Part shown: in pieces, positions 1-64,000 of the stretch
Layout of the letters: the number at the start of each line of letters is the position of its first letter
Numbering within the stretch: the first letter of the stretch is position 1
Assembly (NCBI GenBank): GCA_964016885.1
Contig: OZ024764.1
Coordinates: 29,078,001-29,142,000 of the forward strand
Length of the DNA stretch: 64,000 nucleotides
From: Eledone cirrhosa
Taxonomy: Eukaryota
Direction: 5' to 3'
Made by a program: the position numbers and the translations under genes
Notes under the pieces: generated by a model
What the model was told of the DNA's origin: nothing
The model's input: only the letters and a program-made list of their open reading frames with translations
Database searches by the model: none

Positions 1-1907
1 AGCTTCGATAAAATGTTTATGCAGTTCCACTACTTCTAATCTTGTGCCAATAAAATAATCTGTTCTGGATTGAAATATTCCATAGAAGCATTATTATTGA
101 TCCTGCTTTTAATTGGAGTTTGTGAGGCGGCATCCCAGAAGGTGTAAGCATTGCCTCTTTGAAAGTAAACTCTGTTTGTTCTCCAGGTGTGTGGCTAGGC
201 TGTATACTGTATGTGATGTACCATGAAGCTTAAATTCTGAGAGACACAGCACTGCTTCTGGCTGAGACACATACCTGCAACAAAGATAGGTTCTTATTTC
301 ATCATGGTTGTGTTGGTTCTGAGCCTCATTAGGTAATGCATTATTCGTTACTTCTATAGATGTACAATCATGCCCCATGTAACATATTTAAAGAGGTACT
401 TGACACTTTTTACAGAAGCGCAAACTTCAACATTAATATGTGCACAATATTTCTTAAGCAAAAAGGCATTAAATGGCACAACATTCCTGTTATCTACTGA
501 ATGTCATCCAATTTACACTGCAGTTCCTGTCTTGCACCTCCTGTACTCTGGGTATCCATTTAGGTTCAATAATGTTTCCCTTCTGTAGGTTTTTGGATAG
601 TTCTTTTGGAAAAATCCATTTTGTATAAATGGGGGAAAAGGGTTTCCAGAACCACATGGCCTGTGGATAATAAACTTTTAAACCTGCTCATGTAGTACTG
701 GATCATCTTCCAATGCAGGTATTTCTGCTGACACGATTCTGTCAATGTCTTCTCTGTTTCTTATCTTGTCTTCATTTTTTAAGGCTCAGTGTTATCATCT
801 GTTTAGATAATTCATTAAACCATTATACTCATCCACTCACAATTGGGCTTGATTGTTCCTCAAATATTGAAGCCTGCATCCCTCTACTTTCATATAGGCT
901 TCCACTAAATACTGCTAAAATAATTTACCTGCCCTATATATCGCACTAAGTCCTCCTCTATATGCTATACAGTATATGTAATACTCCTGCATTGTCAGTC
1001 TATTGCAAACACAGGTCCTGCATTCCTCTCCATGTCACTATGCCACCAAAATTCACCATTATCGGTCGGTCATGAGGTCCAAGTGGCATGAATTATGTGG
1101 TATTTTCTGAGGAGGATGGTCTTTAGGAAAGATGATAATATCTCTTTGTACAGGTGGTCTGCCCTCAATCCCCCACAAAACAACAGCTATCATTACTAGT
1201 TGGTAAATTATAGCAGCTCATATCTGATCCTCTTCTAAATCTTAATTCACAGTTATGTACACGACAATTTTCTCGTCTAGAACTTTGCTGTTTGATGCCA
1301 TGCATTGTATTGTACACTTCGACATATGGATTACGTTCATGCAACACTTCTCTTATCATAGCCATTTTTTGTGGTGAGCACTCATTATTTGTTGGTACTA
1401 GGGCAGTGGATTGGCAGTATCGGTAGAGCGCCAGACACCATGCTTTGCAGCATAGGGTTATGGCTCTTTACGTTCTGGGTTCAAATCCCTCCAAGGTTGA
1501 CTTTGTTTTCATCCTTATTAGGTCGATAGAATAAAGTACCAGTAATTGCTGGCCTTGTGCCAGAAACAATTATTTGGTTGTACTTCCAATCTGTGCTACA
1601 CACCTTCGTTCCCATCAATAATATATAACTGGTCATATTGTGGTGTATTTTCTGCAGGTTACAGAGATGGGGTTGTAGTGATATGTTTGACCCTGAATAT
1701 GAAAGCTATACGGGCCTCTGCCGGGTGGTAACACCAAATGAAGTGAAATAAATGTAGTTTTAATTGCAGATGTTTCTGTGAAATCAACTGCTTCCTGGCC
1801 TCTTTCAAATTATTTCCATTAATATTAATTGTTGGCCAATTTCTCTTACGACGCTCATTATCCATTCTTCTCTGTCTGAATGTTTTCCATTCTAAGTCTA
1901 TTTGCAT
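1..1907 (-). mobile_element. Decayed Helitron RepHel fragment, copy A (runs off the window start)
   Basis: The minus strand near 370-450 reads AHINVEVCASVKSVKYLFKY, then after a frameshift GHD...HDEIRTYLCCRYVSQPEA, matching the Helitron Rep catalytic-tyrosine region. YNLPTSND occurs at ~1200. Many frameshifts. Confidence 0.88.
1401..1574 (+). mobile_element. tRNA-derived SINE with a Deu/Nin-like central domain, inserted in the Helitron
   Basis: A-box-like ttggcagtatcggtag, B-box-like ggttcaaatccc, then tttcatcctt...ggtcgata.aataaagtaccagt. The same family recurs at 13846, 14318, 21168, 41864, 48000(-) and 60790(-). Confidence 0.75.
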
Positions 1908-2008
1908 GGAATAATTATATTCTGTTGTTTATTATGTAATTAAATAGCTCTGTACAATACATAGAGCATTCTTCTTTTCTTTACCTTTTCTATGGAAATA
2001 CAAGAACA

Positions 2009-2051
<43 letters not shown>

Positions 2052-2232
2052 ATATACATAAACAAGACTGTTATTGCTCCAACCAGTCTATTTACCTTTG
2101 ATAACTATCCTAAATATAAATACACCTATACCATACATACATATATCATATATGTTTTTGATGCCGTGGTATAGCAGAGATAAGCAAGAAGAGAAAAGAA
2201 AATGAAAAGGAGAAAAAAAAAGAAGTAAGAAG

Positions 2233-2460
2233 TCGGGGGAGGGACAGACACTTCACCCCAGTCTAAGTGGTCCCTCAGCCGCAACCTGTGGAAGAAACGT
2301 AAAAGCGTTACCTCGGAGCAAGGCCAGAGACACCTGCTACAATAGTCGCCCCTCCTCATGGGGCTCCTGTCGTCTTTCCTCCCAACTTTATGGAGGAAAT
2401 CAGCAGTACAGGGACCAAGTATGGCAGAGGTCTCAATCGAGTGGAAGAGGTGAGTCAGGC
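2233..2460 (-). mobile_element. CRE-like non-LTR retrotransposon, 3' end of ORF (decayed)
   Basis: The minus strand reads IETSAILGPCTADFLHKVG/(frameshift)..EGRLL*QVSLALLRGNAF, resembling the ET.G.LG...LS.A..RGNA C-terminus of RLE-type CRE elements. Duplicated at ~15231-15430. Confidence 0.65.
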
Positions 2461-4089
2461 CTTGGTACTATCTTACTATCCTCTGCATTGCCGGGTGTGG
2501 AGCCTAGGTTTGTGGCTGTAGCTATATTTGAACTTTTATATGAAATTTCAGTTTTATATTTTTCACATCATAAAACTTAATCTTAGTCTTTTGCAGCTCA
2601 TCTTGTTTCATCTCGCAGCACACGATTTGGGAACCACTGCTCTAGAGATAGAAAAAGTATATATTATGCAGGGCTTCCCTGAGACATAAAAATTATTTCA
2701 AGAGATCGACATGGGTAGAAAGGTTGAGAAATGCTGCACAATGTTCTTTGGTTTTTGTTCACCTTTAAATAATCATGTATAAAATATCGGGTGTGCAAGA
2801 TTTCATGAAAAGGTATAACATTATTTATGCTGATCTTGCAGGGACTAGCTCCAATTGAGAGTTGTACCAATTCCCACTAAACTCGAAACTCCTGGACAAT
2901 ATATACATATCTTTATAAGTTCCTGTGTATTGTGTCGCTGTATAATGAAACATAAATATATACCATGCATGTCAGTCAGATTTGAACTCACTATATTTGG
3001 CGTTTTATAGATATAATTTGTTTGTTAAAACAATTGATTAAATAATAACTAAATAAAATTAATTCTACAATCCTGGATAGGGAATGAACTTATAACTTCA
3101 TAATAGAAGCCATCTATTCGAGCAGTATTGCCATCTAAGCCACCAGGTTACTTATAGAACTTCATTCAAATATAAAATATAAAATATATGCCAGACATAG
3201 TGAGTTGGAATCTGACTGATTAGTTGGTCATTGTCCCAGCCAACAGTTTAAATCGCCAACCAGTAGGTGACATCGACTAGGTTGGGAAAACTTGGTTAAG
3301 TAGCTCCAGTTATTGCTACGTTAGACATATTCAAGACTTATCGACACCGAATGGAAGAAAGGTAAAGTTGAACTCAGAGTAAAGAACTGGAAAAATACTG
3401 CAAAGAATTCTATCTGATGTTCTAACAATTCTACCAAATTACCTTATGTATATATATTTATATCTAGAGATAAGAAGAAAACTGAAAGAAAGAAAAATGA
3501 GACCTTATATGTAACCCATGACCAGGATTGAAACCGAAACCATGACTACCACCATCTCTGGTATCACCCACCAGACCACCATGAAAGATACAAACATCTG
3601 CTTTTTTAATATTTATAAGCCTACTTTCAATATTAAAGTAATTAACATGTGGTGTTGTTCATGCCTTTCTCTATGTTATTGGTAAAAAATAAAGTATTTA
3701 AACCTCAAATTTTGTTATTCAAATATGCTTGCTTATGTAATTATAAATGTCGCAGAATACACACACATATATAGATGTGAAAATATTCAGGACCCCAACG
3801 GCTGTGCTACTGCCGTTTCGACATCTATATATATATCTTTTAGTCCTAGGCTCTTTCAGCGCAGAAAGAATTCTCCAATGATCACAACCAGCTAATGGTG
3901 CCCAGTGGAAGCACTTTAGTCTAATTATAACCCCAACGATCACGATTAGCGGCGGCTTTTTCGAGTCTGAGGTTGACTGCCATATATATATATATATCTA
4001 TATATATATATATATTTTTTTATACTTTGCTAGAATCCCGGAGAACAACAGAAAGATGCTGAGTTCAGAGTTTAAAAAACATGTCCCCT

Positions 4090-5330
4090 TTAATATAAAA
4101 ACAATCCGAGTCTTGTAAAAGTGTTATTACTGTAATATAAAGTAGAAACCCTTTATTTAAACAAAGCTGAGATGCAGCGATCATCAAAGCAAACCCCAAA
4201 ATGTAAACAAACTTCTCGCAGATGCTGGCAGATACACGATAACATGTGTATACGAAGTGTAACAGGGAGTTGGGTCGTATTATATGACTTTCAAATTGAC
4301 CCCTATTATATTCAAATTATCCCCTGTGGGGCGTGCACCCCACGTTGAGAATCCCTCATAAATAAATATATGTGAGTGTGTTGCTATGACTGCTATTTCT
4401 AGCAGGTTTACTGCAGTCCTGTAGACGCACAACAAAAACCGGAAGTGGCAGCCATTAAAAAACTTTGGCTTAAAATCAGGCAAAAGTTTTTTAACAATTT
4501 GCCAAGAAAGATAACTCTTGTCTTACTTAATCGCAAAAATCGAGGCAAAAAATGTTGCGGGTGTGCAGTTTGTTTGGTGTATTTGACTGCTATTTCTAGC
4601 ATATATGGACACTTTAGAAATAGCAGCGAAACACGGGAAACATAAGAAAGAAGGACACACACGTATATATATATACATATATATATGCACAGATATATAT
4701 ATTTATATATACATACACGCGCGCACACACACCTATACGTAGATATGGGTGTGTGTATAGCTGGTATATATATATATGTATGGGTGAGTGTATAGCTGGT
4801 ATATATATATATATATATATATAGGTGTGTGTCCTTCTTTCTGCTGTTTTCCGTTTTTCGCTGCTATTTCTAAAGTGTCCATACATGCTAGAAATAGCAG
4901 TCAAATACACCAAAGAAACTGCACACCCGCAAAATTTTTGCCTCGATTTTTGCGATTAAGTAAGACAAGAGTTATCTTTCTTGGCAAATTGTTAAAAAAC
5001 TTTTGCCTGATTTTAAGCCAAAGTTTTTTAATGGCTGCCACTTCCGGTTTTTTTTGTGCGTCTACAGGACTGCAGTAAACCTGCTAGAAATAGCAGTCAT
5101 AGCAACACACTCACATATATTTATTTATGAGGGATTCTCAACGTGGGGTGCACGCCCCACAGGGGGATAATTTGAATATAATAGGGGTCAATTTGAAAGT
5201 CATATAATACGACCAAGTTTCCAGATACACTTCGTATACACATGTTATTTGAAGTTTGTTTTGATCATCGCTGCATCGCAGCTTTGTTTAAATAAAGGGT
5301 TTCTACTTTATATTACAGTAATAAAAGTTT
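4090..5330. repeat. Fold-back (long inverted repeat) A, arms about 0.5 kb around a TA/CA microsatellite core
   Basis: About 4110-4650 is the reverse complement of about 4830-5325 (for example aaccggaagtggcagccattaaaaaactttggc versus gccaaagttttttaatggctgccacttccggtt). Confidence 0.9.
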
Positions 5331-5463
5331 TACTTCGTCTACACATGTTATCGTGTATCCGGCAGCACCTATGGGCTGTTTGTTTATACTTTGGTGTTTA
5401 TTTTGATCATCGCCTCATCGCAGGTTTGTTTAATTAAAGGTTGCGAGGGGGATCACTGACATA

Positions 5464-5507
<44 letters not shown>

Positions 5508-5592
5508 ACGAAAAGACACACACATATATATACATACACGCAGACATACACCTGTGTGTATGTGTATGTGCGTGTGTGCGTGTCTTTGGCTG

Positions 5593-5626
<34 letters not shown>

Positions 5627-5751
5627 TTCTCTCTGTGTATATATATACAGACACACACTGTTGTTTCTTGATTTTTAGCTGCTGTTTCTAAAGTGTCTAT
5701 TAATATATGCTAGAAATAGCAGTCAAGGGAACATTTACGTATATATATGTA

Positions 5752-6140
5752 AGGACAGTGACACCTGCTGCAACAGGCATCCAACCTCGTGGGACTCCAT
5801 CCTCAGACGGGCCACAGACACTGCGATGTTGCGGAGGAGCTCGGCTGTAATGGGTCCAAGTTGGCCCGGGGTCTCGACGGCGGCTGGTGCTTAGAAGAGG
5901 CTCCAGGACAAACACCGGAATTTGTTTATGTTATGTTCATCTGCGAGACGGGCAGCGATGCTGGGGTTTGTGGATCTACCTCCTTCGAATGGGAAGAGGG
6001 TGATTCCCTCGGGGTGCTTGCCATCTCCGCGGCCTAGGCCTGCTGGCTCCAGTTGAGATGGAAATTCAGCTGCGTCCAGGCTTCTTCTCACTATGTCGTT
6101 GAGAGCATTTATGTGGCTCACACACGCGGAGGCCAAGGCG
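5752..6140 (-). mobile_element. CRE-like non-LTR retrotransposon, restriction-like endonuclease fragment
   Basis: HINALNDIVRRSL...PSQLEPAGLGRGDGKHPEGITLFPF matches the RH..LND...LEP.GL.R.DGKRPDG motif. A downstream frame reads AVETPGQLG...LLQQVSLSL. Confidence 0.8.
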
Positions 6141-6629
6141 TTGGGCTACTCCGATGCGAGTTCAATCATCATCAAGAATTTATTTGAATTGAAAGGTCAC
6201 TAAACTAATATAGGAGTGTCATTTAAAAATAAGGTAAACAGAAATAGTTACACCGGTAACATAATTACTGTTACACCGGTAGTTCACTAACAAATCATTT
6301 CACGTTCCTCTCTAACAGGTAATGTTTTAATTTGCTCTCCATGTTGGGGAGTAACTGTAGTTTGGCTTGCTAGGGGTCATACATCTTCATACACACACAC
6401 ATACTATATATATATATACAAAGGAAAGGAAGATAAACAAATATCAGAGGATTTGACCGGCTTCTTCCTCTTGGCACCTGTAGCTACCATGACGTATAAA
6501 TATATATATATATATATATATATCTATATATATATCATCATTTTCATTTTACGTCTGCTTTTCCCTGTTTGCAAGGGTGGGACATATATATATATATACC
6601 ATCATTATACATCCACTTTTCCCCGCTTG

Positions 6630-6809
6630 GCAGCACCTACGAGAAGTTTGTTTTGATCATCGCTGCATCGTAGCTTTGTTTAAATAAAGGGTTTCTACTT
6701 TATATTACAGTAATAATACTTTCAGAATACTCGGATTGTTTTTATATTAAAGGGGAACATAAACATATTTTAGAGGAGGGGTGTGGAGCAGAAAAGTTTG
6801 GGGACCACT
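6630..6809 (+). mobile_element. 3' half of a hAT-type MITE (same family as 18475-18808)
   Basis: Homologous to 18600-18808 and ends in aaaagtttggggaccactg, a typical hAT/Charlie-type TIR. Confidence 0.7.
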
Positions 6810-7544
6810 GATACACACACACATTTATTTACTATATATATAATATATACATATATATATGTCTGTGTGTGTATACTATATATATATATATATGTACAGG
6901 GAGGTCGAAGCATTTCAGAATTTTTCTAGGCGGAGGGGGGGGGGGTGCAAATCCCCCTCTTTATATCAATTAGCACTAACTCTCTCCCTCTCTATATCTA
7001 CTACACGGCACTCTCTTCCAATACCCCTCTCTATATGAAGTAACACCAAACTCTCCCCCTCTCTATATATTAAGCACTAAGTCAGGAATTTTTTTCTTCT
7101 TTCGTGCAGAGAGAGTAAAGTTGATTAAATCTACTGCAGTGAATTACTGGTATTTTATTTAATAAAAAATTAAAATTTACTATTTGTCTTCGTTTAATTT
7201 TTGTTTTTCTTTACATAGTTTCGTTTCGTTAAATGTCTCCAGAATTTGTTTTTACTTTTACCGGATATTGAAGGTGTAAACTTGTTGTCTAGAAACGTGT
7301 TAGAAATATTTTTCTTTTAATTGTGAAGAATTTAACCGCAAAGTAAGTTTTTTTTACTGTTTATTTGTGGCTGGGACAACGTATGGTATGTGTTAATGTA
7401 AATGGTGAAGGTTTAAAGATTCTTTTTACAACTGAAAATCGGTTTGTTGTTGCTGCTAATTACTTAACGCATGGAATAGATTTGAAAAATACAGGATTGT
7501 TTCTCGGAAGAGAGAAAGAAGAAACAAACAAATCACAGAAGCGG

Positions 7545-7725
7545 GTAGCACACACATTTGGGACCACATACAACACAAAAACAGGTAATCCACACATCTG
7601 GGACCACATACAACACACCAGCAGGTAATACATACATCTAGGACCACATAAGCAGGTAATACACACATCTAGGACCACATACAACACACAAGCAGGTAAT
7701 ACACACATCTAGGACGACATACAAC
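7545..7725. repeat. Degenerate ~40-bp minisatellite, about 5 copies
   Basis: Unit approximately ggaccacatacaacacacaagcaggtaatacacacatcta. Confidence 0.8.
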
Positions 7726-7834
7726 CAAAGGCAGGCGAAAGGGGTGGACAAACGAGCTGCTACTAGAGCAAAAGATAACAGTATCGCGAGGAGCACTGGG
7801 AAACCTCTCTAATGATTTTTTAGGCAAGCCAGCA

Positions 7835-8020
7835 CGTCTGCAGCGTTACCTCGGGCGATGGCGAGGCTGAGGAGCTGGAACAACCAAGTGCCCTCACGAG
7901 CTTCACCAGTCACCTTCGTCAGGCTAGCCGCCAGTGAAGATAGGAATCTCGCAGTCAGTATCCCGACTCCCCCAAACACCACAGGCTGGAAAATGTAGTT
8001 GGCCGACAGATCACAGTATT
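7835..8020 (-). mobile_element. CRE-like non-LTR retrotransposon ORF C-terminus (third, distinct subfamily)
   Basis: The minus strand reads DLSANYIFQPVVFGGVGILTARFLSSLAASLTKVTGEAREGTWLFQLLSLAIARGNAADVL. Confidence 0.78.
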
Positions 8021-8050
8021 ACTTAACAGTGATAGATATTCTGTCTAAAG

Positions 8051-8116
8051 GAGGGGCGTGCAACAGGCGGCCCGCGGGCCACAATCGAGCCCACCTGACC
8101 AGTCAGAGTGGCCCGC
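8051..8116 (+). mobile_element. hAT-type MITE 5' end remnant
   Basis: aggggcgtgcaacaggcggcccgcgggccacaatc...ggcccgc resembles Charlie/MER58-type 5' termini. Confidence 0.55.
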
Positions 8117-8170
8117 AATGACTGTTGTAGGCTTATTTAGAATTTTTTCCATACCCGTAATACTTCTGTT

Positions 8171-9858
8171 AGTTGACGTATACTAAAGGACTTCACTGAT
8201 AGGGTTATATGTGTTATAATTTCCCAGTTGACCTATACTAAAGGACTTCACTGATATGGTTATATGTGTTATAATTTCCCAGTTGACCTATACTAAAGGA
8301 CTTCACTGATAGGGTTATATGTGTTATAGTTTCCCAGTTGACCTATACTAAAGGACTTCACTGATAGGGTTATATGTGTTATAGTTTCCCAGTTGACCTA
8401 TACTAAAGGACTTCACTGATAGGGTTATATGTGTTATAGTTTCCCAGTTGACCTATACTAAAGGACTTCACTGATAGGGTTATATGTGTTATAATTTCCC
8501 AGTTGACCTATACTAAAGGACTTCACTGATAGGGTTATATGTGTTATAGTTTCCCAGTTGACCTATACTAAAGGACTTCACTGATAGGGTTATATGTGTT
8601 ATAGTTTCCCAGTTGACCTATACTAAAGGACTTCACTGATAGGGTTATATGTGTGATAGTTTCCCAGTTGACCTATACTAAAGGACTTCACTGATAGGGT
8701 TATATGTGTTATAGTTTCCCAGTTGACCTATACTAAAGGACTTCACTGATAGGGTTATATGTGTTATAATTTCCCAGTTGACCTATACTAAAGGACTTCA
8801 CTGATAGGGTTATATGTGTTATAGTTTCCCAGTTGACCTATACTAAAGGACTTCACTGATAGGGTTATATGTGTTATAGTTTCCCAGTTGACCTATACTA
8901 AAGGACTTCACTGATAGGGTTATATGTGTTATAGTTTCCCAGTTGACCTATACTAAAGGACTTCACTGATAGGGTTATATGTGTTATAGTTTCCCAGTTG
9001 ACCTATACTAAAGGACTTCACTGATAGGGTTATATGTGTTATAATTTCCCAGTTGACCTATACTAAAGGACTTCACTGATAGGGTTATATGTGTTATAGT
9101 TTCCCAGTTGACCTATACTAAAGGACTTCACTGATAGGGTTATATGTGTTATAGTTTCCCAGTTGACCTATACTAAAGGACTTCACTGATAGGGTTATAT
9201 GTGTTATAGTTTCCCAGTTGACCTATACTAAAGGACTTCACTGATAGGGTTATATGTGATATAATTTCCCAGTTGACCTATACTAAAGGACTTCACTGAT
9301 AGGGTTATATGTGTTATAGTTTCCCAGTTGACCTATACTAAAGGACTTCACTGATAGGGTTATATGTGTTATAGTTTCCCAGTTGACCTATACTAAAGGG
9401 CTTCACTGAGAGAGTTATATGTGTTATAGTTTCCCAGAGGGCTTCACTGATAGGGCTATATGTGTTATAGTTTCCCAGTTGACCTATACTAAAGGACTTC
9501 ACTGATAGGGTTATATGTGTTATAGTTTCCCAGTTGACCTATACTAAAGGACGTCACTGATAGGGTTATATGTGTTATAGTTTCCCAGTTGACCTATACT
9601 AAAGGACTTCACTGATAGGGTTATATGTGTTATAGTTTCCCAGTTGACCTATACTAAAGGACTTCACTGATAGGGTTATATGTGTTATAGTTTCCCAGTT
9701 GACCTATACTAAAGGACTTCACTGATAGGGTTATATGTGTTATAGTTTCCCAGTTGACCTATACTAAAGGACTTCACTGATAGGGTTATATGTGTTATAG
9801 TTTCCCAGTTGACCTATACTAAAGGGCTTCACTGATAGAGTTATATGTGTTATAGTTT
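8171..9858. repeat. 55-bp tandem satellite, about 30 near-identical copies
   Basis: Unit agttgacctatactaaaggacttcactgatagggttatatgtgttatagtttccc; period measured 8226 to 8281. Confidence 0.97.
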
Positions 9859-12046
9859 GAAACAAACTACCTGCATCAGTTATTATACTTTTATAACACC
9901 GCTATATTACCTACATGAAAGAGGTAAATATTTATTTCTCTTGTCTTCTTAAATGTATAGAACATTTTTCTTATATATATTCTTAACATAGCTAGGACCG
10001 TTTATTATTTACTAGTCTCTACTCCTAGGACTTTGCTGGTCTCATGTCCCCTCCATCAACACACACTCGGTAGAAAGCTGGTCGTCGGAGGTAAAGTGGC
10101 CCTGATTACAGGTCTAGTATTGAAGCCTTTCGGCTTGAGCCTTGCTGATGCCGACAGAGTTCCTGTGGTAGTTTTGGTAGCACAGGTGACATTTTATTGT
10201 GTTTAGGTACCGGCTAGTGCAGACACAGAGAGCACAACCAGGTGGTGAGCTGGCAACGACCAAGTGTAGAGGGCCAGCTTTGAAATTCGAGCGACGGAGT
10301 GAACTAGTAAAAGAGGCAGGGTAAGCAGCATTGGTTCTAACGGTGGGACTAGAACGGAGGTTGGGTGGTGCTGGGGGTGGGCTAACAGCTAACAGTTGTA
10401 GGAGTGGTGGGGGTTTGGTAGGATTAATTTTTACATCTGTCTGTGAACTCTTGAAAAAGCAACATACAATTGTCCAGGGTTAAATACTTGCTCAGGGAGC
10501 AACAGACCCACTTTATCATGTATTTGACCATGGTTCTTGTTGATTGTCATGGCATATGACAGTCTTAATGGAAACTGGGGTCTTTCCAAAGTAAAAGGGA
10601 TGTTGGCACCACTGGGGGATAACTTCAGTCTTGGGATCAAAACACACCTGCCAATCAAAGGACTATAGATATGAGAAGCTTTGATAAAATGTTTATGCAG
10701 TTCTACTACTTCTAATCTTGTGCCATTACATAATCTGTTCTGGATTGAAATATTCCATAGAAGCATTATTATTGATCCTGCTTATAATTGGAGTTTGTGA
10801 GGCGGCATCCCAGAAGGTGTAAGCAAGTTCATTTAGCTTGAACCAGGCAGCAAGGGTCCCTGCATTTCTACCACAACCTGAGCATTGCCTCTTTGAAAGT
10901 AAACTCTGTTTGTTCTCCAGGTGTGTGGCTAGGCTGTATACTGTATGTGATGTACCATGAAGCTTAAATTCCGAGAGACACGACACTGCTTCTGGCTGAG
11001 ACACATACCTGCAACAAAGATAGGTTCTTATTTCATCATGGTTGTGTTGGTTCTGAGCCTCATTAGGTAATGAATTATTCGTTACTTCTATAGATGTACA
11101 ATCATGCCCCATGTAACATATTTAAAGAGGTACTTGACACTTTTTACAGAAGCGCAAACTTCAACATTAATATGTGCACAATATTTCTTAAGCAAAAAGG
11201 CATTAAATGACACAACATTCCTGTTATCTACTGAATGTCATCCAATTTACACTGCAGTTCCTGTCTTGCACCTCCTGTACTCTGGGTATCCATTTAGGTT
11301 CAATAATGTTTCCCTTCTGTAGGTTTTTGGATAGTTCTTTTGGAAAAATCCATTTTGTATAAATGGGGGAAAAGGGTTTCCAGAACCACATGGCCTGTGG
11401 ATCATAAACTTTTAAACCTGCTCATGTAGTACTGGATCATCTTCCAATGCAGGTATTTCGGCTGACACGATTCTGTCAATGTCTTCTCTGTTTCTTATCT
11501 TGTCTTCATTTTTTAAGGCTCAGTGTTATCATCTGTTTAGATAATTCATTAAACCATTATACTCATCCACTCACAATTGGGCTTGATTGTTCCTCAAATA
11601 TTGAAGCCTGCATCCCTCTACTTTCATATAGGCTTCCACTAAATACTGCTAAAATAATTTACCTGCCCTATATATCGCACTAAGTCCTCCTCTATATGCT
11701 ATACAGTATATGTAATACTCCTGCATTGTCAGTCTATTGCAAACACAGGTCCTGCATTCCTCTCCATGTCACTATGCCACCAAAATTCACCATTATGGGT
11801 CGGTCATGAGGTCCAACTGGCATGAATTATGTGATATATTCTGAGGAGGATGGTCTTTAGGAAAGATGATAATATCTCTTTGTACAGGTGGTGTGCCCTC
11901 AATCCCCCACAAAACAACAGCTATCATTACTAGTTGGTAAATTAGAGCAGCTCATATCTGATCCTCTTCTAAATCTTAATTCACAGTTCTGTACACGACA
12001 ATTTTCTCTTCTTGCACTTTGCTGTTTGAGATGAAACAAGATAGCA

Positions 12047-12528
12047 ATGTCCATAACATTACATGTCAGAATTATTAGCCACAGGGGCAGAGATGTCCAT
12101 AACATTACATGTCAGAATTATTAGCCACAGATGCAGAGATGTCCACAACATTACATGTCAGAATTATTAGCCACAGGGGCAGAGATGTCCATAACATTAC
12201 ATGACATATTTATTAGCCACAGGGGCAGAGATGTCCATAACATTACATGACAGATTTATTAGCCACAGGGGCAGAGATGTCCATAACATTACATGACAGC
12301 TTTATTAGCCACAGGGGCAGAGATGTCCATAACATTACATGTCAGAATTATTAGCCACAGGCGCAGAGATGACCATAACATTACATGACATAATTATTAG
12401 CCACAGGGGCAGAGATGACCATAACATTACATGACAGATTTATTAACCACAGGGGCAGAGATGACCATAACATTACATGACAATTATTAGCCCCAGGGGC
12501 AGATATGTCCATAACATTACATGACAGA
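12047..12528. repeat. 46-bp minisatellite, about 10 copies
   Basis: Unit agagatgtccataacattacatgtcagaattattagccacaggggc; period 12047 to 12093. Confidence 0.93.
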
Positions 12529-13195
12529 GTTTCATCTCGCGCTCTCTCTCTCTCGTTTCATCTCGCTCTCTCTCTCTCTCGTTTCATCTCTGTCTTCCTC
12601 TCTCTCATTTCATCTCTGTCTTCCCCTCTCTCGTTCCATCTCTCTCTTCCTCTCTCTCGTTCCATCTCTCTCTTCCTCTCTCTCGTTTCATCTCTATATC
12701 TCTCTCTCGTTTCATCTGTCTCTCTCTCTGTCGTTTCATCTCCCTCTATCTCTCTCTCGCTCTCTCGTTTCATCTCTCTCTCCCTCTCGTTTCATCTCGC
12801 TCTCTCTCTCCTGTTTCATCTCGCTCTCTCTCTCCTGTTTCATCTCGCACTCTCTCTCCTGTTTCATCTCGCTCTCTACTCTCGTTTCCTCTCTCTCTCA
12901 TTTCATCTCGCTCTCACTCTCTCTCATTTCATCTCGCTCTCTCTCTCTCTCTCTCGTTTCATCTCGCTCTCTCTCTCTCATTTCATCTCGCTCTCACTCT
13001 CTCTCATTTCATCTCGCTCTCTCTCTCTCACTCTCTCTCATTTCATCTCGCTCTCACTCTCTCATTTCATCTCGCTCTCTCTCTCTCTCTCGTTTCATCT
13101 CGCTCTCTCTGTCTCATTTCATCTCGCTCTCTCTCTCTCTCGTTTCATCTCGCTCTCTCTCTCTCGTTTCATCTCGCTCTCTCTGTCTCATTTCA

Positions 13196-13231
<36 letters not shown>

Positions 13232-13640
13232 CATCTCGCTCTCACTCTCTCGTTTCATCTCGCTCTCACTCTCTCATTTCATCTCGCTCTCTCTCTCTCG
13301 TTCCATCTCGCTCTCTCTTTCTCTTGTTTCAACACTCTAATCCCTCACTTGTTTCATCTCTCTCTTGTTTCAATTCTTTCTCTCTCTCTCTCTCTTTCTC
13401 TCCCCTCTCTCTCTTGTTTCATCCCTCACCCTCTTGTTTCATCCCCCTCTCCCTCTTCCTCTCTCTCTCTCTTCCTCTCTCTCTCTTCCTCTCTCTCTCT
13501 CTTCCTCTCTCTCTCTCTCTTCCTCTCTCTCTCTCTTTCACACTCTATCTCCGACTCGTTTCATCACTCTCTCACCTCTCGTTTCAACTCTCTCCTCTCT
13601 TGTTTCAACTCTCTCACCTCTCGTTTCAACTCTCTCTCTC
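12529..13640. repeat. CT-rich low-complexity array (tttcatctcgctctctct)
   Basis: Direct inspection; source of the Ser/Leu pseudo-ORFs. Confidence 0.95.
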
Positions 13641-13845
13641 TGTGTCTCCAATGTGTAATAAACCGTGACTCATATATATATACCGAAGAATGTACATAAA
13701 CACATACATACACGCATGTGTATATATATATACATACATGTGTCTCTCTCTCTCCCTATATATATGTACATATGTGTAAATATGTACATACATATTAGTG
13801 TATATATATTGCTATCTATATGCATATTTGTATAATTATACTGTA

Positions 13846-14037
13846 TGGTGAATTGGCAGTATCGGTAGAGGGTCTGACGCCATGATTTCCAGCATAGTTA
13901 CGTCCCTTTACGATCCGAGGTTAACTTTGCCTTTCATCCTTACGGGGTCGATAAAATAAAGTACCAGTAATGTACTGGTTAATTACTGACTACTGGTTAA
14001 TTACTGGTTAATTGTGCCTAAAATAGAAACAATTATT
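13846..14037 (+). mobile_element. tRNA-derived SINE (family of 1401)
   Basis: ggtgaattggcagtatcggtagag...gcctttcatccttacggggtcgataaaataaagtaccagt. Confidence 0.75.
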
Positions 14038-14976
14038 AGTTCAAAGAGAAACCACCATCCTACCTGAAATATTATGTTATCATATTAAATATTTCTTATA
14101 CTGTCATGTTTTTTCTTTAAAATGATTGCATCTCAATAAAGTGAAGAAAACTATTATATACTGTTGTTATATCATTATACTTTAGTTTTAACATTTCTAT
14201 GTGTATAAATATAATGTATGTAAGTGTGTTTGAAAATATATAATAATAATATGCATGTTTGAAGCAGGGTTCAACTGAAATATCTATATGAAGCAGGGTT
14301 CAACTGAAATATCTATAGGTTGACTTTGTTTTCATCCTTATGAGGTCGATAGAATAAAGTACCAGTAATTGCTGGCCTTGTGCCAGAAACAATTATTTGG
14401 TTGTACTTCCAATCTGTGCTACACACCTTCGTTCCCATCAATAATATATAACTGGCCATATTGTGGTGTATTTTCTGCAGGTTACAGAGATGGGGGTGTA
14501 TTGATATGTTTGACCCTGAATATGAAATCTATACGGGCCTCTGCCGGGTGGTAACACCAAATGAAGTGAAATAAATGTAGTTTTAATTGCAGATGTTTCT
14601 GTGAAATCAACTGCTTCCTGGCCTCTTTCAAAGAGATTTCTCAGTCTCTCAGGGTATATTTGCAATGGTGGCAACACAACCTTTCCTTTATTACAACAGT
14701 TACAATTTTCATTTCTAAATTTCAAAGCTCCACAGTGATCACACGAAACATTCATATCACTAATATGAAATTCTTCTACATTTCCATTAATATTAATTGT
14801 TGGCCAATTTCTCTTACGACGCTCATTATCCATTCTTCTCTGTCTGAATGTTTTCCATTCTAAGTCTATTTGCATGGAATAATTATATTCTGTTGTTTAT
14901 TATGTAATTAAATAGCTCTGTACAATACATAGAGCATTCTTCTTTTCTTTACCTTTTCTATGGAAATACAAGAACA

Positions 14977-15049
<73 letters not shown>

Positions 15050-17180
15050 ATATACATAAACAAGACTGTTATTGCTCCAACCAGTCTATTTACCTTTGAT
15101 AACTATCCTAAATATAAATACGCCTATACCATACATACATATATCATATATGTTTTTGATGCCGTGGTATAGCAGAGATAAGTAAGAAGAGAAAAGAAAA
15201 TGAAAATGAGAAAAAAAAAGAAGTAAGAAGTCGGGGGAGGGACAGACACTTCACCCCAGTCTAAGTGGTCCCTCAGCTGCAACCTGTGGAAGAAACGTAA
15301 AAGCGTTACCTCGGAGCAAGGCCAGAGACACCTGCTACAATAGTCGCCCCTCCTCATGAGGCTCCTGTCGTCTTTCCTCCCGACTTTATGGAGGAAATCA
15401 GCAGTACAGGGACCAAGAGTGGAAGAGGTGAGTCAGGCCTTGGTACTATCTTACTATCCTTTGCATTGCGGGGTGTGGAGCCTAGGTTTGTGGCTGTAGC
15501 TATATTTGAACTTTTATATGAAATTTCAGTTTTATATTTTTCACATCTTAAAACGTAATCTTAGTCTTTTGCAGCTCATCTTGTTTCATCTCGCAGCACA
15601 CGATTTGGGAACCACTGCTCTAGAGATAGAAAAAGTATATTTTATGCAGGGCTTCCCTGAGACATAAAAACTATTTCAAGAGATCGACATGGGTAGAAAG
15701 GTTGAGAAATGCTGCACAATGTTCTTTGATTTTTGTTCACCTTTAAATAATCATGTATAAAATATCGGGTGTGCAAGATTTCATGAAAAGGTATAACATT
15801 ATTTATGCTGATCTTGCAGGGACTAGCTCCAATTGAGAGTTGTACCAATTCCCACTAAACTCGAAACTCCTGGACAATATATACATATCTTTATAAGTTC
15901 CTGTGTATTGTGTCGTTGTATAATGAAACATAAATATATACCATGCATGTCAGTCAGATTTGAACTCACTATATTTGGCGTTTTATAGATATAATTTGTT
16001 TGTTAAAACAATTGATTAAATAATAACTAAATAAAATTAATTCTACAATCCTGGATAGGGAATGAACTTATAACTTCATAATAGAAGCCATCTATTCGAG
16101 CAGTATTGCCATCTAAGCCACCAGGTTACTTACAGAACTTCATTCAAATATAAAATATAAAATATATGCCAGACATAGTGAGTTGGAATCTGACTGATTA
16201 GTTGGTCATTGTCCCAGCCAACAGTTTAAATCGCCAACCAGTAGGTGACATCGACTAGGTTGGGAAAACTTGGTTAAGTAGCTCCAGTTATTGCTACGTT
16301 AGACATATTCAAGACTTATCGACACCGAATGGAAGAAAGGTAAAGTTGAACTCAGAGTAAAGAACTGGAAAAATACTGCAAAGAATTCTATCTGATGTTC
16401 TAACAATTCTACCAAATTACCTCATGTATATATATTTATATCTAGAGATAAGAAGAAAACTGAAAGAAAGAAAAAAAAAAAATGAAACCTTATATGTAAC
16501 CCATGACCAGGATTGAAACCGAAACCAGGACTACCACCATCTCTGGTATCACCCACCAGACAACCATGAAAGATACAAAAATCTGCTTTTTTAATATTTA
16601 TAAGCCTACTTTCAATATTAAAGTAAATAACATGTGGTGTTGTTCATGCCTTTCTCTATGTTATTGGTAAAAAATAAAGTATTTAAACCTCAAATTTTGT
16701 TATTCAAATATGCTTGCTTATGTAATTATAAATGTCGCAGAATACACACACATATATAGATGTGAAAATATTCAGGACCCCAACGGCTGTGCTACTGCCG
16801 TTTCGACATCTATATATATATCTTTTAGTCCTAGGCTCTTTCAGCGCAGAAAGAATTCTCCAATGATCACAACCAGCTAATGGTGCCCAGTGGAAGCACT
16901 TTAGTCTAATTATAACCCCAACGATCACGATTAGCGGCGGCTTTTTCGAGTCTGAGGTTGACTGCCAGATATATATATCTATATATATATATATATTTTT
17001 ATACTTTGCTAGAATCCCGGAGAACAACAGAAAGATGCTGAGTTCAGAGTTTAAAAAACATGTCCCCCTTTAATATAAAAACAATCCGAGTCTTGTAAAA
17101 GTGTTATTACTGTAATATAAAGTAAAAACCCTTTATTTAAACAAAGCTGCGATGCAGCGATCATCAAAGCAAACCCCAAA

Positions 17181-20100
17181 ATGTAAACAAACTTCTCGCA
17201 GGTGCTGCCAGATACACGATAACATGTGTATACGAAGTGTAACAGGGAGTTGTGTCGTATTATATGACTTTCAAATTGACCCCTATTATATTCAAATTAT
17301 CCCCTGTGGGGCGTGCACACCACGTTGAGAATCCCTCATAAATAAATATATGTGAGTGTGTTGCTATGACTGCTATTTCTAGCAGGTTTACTGCAGTCCT
17401 GTAGACGCACAACAAAAACCGGAAGTGGCAGCCATTAAAAAACTTTGGCTTAAAATCAGCCAAAAGATTTTCAATAATAGTAAAATTTTATTTTTGACAA
17501 GGACGATAACTTTTGTCTTACTTAATCGCAAAAATCGAGGCAAAAATTTTGAGGGTGTGCAGTTTACACGCTAAAAATAAACCTGCTAGAAATAGCAGTC
17601 ATAGCAACTCACATATATTTATATATCATATATATATATATATATGATATATATATGGACACTTTAGAAATAGCAGCGAATAACAGAAAGGACACACACA
17701 TATATATATATGCCCCAGCACACACACATATATATATATACACACACACACACATATATATATATGCCCCAGCATACACACACACACACACATATATATA
17801 TGCCCCAGCATGGTCTTGGACGATCGTCTAACTAAGGCCAATAATAAAATACTTCAAAATAAATTAAACACCCCTAAATCCGGGGTTACAACTTGGATTA
17901 CTTAAAAGTCAGTAAAGCTGTAAAGATTCTATATTGTAAATAGGTGGTCGCATGTTCGAATCCGGGCAAATCCCGAGAAAAATAACAAAAAGAAGGACAA
18001 TGTAAAAATAGCAGCCATAGACGAGAGGAGGACACACACACAAACACACACACATGTATATATATATATATATGTGTGTCTGTGTATGTGTTTGGCTGCT
18101 ATATATATATATAGCGGTCAACACACACACACGTACATATATAAGTGTGTGTGTTTGGCTGATATATATATATATATATATATATGATATATAAATATAT
18201 GTGAGTTGCTATGACTGCTATTTCTAGCAGGTTTATTTTAGCGTGTAAACTGCACACCCGCAAAATTTTTGCCTCGATTTTTGCGATTAAGTAAGACAAA
18301 AGTTATCGTCCTTGTCAAAAATAAAATTTTACTATTATTGAAAATCTTTTGGCTGATTTTAAGCCAAAGTTTTTTAATGGCTGCCACTTCCGGTTTTTGT
18401 TGTGCGTCTACAGGACAGCCAGAAACCTACTAGAAATAGCAGTCATAACAACACACTTATGTATATTTATATATCAGGGATTCTCAACGAAGGGTACACG
18501 CCCCACAGGGGGCAATTTGAATTTAATAGGGGCCAATTAGAAAGTGATATAATACGACCAAACTTCCAGTTACACTTTGTTCACATGTTATCGTGTATCT
18601 GGCAGCAGCTACGAGAAGTTTGTTTATATTTTGAAGTTTGTTTTGATCATCGCGGCATCGTAGCTTTGTTTAATTAAAACATTTCTACTTTATATTACAG
18701 TAGTAACACTTTTACAAGACTCGGTTTATTTCTATATTAAAGGGGAACATAAACCTAATTTTTAAACGTTGAGGTGGGGCATGGAGCAAAAAAGGTTTGG
18801 AACTACTGAAGACAACAAATCATCGTTTTTATTAATGTAAACAAACTTCTCGCAGGTGCTGCCAGATACACGATAACATGTGTATACGAAGTGTAACAGG
18901 GAGTTGGGTCGTATTATATGACTTTCAAATTGACCCCTATTATATTCAAATTATCCCCTGTGGGGCGTGCACCCCACGTTGAGAATCCCTCATAAATAAA
19001 TATATGTGAGTGTGTTGCTATGACTGCTATTTCTAGCAGGTTTACTGCAGTCCTGTAGACGCACAACAAAAACCGGAAGTGGCAGCCATTAAAAAACTTT
19101 GGCTTAAAATCAGCCAAAAGATTTTCAATAATAGTAAAATTTTATTTTTGACAAGGACGATAACTTTTGTCTTACTTAATCGCAAAAATCGAGGCAAAAA
19201 TTTTGAGGGTGTGCAGTTTACACGCTAAAAATAAACCTGCTAGAAATAGCAGTCATAGCAACTCACATATATTTATATATCATATATATATATATATGAT
19301 ATATATATGGACACTTTAGAAATAGCAGCGAATAACAGAAAGAACACACACATATATATATGCCCCAGCACACACACATATATATATATATACACACACA
19401 CACATATATATATATATGCCCCAGCATACACACACACACACACATATATATACATATATATATATATATATGCCCCAGCATGGTCTTGGACGATCGTCTA
19501 ACTAAGGCCAATAATAAAATACTTCAAAATAAATTAAACACCCCTAAATCCGGGGTTACAACTTGGATTACTTAAAAGTCAGTAAAGCTGTAAAGATTCT
19601 ATATTGTAAATAGGTGGTCGCATGTTCGAATCCGGGCAAATCCCGAGAAAAATAACAAAAAGAAGGACAATGTAAAAATAGCAGCCATAGACGAGAGGAG
19701 GAAACACACACACATGTATATATATATATATGTGTGTCTGTGTATGTGTTTGGCTGCTATATATATATATAGCAGTCAACACACACACACGTACATATAT
19801 AAGTGTGTGTGTTTGGCTGATATATATATATATATATATGATATATAAATATATGTGAGTTGCTATGACTGCTATTTCTAGCAGGTTTATTTTAGCGTGT
19901 AAACTGCACACCCGCAAAATTTTTGCCTCGATTTTTGCGATTAAGTAAGACAAAAGTTATCGTCCTTGTCAAAAATAAAATTTTACTATTATTGAAAATC
20001 TTTTGGCTGATTTTAAGCCAAAGTTTTTTAATGGCTGCCACTTCCGGTTTTTGTTGTGCGTCTACAGGACAGCCAGAAACCTACTAGAAATAGCAGTCAT

Positions 20101-20678
20101 AACAACACACTTATGTATATTTATATATCAGGGATTCTCAACGAAGGGTACACGCCCCACAGGGGGCAATTTGAATTTAATAGGGGCCAATTAGAAAGTG
20201 ATATAATACGACCAAACTTCCAGTTACACTTTGTTCACATGTTATCGTGTATCTGGCAGCAGCTACGAGAAGTTTGTTTATATTTTGAAGTTTGTTTTGA
20301 TCATCGCGGCATCGTAGCTTTGTTTAATTAAAGCATTTCTACTTTATATTACAGTAGTAACACTTTTACAAGACTCGGTTTATTTCTATATTAAAGGGGA
20401 ACATAAACCTAATTTTTAAACGTTGAGGTGGGGCATGGAGCAAAAAAGGTTTGGAACTACTGAAGACAACAAATCATCGTTTTTATTAATGTAAACAAAC
20501 TTCTCGCAGGTGCTGCCAGATACACGATAACATGTGTATACGAAGTGTAACAGGGAGTTGGGTCGTATTATATGACTTTCAAATTGACCCCTATTATATT
20601 CAAATTATCCCCTGTGGGGCGTGCACCCCACGTTGAGAATCCCTCATAAATAAATATATGTGAGTGTGTTGCTATGAC
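17181..20678 (+). repeat. Tandem array of a 1654-bp fold-back unit (2 full copies plus a partial third)
   Basis: atgtaaacaaacttctcgcaggtg starts at 17181, 18835 and 20489. Each unit contains inverted arms around a ~200-bp unique core. Confidence 0.95.
18475..18808 (+). mobile_element. hAT-type non-autonomous element (~334 bp); second copy at 20129-20462
   Basis: Termini cagggattctcaac ... gtttggaactactg are imperfect TIRs of the Charlie type. No clear 8-bp TSD. Confidence 0.7.
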
Positions 20679-20800
20679 AAATATATTCAGAAAGAGATAT
20701 TTCTCCACGCCCTCAGTTATCTCGTCTTCATTCCGTTTCTATATATATATTTTTTTAATAAATAAAATTCTAACTATAAGTATGACTAATTTACACAGTA

Positions 20801-20954
20801 GAGTTGCGCTCTGTGTATGGCGCTGCACGTAACGTTTCGGGCTTCGCTGTCGTACTTCGGTATGGCATGACCATTCTATGTGTCTGAAGATCGAATCGTT
20901 GCGGCGGCAGCCCGGCTTTATGCTGGCCTGCGTCCCCGCCTCGCATTGAGTTTT
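20801..20954 (+). ncRNA. Candidate structured small RNA gene, copy 1 (family unassigned)
   Basis: GC-rich island with tataag at 20775, a tgtcgtac-TTCG-gtatggca hairpin, B-box-like agatcgaatc, a 3' stem-loop and a T4 run. Confidence 0.55.
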
Positions 20955-22542
20955 ACTAAAAAATTCGCCGAGTTATCGTTTGAATTACTTGCCCCTGATT
21001 GGAACTATTCTCGTTTGTTGTCATTCTTCTTTATTGAATTAAACTCTTAACATCGTTTGGATTTACTCGTGTAATTTGATAGAATCAGTCTGGATATTAT
21101 ACTAATGGTGAGAGGTATGTAATGTTTTATTTGCCGTATATACACTCACAGACATACATTATTATATGCCTTTCATCCTTATGGGGTCGATAAAATAAAG
21201 TACCAGTAATGCACTGGATAATTGCTGGCCTTGTGCCAAAAGTAGAAACAATTATTCTATATACAGAAAGATTCTAGAGACGTACATATTGTTTTATTTA
21301 AACCTAAATACACACACAAAACTAGATTTATATATATATAAATGTTCTTTAGCTGAGGTAAAATACCCTCTAATTTACCTATACGAACGCTTTATTTGCC
21401 ATGTATATTTTAATTCATTGCTAAACACTCGAAAATACAGTCTTAGATATATATTAACATTCTTTAGTGTATGCATTCACCTCTATAATCCATACACTGG
21501 AAGAAACGTTTCCTATCTAGATCAATATACACATATAAAGCTACATTTATATATACACCTTCATTCTTCTAAAGAGGTATGTAATGTTTTAGTTGTCCCT
21601 TAAATTCATCGATAAACACGTAGTTATTCCTGAGACACAAGAATATATTTCACTACCCTTCATATACAGGAGGAATGTTAGAGACGTATATGTATAATAT
21701 AACCGTCTTTTTACTAAGAATAATAACTAAAACCCCTTCATACTCAGGAAAACTAAACATTCTATCTACATACACCGCCTTCTGTCTTATTCATAGTGGT
21801 ACATTGTTAGAAGTACCACTTCATATTCAGCCAACCTTCTCTCGACACTATCATTGCATATTTTAAAATCCACTTCTTTATATACTATATTTAGGTTTAA
21901 TCAATACATATATTGATGATTGGAATCATGGTCTTAAGATTACCCAAATCGATACTAACTATTACAAATACAGATCTCTCTAAGGCTATGTTACCTACAT
22001 ATTAATTGTTCTGAAAAGATGCATCAGTCTTCTCTATGGAGCAGAAACGTGGCCCCTCACAAAGACGATTGACAGCAGTGCCCTGAGGACCATCCCAGCC
22101 TTACTCTCATTCAACGCAGTAGCACCTGGTCGGCTCTACCCATGATGATGCCGGTCTAGTCTAACAAGAATAGATGTACAAAATACTCGAATATAAGGTG
22201 ACCCTCCTCCCTATCTTATGCCTGAGAAGTGGGCAAAAATGCGAACCTTCTTTACGTAGAATTTGAAGTTGGCGAAAATGGTCAAACTATTGACTCCCTA
22301 TATAAATCAACCCTTTACTACATATTCCCTGGCTTCTATTCGTGTATATCCCGTTATATATGTACAAAACACTAGCAGTTCCTTAATGGCTATATATCCC
22401 GTTATATTTATATAGAAAGAGAAACGGAAAGAAAACGAGATAACACTCGGAATATGTCGTGTTATCTTGCTTTCTTTCTGTTTCTTTTTTTTTTTAAAAA
22501 GAAGTAAAATGTTAGCTATAAGTATGCCTATTTGACTCTGTA

Positions 22543-22701
22543 GAATTGCGGCTTGTGCGTGGCGCTGCACGTAGCGTTTCTGGCTTCGCTGTCGTACTTC
22601 GGTATGGTATGACCACTCGATCGTGTCTGAAGTTCGAATCGTTGCGGGGGTCGGCCGGGACCGTTGCAGGCTGGCCTGCTCTCCCCCTCGCATGAGTTTT
22701 T
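22543..22701 (+). ncRNA. Candidate structured small RNA gene, copy 2
   Basis: tataag at 22517, cTTCGg hairpin, agttcgaatc and a T5 run. Has an 11-nt deletion in the 3' stem relative to copy 3. Confidence 0.55.
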
Positions 22702-24509
22702 GTCAAACAATTTGACGAGAGTTATCTCCCTTTGATTTGAGTTATTTGCCCTTTGTTGTGATTGAACTACTTCCGGTTTGTGGAACTCTTCTTCCTTTGT
22801 TGTCATTTCTTGAAGCTGTAACATCATTCTATTTACTCTGGGACTATTAACGATATCTGTTTGGATTTTACGTTCGTGTAAAGAGGTATGTAAAGTTTTA
22901 TTTGCCGTATATACACACATTATTGAGACACAAAAGTAAGTTGCCATGTCTTTTAAAGAAACAAAACTAAATATATACACGCAGCTACCTCTTCTAACTA
23001 AACATACATGTTACCCTCCTCTATTATGAAACAAAACTAACCATGATCTGTATATATACACCTCCTCTAACATGTTACAACTAAATCTTCTCTCGATACT
23101 ATATACATACTTGTAAGGAAATATAACCAAGCTTCCTCTCTATATACATTTTATCTTCTGTATATAAACCTTATACCTGAATACACAGATATTCTATATA
23201 CAAGAAGACACTTTTTCACGTCAATACACAAATACTTCAGGCATATTTATGTATTAGCCGTAAATTTATTCTAAACCATGTAGAGGAAGAATCCTGGGGA
23301 CATACGTACACATGAAGCTATATTCATATATAAACCGTCTCCCTTCTATCATAACAGATACTTATGAGGCGCAATATACAAACTTGTTCATACTGGAATA
23401 ATAGACATGAAAATAAACCTTCTCTAGACATATGAATATAGAAGCTAAACCATACAGTTATATTTTATATCTAACGAAGCATGGTAGCTCCATTACTCTG
23501 CCGTAACACTCCTTACTACTACTTCTAGCATCCTCACCTGCTTGATAGCTACATCATCCATATATAAACGTTCTTCACTAGATACAAAACTAAACCTTTA
23601 TATATACACAACTAACCTATTTTATATTCCTAAGGAACAGTACCAGACCTGGAGACTACTACAACCCGATCTCAAGAAGAAAGGTAAATAAATTGTGAAA
23701 TAAAAGAATAAACCAGTATTTTCCTTTGTTGCCTTATTATTTACTCCCTGTATATATACACACACTAGACACCTCTTACACTGTAGGAAGACAAAAACCT
23801 TCTGTCACTGTATACTAGATTCATATTATATAAATTATTTCCTAGATACACCTATTAGAAACAAGCCATCTCTATATACAGGTAAATAACATCAATGTAG
23901 ACATGTCTGTATTCTATAGAACATATCTAAACCCACATTGTGTGTGTCTCTTTATATTATACACGTGTATGTAAAAACCTGGAAGTGATCATACATATAT
24001 AAGATAAGAGGTTTTGATCTGTACATACAGATCAAAACATTCTCGCTAGATACTACACATATGTCTCTTAGGAAACTACTACTATTGTTCTTCTAGTTGT
24101 GTATAAAGATCTCACAGTAGAACGTGTACATGATTCCTAAGAAGCAACAGAGCTAACTATAAATACAAAGAAATTTAGTGTTCTTTACATACACACAAAG
24201 CTTACTTCATGTCTATAATATACCTTCTTCTCTATATTGGAAGAAGTACCTCCATTATATATTGAAGTTGTGTTCAATAGAGTACAGTATGTAGAACCAT
24301 ATGTACGCAGTTACCCTTTTCTTTAAAGGATACATCAATACCCTGTTCTCCTCTAGACAGGGATACTCACCATATAAACACTTTAGTGTATATAAAGCAT
24401 ATCTTCATTGTAAATTTAGAAGTTACACTACACATATAAAGACAACAACCTACATACATATTAATACCCTTATATCTCTAGACTACTGTATTATATAAAT
24501 ATAGCTAAG

Positions 24510-25320
24510 GAATTAAAGATGTATGTATATTTATACATACATATGCAGTATATGTATGTATATATATATACATATGTATGTATATATACATATGTATGTA
24601 TATATATATATATGTATGTATATATATATATATGTATGTATATATACATATGTATGTATATATATACATATGTATATATACATATACGTATGTACATGCA
24701 TATGTATATATAGATACATATGCATTATATACATACGTATGTATATATACATATGTATATATATATATACATATGTATATATATACGTATGTATATATAC
24801 ATACATATGTATGTATATATACATACGTATGTATGTATGTAAGTACATACGTGTGTATGTATATACATATGTATGTACTTACATACGTATGTACTTACAT
24901 ATATATGTACATACATACGTATGTATATACCTACATATGTATGTACATACAGACGTACGTATATAAATACATACGTATGTACATACATACGTATGTATAT
25001 AAATACATACATTCGTATGTAATACATACGTATGTATATATGTATACAGACATACGTATGTATGCATACATAGGTATATACGTATGTATACATACATACG
25101 TATGTACATACATATGTATGTATATACATACGTACGTATGTATATACCTACATATGTATGTACATACATACGTATGTATATATATACAGACGTACGTATA
25201 TAAATACATACGTATGTATATACATATATACATTCGTATGTATATACATACGTATGTATATATATATACATACGTATATATGTATACATACATATGTATA
25301 TATACATACATATGTATGTT
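24510..25320. repeat. Compound (TA)/(TACG)/(TATG) microsatellite
   Basis: Direct inspection. Confidence 0.95.
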
Positions 25321-27387
25321 TATATAAATATAGCTAAGGGGTTAAACTTTTTTCTCTACATAGAGATAAGTATGTCTATTCTATAGGATACTATTACCTT
25401 AAAACCATGTGTATATATACACTTACTTCTATAGAATCCATACATATTAACACCCTTATATCTCTAGGCATATGTATACATACAGAAAGAAATGGCCCCA
25501 CTAGAATACTGCATTATATACATTACTTTCATGAAAGATGATTCGAACTGAATTCATACTTCTATTCCTATATACATACTGGGAGAGATATAGAATACAA
25601 ATTTATTCTATATACAGAAGGAAATAAACTTACTAGAATACTCTATATATACACATTATAAATGTTTATAATATGAAACTTCTTTATTAATACCTATATA
25701 CTTACTGGTAAGTATGAGAGAGATATAGAATATCCACATAACCTCTTACAGGAGATATAGAATACCTATATACACAGTTTCCATTCTCAAAGAAACTTCT
25801 CTATAGCACCACACTTACTTCTTTCAGTAAGAAGGATGTTTCTTACTGGGATTCTATAGTGTAGATACACATTAATTAATCTAGTCTATATATACACTTC
25901 TTTCAAGAAGGATGTTTCTCACTAATTACATAATAATTGAATTCTCTCACATGTTAATACCTTTTTATCTCTAGGCATGTGTTTAACAATCCACTAGTTA
26001 TATATACACAGCTGTTAATTCCTATATATTTAATATGAATGAAAGTTAAACGATCTACATGTAAGATACTACCTGTGTATATATATAAGAAACGAAAATG
26101 TGAAATAAAGATCAATAAATAAACTACATTTTGTTGTTGGGGTTATTTTATTTCTTGAGACGACTGTGTGTATCTACACACTAAGTTGAGCTGGCGGAGA
26201 TCTTCAACATACCTGGAAAGAAGCAGAGGGTATTAATAAAAACAATCCAGATTACACAGCTCTAACACCAATACTTTTCTAGAGGCAGAAATGAAACCTC
26301 TTTATCATGAACAGTTTAGTTTCTTAGGAGAGTGGGTATAGGGCTGTGAAATACAGTTTCTTATATGCCTCTAGATAAGGTATTACTGTATATATGGGTT
26401 TTTTTTTTTATTATAGAGGAGGATAGTAAATATAAGCCTTCTAGATGTTACAGAGGAGTCTCTACATACAAAAAGTAGATTCTTTGCTGTGTACACCGAA
26501 TATATAGAAGTGTATTATATACACACGTGTGTACAATATTTATATAACAAGGCAGTGTATTCTATAAAGAAACTGTATGTATGGGGGGTTGTTTTCCTCT
26601 ATTGAGAAGGATAGTGAATATAATGTCTTCTACATACAATAAATAGATGCCTTGATAAAATATCCAGAGTTTTATGTAAGTATCCTCGGGAAAAGTAGTA
26701 GAGAAGAGGGTTTTAACTTTGCCTTGTGTGTATGTAGATGCTGCATATATACGATGCTTCGAAGTGTGTTTATGTATAGAGAGAGGGTCTGTATTCTATA
26801 TACTACAGTTTCTTATATAGCTCCGGATACTGTGTATAATGAGGAGATATACCTTTCTTCTAAGTAAGTATATACAGAGAAGGTGTAATAGAGATACGAT
26901 TATAATATAAATATATAGTTGATATGATGTGTGCAAGAGAGAATGCTGAGTTGGAGTAAAGGTGGTGATGCCGATGTAACTCGACGTAGAAATTACGATG
27001 GTATAGTATAAAGAGGAAAGTAACATGTATGTTTAGTTAGAAGAGGTAGCTGCGTGTATATATTATTTGTTTTGTTTCTCGGAAGGAGGTTTAGTTCTGT
27101 GAAGAGTGTTTAGAATAAATTTAAAAGACATGGCAACTAAAACATTACAAGAATGTATATTTCCAAGATAATGAAATGTATTTTTGTGTCTCAATAATAT
27201 CCGTGAGTGTGAATAAAACTTTACATACCTCTTTACACGTAAAATCCAAACAGATATCGTTAATAGTCCCAGAGTAAATAGAATGATGTTACAGCTTCAA
27301 GAAATGACAACAAAGGAAGGAGAGTTCCACAAACCGGAAGTAGTTCAATCACAACAAAGGGAGATAACTCTCGTCAAATTGTTTGGC

Positions 27388-27557
27388 AAAAACTCATGCG
27401 AGGGGGAGAGCAGGCCAGCATAAAGCCAGCCTGCAACGGTCCCGGCCGACCCCCGCAACGATTCGAACTTCAGACACGATCGAGTGGTCATGCCATACCG
27501 AAGTACGACAGCGAAGCCAGAAACGCTACGTGCAGCGCCACGCACAAGCCGCAATTC
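27388..27557 (-). ncRNA. Candidate structured small RNA gene, copy 3
   Basis: Reverse-complement copy with TATA at 27583-27578, an intact gcaggctggc-tttat-gctggcctgc stem and a T5 run. Confidence 0.58.
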
Positions 27558-29139
27558 TACAGAGTCAAATAGGCATACTTATAGCTAACATTTTACTTCT
27601 TTTTAAAAAAAAAAAGAAACGGAAAGAAAGCAAGATAACACGACATATTCCGAGTGTTATCTCGTTTTCTTTCCGTTTCTCTTTCTATATAAATATAACG
27701 GGATATATAGCCATTAAGGAACTGCTAGTGTTTTGTACATATATAACGGGATATACACGAATAGAAGCCAGGGAATATGTAGTAAGGGGTTGACTTATAT
27801 AGGGAGTCAATAGTTTTGTAGCAAGGACCATTTTCGCCAACTTCAAATTCTACGTAAATAAGGTTCGCATTTTTGCCCACTTCTCAGACATAAGATAGGG
27901 AGGAGGCTCACCTTATATTCGAGTATTTTGTACATCTAGACCGGCATCATCATGGGTAGAGCCTACCAGGTGCTACTGTGTTGAACGAGAGTAAGGCTGT
28001 GGGCTGATGTTTTAGATGGTCCTCAGGGCTCTGCTATCAATCGACTTTGTGTGGGGCCACGTTTCTGCTCTATAGAGGAGAAGACTGATGCATCTTTTCA
28101 GAACAATTAATATGTAGGTAACATAGCCTTAGACAGATCTGTATTTGTAATAGTTAGTATCGATTTGGGTAATCTTAAGACCATGATTCCAATCATCAAT
28201 ATATGTATTGATTAAACCTAAATATAGTATATATAAAATCTGTTCTCAGCTTCTCACCAGTTTCTTTGGAATTAAGTGTCTGAGAGTATAAGACTCTCCC
28301 TGGATAGGACACTGGTCTATCGCAGGATTAACTCCTCAGCTGAGTGTACTGATGAAATGTTTTTAAAGAATTACATACAGAACTTCCAAGCTGTGAGAGT
28401 TATATGTATGGACCCATAACTCCCAAGGGAGTCATAGAGGCAACGCATTGACATACAGTGTTTCTAGGGCTCTTTTTAAAACCTGGCAGAGCCCAGGTCT
28501 GAATACAGCAGATTTCTTCTAGAGAAGTGTAGAGGAAGAATTCACCCCAGTACTAGACTGGTACTTTTTTTATCAACCTTGAATGGCTGAAAGGCAAAGT
28601 TGGCCTTGATGGGATTTGAATTCAGACAGCTGAAATGAAGGCATTCTATCTGTTACATTTATATATACATACTTTCTTTGTCTAATAAACAAAACTAAAT
28701 CTTCTCTAGACACACACATAAAGTTACACTTATATAAACCTTCTTCTGTACAAACGAGGGTCAACTGAAAAGCTCATAGGCTGACTATGAAGGAGTGATG
28801 CTAGAACAGTGAAATCTTGCATGCATTAATTTCAACTCTCCTTACTAATAACTGCATTGTTTCTTTCCATTTGGCCAGTCAGCCCTCTTACATATATACT
28901 TCTGATTCTCTTTTTTACTAAGAAACAGAATTAAACCTTCTCTACACAGGAAAATATTACTGACATCTTCAAAGGAATGTAAATAAACTTCCTTATCTAG
29001 CGACGAACATGTGAAATAAACCAAACTTTTGCTTTTTCATTTCTTCTAAGAAACAAGACAGCTAATGCCAATAAGTGTGTATACAAAAAAAATGTCTACA
29101 CACTTCAGGAAAAGAAAAATTTGTATAAATATATATATT

Positions 29140-29210
29140 TAGCACCCATCCACCATCTGAGTGAATCTCTTGGTCAGTGTCCAAGTCTCAGACCCGTACA
29201 GCAATACAGA
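29140..29210 (-). mobile_element. RTE-like LINE fragment
   Basis: The minus strand reads VLLYGSETWTLTKRFTQMVDGC. A similar LYGAETWPLTK lies at ~22032(+) inside the inverted arm. Confidence 0.6.
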
Positions 29211-30039
29211 TGAATCTTCAGGTCTTTACAAAGGTCCAACCTCAAACTGTGTATACACAATTGATGGACAAATATAATTGCACACACATACATACATATA
29301 TATATATAAGCAAAATGACCCATGCTAGCGTAGGAGAAACTATGGGACATTGACCAGGGTGTTAGGTGGCCATAGGAGATGCTATGTGAAGTATATGACC
29401 TAAAACTGCTTCTTTCACCCTCTAAGCTTATGATGACGAGGGCTTAGTTGGCCACAGGAGATACTATGGCACATACATACCCTAAGCCGAAGCAAAAAAA
29501 AAACCTAACGTTTAAATAATTATTTCTAACATTATGGAGGGAAATATACAGAAAATGTTTCAATAACTGATCAACCTAAAATTGGTAAAATCCAAGTGTT
29601 TAACGCTTTTTATTCACACACGTGTGTGAGAAATGAAGCTGCCGTGCTTCGTTGTGAAAGAAATGGAGAAGAAAAAAATACAACTGTAGCTATACATATT
29701 TTGTTTCTTAAAAGAAAATAGGAAAGGTATTTTCCTGCATAGAGAAGGTTAATATATTTTTCGTAGTAGAAAGTAAATGGCGATATCTAATTTTAGTGGA
29801 CTAAATGCTGCTTACGTGCTATAGTTGCTGCTTACTTCAATGTATGAGGCTATTCCAACAAATTTACATTCCCTTTTTTTTAGCTGTTAAAAGAAATATT
29901 GTTTGTTTTTTTGCGATTTATTTGCCACTAGAGCATTAGGCGGGGGATTTTTTTACAAAAATCAAGTACAAACATTTAACGAGTGATTAAAAAGGAATAT
30001 AAAAAATTAAGTCCTCAATAGAGAGGCAGCCTTTTGGGG

Positions 30040-30240
30040 TCACACACACCCCCGTAGAAAGTGTGCGACCTTTCTGCCAGGGAGCACAGAGAGAGGGGCG
30101 TGCTCCCTTCTTCTCTTACCTGTACAAGCCGATATAGAGAGATCGCCCACTTACACGGGCCATTATTGCTACTTTCACCCATCTTTCATGGAATTGGCTG
30201 GGACTGAGTGCCTTTCTCTCCACCTTGATCCTTTGCAACG
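30040..30240 (-). mobile_element. Tx1/L1-like LINE 3' fragment
   Basis: LQRIKVERKALSPSQFHERWVKVAIMARV resembles the LKRKIRVE.. C-terminus at 41488-41670. Confidence 0.5.
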
Positions 30241-30300
30241 AGGAAACTGTGGGGATATGTCGCCGGCCAACAAATGGTCCTCTTCTTCCGATACCACTAG

Positions 30301-30591
30301 ACTTTACCTCACATAATATCTCACATAACATTTACATTACTCTATATATACTATTGTATTTTCACAGTAAAGGCTTTACCTCACATAACATTTACATTAC
30401 TCTATATATACTATTGTATTGTCACAGTAAAGGCTTTACCTCACATAATATCTCACATAACATTTACATTACTCTATATATACTATTGTATTGTCACAGT
30501 AAAGGCTTTACCTCACATAATATCCCACATAACATTTACATTACTCTACATATACTATTGTATTTGTGGTAAAGGCTTTACCTCACATAAT
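30301..30591. repeat. Short array (~4 units) of the 72-bp satellite, inverted relative to 48172-50927
   Basis: ctttacctcacataatatctcacataacatttacattactctatatatactattgtatt is the reverse complement of the 48-51 kb unit. Confidence 0.93.
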
Positions 30592-30763
30592 AATCTATGA
30601 GATCTTGATATTATTTATTTTAAGAACAAGTTTGAGCAGCCGGTTACAGCCGGTTTGGACAGAAAGTGAGAGAATTCTGGTTGGATATGGCTGGTTTAAA
30701 TGCTAAAGTGTTAAAAATTATCTTTCAGTGAACATGATTTTTTTTTTATTATTTTGATGTGAG

Positions 30764-30792
30764 TGTGACCCAACGGGTCACAGGTCGTCTAG
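30764..30792 (+). mobile_element. Helitron-type 3' terminus (hairpin plus CTAG before T)
   Basis: tgtgaccc-aac-gggtcaca 8-bp hairpin, then 6 nt, then CTAG|T. Confidence 0.6.
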
Positions 30793-31104
30793 TATATAGC
30801 AACAACAACAACACAGAGGAAAGATGATAGAAAAATATTTTATTTTTACCCACAAAAAATTATTTTTGTAAAAGATTATTTATAAACTCCGCTTTATTTT
30901 ATAAAATAAGATATGGACCCTCAAATTTGATTCAGAAAACACCATAGAGCCCTTTTTTTCGGCTTTGGCCCCACTCCTTTTTTTTTTTTATAATTATTTA
31001 CAAATCGTTTTCACCTGTTTTACAGTTTTTAATTGAAAACAAACAAAATATATTAAAAAATAAAACACAAGTATTGGCTGTGTTGTTCACTTGTTAACAA
31101 TGTC

Positions 31105-31328
31105 ACACCTTGGAGCAGGTGTCTTTCACTGTGGTTCCTTGGGGCAGGTGTCCCAGTGCGGCACCTCGGGGTGTGTCCCACACTGTGGCACCTTCAGCAA
31201 GTATTGACAAATGCCTTATAGGCAGAATTTGGTAGACAGAAGCTACAGAAGCCCATCGAATGTGTATGTGAATATGTATGTGTGTGTGTGTGTATGTATG
31301 TATGTGTATCCATGTTTTCGTTTGTGAC

Positions 31329-31359
<31 letters not shown>

Positions 31360-31547
31360 CCATGTTCCCATTTGTGACTGTATACGTTTGTACATACGTA
31401 TGTGTGTGAGCAGGAGTGGGTGTATACGTGTCACGGTTCGACAAAAAGTCATTAATAAAACATCTATCAGACTTGTCGATATGATCGACTAAAAATCGAA
31501 GCAGAACTGCAGCATGGCCACAGCCTACAGACTGGAACCAGTAAAAA
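31105..31547 (+). mobile_element. SINE-like element with an internal (TG)n tract and a cagcatggccacag...gaaccagtaaaa tail
   Basis: Head cttggagcaggtgtcttt...ttggtagacagaagctacagaagcccatcg; the tail is homologous to 32375-32420. Confidence 0.55.
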
Positions 31548-31791
31548 AAAGTATAAAATGTGGATATTTCAGGGGAGACAACTTTGAAATTAACAGTTAA
31601 ATAAAAGAGTTACCTCCCTTAGCTGGAAGCTATTCCTGTAGATAAATATAAACAGTTTAGCCCTTTCGTTACCATAGTTCCCCGGAAAGACAGTGTCCCC
31701 TAAATTTGGAGGAATTTAAAAATATACTACACGTTATCATTAAATTAATGTTTGGAACATAACATGTTTTTACATAATATATTGAAGCCTG

Positions 31792-31793
<2 letters not shown>

Positions 31794-31868
<75 letters not shown>

Positions 31869-31869
31869 C

Positions 31870-31900
<31 letters not shown>

Positions 31901-32059
31901 CATATATATATACATATATATATATACATACATATATATATATACATATTATATAAACATATATATATATACACATACATATTATATATACACACACATA
32001 TATACATATATACACACATACATACACAATACATGCATACACATATAGACAGACAGGCA

Positions 32060-32093
<34 letters not shown>

Positions 32094-32240
32094 TACACGC
32101 ACACATATATATACATACACACACACATATATATACATACACGCACGCACACATATACATACACACACATACATATATACACACATACATATATACATAC
32201 ACACACATATATATACACACACACACACTTACATACATGT
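31794..32240. repeat. (TA)n/(CA)n microsatellite
   Basis: Direct inspection. Confidence 0.95.
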
Positions 32241-32423
32241 GTATGTTCATGGTTGCATTTGTTCATGTCCCATTGACTTAGCGGTTCATCAAAATGAAAT
32301 AGATAAAATAAGTACAAGACTTGAAAAAAAGGTTATGTACTGGTGTTTGATATGATAGTAAATGTCTTTTAGGTGCTGCCCCAGCATGGCCACAGTCTAA
32401 ATACTCAAACCAGTAGAAGAATG

Positions 32424-34112
32424 CAGTGCCCCAGCGTGGCCACAGTAATAGAAGGCAGTGCTCCAGTATGACCGCAATCTAATGACTGAAACCAGTAAAA
32501 GAAGGCAGTGCCCCAGCGTGGCCACAGTAATAGAAGGCAGTGCTCCAGTATGACCGCAATCTAATGACTGAAACCAGTAAAAGAAGGCAGTGCCCCAGCA
32601 TGGCCACAGTAATAGAAGGCAGTGCTCCAGTATGACCGCAATCTAATGACTGAAACCAGTAAAAGAAGGCAGTGCCCCAGCATGGCCACAGTAATAGAAG
32701 GCAGTGCTCCAGTATGACCGCAATCTAATGACTGAAACCAGTAAAAGAAGGCAGTGCCCCAGCATGGCCACAGTAATAGAAGGCAGTGCTCCAGTATGAC
32801 CGCAATCTAATGACTGAAACCAGTAAAAGAAGGCAGTGCCCCAGCGTGGCCACAGTAATAGAAGGCAGTGCTCCAGTATGACCGCAATCTAATGACTGAA
32901 ACCAGTAAAAGAAGGCAGTGCCCCAGCGTGGCCACAGTAATAGAAGGCAGTGCTCCAGTATGACCGCAATCTAATGACTGAAACCAGTAAAAGAAGGCAG
33001 TGCCCCAGCGTGGCCACAGTAATAGAAGGCAGTGCTCCAGTATGACCGCAATCTAATGACTGAAACCAGTAAAAGAAGGCAGTGCCCCAGCGTGGCCACA
33101 GTAATAGAAGGCAGTGCTCCAGTATGACCGCAATCTAATGACTGAAACCAGTAAAAGAAGGCAGTGCCCCAGCGTGGCCACAGTAATAGAAGGCAGTGCT
33201 CCAGTATGATCGCAATCTAATGACTGAAACCAGTAAAAGAAGGCAGTGCCCCAGCGTGGCCACAGTAATAGAAGGCAGTGCTCCAGTATGACCGCAATCT
33301 AATGACTGAAACCAGTAAAAGAAGGCAGTGCCCCAGCGTGGCCACAGTAATAGAAGGCAGTGCTCCAGTATGACCGCAATCTAATGACTGAAACCAGTAA
33401 AAGAAGGCAGTGCCCCAGCGTGGCCACAGTAATAGAAGGCAGTGCTCCAGTATGACCGCAATCTAATGACTGAAACCAGTAAAAGAAGGCAGTGCCCCAG
33501 CGTGGCCACAGTAATAGAAGGCAGTGCTCCAGTATGACCGCAATCTAATGACTGAAACCAGTAAAAGAAGGCAGTGCCCCAGCGTGGCCACAGTAATAGA
33601 AGGCAGTGCTCCAGTATGACCGCAATCTAATGACTGAAACCAGTAAAAGAAGGCAGTGCCCCAGCGTGGCCACAGTAATAGAAGGCAGTGCTCCAGTATG
33701 ACCGCAATCTAATGACTGAAACCAGTAAAAGAAGGCATTGCCCCAGCGTGGCCACAGTAATAGAAGGCAGTGCTCCAGTATGACTGCAATCTAATGACTG
33801 AAACCAGTAAAAGAAGGCAGTGCCCCAGCGTGGCCACAGTAATAGAAGGCAGTGCTCCAGTATGACCGCAATCTAATGACTGAAACCAGTAAAAGAAGGC
33901 AGTGCCCCAGCGTGGCCACAGTAATAGAAGGCAGTGCTCCAGTATGACCGCAATCTAATGACTGAAACCAGTAAAAGAAGGCAGTGCCCCAGCATGGCCA
34001 CAGTAAAAGACGGGAGTGCTCCAGTATGACCGCAATCTAATGACTGAAACCAGTAAAAGAAGGCAGTGCCCCAGCATGGCCACAGTAAAAGACGGGAGTG
34101 CCCCCCAGCATG
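32424..34112. repeat. 82-bp tandem satellite (~20 copies) made of two related subunits (32+50 bp)
   Basis: Period 32461 to 32543. Both subunits begin agaaggcagtgc(c/t)ccag and resemble the SINE tail immediately upstream. Confidence 0.96.
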
Positions 34113-34214
34113 GCAGGGGGAACCCCAGACAAGGGTAAACTGGCCGTAGCAAGAGATGCTTGTTTTTGTCATGGTATGCAGGAATAAATGGTGTCGGGGG
34201 GGGCTGCTGCTAAA

Positions 34215-34997
34215 CATGTGGTACCAGGATATCTCATGTGGTCCTAGGCCATCTCATGAGGTACCAGACTATCTCGTGTGGTACCAGGCTGTCTCATGTG
34301 GTCCCAGGCTGTCCCATGTGGTCCCAGGCTGTCCCATGTGGTCCCAGGCTGTCTCATGTGGTCCCAGGCTGTCTCATGTGGTACCAGGTTGTCTCATGTA
34401 TCAGGCTGTCTCATGTGGTACCAGGTTGTCTCATGTATCAGGCCATCTCATGTGGTCCCAGGCTATCTCATGTGGTCCCAGGTTGTCTCATGTATCAGGC
34501 TGTCTCATGTGGTACCAGGTTGTCTCATGTATCAGGCCATCTCATGTGGTCCCAGGCTGTCTCATGTGGTACCAGGTTGTCTCATGTATCAGGCCATCTC
34601 ATGTGGTACCAGGCTGTTTCATCTGGTCCTAGGTAGCGATGTGGTCCTCGGCCGTCTCATGCGGTACGAGATTGTCATGTGGTACTGGGATGGCATGTGG
34701 TCCCAGGTCGTCATGTGATACCAGGACATCTCATGTGGTACTGGGTTGTCATGTGGTCCCTTGGTGTCATGTTGTACTGGGCTGTCATGTGGTCGTGGGT
34801 TTTCATGTGGTACCAAGTTCTCATGTGGTACTGGGTTGTCATGTGGTCCCGAGTTGTCATGTGGCACCAGGGTGTCATGTGGTCCCTGGGCTGTCATGTG
34901 GTACTGGGTTGTCATGTGGTACTGGGTTGTCATGTGGTACTGGGATGTCATGTGGTACTGGGTTGTCATGTGGTACTGGGTTGTCATGTGGTACCAG
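34215..34997. repeat. Degenerate 18-20-bp minisatellite (catgtggt[ac]ccaggctgtct / catgtggtactgggttgt)
   Basis: Direct inspection. Confidence 0.92.
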
Positions 34998-35151
34998 GGA
35001 ATCACACCAGGGTACAGTTCATTATACACATAAATACATATATATACCTATATATACACGGTTCACTCATACAGACACACTGCACATATGTATAGACACC
35101 ATGTATACATATATATATACACGCCATGTATACATATATATACAGACTATG

Positions 35152-35183
<32 letters not shown>

Positions 35184-35334
35184 GTATTCACATATATACA
35201 CACTATATGTACACATATATACATACATATATACAAATATGTTTATGACAGAACTCCAGCATGACCTTAGATCTAACAGTCAGAGGTAACCATAAAGAAG
35301 AAAACACCCATATATATATATATATATATACGTA

Positions 35335-35582
35335 TGTAAAGGTAAACAGAAATAACAACACAATCGATACAGTATATGGAAGGGATATATTAGTTTAACG
35401 CTTGAAATAGCAGGAAGAGCGTCTTAACGTTTCGGATGCTAGTCCTTCACCAGAAGAAAGAATGAGAAATAGGGTAGATTGAAGGGACGGGTGGGATGGA
35501 ATTGGAAAAAATGTCTTTAGATAAAAATAACAGGTCCACTTATGTTGACATCCCTTGCAAAACTGTTGGTGCTGGTGTTTTG
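35335..35582 (-). mobile_element. Penelope-like terminal repeat with a mutated hammerhead (family of 58450-58703)
   Basis: Reverse-complement homolog of 58450-58703. Its core reads CTGGTGA...GAAACGTT. Confidence 0.65.
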
Positions 35583-35765
35583 TGTATGATTTATATAGGA
35601 AAAGAGCCATGACCCCGACGGCTGCGTTGGATGCTTAAAGCGTCCGTAAGCGGTAGGCCTTTTGAGCAGAGTATGATATCACATATCGAGCTGGTTGCCA
35701 GAGAAACGATTGTAATATGTCTAATAAATTTTATTTGTCACACTACAGATTCCCCGTTTCTTATG

Positions 35766-35797
<32 letters not shown>

Positions 35798-36029
35798 GGT
35801 GTTCGCTCTAAAATAGCTGTATACATAAAAATATGAGTATTTTGTATATCTAGTGAAATAGAGTATGTCAATGAATAAACAACATGTAAAAGTCTTCAGC
35901 TATGAATCATAAATTTTGGAAACTGATGACGTAGTGCCATCTAGTGGATTCCAGCAGAAGCAAAGGCGGGTAATTGTTGACAATTATCATTATATATATA
36001 TATTATATATAGGGTAACTGTTGACAATT

Positions 36030-36335
36030 ATCATCATCATTTTATGTCCGCTTTTCCCTGCTTGCAAGGGTGGGATGGGAACTGATTCTGGCTTGATTTC
36101 TACAGCTGGATGCCCTTCCTAACACCAACCTCATTTACAGTGAGTGCTGGGTGCTTTTTTTCCATGGTGCCTACACGTCCACTTTACAGTGGAATGATAG
36201 GGACCCCAATCCCTCTCATCTCATTTCTACAGCTGAGTAAACTGGAGCAATGTGAAATAAAGTGTCTTGCTCAAGGAAACAACACATCACCCGGTCTGAG
36301 AATTGAACTCACAGCCTTTCGATTGCAACCACTAA
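36030..36335 (-). mobile_element. tRNA/CORE-like SINE with an RTE-like (GAT)n tail
   Basis: Reverse-complement homolog of 46410-46752. Confidence 0.75.
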
Positions 36336-37009
36336 GCAATGATCGATATATATATATATATAGTGAGTTAGAAACTCAGAGTAGTCTCTTCGTTGTGCTA
36401 ATTTTAATGTGTTGTTAACCAGGCTGCTATTTTTAGCAGCAAAAGACTTCGAGACAAGCTGGGTTCCAGAGACACGTGCGCTATTTCATATCGCACACAA
36501 TTCAGTCATCTAACATTTTTAGAAGTGGAAGGATTGCTAATTTCTCAACAACTACTGAGGAGCAGAGAAACGTCTTGACTTCACTCAATAAGATGTTGCG
36601 AAACAGTTTTCAAAACTGTCTAGTTGTTACCAGGCTATTTGCCCGATATAGATCTGTTATTTTTCTTAATTTACTACTTAAAATTAAGTCTGACAAACCA
36701 TATTGCTGTAAGTATTTTTTCACCCTAGCTAACCTAGTCCTTATGATTCGAACACATGTATGTTTATATTAGTGTTCATCTCTCAATTATATATATATAT
36801 AATAAACATATAAATATATAAATATATATATTAAATAAACATGTTTTAACAGTTTGTTCTCCTTTATATATTTTTTCACGTATATATATATATATATAGA
36901 CACTTGGATTCATGCATATATATATATATGCACACACATGAAAACAGATCTTCTTCCAAAAGTTACAAGTTGCATTGAGAGTGCTGTTTGTAGCCCATAT
37001 ATATATACA

Positions 37010-37463
37010 TATACAATCACATACATATATTAACACATACATACACATTCACACACCCATATGTAGATACATATATAGGATATATAAATATATATATATG
37101 ATTGATATATATACACACATACATACACATACATACACATTCACACACCCATATGTAGATACATATATAGGATATATAAATATATATATATGATTGATAT
37201 ATATACACACATACATACACATACATACACATTCACACACCCATATGTAGATACATATATAGGATATATAAATATATATATATGATTGATATATATACAC
37301 ACATACATACACATTCACACACCCATATGTAGAAACATATATACGATATATAAATATATATATATATGATTGATATATATACACACATACACGTTTATAT
37401 ATATATATATGCACATAGATATATATATATATACACATATATGTATATATATATATATACACA

Positions 37464-37541
<78 letters not shown>

Positions 37542-37757
37542 TGTATATATATATATATATATACACATATATGTATATATATATATACACATGTATATAC
37601 ATACATATATATATATATATACATGTATATACACATACATATACATATATATACATGTATATACACATACATATACATATATATATGTATATATACATAT
37701 ACATGCATATATATATATACATGCATATATATATATACATGCATATATATATATACA

Positions 37758-37798
<41 letters not shown>

Positions 37799-37820
37799 GC
37801 ATATATATATATATACATGC

Positions 37821-37857
<37 letters not shown>

Positions 37858-37972
37858 CACATGTATATATACATGCATATATATATATATATATATATAT
37901 ACATACACATGTATATATACACATATATATACATGCATATATATATAAATAAATATGTATACACACACACAC

Positions 37973-38015
<43 letters not shown>
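37010..38015. repeat. About 92-bp AT-rich tandem units followed by a long (TA)n-rich microsatellite
   Basis: cacattcacacacccatatgtag recurs 4 times, followed by TA/CA tracts. Confidence 0.9.
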
Positions 38016-38016
<1 letters not shown>

Positions 38017-38330
38017 GCGTGTGGTGTGTGTGCTCGCTTGTAAGCAGATTGTTAACATCATGTCCCAAACTATGGTGAGCATATCAAAAATTAAAAACAT
38101 ATTACACCTTAATATCTGTTTTATGACAACACAACAAATGATTATTACATAACAACTTTGATGTCTTTGAAATGTGCACAACAGGATTATATAATAAACA
38201 GAGGTTGTATACATAAAACTCTCTCCATCTTTATAATATTAACACTCCGCCTGATACCTTATAGTGCTTATGTCTGTTTACAGTACCATCAGTTGATGAA
38301 CTGATCAACCAACGTTTTTATTTGGAATAA

Positions 38331-38361
<31 letters not shown>

Positions 38362-38362
<1 letters not shown>

Positions 38363-38500
38363 GTTTTAATATAGATGAGATTCTACAGGACTAGAACTGT
38401 TTCATTCTTTAGAAATCATCAGGAATCTCTCAGCGATTCCTGATGATTTCTAAAGAATGAAACTGTTCTAGTCCTGTAGAATCTCATCTATATTAAAACT
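38362..38500. ncRNA. Palindrome with a hammerhead-like core in each arm
   Basis: The minus arm reads gagattc-CTGATGA-tttctaaagaat-GAA-ACAG-ttctagtc-CTGT-A-gaatctc. Stem II has a T-T mismatch at its base. Confidence 0.55.
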
Positions 38501-38914
38501 TTTATACTCTGCAATGTATTGAGTACCTTACTTACTGTGGTTACCTCCGATTCAACCCGGAATAACGTATATATATATATATATAGAGATAGATAGATAC
38601 ACACACACATACATATATATGTATATATATTTGTACATACATACATATATTACACATATATATATTTGTACATACATATATATTTGTACATACATATATT
38701 ACATATATATATATTTGTACATACATATATATTTGTACATACATATATTACATATATATATATATTTGTACATACATATATATTTTGGTACATACATATA
38801 TATATAAAGAATTAATATATCTACCGACATATGTATACAGATGCATACCTATGTTAGCAAATATATATGTGGTTCTATGCAAGGGGATGCAGAACAATTA
38901 TATGAAAGACGTAA

Positions 38915-38979
<65 letters not shown>

Positions 38980-39098
38980 TATATATATATACATACATAT
39001 AGTGAATCCGGTCCCTACGATTTGAACACATATATGTATATGTCTGTGTTCGTTTTTCTTTTATATTCTATTATTATATATATGTATATATATATCAA

Positions 39099-39465
39099 TA
39101 TATTGTTATACTTTGGGAGGGTCATGTTGCTAATAAGAAACAAAATGGCGTAGGACAGAAGAAAGGAAAGGCACAGAAACAAAGAGAGGAATCCCCAGTC
39201 ACTGAAGAGGTCACAGAGTGTGTGACGAAAGGACTATGACTATATATAAACAACTATCTGGTTGTGGAACCAACCAACCAACCAGAAATTTATAAGTTTG
39301 TAGATTTGTAGATTTATAAATTTATAAATATATAATAAATTGAAGTGAAAGCAACTGGTGGGTGTGTTTCTTATTGGCAACATGACCCTGCCAAAGTATA
39401 ACAATATCGGTTTCAACACACGATTTCAGATAAAGAATCTTGCTAAACAAATTCAGAAACGAAAT
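39099..39465 (+). mobile_element. Penelope-like terminal repeat with a type I hammerhead (39197-39241)
   Basis: agtca-CTGAAGA-g-gtcaca(gagtg)tgtgac-GAAA-ggac-TA-tgact. A short inverted copy of its own distal part sits at 39099-39142. Confidence 0.75.
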
Positions 39466-39539
39466 ATATCAATATATATATATATATTGATAGGGTTAGA
39501 TAGGAGCCTACCACTTTTTTAAATGTTTCAACCTTTCCA

Positions 39540-40790
39540 TAAAAGTGGTGAATTTCCTCGATATGGGACTCAATATGTGAAATGCCCTGTACTACCCATA
39601 CCCGTATAGAAAGCTCAATGTCACTTTAAACTCTATTAATAAATACTCCAACCACCGAACCAGCAGAACTAAAATCCTGGTCAAGAATGTCTCATTGAGG
39701 CTTTCTCATTTATCAGCTAAAGAGCATATTTTCACTGACCATTCCACATATAACAAGGAAGCTCTAGCTTGGAGTGGCTTTGTAGATAAGGGAGAATACG
39801 CTAAGTATGAGCACAAAATTAAGAAAAATGGATTCAGATGCATTATATGGTAATTCAATCCAGAGCCTTTCCACTCCTACCAAAGGAACCCCTTCCTTGT
39901 TGACCTCCACAGTTTTCTGATTAGGTCTTAGCAGGGTTGTAGCTGTACTGACCACACTTAGCCAATTGTAGTCATGTCAGGAGTGTAGCCGTACTCACCC
40001 CGCTTGGCCAATTTTGGTCATGTCAGGGGTGTAGCCGTACTCACCCCGCTTGGCCAATTGTGGTCATGTCAGGGGTGTAGCCATACTCACCCCGCTTGGC
40101 CATTTGTGGTCATGTCAGGGTTGTAGCTGTACTCACCACACTTGGCCAATTGTGGTCAAATCATGGATGTAGCCATACTCACCACGCTTGGCCAATTGCA
40201 GGTTGGTGAGGGTATTTAACCCATAGCTGGGTAAACTCATTTCTACAGTTGAATGAACTGGAGCAACATAAAATAAAATGTTTTGCTCAAGGAAGGACAC
40301 AACACAAAGCCCAGTCCGAGAATCGAACTCACAACGTCACAATTGTAAACCCGAAGCTTTAACCACTACATCATGCACCTTCACCTATATATGGTAATAC
40401 CCACCTTATAATATGGAAGTGGCCACTCCAATAGCTAAAGCCTTTCTTTCTTTAATCAGGAAGCATTTCCCCATAGCACATAGATACCATAAGACATTCA
40501 ATAGAAACAGTGAGAATATCCTATTCAACAAGTTGCGACATTTCACAAAACGTGACTGCATCTAAATTAGTTAAATTATCTAACCATAGTAATATAAACA
40601 AGCCTGGACTTGGTTCCAGATGCAACTGCATTAATAGGGACTATTGCCCTCTAACAGGGAAATACCTATCAATATAGTTTTCTAATGTATGCCCACCATT
40701 AGTAAGGATTACATAGGGTTAACAGCCAACAGTTTCAATCACCATTTATATATACACTTTCATTCATTTCAAAATCCTTTAAGAAGGAAC
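39540..40790 (+). mobile_element. Decayed Penelope-like ORF (RT C-terminus, Cys-rich linker, GIY-YIG), interrupted by a 46-bp array and a SINE
   Basis: KVVNFLDM.LN...YRK.N...INKYSNH...RLSHLS...EALAWSGF; then AFLSLIRKHFP..HRYHKTFNRN; CNCINRDYCPLTGK; YIGLTANSF...H..SF. Confidence 0.82.
39939..40198. repeat. 46-bp minisatellite, about 5.5 copies
   Basis: Period 39985 to 40031 (gtagccgtactcaccccgcttggccaattgtggtcatgtcaggggt). Confidence 0.88.
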
Positions 40791-41048
40791 ATTATTTCAC
40801 TTTCAGCCTATATCTGGAATTTAAAAGACAAGAACATCCGATATACATTACACTGGGAGATCCTATAAATGCTATAGATGGTATGATCTGAACACACAGA
40901 TATATATATACATTCACAAACAAATTCATACAAATAGACTCACATACACAGAGAAAAAATATAAGATTCACATATACACACACACATTCATATACAGCCA
41001 TGCAAGAGCAACGATGACCATCACCATCAGCATCAACATCAGCAGCAG

Positions 41049-41169
41049 CTATTTTGGTACAGCCGCATGTGTTAGGGCAGGCAGTGTGACATTGGGTAAG
41101 TGTGTGTCACTGGTAGCATTGCTTGCGGCCCACAGTCGGTTTATTGCATCATAGGTCCCAATGAAAGCT
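41049..41169 (-). CDS. Aa_trans-family amino-acid transporter, terminal coding exon (11 of 11 visible)
   Basis: ttttcag acceptor, phase 2 matches the previous exon. Reads (G)AFIGTYDAINRLWAASNATSDTHLPNVTLPALTHAAVPK* with TAG at 41051-41049. Confidence 0.85.
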
Positions 41170-41198
41170 CTGAAAATAATAATAATAATAATAATAAT

Positions 41199-41670
41199 GA
41201 TTTGTTTATTAACCACAAGGGTTTACATAAAGTAGACATTAAGGACAGTGCAGGACAATACAGGACGGTACAAATGGGCATTTCTGCGTGTAAAAAACAA
41301 AAACAGAGGATGTAACAAAAAAATAACAATGAAAAATTCCCCAATAGGGGGGAGACTTCGGAGGGACATTTGTGGAGAAAGCTCATTAAAAGGCCACAGT
41401 GACCCTGACCACCAAGGCAAGTGCCCTCTCCCAGTTTTCCACCTTTAATTTACAGATACATACTCACTCGGGCGATTCTTGCTTCTCTCACCCATCTTTC
41501 AACAAAATGCTGGGAAGAGAGCACTTCATCTCTACTCTGATTTTCCTTTTCAAATGAAATTTGAAAAATTCAATCAGGGCATCACCAAAGAGGTAAGTGC
41601 TCGTCTTCAGCCCTTTCAAACGTGTCCACCATACTATCTCTTTCGCCATGGCCACCAGACAGATAAAAAC
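41199..41670 (-). mobile_element. Tx1/L1-like LINE 3' end (ORF2 C-terminus plus 3' UTR, AATAAA), flanked by (TTA)n
   Basis: VFICLVAMAKEIVWWTRLKGL...LIEFFKFHLKRKIRVE. A related 3' UTR piece (ccccaataggggggag) occurs at ~63730-63950. Confidence 0.65.
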
Positions 41671-41672
41671 TT

Positions 41673-41716
<44 letters not shown>

Positions 41717-41863
41717 TAACAAGGAGATGGAATCATATATATGTGTATTTTCTTCACCCTAGTCGTTTAACGTCCCTTGTGATTTGAACGCTTATATGTA
41801 TATATCTGTGTTTGTCTTTCTTTACATATTATATGGCGTCCGACCGTCCCCCCCCCCCCCCAC

Positions 41864-42037
41864 CTATCGGTAGAGGCTCGGACGCCATGCTTTCTAGCAT
41901 AGTTATGTCCCTTTAAGGTCTGAGTTCAAATCCCATTGAGGTTAACTTTGCCTTTCATCCTTACCAAGTCGATAAAATAAAGTACCAGTAATGTACTGGA
42001 TAATTGCTGGCTTTGTGCCAAGAGTAGAAACAATTAT
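41864..42037 (+). mobile_element. tRNA-derived SINE (family of 1401)
   Basis: tatcggtagag...gagttcaaatccc...gcctttcatcctt...gtcgataaaataaagtaccagt. Confidence 0.75.
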
Positions 42038-42134
42038 TATATACAGCTCGGAAATTTTTTTTCCTTGAGCTATTTTAATTATAAGGGACTATTGTGAGTT
42101 TTTAACTCAATATATACTTTTGATAGATATATAT

Positions 42135-44500
42135 GTAGAAGACTTGGGGTGAGGTGATAAAAGCTGATCCTGCCCAATTGCACCTCTCAAGGGCGATGAC
42201 ACAGGGCCGTGACTTCTGGCGTCACGCAGTAATACAGAAGACCCGACTTCCCACGGGTTCAAGCTGAAGCATATAGACAATATGCCCCCACCCCCTCCCA
42301 CTGCAAAGTGGTCGTGGAGGTGCCACGGCAAAATAGCACCCAGCCCACACTGTAAAGTGGTCGTGGAGGTGCCACGGCAAAAACGCACCCAGAACTCACT
42401 GTAAAGTGGTCGTGGAGGTGCCACGGCAAAAACGCACCCAGCCCACACTGTAAAGTGGTCGTGGAGGTGCCACGGCAAAAAAGCACCCAGCCCACACTGT
42501 AAAGTGGTCGTGGAGGTGCCACGGCAAAAACGCACCCAGCCCACACTGTAAAGTGGTCGTGGAGGTGCCACGGCAAAAAAGCACCCAGCCCACACTGTAA
42601 AGTGGTCGTGGAGGTGCCACGGCAAAAAAGCACCCAGCACTCACTGTAAAGTGGTCGTGGAGGTGCCACGGCAAAAAAGCATCCAGCCCACACTGTAAAG
42701 TGGTCGTGGAGGTTCCACGGCAAAAAAGCACCCAGCCCACACTGTAAAGTGGTCATGGAGGTGCCACGGCAAAAAAGGCACCCAGAACTCACTGTAAAGT
42801 GGTCGTGGAGGTGCCACGGCAAAAAAGGCACCCAGAACTCACTGTAAAGTGGTCGTGGAGGTGCCACGGCAAAAAAGCACCCAGCCCACACTGTAAAGTG
42901 GTCGTGGAGGTGCCACGGCAAAAAAGCACCCAGCCCACACTGTAAAGTGGTCGTGGAGGTGCCACGGCAAAAAAGGCACCCAGAACTCACTGTAAAGTGG
43001 TCGTGGAGGTGCCACGGCAAAAAAGCACCCAGCCCACACTGTAAAGTGGTCGTGGAGGTGCCACGGCAAAAACGCATCCAGCCCACACTGTAAAGTGGTC
43101 GTGGAGGTGCCACGGCAAAAAAGCATCCAGCCCACACTGTAAAGTGGTCATGGAGGTGCCACGGCAAAAAAGCACCCAGCCCACACTGTAAAGTGGTCAT
43201 GGAGGTGCCACGGCAAAAAAGGCACCCAGAACTCACTGTAAAGTGGTCGTGGAGGTGCCACGGCAAAAAAGGCACCCAGAACTCACTGTAAAGTGGTCGT
43301 GGAGGTGCCACGGCAAAAAAGGCACCCAGCCCACACTGTAAAGTGGTCGTGGAGGTGCCACGGCAAAAAAGGCACCCAGAACTCACTGTAAAGTGGTCGT
43401 GGAGGTGCCACGGCAAAAACGCACCCAGCCCACACTGTAAAGTGGTTGTGGAGGTGCCACGGCAAAAAAGGCACCCAGCCCACACTGTAAAGTGGTCGTG
43501 GAGGTACCACGGCAAAAAAGGCACCCAGCCCACACTGTAAAGTGGTCGTGGAGGTGCCACGGCAAAAAAGGCACCCAGAACTCACTGTAAAGTGGTCGTG
43601 GAGGTGCCACGGCAAAAACGCACCCAGCCCACACTGTAAAGTGGTTGTGGAGGTGCCACGGCAAAAAAGGCACCCAGCCCACACTGTAAAGTGGTCGTGG
43701 AGGTGCCACGGCAAAAAAGGCACCCAGAACTCACTGTAAAGTGGTCGTGGAGGTGCCACGGCAAAAACGCACCCAGCCCACACTGTAAAGTGGTCGTGGA
43801 GGTGCCACGGCAAAAACGCATCCAGCCCACACTGTAAAGTGGTCGTGGAGGTGCCACGGCAAAAAAGCACCCAGCCCACACTGTAAAGTGGTTGTGGAGG
43901 TGCCACGGCAAAAAAGCACCCAGCCCACACTGTAAAGTGGTCGTGGAGGTGCCACGGCAAAAAAGCACCCAGCCCACACTGTAAAGTGGTCGTGGAGGTG
44001 CCACGGCAAAAAAGCACCCAGCCCACACTGTAAAGTGGTCGTGGAGGTGCCACGGCAAAAAAAGCACCCAGCCCACACTGTAAAGTGGTTGTGGAGGTGC
44101 CACGGCAAAAAAGGCACCCAGCCCACACTGTAAAGTGGTCGTGGAGGTGCCACGGCAAAAACGCATCCAGCCCACACTGTAAAGTGGTCGTGGAGGTGCC
44201 ACGGCAAAAAAGCACCCAGCCCACACTGTAAAGTGGTCGTGGAGGTGCCACGGCAAAAAAGGCACCCAGCCCACACTGTAAAGTGGTCGTGGAGGTGCCA
44301 CGGCAAAAAAGGCACCCAGAACTCACTGTAAAGTGGTCGTGGAGGTGCCACGGCAAAAAAGGCACCCAGAACTCACTGTAAATGAGGTTGGTGTTAGGAA
44401 GGGCATCCAGCTGTAGAAATTAACACACTGCCCACAACAGGACAACCCGTCTAACCCATGCTAGTGTGGGAGAATGGACGTAAAATGATGATGATGATGA
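42135..44500 (+). mobile_element. RTE-like LINE 3' end whose internal 49/50-bp segment is amplified about 42 times (42299-44380)
   Basis: The 5' part resembles the RTE C-terminus at 57895-58050. Array unit cactgtaaagtggtcgtggaggtgccacggcaaaaaagcacccagccca. It resumes as gaggttggtgttaggaagggcatccagc...ggacgtaaaa(tga)n. Confidence 0.85.
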
Positions 44501-44618
44501 TATATACATTTAAGTATAAGGCTAATAATAATAATACTAGCAATCCTAATGCTTGTGATGATGAGAATAGCAAGAATGACAGTGAAGATGCTGGCTACAC
44601 ATTACAGTTCATACCTAC

Positions 44619-44678
44619 CCTATAACTCCAATGATAATTAATGCCACATCGAGTAACTTCCATGATAATGTTATAGAC
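44619..44678 (-). CDS. Aa_trans-family transporter exon 10
   Basis: ctgcag / gtaggt, phases 2-2; (G)[19 protein letters not shown](G). Confidence 0.9.
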
Positions 44679-44700
44679 CTGCAGACAACAATAAAATTAT

Positions 44701-46026
<1,326 letters not shown>

Positions 46027-46409
46027 AAACATGTAGGAGAAATATAGGAAACAAAGAAAAAAATGGGCAAAATGAACAGGCAGGAGACTCAGGGGTAGCC
46101 CCTGGGCAAGATGGTTGGGTAACATCCAGGAGCTTGGCTGGTCTCACTTAGGGATCCAGCCGGATCAGTTGGAGTCAGTTGCTTCTGACAGAGCCCCCTT
46201 GGAGCAGTGTTTGAGGACTCTGCCCCAACGACCCTCTCAGGAGTGGGTGAAGATGTGCTCTATAAATACTGCCTGAAGGGTGGGTGTAGTTGATAAGGGG
46301 GTGTTTAGAAGGGGGTACTGTAATACTTACAGCAGTGCAAAGAGGTGTATTACTGTACTACTTACCCCATGAAGGTTAGCGGAGGTGGAGAGGTGGTAGT
46401 AGTAGTACT

Positions 46410-46752
46410 TGTTAAGGCACATCGTTTAGTGGTTAGAGCATTGGGCTTGCAATCGAAAGGTTGTGAGTTCAATTCCCAGACCGGGTGATGTGTTGTTTCC
46501 TTGAGCAAGACACTTTATTTCACATTGCTCCAGTTTACTCAGCTGTAGAAATGAGATGATGAGGACTGGGGTCCCTATCATTCCACTGCAAAGTAGTCGT
46601 GGAGGTGCCACGGCAAAAAAGCACCCAGCACTCACTGTAAATGAGGTTGGTGTTAGGAAGGGCATCCAGCTGCAAATCAAGCCAGAATCAGTTCCCGTCC
46701 CACCCTTGCAAGCAGGGAAAAGTGGACGTAAAATGAAATGATGATGATGATG
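46410..46752 (+). mobile_element. tRNA/CORE-like SINE with an RTE-like tail
   Basis: ttagtggttagagc (A box), gagttcaattccc (B box), ccttgagcaagacactttatttcacattgctccag core and a (tga)n tail. Another copy starts at 57665. Confidence 0.8.
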
Positions 46753-46835
46753 ATATATATATATATATACTATTTTATAAAGACACTTTATTTCACGTTG
46801 CTCCAGTTTACTCAGCAGTAGAAATGAGATGATTG

Positions 46836-47768
46836 GGACTGGGGTCCCTATCATTAAATCACCCAAGACACCTCCAACGAGATATACCTTGGAGGAGGCC
46901 AGCTAAACCTGCATAAGGTGTGAGCTGTAACAATATGATAGGACTGGGGTCCCTATCATTAAATCACCCACGACACCTCCAACGAGATATACCTTGGAGG
47001 AGGCCAGCTAAAGCTGCATAAGGTGTGAGCTGTAACAACATGAGAGGACTGGGGTCCCTATCATTAAATCACCCGAGACACCTTCAACGAGATATACCTT
47101 GGAGGAGGCCAGCTAAACCTGCATAAGGTGGGAGCTGTAACAATGATAGGACTGGGGTCCCTATCATTAAATCACCCACGACACCTCCAACGAGATATAC
47201 CTTGGAGGAGGCCAGCTAAACCTGCATAAGGTGTGAGCTGTAACAATATGATAGGACTGGGGTCCCTATCATTAAATCACCCGAGACACCTTCAACGAGA
47301 TATACCTTGGAGGAGGCCAGCTAAACCTGCATAAGGTGGGAGCTGTAACAATGATAGGACTGGGGTCCCTATCATTAAATCACCCACGACACCTCCAACG
47401 AGATATACCTTGGAGGAGGCCAGCTAAACCTGCATAAGGTGTGAGCTGTAACAATATGATAGGACTGGGGTCCCTATCATTAAATCACCCAAGACACCTC
47501 CAACGAGATATACCTTGGAGGAGGCCAGCTAAACCTGCATAAGGTGTGAGCTGTAACAATATGATAGGACTGGGGTCCCTATCATTAAATCACCCAAGAC
47601 ACCTCCAACGAGATATACCTTGGAGGAGGCCAGCTAAACCTGCATAAGGTGTGAGCTGTAACAACAAGATAGGACTGGGGTCCCTATCATTAAATCACCC
47701 GAGACACCTCCAACGAGATATACCTTGGAGGAGGCCAGCTAAACCTGCATAAGGTGTGAGCTGTAACA
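46836..47768. repeat. 103-105-bp tandem array, about 9 copies
   Basis: ggactggggtccctatcatt recurs at 46941, 47046, 47149 and onward. The unit starts with SINE-derived sequence. Confidence 0.94.
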
Positions 47769-47797
47769 ACAACAACAACAACAGTAGTAGTACTTAC

Positions 47798-47949
47798 CCC
47801 CTGAATATGATAATGTGGAAAAGACCAGGCAGTATGAAAGCCAGCAGAGTACAGCAGGATGCACCTATAAGTGCCATTAGGTTAGCAAAGTCTGGGATGG
47901 TGACCACAATGAGACCAGTTAATAGCACCAAGAACATCCTCAGAATATT
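47798..47949 (-). CDS. Aa_trans-family transporter exon 9
   Basis: tgacag / gtaagt, phases 0-2; NILRMFLVLLTGLIVVTIPDFANLMALIGASCCTLLAFILPGLFHIIIFR(G), the typical R..LV......IP.F...L.G...LA.ILP region. Confidence 0.95.
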
Positions 47950-48171
47950 CTGTCAACGACGACAACAACAACAACAACAACAACATTAACAACAACAATG
48001 GTTTTTAATTCAGGCACAAGGCCAGCAATTTTTTTTTTTGGGGGGGGGGGGGGGGGATTAAATCGACCCCAGTTAATTACTGGTGTTTTATTTTATCGAC
48101 CCCGTAAGGATGAAAGGCAAAGTTAACCTCGGCAGGATTTGAACTCAGACCATAAAGGTCCGTAACTCTAT

Positions 48172-50927
48172 GCAATAGTATATATAGAGTAATGTAAATG
48201 TTATGTGAGATATTATGTGAGGTAAAGCCTTTACTGTGAAAATACAATAGTATATATAGAGTAATGTAAATGTTATGTGAGATATTATGTGAGGTAAAGC
48301 CTTTACTGTGACAATACAATAGTATATATAGAGTAATGTAAATGTTATGTGAGGTATTATGTGAGGTAAAGCCTTTACGGTGAAAATACAATAGTATATA
48401 TAGAGTGATGTAAATATTATGTGAGATATTATGTGAGGTAAAGCCTTTACTGTGAAAATACAATAGTATATATAGAGTAATGTAAATGTTATGTGAGATA
48501 TTATGTGAGGTAAAGCCTTTACTGTGACAATACAATAGTATATATAGAGTAATGTAAATGTTATGTGAGATATTATGTGAGGTAAAGCCTTTACTGTGAC
48601 AATACAATAGTATATATAGAGTGATGTAAATATTATGTGAGATATTATGTGAGGTAAAGCCTTTACTGTGAAAATACAATAGTATATATAGAGTAATGTA
48701 AATGTTATGTGAGATATTATGTGAGGTAAAGCCTTTACTGTGACAATACAATAGTATATATAGAGTAATGTAAATGTTATGTGAGATATTATGTGAGGTA
48801 AAGCCTTTACTGTGACAATACAATAGTATATATAGAGTGATGTAAATATTATGTGAGATATTATGTGAGGTAAAGCCTTTACTGTGAAAATACAATAGTA
48901 TATATAGAGTAATGTAAATGTTATGTGAGATATTATGTGAGGTAAAGCCTTTACTGTGACAATACAATAGTATATATAGAGTAATGTAAATGTTATGTGA
49001 GATATTATGTGAGGTAAAGCCTTTACTGTGACAATACAATAGTATATATAGAGTGATGTAAATATTATGTGAGATATTATGTGAGGTAAAGCCTTTACTG
49101 TGACAATACAATAGTATATATAGAGTGATGTAAATATTATGTGAGATATTATGTGAGGTAAAGCCTTTACTGTGACAATACAATAGTATATATAGAGTAA
49201 TGTAAATGTTATGTGAGATATTATGTGAGGTAAAGCCTTTACTGTGACAATACAATAGTATATATAGAGGGATGTAAATATTATGTGAGATATTATGTGA
49301 GGTAAAGCCTTTACTGTGAAAATACAATAGTATATATAGAGTAATGTAAATGTTATGTGAGATATTATGTGAGGTAAAGCCTTTACTGTGACAATACAAT
49401 AGTATATATAGAGTAATGTAAATGTTATGTGAGATATTATGTGAGGTAAAGCCTTTACTGTGACAATACAATAGTATATATAGAGTGATGTAAATATTAT
49501 GTGAGATATTATGTGAGGTAAAGCCTTTACTGTGACAATACAATAGTATATATAGAGTAATGTAAATGTTATGTGAGATATTATGTGAGGTAAAGCCTTT
49601 ACTGTGAAAATACAATAGTATATATAGAGTGATGTAAATATTATGTGAGATATTATGTGAGGTAAAGCCTTTACTGTGAAAATACAATAGTATATATAGA
49701 GTAATGTAAATGTTATGTGAGATATTATGTGAGGTAAAGCCTTTACTGTGACAATACAATAGTATATATAGAGTAATGTAAATGTTATGTGAGATATTAT
49801 GTGAGGTAAAGCCTTTACTGTGACAATACAATAGTATATATAGAGTGATGTAAATATTATGTGAGGTAAAGCCTTTACTGTGACAATACAATAGTATATA
49901 TAGAGTAATGTAAATGTTATGTGAGATATTATGTGAGGTAAAGCCTTTACTGTGAAAATACAATAGTATATATAGAGTGATGTAAATATTATGTGAGATA
50001 TTATGTGAGGTAAAGCCTTTACTGTGAAAATACAATAGTATATATAGAGGAATGTAAATGTTATGTGAGATATTATGTGAGGTAAAGCCTTTACTGTGAC
50101 AATACAATAGTATATATAGAGTGATGTAAATATTATGTGAGATATTATGTGAGGTAAAGCCTTTACTGTGACAATACAATAGTATATATAGAGTAATGTA
50201 AATGTTATGTGAGATATTATGTGAGGTAAAGCCTTTACTGTGAAAATACAATAGTAAATATAGAGTATTGTAAATGTTATGTGAGATATTATGTGAGGTA
50301 AAGCCTTTACTGTGAAAATACAATAGTATATATAGAGTAATGTAAATGTTATGTGAGATATTATGTGAGGTAAAGCCTTTACTGTGACAATACAATAGTA
50401 TATATAGAGTAATGTAAATGTTATGTGAGATATTATGTAGGGTAAAGCCTTTACTGTGACAATACAATAGTATATATAGAGTAATGTAAATGTTATGTGA
50501 GATATTATGTGAGGTAAAGCCTCTACTATGAAAATACAATAGTATATATAGAGTAATGTAAATGTTATGTGAGATATTATGTGAGGTAAAGTCTTTACTG
50601 TGAAAATACAATAGTATATATAGAGTAATGTAAATGTTATGTGAGATATTATGTGAGGTAAAGCCTTTACTGTGACAATACAATAGTATATACAGAGTAA
50701 TGTAAATGTTATGTGAGATATTATGTGAGGTAAAGTCTTTACTGTGAAAATACAATAGTATATATAGAGTAATGTAAATGTTATGTGAGATATTATGTGA
50801 GGTAAAGCCTTTACTGTGAAAATACAATAGTATATATAGAGTAATGTAAATGTTATGTGAGATATTATGTGAGGTAAAGCCTTTACTGTGAAAATACAAT
50901 AGTATATATAGAGTAATGTAAATGTTA
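48172..50927. repeat. 72-bp tandem satellite, about 38 copies (intronic)
   Basis: Period 48241 to 48313. Confidence 0.97.
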
Positions 50928-50990
50928 AAGGGGTTAAAGAGTGATGATGATGATGGTGTGTGTGTGTGTAAAAACAAATAAATGACCTAC

Positions 50991-51064
50991 CCCTTTCCAT
51001 ACAAATTTTTCTGGATCATTAATTAAGCTGTTTTCCAGTAGTTTAGAAGCTGGGAACATCATCA
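50991..51064 (-). CDS. Aa_trans-family transporter exon 8
   Basis: ctgtag / gtaggt, phases 1-0; (V)MMFPASKLLENSLINDPEKFVWKG. Confidence 0.92.
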
Positions 51065-51224
51065 CTACAGAAGAGAAGTGAAGAAATATAGGTTAAAACC
51101 CCAGGAGAGAATTACAGTCCTCCTGCACACACACATACATATTGAACATATTGAAGGAAGTACACATTATATAATGTAGTCCTAGATATATTGTATCTGA
51201 ATAAAGTACACAATCTAATGCAGT

Positions 51225-52116
51225 TTAATGTGGTGTAGTGTAGTGTACTATAGTATGGCGTAGCGTAGGCGTGGCGTGGCGTGGCGTGGCGTGGCGTGGC
51301 GTGGCGTGGCGTGGCGTCGCGTAGTGTAGTGTAGTGTAGTGTAGTATGGTGTAGCACAGTGTAGTGTAATGTGGTGTGGCGTGGCGAAGCGTAGTGTGGT
51401 GTAGTGTAGTGTGGTGCGATGCGGTGTGATGTGGTATAGTGTAGTGTAGTATAGTATAGTGTGGTGTGGTTTGGTGTGGTGTGGTATAGTGTAATGTAGT
51501 ATAGTGTGATGTGGTGTAGTATAGTATAGTATAGTGTAGTATAGTATAGTGTGATGTATTATAGTATAGTGTGGTATAGTGTAGTATAGTGTGGTATAGT
51601 GTAGTATAGTATAGTGTAGTATAGTGTGGTATAGTGTAGTATAGTGTGGTATAGTGTAGTATAGTATAGTGTGGTATAGTGTAGTGTGATGTGGTGTGGT
51701 ATAGTGTAGTATAGTATAGTGTGGTATAGTGTAGTGTGATGTGGTGTGGTATAGTGTAGTATAGTGTGGTATAGTGTAGTATAGTGTGGTGTATTGTGGT
51801 GTAGTGTAATGAGGTGTGATGTGGTGTGGTATAGTGTAGTATAGTGTGGTATAGTATAGTATAGTGTGGTATAGTGTAGTGTGATGTGGTGTGGTATAGT
51901 GTAGTATAGTGTGGTGTAGTGTAGTATAGTGTGGTGTAGTGTGGTGTAGTGTAATGAGGTGTGATGTGGTGTGGTATAGTGTAGTATAGTGTGGTATAGT
52001 ATAGTATAGTGTGGTATAGTGTAGTGTGATGTGGTGTGGTATAGTGTAGTATAGTGTAGTATAGTGTGGTATAGTGTAGTATAGTGTGGTGTAGTGTAAT
52101 GAGGTGTGATGTGGTG
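51225..52116. repeat. Pentanucleotide-based array (tagtg/tggtg/tagta/tggcg), intronic
   Basis: Direct inspection. Confidence 0.95.
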
Positions 52117-52127
52117 TCTTCACTCAC

Positions 52128-52196
52128 CTGGATATGTGAAAAACATTGATAAACAAAGAAAGGACTTGACTATCATGGCAAAGTCCAGCGATTTCC
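52128..52196 (-). CDS. Aa_trans-family transporter exon 7
   Basis: ttacag / gtgagt, phases 1-1; (G)KSLDFAMIVKSFLCLSMFFTYP(V). Confidence 0.93.
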
Positions 52197-52289
52197 CTGT
52201 AAAAAACAAGAAAAAGAAATAAATTTGGCAGAAAAAAGTTATATCTACCTGTCTATCTACCTATCACTCTACCTACCTGTCTATCTACC

Positions 52290-55200
52290 CATCACTCTAT
52301 CTACCTGTCTATCACTCTATCTACCTCTCTGTCACTCTATCTACCTCTCTGTCACTCTATCTACCTCTCTATCACTCTATCTACCTGTCTGTCACTCTAT
52401 CTACCTCTCTATCACTCTATCTACCTCTCTATCACTCTATGTACCTCTCTGTCACTCTATCTACCTCTCTATCACTCTATCTACCTCTCTGTCACTCTAT
52501 CTACCTCTCTATCACTCTATCTACCTGTCTGTCACTCTATCTACCTCTCTGTCACTCTATCTACCTGTCTGTCACTCTATCTACCTCTCTATCACTCTAT
52601 CTACCTGTCTGTCACTCTATCTACCTCTCTGTCACTCTATCTACCTCTCTATCACTCTATCTACCTGTCTGTCACTCTATCTACCTCTCTGTCACTCTAT
52701 CTACCTCTGTCACTCTATCTACCTCTCTATCACTCTATCTACCTGTCTGTCACTCTATCTACCTCTCTGTCACTCTATCTACCTCTCTATCACTCTATCT
52801 ACCTCTCTATCACTCTATCTACCTGTCTGTCACTCTATCTACCTCTCTGTCACTCTATCTACCTCTCTATCACTCTATCTACCTGTCTGTCACTCTATCT
52901 ACCTCTCTGTCACTCTATCTACCTCTCTGTCACTCTATCTACCTCTCTATCACTCTATCTACCTGGCTGTCACTCTATCTACCTCTCTGTCACTCTATCT
53001 ACCTCTCTGTCACTCTATCTACCTCTCTATCACTCTATCTACCTGTCTGTCACTCTATCTACCTCTCTGTCACTCTATCTACCTCTCTATCACTCTATCT
53101 ACCTCTCTCTCACTCTATCTACCTGTCTGTCACTCTATCTACCTCTCTGTCACTCTATCTACCTCTCTATCACTCTATCTACCTCTCTCTCACTCTATCT
53201 ACCTCTCTGTCACTCTATCTACCTCTCTGTCACTCTATCTACCTCTCTATCACTCTATCTACCTGTCTGTCACTCTATCTACCTCTCTGTCACTCTATCT
53301 ACCTCTCTGTCACTCTATCTACCTCTCTATCACTCTATCTACCTGTCTGTCACTCTATCTACCTCTCTGTCACTCTATCTACCTCTCTGTCACTCTATCT
53401 ACCTCTCTATCACTCTATCTACCTGTCTGTCACTCTATCTACCTCTCTGTCACTCTATCTACCTCTCTATCTACCTCTCTGTCACTCTATCTACCTCTCT
53501 ATCTACCTCTCTGTCACTCTATCTACCTCTCTATCACTCTATCTACCTCTCTGTCACTCTATCTACCTGTCTGTCACTCTATCTACCTCTCTGTCACTCT
53601 ATCTACCTCTCTGTCACTCTATCTACCTCTCTATCACTCTATCTACCTGTCTGTCACTCTATCTACCTGTCTGTCACTCTATCTACCTCTCTGTCACTCT
53701 ATCTACCTCTCTGTCACTCTATCTACCTCTCTATCACTCTATCTACCTGTCTGTCACTCTATCTACCTCTCTGTCACTCTATCTACCTCTCTATCACTCT
53801 ATCTACCTCTCTATCACTCTATCTACCTCTCTGTCACTCTATCTACCTCTCTATCACTCTATCTACCTCTCTGTCACTCTATCTACCTCTCTGTCACTCT
53901 ATCTACCTCTCTATCACTCTATCTACCTCTCTGTCACTCTATCTACCTCTCTGTCACTCTATCTACCTCTCTGTCACTCTATCTACCTCTCTGCCACTCT
54001 ATCTACCTCTCTGTCACTCTATCTACCTCTCTGTCACTCTATCTACCTCTCTATCACTCTATCTACCTCTCTGTCACTCTATCTACCTCTCTGTCACTCT
54101 ATCTACCTCTCTATCACTCTATCTACCTCTCTGTCACTCTATCTACCTCTCTATCACTCTATCTACCTCTCTGTCACTCTATCTACCTCTCTGTCACTCT
54201 ATCTACCTCTCTATCACTCTATCTACCTCTCTGTCACTCTATCTACCTGTCTGTCACTCTATCTACCTGTCTATCACTCTATCTACCTCTCTATCACTCT
54301 ATCTACCTCTCTATCACTCTATCTACCTCTCTGTCTCTCTATCACTCTATCTACCTCTCTGTCACTCTATCTACCTCTCTATCACTCTATCTACCTCTCT
54401 GTCACTCTATCTACCTCTCTGTCACTCTATCTACCTCTCTATCACTCTATCTACCTCTCTGTCACTCTATCTACCTCTCTGTCACTCTATCTACCTGTCT
54501 ATCACTCTATCTACCTGTCTATCACTCTATCTACCTCTCTGTCACTCTATCTACCTCTCTGTCACTCTATCTACCTGTCTATCACTCTATCTACCTCTCT
54601 GTCACTCTATCTACCTCTCTATCACTCTATCTACCTGTATGTCACTCTATCTACCTGTCTGTCACTCTATCTACCTCTCTATCACTCTATCTACCTCTCT
54701 GTCACTCTATCTACCTCTCTATCACTCTATCTACCTGTCTGTCACTCTATCTACCTCTCTGTCACTCTATCTACCTCTCTGTCACTCTATCTACCTCTCT
54801 ATCACTCTATCTACCTCTCTGTCACTCTATCTACCTGTCTGTCACTCTATCTACCTCTCTGTCACTCTATCTACCTCTCTATCACTCTATCTACCTCTCT
54901 GTCACTCTATCTACCTCTCTATCACTCTATCTACCTCTCTGTCACTCTATCTACCTCTCTATCACTCTATCTACCTGTCTGTCACTCTATCTACCTCTCT
55001 ATCACTCTATCTACCTCTCTATCACTCTATCTACCTGTCTGTCACTCTATCTACCTCTCTGTCATTCTATCTACCTCTCTGTCACTCTATCTACCTCTCT
55101 GTCACTCTATCTACCTCTCTATCACTCTATCTACCTCTCTGTCACTCTATCTACCTCTCTGTCACTCTATCTACCTCTCTATCACTCTATCTACCTCTCT

Positions 55201-56318
55201 ATCACTCTATCTACCTCTCTGTCACTCTATCTACCTCTCTGTCACTCTATCTACCTCTCTGTCACTCTATCTACCTCTCTGTCACTCTATCTACCTGTCT
55301 ATCACTCTATCTACCTCTCTGTCACTCTATCTACCTCTCTATCACTCTATCTACCTGTCTGTCACTCTATCTACCTCTCTGTCACTCTATCTACCTCTCT
55401 GTCACTCTATCTACCTCTCTGTCACTCTATCTACCTCTCTGTCACTCTATCTACCTCTCTGTCACTCTATCTACCTCTCTGTCACTCTATCTACCTCTCT
55501 GTCACTCTATCTACCTCTCTGTCACTCTATCTACCTCTCTGTCACTCTATCTACCTCTCTGTCACTCTATCTACCTCTCTGTCACTCTATCTACCTCTCT
55601 GTCACTCTATCTACCTCTCTGTCACTCTATCTACCTCTCTGTCACTCTATCTACCTGTCTATCACTCTATCTACCTCTCTGTCACTCTATCTACCTGTCT
55701 GTCACTCTATCTACCTCTCTGTCACTCTATCTACCTCTCTGTCACTCTATCTACCTCTCTGTCACTCTATCTACCTGTCTGTCACTCTATCTACCTCTCT
55801 ATCACTCTATCTACCTCTCTGTCACTCTATCTACCTGTCTGTCACTCTATCTACCTCTCTGTCACTCTATCTACCTGTCTGTCACTCTATCTACCTCTCT
55901 ATCACTCTATCTACCTCTCTGTCACTCTATCTACCTGTCTGTCACTCTATCTACCTCTCTATCACTCTATCTACCTCTCTGTCACTCTATCTACCTCTCT
56001 ATCACTCTATCTACCTCTCTGTCACTCTATCTACCTGTCTGTCACTCTATCTACCTCTCTATCACTCTATCTACCTCTCTGTCACTCTATCTACCTGTCT
56101 GTCACTCTATCTACCTGTCTGTCACTCTATCTACCTCTCTATCACTCTATCTACCTGTCTGCCACTCTATCTACCTGTCTATCACTCTATCTACCTCTCT
56201 ATCACTCTATCTACCTGTCTGTCACTCTATCTACCTCTCTATCACTCTATCTACCTCTCTATCACTCTATCTACCTCTCTATCACTCTATCTACCTCTCT
56301 ATCACTCTATCTACCTGT
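52290..56318. repeat. 20-bp tandem satellite, about 200 copies (intronic)
   Basis: Unit [ga]tcactctatctacct[cg]tct. Confidence 0.98.
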
Positions 56319-56503
56319 CTACCTGTTTATCCATCAGTCTACCTGTCTGTGTACTTCTCTCCCTGTCTGTGTACTTCTCTCCCTGTCTGTCTGTCCGTCT
56401 ATCTACCTGTCTATCCATCTGTGTCTATTTCTCTACTTTTCTTTCTGTCTGCCTACCTGTCCATCTAGCTTAAGGCATACCTGTCTACCTGTGTCTTTCT
56501 TAC

Positions 56504-56552
56504 CTTTCGGAAGATTCAAAGTGATAATAGGATTTGTTGCTTTCCCAAATGA
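56504..56552 (-). CDS. Aa_trans-family transporter exon 6
   Basis: caacag / gtaag, phases 0-1; SFGKATNPIITLNLPK(G), the hallmark FG.....ITLNLP motif. Confidence 0.94.
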
Positions 56553-56800
56553 CTGTTGGAAGATATTGAAGCGGAGAACAGGAGCACGGGATGTGTAGCA
56601 ACAGCAAGACATTGGTTAGGAAGAGAGAGAAAGAGAGAAAATTTATGAATTTATTACAGGGAAAAATATCATATGTTATTAGAGCCAGGAAAATAGGGGC
56701 AGACATCACTGTGATGTTCATGGGTTCAGTTTTGAAGAAGATGATATATATATAGATAAATATATATAGAGAGATATATTAATATAGATAGATATATATA

Positions 56801-57427
56801 GAGAAAACAAATAAAAACAAACAAATAACGAAACAAAATTAAATTTCGCTTCGTTTGTAACTCACTTTTGTATGACTGACGCTTAAACAATTAAGTCAAA
56901 AATGTACATCTACATATGCATACTGAAATACTAGTGTGTATATGAATACACACACGTATACATATGTAGGTGTAACAAGTCTTTCACTGGTTGCTTTACT
57001 GTGAGCACCCAGCTATTCTGTATGTAAACACACAGACAAACCGGTTTTTAGAGTCATACTGGTTTTCGGGGGAACACCTTCCCTACTAATTTTCATAGAA
57101 AAAGCATATAACGATATGTGCTTTTACAATTCTCCAGAAGGGCCGGTAGATAGGTAAATATTGCTGATGAGTTGTAACAACAACGAAACTAGTTCAATAT
57201 TCCTTGTCTGGCTTTCTGAAGAATAGAGGGAAGGTGTTCCCCCGAAAACCAGTATCACTCTAAAAACCGGTTTGTCTGTGTGTTTACATACAGAATAGCT
57301 GGGTGCTCACAGTAAAGCAACCAGTGAAAGACTTGTTACACCTACATATGTATACGTGTGTGTATTCATATACACACTAGTATTTCAGTATGCATATGTA
57401 GATGTACATTTTTGACTTAATTGTTTA
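56801..57427. mobile_element. Fold-back Penelope-like insertion: ~200-bp arms around a plus-strand hammerhead (57157-57201)
   Basis: Arms 56884-57084 and 57227-57427. Core aatattg-CTGATGA-gttg(taacaa)caac-GAAA-ctagtt-caatatt. A ~40-bp direct repeat lies on both flanks. Confidence 0.8.
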
Positions 57428-57494
57428 TATATAGAGAGATATATTAATATAGATAGATATATATATATATATAGATAAATATATATATATAGTC

Positions 57495-57650
57495 TATCTC
57501 TAGGGCGGGTAAAATTCCCGAGATCCATGGACGAGTTCTCTCCAGCGGTCTCTGTCCCTCATTATCGCTGCCATGTCCTGCATCTCCAACAGACCAGTGT
57601 CTGTCCTTAGGGCATCAACATACATTAACCTTGGTCTTCCTCGTCCAGTG
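57495..57650 (-). mobile_element. RTE-like LINE 3' fragment
   Basis: GRGRPRLMYVDALRTDTGL...MRDRDRWR. A near-identical plus-strand copy lies at ~60505-60645. Confidence 0.75.
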
Positions 57651-57664
57651 TATCCATATATATT

Positions 57665-58430
57665 GGAGGCACATGGCTTAGTGGTTAGAGCATTGGCCTT
57701 GCAATCGAAAGGTTGTGAATTCAATTCTCAGACCAGGTGATGTGTTGTTTCCTTGAGCAAGACACTTTATTTCACATTGCTCCAGTTTACTCAGCTGTAG
57801 AAATGACATGATAGGACTGGAGTCCCTATCATTCCACTACAAAGTGGTTGTGAATGTGCCACGGCAAAAAAGCACCCAGCACTCACTGTAAATGAGTGCA
57901 GGGCGATCAAAATAGATGGTAGCTATGGAGTAGGCAGACCCAGAAAGACCTGGGACGATCTGATAAATTCCGACCTCACTCACTTACACCTCTCCAAGAC
58001 AATGTCACTGGACTGAGATCTTTGGCGCTACACTGTAATACAGAAGACCCTCCTTGCCTAAGTACAAAGCGAAACCTATAGTCAGTAGGCACCTCTTAAC
58101 CAAAATACACCCCCACCGCCATTTACACCACTCCTTTCGATGTAAAGTTATGTTAGTACCACAACATCCAGTCCTAAATAAATGAGGTCATGTAGGTGTC
58201 ACGACAAAAAAATACACAGTCCACGCTGTAATGTGGCCGTGTAGGTAACAAGGTAAAAACCTCCCAGTCCACACTGTAAACGTGGTTGATGTTAGGAAGG
58301 GCATCCAGCCGTAGAAAACCCGCCAGACAGTCCCGAGCAAGACAACCAATCTTGCCTCAAGTGGGACAATTCCCGTCCAGACCCATGCTAGCATGGAAGA
58401 TAGACGTTAAACGATGATGATGATGATGAT
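57665..58430 (+). mobile_element. CORE-like SINE head joined to an RTE-like LINE 3' end
   Basis: SINE head at 57665-57830; CRAIKIDGSYGVGRPRKTWDDLI..DL at 57897; tail gttaggaagggcatccagc...gacgttaaac(gat)n. Confidence 0.7.
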
Positions 58431-58449
58431 ATATATAAATCATACACAA

Positions 58450-58703
58450 AACGCCAGCACCAACAGTTTTGCAAGAGATGTCAAAATGAATGGACCTGTT
58501 ATTTTTATCTAAAGACATTTTTTCCAATTCCATCCCACCCGTCCCCTCAATCTATCTTATTTCTTATTCTTTCTTCTGATGAAGGACTAGCGTCCGAAAC
58601 GTTAAGACCCTCTTCCTGCTATTTCAAGCATTAACCTTTAACCTAATATATTCCTTCCATATACTGTACTGACTGTGTTGTTATTTCTGTTTACCTTTTA
58701 CAT
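58450..58703 (+). mobile_element. Penelope-like terminal repeat with a minimal hammerhead (58571-58607)
   Basis: tctt-CTGATGA-a-ggac(tagc)gtcc-GAAACGTT-aaga, with a palindromic AACGTT stem III. Confidence 0.75.
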
Positions 58704-58869
58704 ATATATCATCATTTTTTCATTCATTTCATTTTACGTCCACTTTTTCCCTGCTTGTTTCCCTGTGTGTTTATGTGTATGTGTGTGCATGTATGTAGAT
58801 GACTGAAACCAGTAAAAGCTGGCAGTACCCCAGCAGAGCCCTGGTAAATCACTTAAACAATACACTCAC

Positions 58870-58936
58870 CAAATATCCACAAATACCAAAGGCTATGTAC
58901 AGAAATGTCACCACAAACATTGTGGATATGAAGATG
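58870..58936 (-). CDS. Aa_trans-family transporter exon 5
   Basis: ttccag / gtgagt, phases 2-0; (F)IFISTMFVVTFLYIAFGICGYL. Confidence 0.94.
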
Positions 58937-59005
58937 CTGGAAAACAAAACAAAAAAAAAATATATCATCATATCTATATATATATATATCTGCATATATA
59001 TATAT

Positions 59006-59665
59006 ATATTGTTTTACTTTGGGAGGGTCATGTTGCCAATAAGAAACACACGTACCAGTTGTTTTCGCTTCAATTTATTATAATAAATTTATAAATTTAG
59101 GAATTTATAAATTTCTGGTTGGTTGGTTGGTTGGTTCCACAACCAGATGATTGTTTATATATTGTCAAAGTTCTTTCGTCACACATTCTGTGACCTCTTC
59201 AGTGACTGGGGATTCTTTTCTTTGTTTTTGTGCCTCTCCTTTGTTCTGTCCTACGCCATCTTGTTTTTGTGTGTGTGTTGTGTGCTTAGTTTGCGCATGT
59301 GTTACATCCGGGTGTCTGTGTGTGTTTATATTCGTTTATTTATTTGTTTAATTACATGTTACTGGTTTGTTGTTTGTTCTATATGGTACAAAGAAAAGAA
59401 TCCCCAGTCACTGAAGAGGTCACAGAATGTGTGACGAAAGAACTTTGACAATATATAAACAATCATCTGGTTGTGGAACCAACCAACCAACCAACCAGAA
59501 ATTTATAAATTCCTAAATTTATAAATTTATTATAATAAATTAAAGTGAAAGCAACTGGTGCGTGTGTTTCTTATTGGCAACATGACCCTCCCAAAGTATA
59601 ACAATATCGGTTTCAACACACGTTTTCAGATAAAGAATCTTGCTAAACAAATTCAGAAACGAAAT
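59006..59665. mobile_element. Inverted pair of hammerhead-bearing Penelope-like repeats (family of 39099)
   Basis: Arms ~59006-59225 and ~59388-59607. Hammerheads at 59164-59206 (-) and 59407-59449 (+). Confidence 0.8.
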
Positions 59666-59765
59666 ATATATATATGCATATATATATATATATATATATG
59701 CATAATATATAAATGCATATATATATATATATATATATATGCATATATATATGCATATATATATA

Positions 59766-59811
<46 letters not shown>

Positions 59812-60135
59812 GATTCACTCTTAGTATTATTCTGAACTAGATGTACTAATATACATATAATTAGAACTTAGATTTGAGTTTAGATTTCTAGCTTCAACAG
59901 TTAAAGCTTCTACAATGACCAGAAATAAGTGGCCAGAGGCTCCTTGATGTAATTCGTACAATGTGGTTGTCCAGTACACAGCAGATGCAGAGTTTGATTC
60001 TTGTAGGCAGTCCTGTTTACGTTTTTCCATCTCCATATTCAACTATATTTTATAATTCAATAGTTTTTCTGTGTTGGAGAAGCAAATATATGAACCAAAA
60101 CAAAAAACAAAATGTTTTTTTTTTTTTTTACTCAC

Positions 60136-60200
60136 AAGTTAAAATTTTTTCGTTTTTCTTTTACAATGGAAGATTCTAAAGAGAGGATCATCCCAGCACC
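60136..60200 (-). CDS. Aa_trans-family transporter exon 4
   Basis: ctgcag / gtgagt, phases 0-2; GAGMILSLESSIVKEKRKNFN(F). Confidence 0.94.
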
Positions 60201-60429
60201 CTGCAGATAGAGAAAGGAGGTAAGTTGGATAGAGAGAAAAGGAGTAATGGTGATAGAGAGTATAGTCATTTTTATAATCATCAAGCAAGAGTAATGTAAA
60301 TGCTAAAGGTTTAAGAAAATCTCTGAAGCAATGTATGGTAAGCCAGCTGTGTTTAATATCTGAGTCACTGACAGCTTGTATTTAAGTTGGTCATATATAT
60401 ATATATATATTATGTCAACTCTGGATGTC

Positions 60430-60645
60430 GGTGAGCATGTCCAGCCAACCTCAGCCTCCTCTGTGTCACTTTTGAGCTGACTTTTGGGATGCTCCTACAG
60501 GGACACACTAGAAGAGGAAGACCAAGGTTAACATATGTTGATGCCCTAAGGACAGACACTGGTCTGTTGGAGATGCAGGATATGGCAGCGATAATGAGGG
60601 ACAGAGTACTCGTCCATGGATCTCGGGAATTTTACCCGCCTTAGA
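60430..60645 (+). mobile_element. RTE-like LINE 3' fragment
   Basis: Homolog of 57495-57650 in the opposite orientation. Confidence 0.72.
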
Positions 60646-60686
60646 TAGATAGATATATATTATTTAAATAATTGACAGAGTTGGTC

Positions 60687-60757
<71 letters not shown>

Positions 60758-61095
60758 TACACACACATATATATAGAGAGAGAGATAATAACTGTTTCTA
60801 CTTTAGGCACAAGGCCAGCAATTATCCCAGTACGTTACTGGTACTTTATTTTATCGACCCCGTAAGGATGAAAGGCAAAGTTAACCTCGGCGGGATTTCA
60901 ACTCAGATCATAAAGGGCCGCAACTCTATGCTGCAAAGCATGGCGTCCGACTGCAGCATAGAGTTACTGGGTCGATAAAACAACTGATTTCAACTCAGAT
61001 CATAAAGGGCCGCAACTCTATGCTGCAAAGCATGGCGTCCGACTGCAGCATAGAGTTACTGGGTCGATAAAACAACTGAAAATATTGTTACTTAC

Positions 61096-61165
61096 CTCGT
61101 AACAATATATTGAAATGGCAAGGAAAAATGGCAGCCCTGCTAGAGACATCTTCTTAGGGTGAATA
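61096..61165 (-). CDS. Aa_trans-family transporter exon 3
   Basis: ttccag / gtaagt, phases 2-0; (T)IHPKKMSLAGLPFFLAISIYCYE, joining to GAG to give the P.F....Y..EG motif. Confidence 0.95.
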
Positions 61166-61597
61166 CTGGAAAGAAAGAGGAAAATATTGAAGAAGGAGGA
61201 AGGTATAGATAAGGAGGAGGTGGGGGAGGAAAGAGGGGCGAAAAGAAGGATACTGTATTAATTTTATCGTGACACCAGCACTACCACTTTACAGAGTGTA
61301 CTGGGTGTATTTTATCATGACACCAACACTACCACTTTACAGAATGTACTGGGTGTATTTTATCATGACACCAACACTACCACTTTACAGAGTGTACTGG
61401 GTGTATTTTATCGTAACTGCAAGTGGTCGTAATTTGCGTAGGCTGTAATGCAAGTATTTGTCCAAGGACATACAGACACAGGCAGACTGATAGACACAAA
61501 GACAGACATATAGGCAGACAAACACACAGATAGACACAGCGAGGGCATTGTTAGTAAGAAAAAGAAAAGAGGTAAGAAGAGAAGGGAGATAACTTAC

Positions 61598-61675
61598 GTA
61601 ACTAGATGAATATGCTGGAAGTCAAACCAGAAGACAACAGCAAAAGCCAACAGACTAGAACACTGAGCTAAAAAA
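61598..61675 (-). CDS. Aa_trans-family transporter exon 2
   Basis: ctgaag / gtaagt, phases 2-2; (S)FLAQCSSLLAFAVVFWFDFQHIHLV(T). Confidence 0.88.
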
Positions 61676-61898
61676 CTTCAGTGGGAGAAACAGAAAAATG
61701 AAAGATAATGACAAAGCAGAAAACAATTCAAAAATAAAAAATAAAAAATAAAAAATATACAACAACCACTACCACAACAGTAACAACAACAACAACAGTA
61801 ACTTTTCAAATTGAGATCACTGCTCCGATACTATGGACAAGTGGTTAGACTGTCTCAGGAAAGATTTTACGGGCAAAAGCAAATGGCAAATAGATACT

Positions 61899-62949
61899 AG
61901 GGGTGGTTTTAGATGGTTTAGTGTCTGAAGTGTTAAAACCAGGGGTGGTTTTAGATGGTTTGGTGTCTGAAGTGTTAAAACCAGGAGTAGTTTTAGATGG
62001 TTTGGTGTCAGAAGTGTTAAAACCAGGGGTGGTTTTAGATGGTTTGGTGTCTGAAGTGTTAAAACCAGGGGTGGTTTTAGATGGTTTGGTGTCTGAAGTG
62101 TTAAAACCAGGGGTAGTTTTAGATGGTTTGGTGTCAGAAGTGTTAAAACCAGGGGTGGTTTTAGATGGTTTGGTGTCAGAAGTGTTAAAACCAGGGGTGG
62201 TTTTAGATGGTTTGGTGTTAGAAGTGTTAAAACCAGGGGTGGTTTTAGGTACTTTGGTGTCTGAAGTGTTAAAACTAAGAGTAGTTTTAGAGGGTTTGGT
62301 GTCTGAAGTGTTAAAACCAGGGGTGGTTTTAGGTACTTTGGTATCTGAAGTGTTAAAACCAGGAGTAGTTTTAGATGGTTTGGTGTCAGAAGTGTTAAAA
62401 CCAGGGGTGGTTTTAGATGGTTTGGTGTCTGAAGTGTTAAAACCAGAGGTAGTTTTAGATGGTTTGGTGTCTGAAGTGTTAAAACCAGGGGTAGTTTTAG
62501 ACGGTTTGGTGTCAGAAGTGTTAAAACCAGGGGTGGTTTTAGATGGTTTGGTGTCTGAAGTGTTAAAACCAGGGGTGGTTTTAGGTACTTTGGTGTCTGA
62601 AGTGTTAAAACCAGGGGTAGTTTTAGATGGTTTGGTGTCTGAAGTGTTAAAACTAGGAGTAGTTTTAGAGGGTTTGGTGTCAGAAGTGTTAAAACCAGGG
62701 GTGGTTTTAGATGGTTTGGTGTCTGAAGTGTTAAAACTAGGGGTAGTTTTAGATGGTTTGGTGTCTGAAGTGTTAAAACCAGGGGTGGTTTTAGATGGTT
62801 TGGTGTCTGAAGTGTTAAAACCAGAGGTAGTTTTAGATGGTTTGGTGTCTGAAGTGTTAAAACCAGGGGTGCTTTTAGGCAGTTTGGTATCTGAAGTGTT
62901 AAAACCAGGGGTGGTTTTAGGCAGTTTGGTGTCTGAAGTGTTAAAACCA
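61899..62949. repeat. 42-bp tandem satellite, about 25 copies (intronic)
   Basis: Unit ggggtggttttagatggtttggtgtctgaagtgttaaaacca; period 61921 to 61963. Confidence 0.97.
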
Positions 62950-62982
62950 ACAAATTTACCAAAGAATGAAATAATGTATTAC

Positions 62983-63063
62983 CTGGAAATGGAAAGACTG
63001 TTGAGTTGCCTGAAAAATGCCAGAAGACAAAGTGGGGGGAGCAGTAACCCAAGACATCCAATT
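62983..63063 (-). CDS. Aa_trans-family transporter, first exon visible in the window (internal exon)
   Basis: tcacag / gtaata, phases 2-2; IGCLGLLLPPLCLLAFFRQLNSLSIS(S). Confidence 0.88.
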
Positions 63064-63295
63064 CTGTGAAATCAAGTTTGACAAGAATATAGAGAGATAG
63101 ATAGATAGAGAGATAAATAGATGGCTAGAGTAAAGATAGATATATAGCTGTAATATAGATATATATATAGTTAGATATATAAGTGATAGATAGATCAATA
63201 CATAGCTAGAGTATAGATAGATATATAGTTAGATATATAGCTATAATATAGATATATATAGTTAGATATATAGATAGACAGAGTATATATATATA

Positions 63296-63692
63296 CGAGG
63301 GCAATCCCAAAAGTAAGGTCTCTTTCCGATATTGCAACTTTTCCGTTAAAATCCTGTGGATGGTGCTTCAAGAAACCTCAGGAACCAAAATGCAGAGAGC
63401 ATCCAGAGTGTTCCGCCGATCTTTACACATGTTTTCCTCGGAAGGGGACCTTACTTTTGGGATTGCCCTCGTATATAATATCTGCGCGAAATTTGCACTT
63501 GGCTGCGGTAGCGTTCAACGAGAGGTCCATTCTCAACGGCTGCCAAGCCAAGATTGAGCATCCCAGCGAAGCGCGCGCATGCTTGTTTGGGAGTGAAGGA
63601 AGCACCAATCACAACAGTGTTGCCAACAGCCGTACGAACAGTTTCTCTGCGTCCCCATCGCTTTGGAGACCTTACTTTTGGGATTACCCTCG
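63296..63692. mobile_element. Tc1/mariner-type MITE with one left and two right TIRs
   Basis: TA|cgagggcaatcccaaaagtaaggtc at 63296; its reverse complement ends at 63471|TA and again at 63692|TA. Confidence 0.8.
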
Positions 63693-64000
63693 TATATAGC
63701 TGTAATATAGATATAGATGATAGATAGCTAAGGGCGCACAAGAAAAGGGGACAATACAAAGACATGCCGGGGATTTTACATACAGTCGTGTAAAAAATAT
63801 AAAAACAAACAATTACAACAATCGAAATCCCCAATAGGGGGGAGGCGCCACAAATGGGTTGTTTAATACCCCATCGATAAAACAACCCTCAACTCCAGGA
63901 GCATGTTGTGCAAGTGCTCCCTTCTTCCTTTTGCTCTCTTCTTTAACCTACAGGCTTGATAGATAGATATATAGATAGAGTATATATAGAGATATAGCTG

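Follow-up and report, generated by a model that had tools for sequence, protein, structure and literature searches.

A dispersed family of candidate Pol III small RNA genes in an octopod genome

A 64,000-nucleotide stretch of Eledone cirrhosa DNA, hereafter the window, contains three GC-rich islands (57-60% GC, where the region's 1-kb bins range over about 26-41%), and the question they raise is whether they are genes for a structured small RNA and, if so, of what kind. The original prediction had described a three-copy small RNA with a Pol III-like layout. When we rechecked the letters, the motifs listed for the three islands were all present at their positions. The count of three is right for the window, where there is no fourth copy, but not for the genome: three short motifs gave 138, 38 and 66 matches in the single octopod genome on which the whole analysis rests, against 3, 0 and 1 for the corresponding reversed controls. 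The window islands are three members of a family with at least ~240 related copies, a lower bound that was counted from short motifs in one genome and leaves subfamily F uncounted. Its members, ~150-200 nt long, fall into five or more subfamilies (A, B, D, E and F), all of which have TATAAGTA ~31 nt 5' of the predicted start, A- and B-box-like motifs and a T-run. The subfamilies are biased by chromosome and the older ones are decaying, and a birth-and-death mode of evolution seems to apply to the family. The family model had no match among the 78 metagenome stretches searched (the pattern scan gave 120, of which 80 came with DNA), and neither did a scan of viral contigs. Contigs from sequencing runs X1, X3 and X4 extend over family flanks, as DNA would; one contig of a divergent subtype in X3, which reaches upstream of the TATA box, has a higher depth, a quantity that cannot rank genes, and X5 (organism B) yielded one 151-nt B-like contig that is too similar to indicate deep conservation.

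Copy 1, a subfamily A member at 20806-20954 on the forward strand, has a predicted Pol III transcript of 149 nt, the start of which may lie up to ~9 nt further upstream. Copies 2 and 3 belong to subfamily B: copy 2 (22548-22701, forward; predicted 154 nt) has an 11-nt deletion within the 3' hairpin, and copy 3 (27388-27552, reverse; predicted 165 nt) is full-length. The fixed 31-nt spacing that had been claimed for the three was confirmed, with TATAAGTATG starting at 20775, 22517 and 27583 (reverse strand) and the G of ttGcg at 20806, 22548 and 27552. The TATA-like box TATAAGTA lies at -31/-24 (20775-20782, forward; 22517-22524; 27576-27583, reverse). Within the genes we found an A-box-like motif, TGGCGCTGCACG (20818-20829, forward; 22560-22571; 27529-27540), which we set beside the D-arms of the genome's own tRNA-Asn and tRNA-Trp for comparison, and a B-box-like motif, G(A/T)TCGAATC (20889-20897, forward; 22632-22640; 27460-27468), or ten letters with one leading base (20888-20897, 22631-22640 and 27469-27460). 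A T-run, the predicted terminator, ends each copy (20951-20954, forward; 22697-22701; 27388-27392). These signals support the proposed Pol III-like layout and strand, and their combination of A box, B box, oligo-T terminator and TATA-like box is that of a type 2 or hybrid Pol III gene. The B box has a single mismatch in subfamily A (an A replaces T in copy 1) and in some D and E copies.

The promoter pattern recurs 159 times in the genome, against 0 for the control, and the spacer from TATAAGTA to AGAATTGCGGC is 17 nt in 99 of the 100 matches listed, while its letters vary. The box sits where the genome's own U6 and vault genes carry theirs, at about -30 to -33. Further upstream, a block with a TTCCGTTT core (20716-20740, forward; 22461-22485; 27639-27615, reverse) recurs in every subfamily, at spacings to the TATA box that vary over 39-54 nt; in B and D it is half of a DNA inverted repeat (the right arm of 22420-22485 in copy 2). 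We considered this block as a U1 or U6 PSE and rejected it, as it differs from the genome's own U1 and U6 upstream elements; no upstream element shared with U6, as in a type 3 gene, was found, and the genome's U6 genes carry a ATGCAAAT-type block. Beyond the predicted terminator, a ~200-bp block with repeated GAGTTATCTCCC-like motifs (22702-22919, forward) is common to A, B and D and is followed by degenerate AT-rich tandem repeats.

Are these genes conserved beyond the DNA that surrounds them? In 24 position-sampled B copies, the distance was 0.042 for the core, 0.070-0.074 for the upstream flank and 0.138 for the downstream flank. B cores are 1.7-3 times better conserved than their flanks, the figure against upstream DNA being just 1.7-fold; an earlier estimate (core 0.029, flanks 0.08-0.15) was inflated because its copies had been picked by core similarity. 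For E2 copies the core distance was 0.054 against 0.077 and 0.218 in the flanks, and copies 1 and 3 differ at 11 of the 100 leading core positions, at 12/50 in the promoter and at 32/132 downstream. Subfamily A, copy 1 included, looks unconstrained: its non-CpG diversity was higher in the core (0.033-0.037) than downstream (0.012), and most alleles at its paired sites (24/33) disrupt pairing. Altogether, constraint seems to act on B and E, and decay to affect A and many D copies. Because kilobases of flank are shared as well, some of this signal could instead stem from gene conversion or recent duplication.

The predicted family fold consists of a terminal stem, a long arm and a bulged 3' hairpin. 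In copy 1, the predicted long arm P2 (20828-20903, forward) pairs 20828-20845 with the B-box strand (20886-20903) and encloses a variable-loop, tetraloop-bearing hairpin (20848-20867; 22590-22609 in copy 2; 27510-27491 in copy 3); the predicted 3' hairpin (20907-20931, forward) is the upper part of P4, the lower stem of which is missing in A. Compared with dinucleotide shuffles, the folds of copies 1 and 3 were unusually stable (z = -2.96, 3/200, and z = -2.99, 0/200, respectively), and that of copy 2, with its 11-nt deletion, was no better than its shuffles (z = -0.77, 47/200). The clearest indication that the fold matters comes from subfamily E. In an alignment of 16 of the 30 E-type copies (the other 14 being 6 near-duplicates and 8 deleted or rearranged copies), from which the tested structure was itself predicted, 98.8% of cells were paired, against 35-42% in slid controls, and both sides had changed at 4 of 38 pairs. 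A neutral simulation on the E tree equalled this in 0-1 of 500 runs, and variation was 0.081 in paired and 0.229 in unpaired columns. Across subfamilies, 88.5% of cells were paired in 28 hand-picked copies, a value matched in 7/300 and 12/300 neutral simulations, with swaps from A-U to U-A, A-U to G-C and C-G to U-A; both-sided changes there were no more frequent than in neutral simulations (equalled in 67/300 and 170/300) or shuffles (191/500). These comparisons suggest that the predicted fold is maintained by selection in subfamily E and more weakly across subfamilies.

Two structural details on which the original prediction had leaned did not survive. The cUUCGg tetraloop is not conserved across the family: all 29 A copies have UUCG and so do 44/56 B copies, the remaining 12 carrying UUAG or UUAU, and D loci have UUAU (21/30) or CUAU (6/30). 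The supposedly compensatory change from gCgg/ccGc to gGgg/ccCc is uncoupled, as 19 of 53 parsed B copies combine ccGc with the all-G partner strand.

On balance, we lean toward the view that these loci are a lineage-specific Pol III RNA family of the octopod, organised like 4.5SH or snaR, with RNAs predicted to form a branched rod and likely to bind protein. Pol III promoter and termination signals, together with the retention of a predicted fold, make them likely to be small regulatory RNA genes. By established Pol III biology, TFIIIC would bind the internal boxes and TBP the -31/-24 box, and the RNA would end in oligo-U and bind La. In the predicted rod, P1 would join the 5' and 3' ends as a terminal stem, P2 would be a long, irregular arm formed by the B-box strand and the stretch that follows the A box, P3 would be an optional small hairpin and P4 the bulged hairpin. 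P1 stacked on P2 would give an imperfect duplex about 25-30 bp long, which, by analogy with snaR and the EBERs, might engage double-stranded-RNA-binding or translation proteins; this is the weakest step.

Alternatively, a non-autonomous DNA element several kilobases long, of foldback, Helitron or viral derivation, could carry the gene as cargo or as a working component. The gene's Pol III activity or the fold of its RNA would then help the element to spread or to evade silencing instead of serving the host. We regard this as possible but unlikely. The copies have indeed spread with kilobases of flank, as tandem and inverted pairs. Copies 2 and 3 are not independent, because both are arms of one inverted duplication (21879-28233) that is centred on a TA-rich satellite (24522-25332), with arms of ~1.1 kb (21879-22938 and 27179-28233) that carry the two B genes pointing inward; the whole A > B > ... 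< B cassette (20679-28747) is also copied elsewhere on contigs C23 and C25. Such inward-pointing pairs around tandem repeats would fit an element, as would the chromosome bias and decay noted above. E2 copies, which occur singly on small contigs at about one per megabase, share 71-88% identity over 1.2-1.9 kb upstream and ~1 kb downstream across C13, C17, C18 and C25, and remnants of Helitron helicase lie on the flanks of the C25 cassettes. There is also a precedent for tRNA-like parts in mobile elements in the LTRs of the Helenus TRIM retrotransposons, in which a tRNA-like sequence is embedded in the repeated unit (PMC10886601). In contrast to Helenus, the predicted octopod terminator directly follows the gene, and we saw neither a direct LTR pair nor a primer-binding site, and no target-site duplication of 4-5 bp. 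Against a mobile element more generally, no shared terminus or target-site duplication was seen by eye in nine inverted pairs or in upstream alignments (the outer ends of E2 exceed the 3-kb stretches fetched). Subfamilies share just the promoter, the gene and ~200 bp downstream, and the viral contigs gave no match. Fifty ORFs from the surrounding stretches had no transposase at the Pfam cut-off; above it were LINE RT, endonuclease and PHD domains, Pif1 (C25 only) and C2H2 fingers, the further matches being repeat-driven and within one ORF.

A bolder version of the RNA-gene reading, which we consider decidedly unlikely, is that the family is a cellular counterpart of viral VA and EBER: hundreds of Pol III genes encoding imperfect-duplex RNAs that would titrate proteins that bind double-stranded RNA, such as ADAR or PKR-like sensors, spread by a self-copying cassette, with arms-race-like subfamily turnover. 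Cephalopods edit their RNA heavily, and if this were true it would provide a handle on how they tune that editing.

It is improbable that the main role of the loci is to form chromatin boundaries bound by Pol III or to regulate multigene clusters nearby, with the RNA secondary. Plasmodium RUF6 provides the model, as GC-rich A/B-box genes dispersed in AT-rich DNA beside var genes (PMC6974570), and the octopod genes are likewise GC-rich, single and dispersed over small chromosomes in AT-rich DNA; two C25 clusters also lie near C2H2 zinc-finger ORFs. RUF6 has 15 members tied to var clusters, however, whereas zinc-finger linkers occur here in just 1 of the 41 stretches scanned, for which reason a tie to zinc-finger clusters was dropped. 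Selection on base pairing, moreover, implicates the RNA itself.

Could the family be a neutral, amplified array of tRNA-derived pseudogenes, with inherited structure and conservation by gene conversion? Subfamily A is unconstrained, many D and E copies have deletions or LINE insertions, and real tRNA, U1, U6 and SRP genes are amplified in the same genome. Yet pair-preserving and two-sided changes in E are far above neutral simulation, the promoter spacing is fixed despite its drifting letters, and there is no cloverleaf to inherit (ARAGORN found 0 genes in the window and in 38/38 loci, and no Rfam tRNA model matched), all of which make this quite improbable. A tRNA origin as such is likely but weakly supported: among 64 comparisons with four tRNA isotypes, shuffles matched E against the genome's own tRNA-Asn in 0/200 and 2/200 cases and against tRNA-Trp in 2/200, and D and A against tRNA-Phe in 2/200. 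The family profile matched 0/8 references. An intron-containing tRNA-Ile was compared and dropped as a source, and so was Alu/SRP, with 24-163 of 200 shuffles scoring equally high against the genome's SRP RNA.

As originally predicted, the islands have no match to known RNA families in Rfam, and this extends to the vault model, at odds with the vault-like identity that had been proposed as one hypothesis. A divergent vault RNA is very improbable. A/B boxes, the upstream TATA, the paired 5' and 3' ends and pairing of the B-box strand with the stretch past the A box resemble vault genes (PMC7058938), and the genome has an MVP gene, but RF00006 did not match A/B or D/E/F at E<=10, and the conserved vault A-box plus GGTTACTTCG motif is missing from the family, which is also longer and has additional P3 and P4 arms. 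The true vault genes, located as a by-product of this work, form a separate cluster of 14 above-cut-off genes with the canonical TTAGC..GGTTACTTCG motif on C3, and the family model does not match them. Rfam likewise gave no match at E<=10 to 7SK, Y RNA, snRNAs or self-cleaving ribozymes, models that divergent invertebrate members can escape; a hammerhead or HDV-like ribozyme was rejected by eye as well. A possible U1-like gene in E2 units, behind their inverted promoter block, was also rejected (112-375 of 500 shuffles equal, no Rfam match).

Finally, hundreds to thousands of dispersed, decayed copies had been named as the mark of a SINE or transposon part, and hundreds of copies, many of them decayed, were found, but a tRNA-derived SINE or its source gene is extremely improbable and, as judged from the copies' sequences, largely refuted: despite A and B boxes and a weak tRNA likeness, the family would not be a SINE because kilobases of flank travel with the copies, and all copies examined, in all subfamilies, have a homologous promoter and downstream flank and a T-run end, with no A-rich tail or target-site duplication seen. 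The neighbouring abundant SINE, the summed contig depth of which (not a true copy number) is ~10^4 times the family's, is unlike the family; base complementarity between the family and the main SINE was examined and dropped.

The preferred reading, a lineage-specific Pol III RNA family, has counterparts elsewhere: in rodents, primates and Plasmodium, 4.5SH, BC1, snaR and RUF6 are lineage-specific Pol III RNAs that regulate translation or gene-family expression. VA RNA and BC1 are Pol III RNAs of 150-170 nt that act via protein binding. We found no such cephalopod family in the literature, where supplements or repeat libraries may list the element anonymously. A large family with old and young subfamilies and a selected fold would provide concrete probes for octopus work, and a Pol III gene riding a multi-kilobase inverted cassette would be a possible route of spread. 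EBER, VA and BC1 share the family's size class, their sequences having been compared by Rfam scan alone; EBER acts with La and PKR (bioRxiv 10.1101/2022.05.09.491269), and EBER and VA are viral, whereas neither viral contigs nor surrounding ORFs give the octopod family a viral context. The snaR genes share a structured Pol III layout, spread by segmental duplication and subfamily birth and loss, and their RNAs bind NF90 and ribosomes (PMC3045588); snaR is Alu-derived, with ~30 genes and an oligo-A/oligo-U tail, whereas the octopod family has at least ~240 copies and no oligo-A. Like the family, 4.5SH and 4.5SI are Pol III genes restricted to one lineage, in which A/B boxes are combined with a TATA-like box at -31/-24 (TTCAAGTA versus TATAAGTA); 4.5SH has hundreds of copies, each within a 4-5-kb repeat, and the TTCAAGTA box (PMC7279448), and 4.5SI is tRNA-derived (PMC10137851). 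Unlike the 7SL-derived tandem arrays of 4.5SH, the octopod genes form divergent subfamilies in dispersed inverted pairs and resemble neither their own SRP RNA nor the main SINE. The likeness to 4.5SH and 4.5SI is one of organisation, with no sequence relation expected.

The three GC-rich islands of the window belong to a real, uncatalogued and, as judged from sequence, probably functional Pol III RNA family. All of the motif positions claimed in the original prediction are present in copy 1 (20806-20954, plus strand), copy 2 (22548-22701, plus strand) and copy 3 (27388-27552, minus strand), as is the Pol III-like layout: TATAAGTATG lies 31 nt 5' of a G, together with A-box-like and B-box-like motifs, a hairpin and a T-run. 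The islands have a GC content of 57-60%. An inverted duplication of 1.1 kb, with TA-rich satellite at its centre, has copies 2 and 3 as its two arms, and copy 1 is a separate subtype with ~82% identity. Copies 1 and 3 folded better than their shuffles, while copy 2 did no better. The Rfam search that had been suggested returned no match in the window at gathering level and none for the islands at E<=10, and ARAGORN found no tRNA genes. Close to the upstream side of copy 1 there are nested duplications, both inverted and direct; together with a number of long satellite arrays, whose repetitive ORFs lack coding signal, they occupy 17060-20678, 32377-34104, 48077-51015, 52153-56598 and 61817-63124.

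The prediction spoke of three copies; the three islands are real, but the family sums to ~240 members in the genome, a lower bound added over three motif sets that may overlap slightly. A 21-nt motif common to subfamilies A (copy 1) and B (copies 2 and 3) has 138 matches in the searched octopod genome at <=2 mismatches (reversed control, 3). The 100 listed matches all fall on contigs C8, C22, C23 and C25, arranged as tandem A>B pairs spaced 1.4-1.8 kb and as inward-facing B pairs with mostly 5-11 kb between members. An older subfamily, D, was reached through a variant present in contigs of public runs and on C8, and has 38 exact matches over 11 contigs (control, 0). Weak profile hits adjoining D led to subfamilies E (66 matches; control, 1) and F. 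With a gap of 13-20 nt permitted, the promoter pattern matched 159 times (control, 0), and in 99 of the 100 listed matches the gap is 17 nt despite differing gap letters.

Single folds and alignments predict one common plan: a 5'/3' terminal stem (P1), a long arm (P2) that would pair the B-box strand with the strand following the A box, an optional small hairpin (P3) and a bulged 3' hairpin (P4). In E, 98.8% of cells are paired and 4 of 38 pairs are altered on both sides, values reached in 0-1 of 500 neutral runs that began fully paired and were simulated along the tree, with the structure derived from the same alignment on which it was tested. This sample comprised 16 of 30 fetched copies, after exclusion of 6 near-duplicates and of 8 copies with deletions or rearrangements. 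Across all subfamilies (28 hand-picked copies), P2 and P4 are 88.5% paired, versus 27-45% with slid partners; P1 was left out of this count because MAFFT sets it in different registers. A paired share of 88.5% arose in 7 and 12 of 300 neutral simulations, and the two-sided pair count across subfamilies was not unusual. Between E and the other subfamilies, A-U pairs are replaced by U-A or by G-C, among other swaps. Two structural details of the prediction did not survive: the loop described as a stable UUCG tetraloop varies, and the two sides of the supposed compensatory pair (gCgg/ccGc versus gGgg/ccCc) are not coupled.

In 24 B copies sampled by position, with the search motif excluded, core distance is 0.042 despite an abundance of CpG in the core, versus 0.070-0.074 in upstream and 0.138 in downstream DNA. 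Our initial estimate (core 0.029, flanks 0.08-0.15) was biased because its 30 loci were the top BLAST hits to the core. For the E2 copies of subfamily E, the core stands at 0.054 versus 0.077 and 0.218 in the flanks. In subfamily A, copy 1 included, the core is more variable than downstream DNA, and at paired sites most alleles (24 of 33) disrupt the pair. Copy 1 therefore probably represents a lineage that is dead or under relaxed constraint. Copy 2 is probably a B copy that has suffered damage, and the strongest candidate for a working gene is probably copy 3.

The predicted transcript start is the G of GCGGC, with ACTCAGTAG just before it; the start may lie a few bases further upstream, since some copies of D and E can pair the upstream GAAUU with their 3' end. 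The TATA position agrees with that of the U6 and vault genes of the same genome, and DNA preceding the U6 and U1 genes there has no match to the upstream block. TCAGT, a candidate for the core of the octopod PSE, is found ~56 nt upstream at five of six U1 loci (L395-L400). ATGCAAAT-type octamers right after the E2 T-run (L329, L330, L331, L361) recur in a downstream tandem repeat and resemble motifs upstream of U6 genes in this genome. An upstream inverted repeat (22420-22485) contains GAAACGGAAAG, which we take to resemble an interferon-response-type site, and the downstream block contains, at 22755-22775, ACTTCCGG, presumably akin to an ETS site. On the opposite strand, ~640-900 bp upstream of E2 genes (L388-L393), the upstream block recurs in inverted orientation. 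The conserved, moderately GC-rich stretch after it begins ATACGTACC, appears U1-like by eye without significant likeness, and could be a second small gene using the same promoter block. The family resembles the genome's own tRNAs only at the boxes and, of 64 comparisons, in a few that involve E; descent from a tRNA is therefore no more than a lead. It shows no resemblance to the genome's SRP RNA or U6, nor, by profile, to vault RNA.

What the sequences show is the layout, the number of copies, their spread with flanks, selection on pairing in E and a milder constraint in B. From Pol III biology, its members would be transcribed by Pol III into RNAs with an oligo-U 3' end bound by La. By analogy with snaR (PMC3045588) and the EBERs (bioRxiv 10.1101/2022.05.09.491269), we guess that these might be protein-binding regulatory RNAs. 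We give this whole reading, from Pol III family to protein-binding role, slightly better than even chances; its dsRNA-decoy version, taken alone, is doubtful and much less likely.

Every subfamily has homologous DNA on either side of the gene: A, B and D have in common ~190 bp upstream and >=200 bp downstream, and E2 copies on four contigs 1.2-1.9 kb upstream and ~1 kb downstream. Such spread is compatible with a mobile DNA cassette carrying the gene as cargo, a possible if rather unlikely explanation; 50 neighbouring ORFs include no transposase and no convincing viral gene. Helitron-like remnants occur in the window (~10711-12012, 14438-16096) and at L238, L245 and L249, with Pif1 2B domain hits in the last two; they adjoin cassette copies on C25 only. 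Three D copies (L282, L285, L345) are truncated by what we take, by appearance, to be a LINE 3' end with a (GAT)n tail. A chromatin boundary or RUF6-like role (PMC6974570) seems quite unlikely. That the genes form a neutral array is less probable again.

The suggestion of a divergent vault RNA is very improbable: the family has no score against RF00006, its own model misses the vault loci, and a cluster with the canonical motif exists elsewhere in the 3.0-Gb genome. This cluster (G000:C3:221183987-221251257, L061-L068) has 14 tandem RF00006 matches above cut-off, of two types, with terminal stem, T-run and upstream TATA near -31, and is likely the octopod's true vault RNA locus. Because vault homologues have been reported from two lophotrochozoan lineages (PMC2770079), it adds to an RNA kind already known. 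The MVP gene is on C24; an MVP exon of this genome has 83% identity to Octopus bimaculoides, 79% to Argonauta and <=72% to any other listed match, which identifies the genome as that of an octopod. Housekeeping RNA genes form long tandem arrays (U6, ~30; SRP, ~20; tRNA-Asn/Phe, >=90 units; U1, ~35) at C19:31.78-31.84 Mb, C12:42.10-42.13 Mb, C4:117.36-117.49 Mb, C2 and C1128.

A retroposed SINE, the least credible reading of the family, is ruled out because the flanks are homologous and family copies showed neither a tail nor a shared terminus nor any target-site duplication. A very abundant tRNA-type SINE 3' fragment at 21167-21256 (also 41949-42046), in the spacer behind copy 1, was duplicated together with the cassette; it is unrelated to the family and far more abundant by summed contig depth.

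Within the paper listings and abstract openings searched, we found no such family described for cephalopods. The TATA position fits the boxes at -31/-24 of the 4.5SH and 4.5SI genes (PMC7279448), and the closest organisation is that of rodent 4.5SH, with hundreds of Pol III genes within multi-kilobase repeats.
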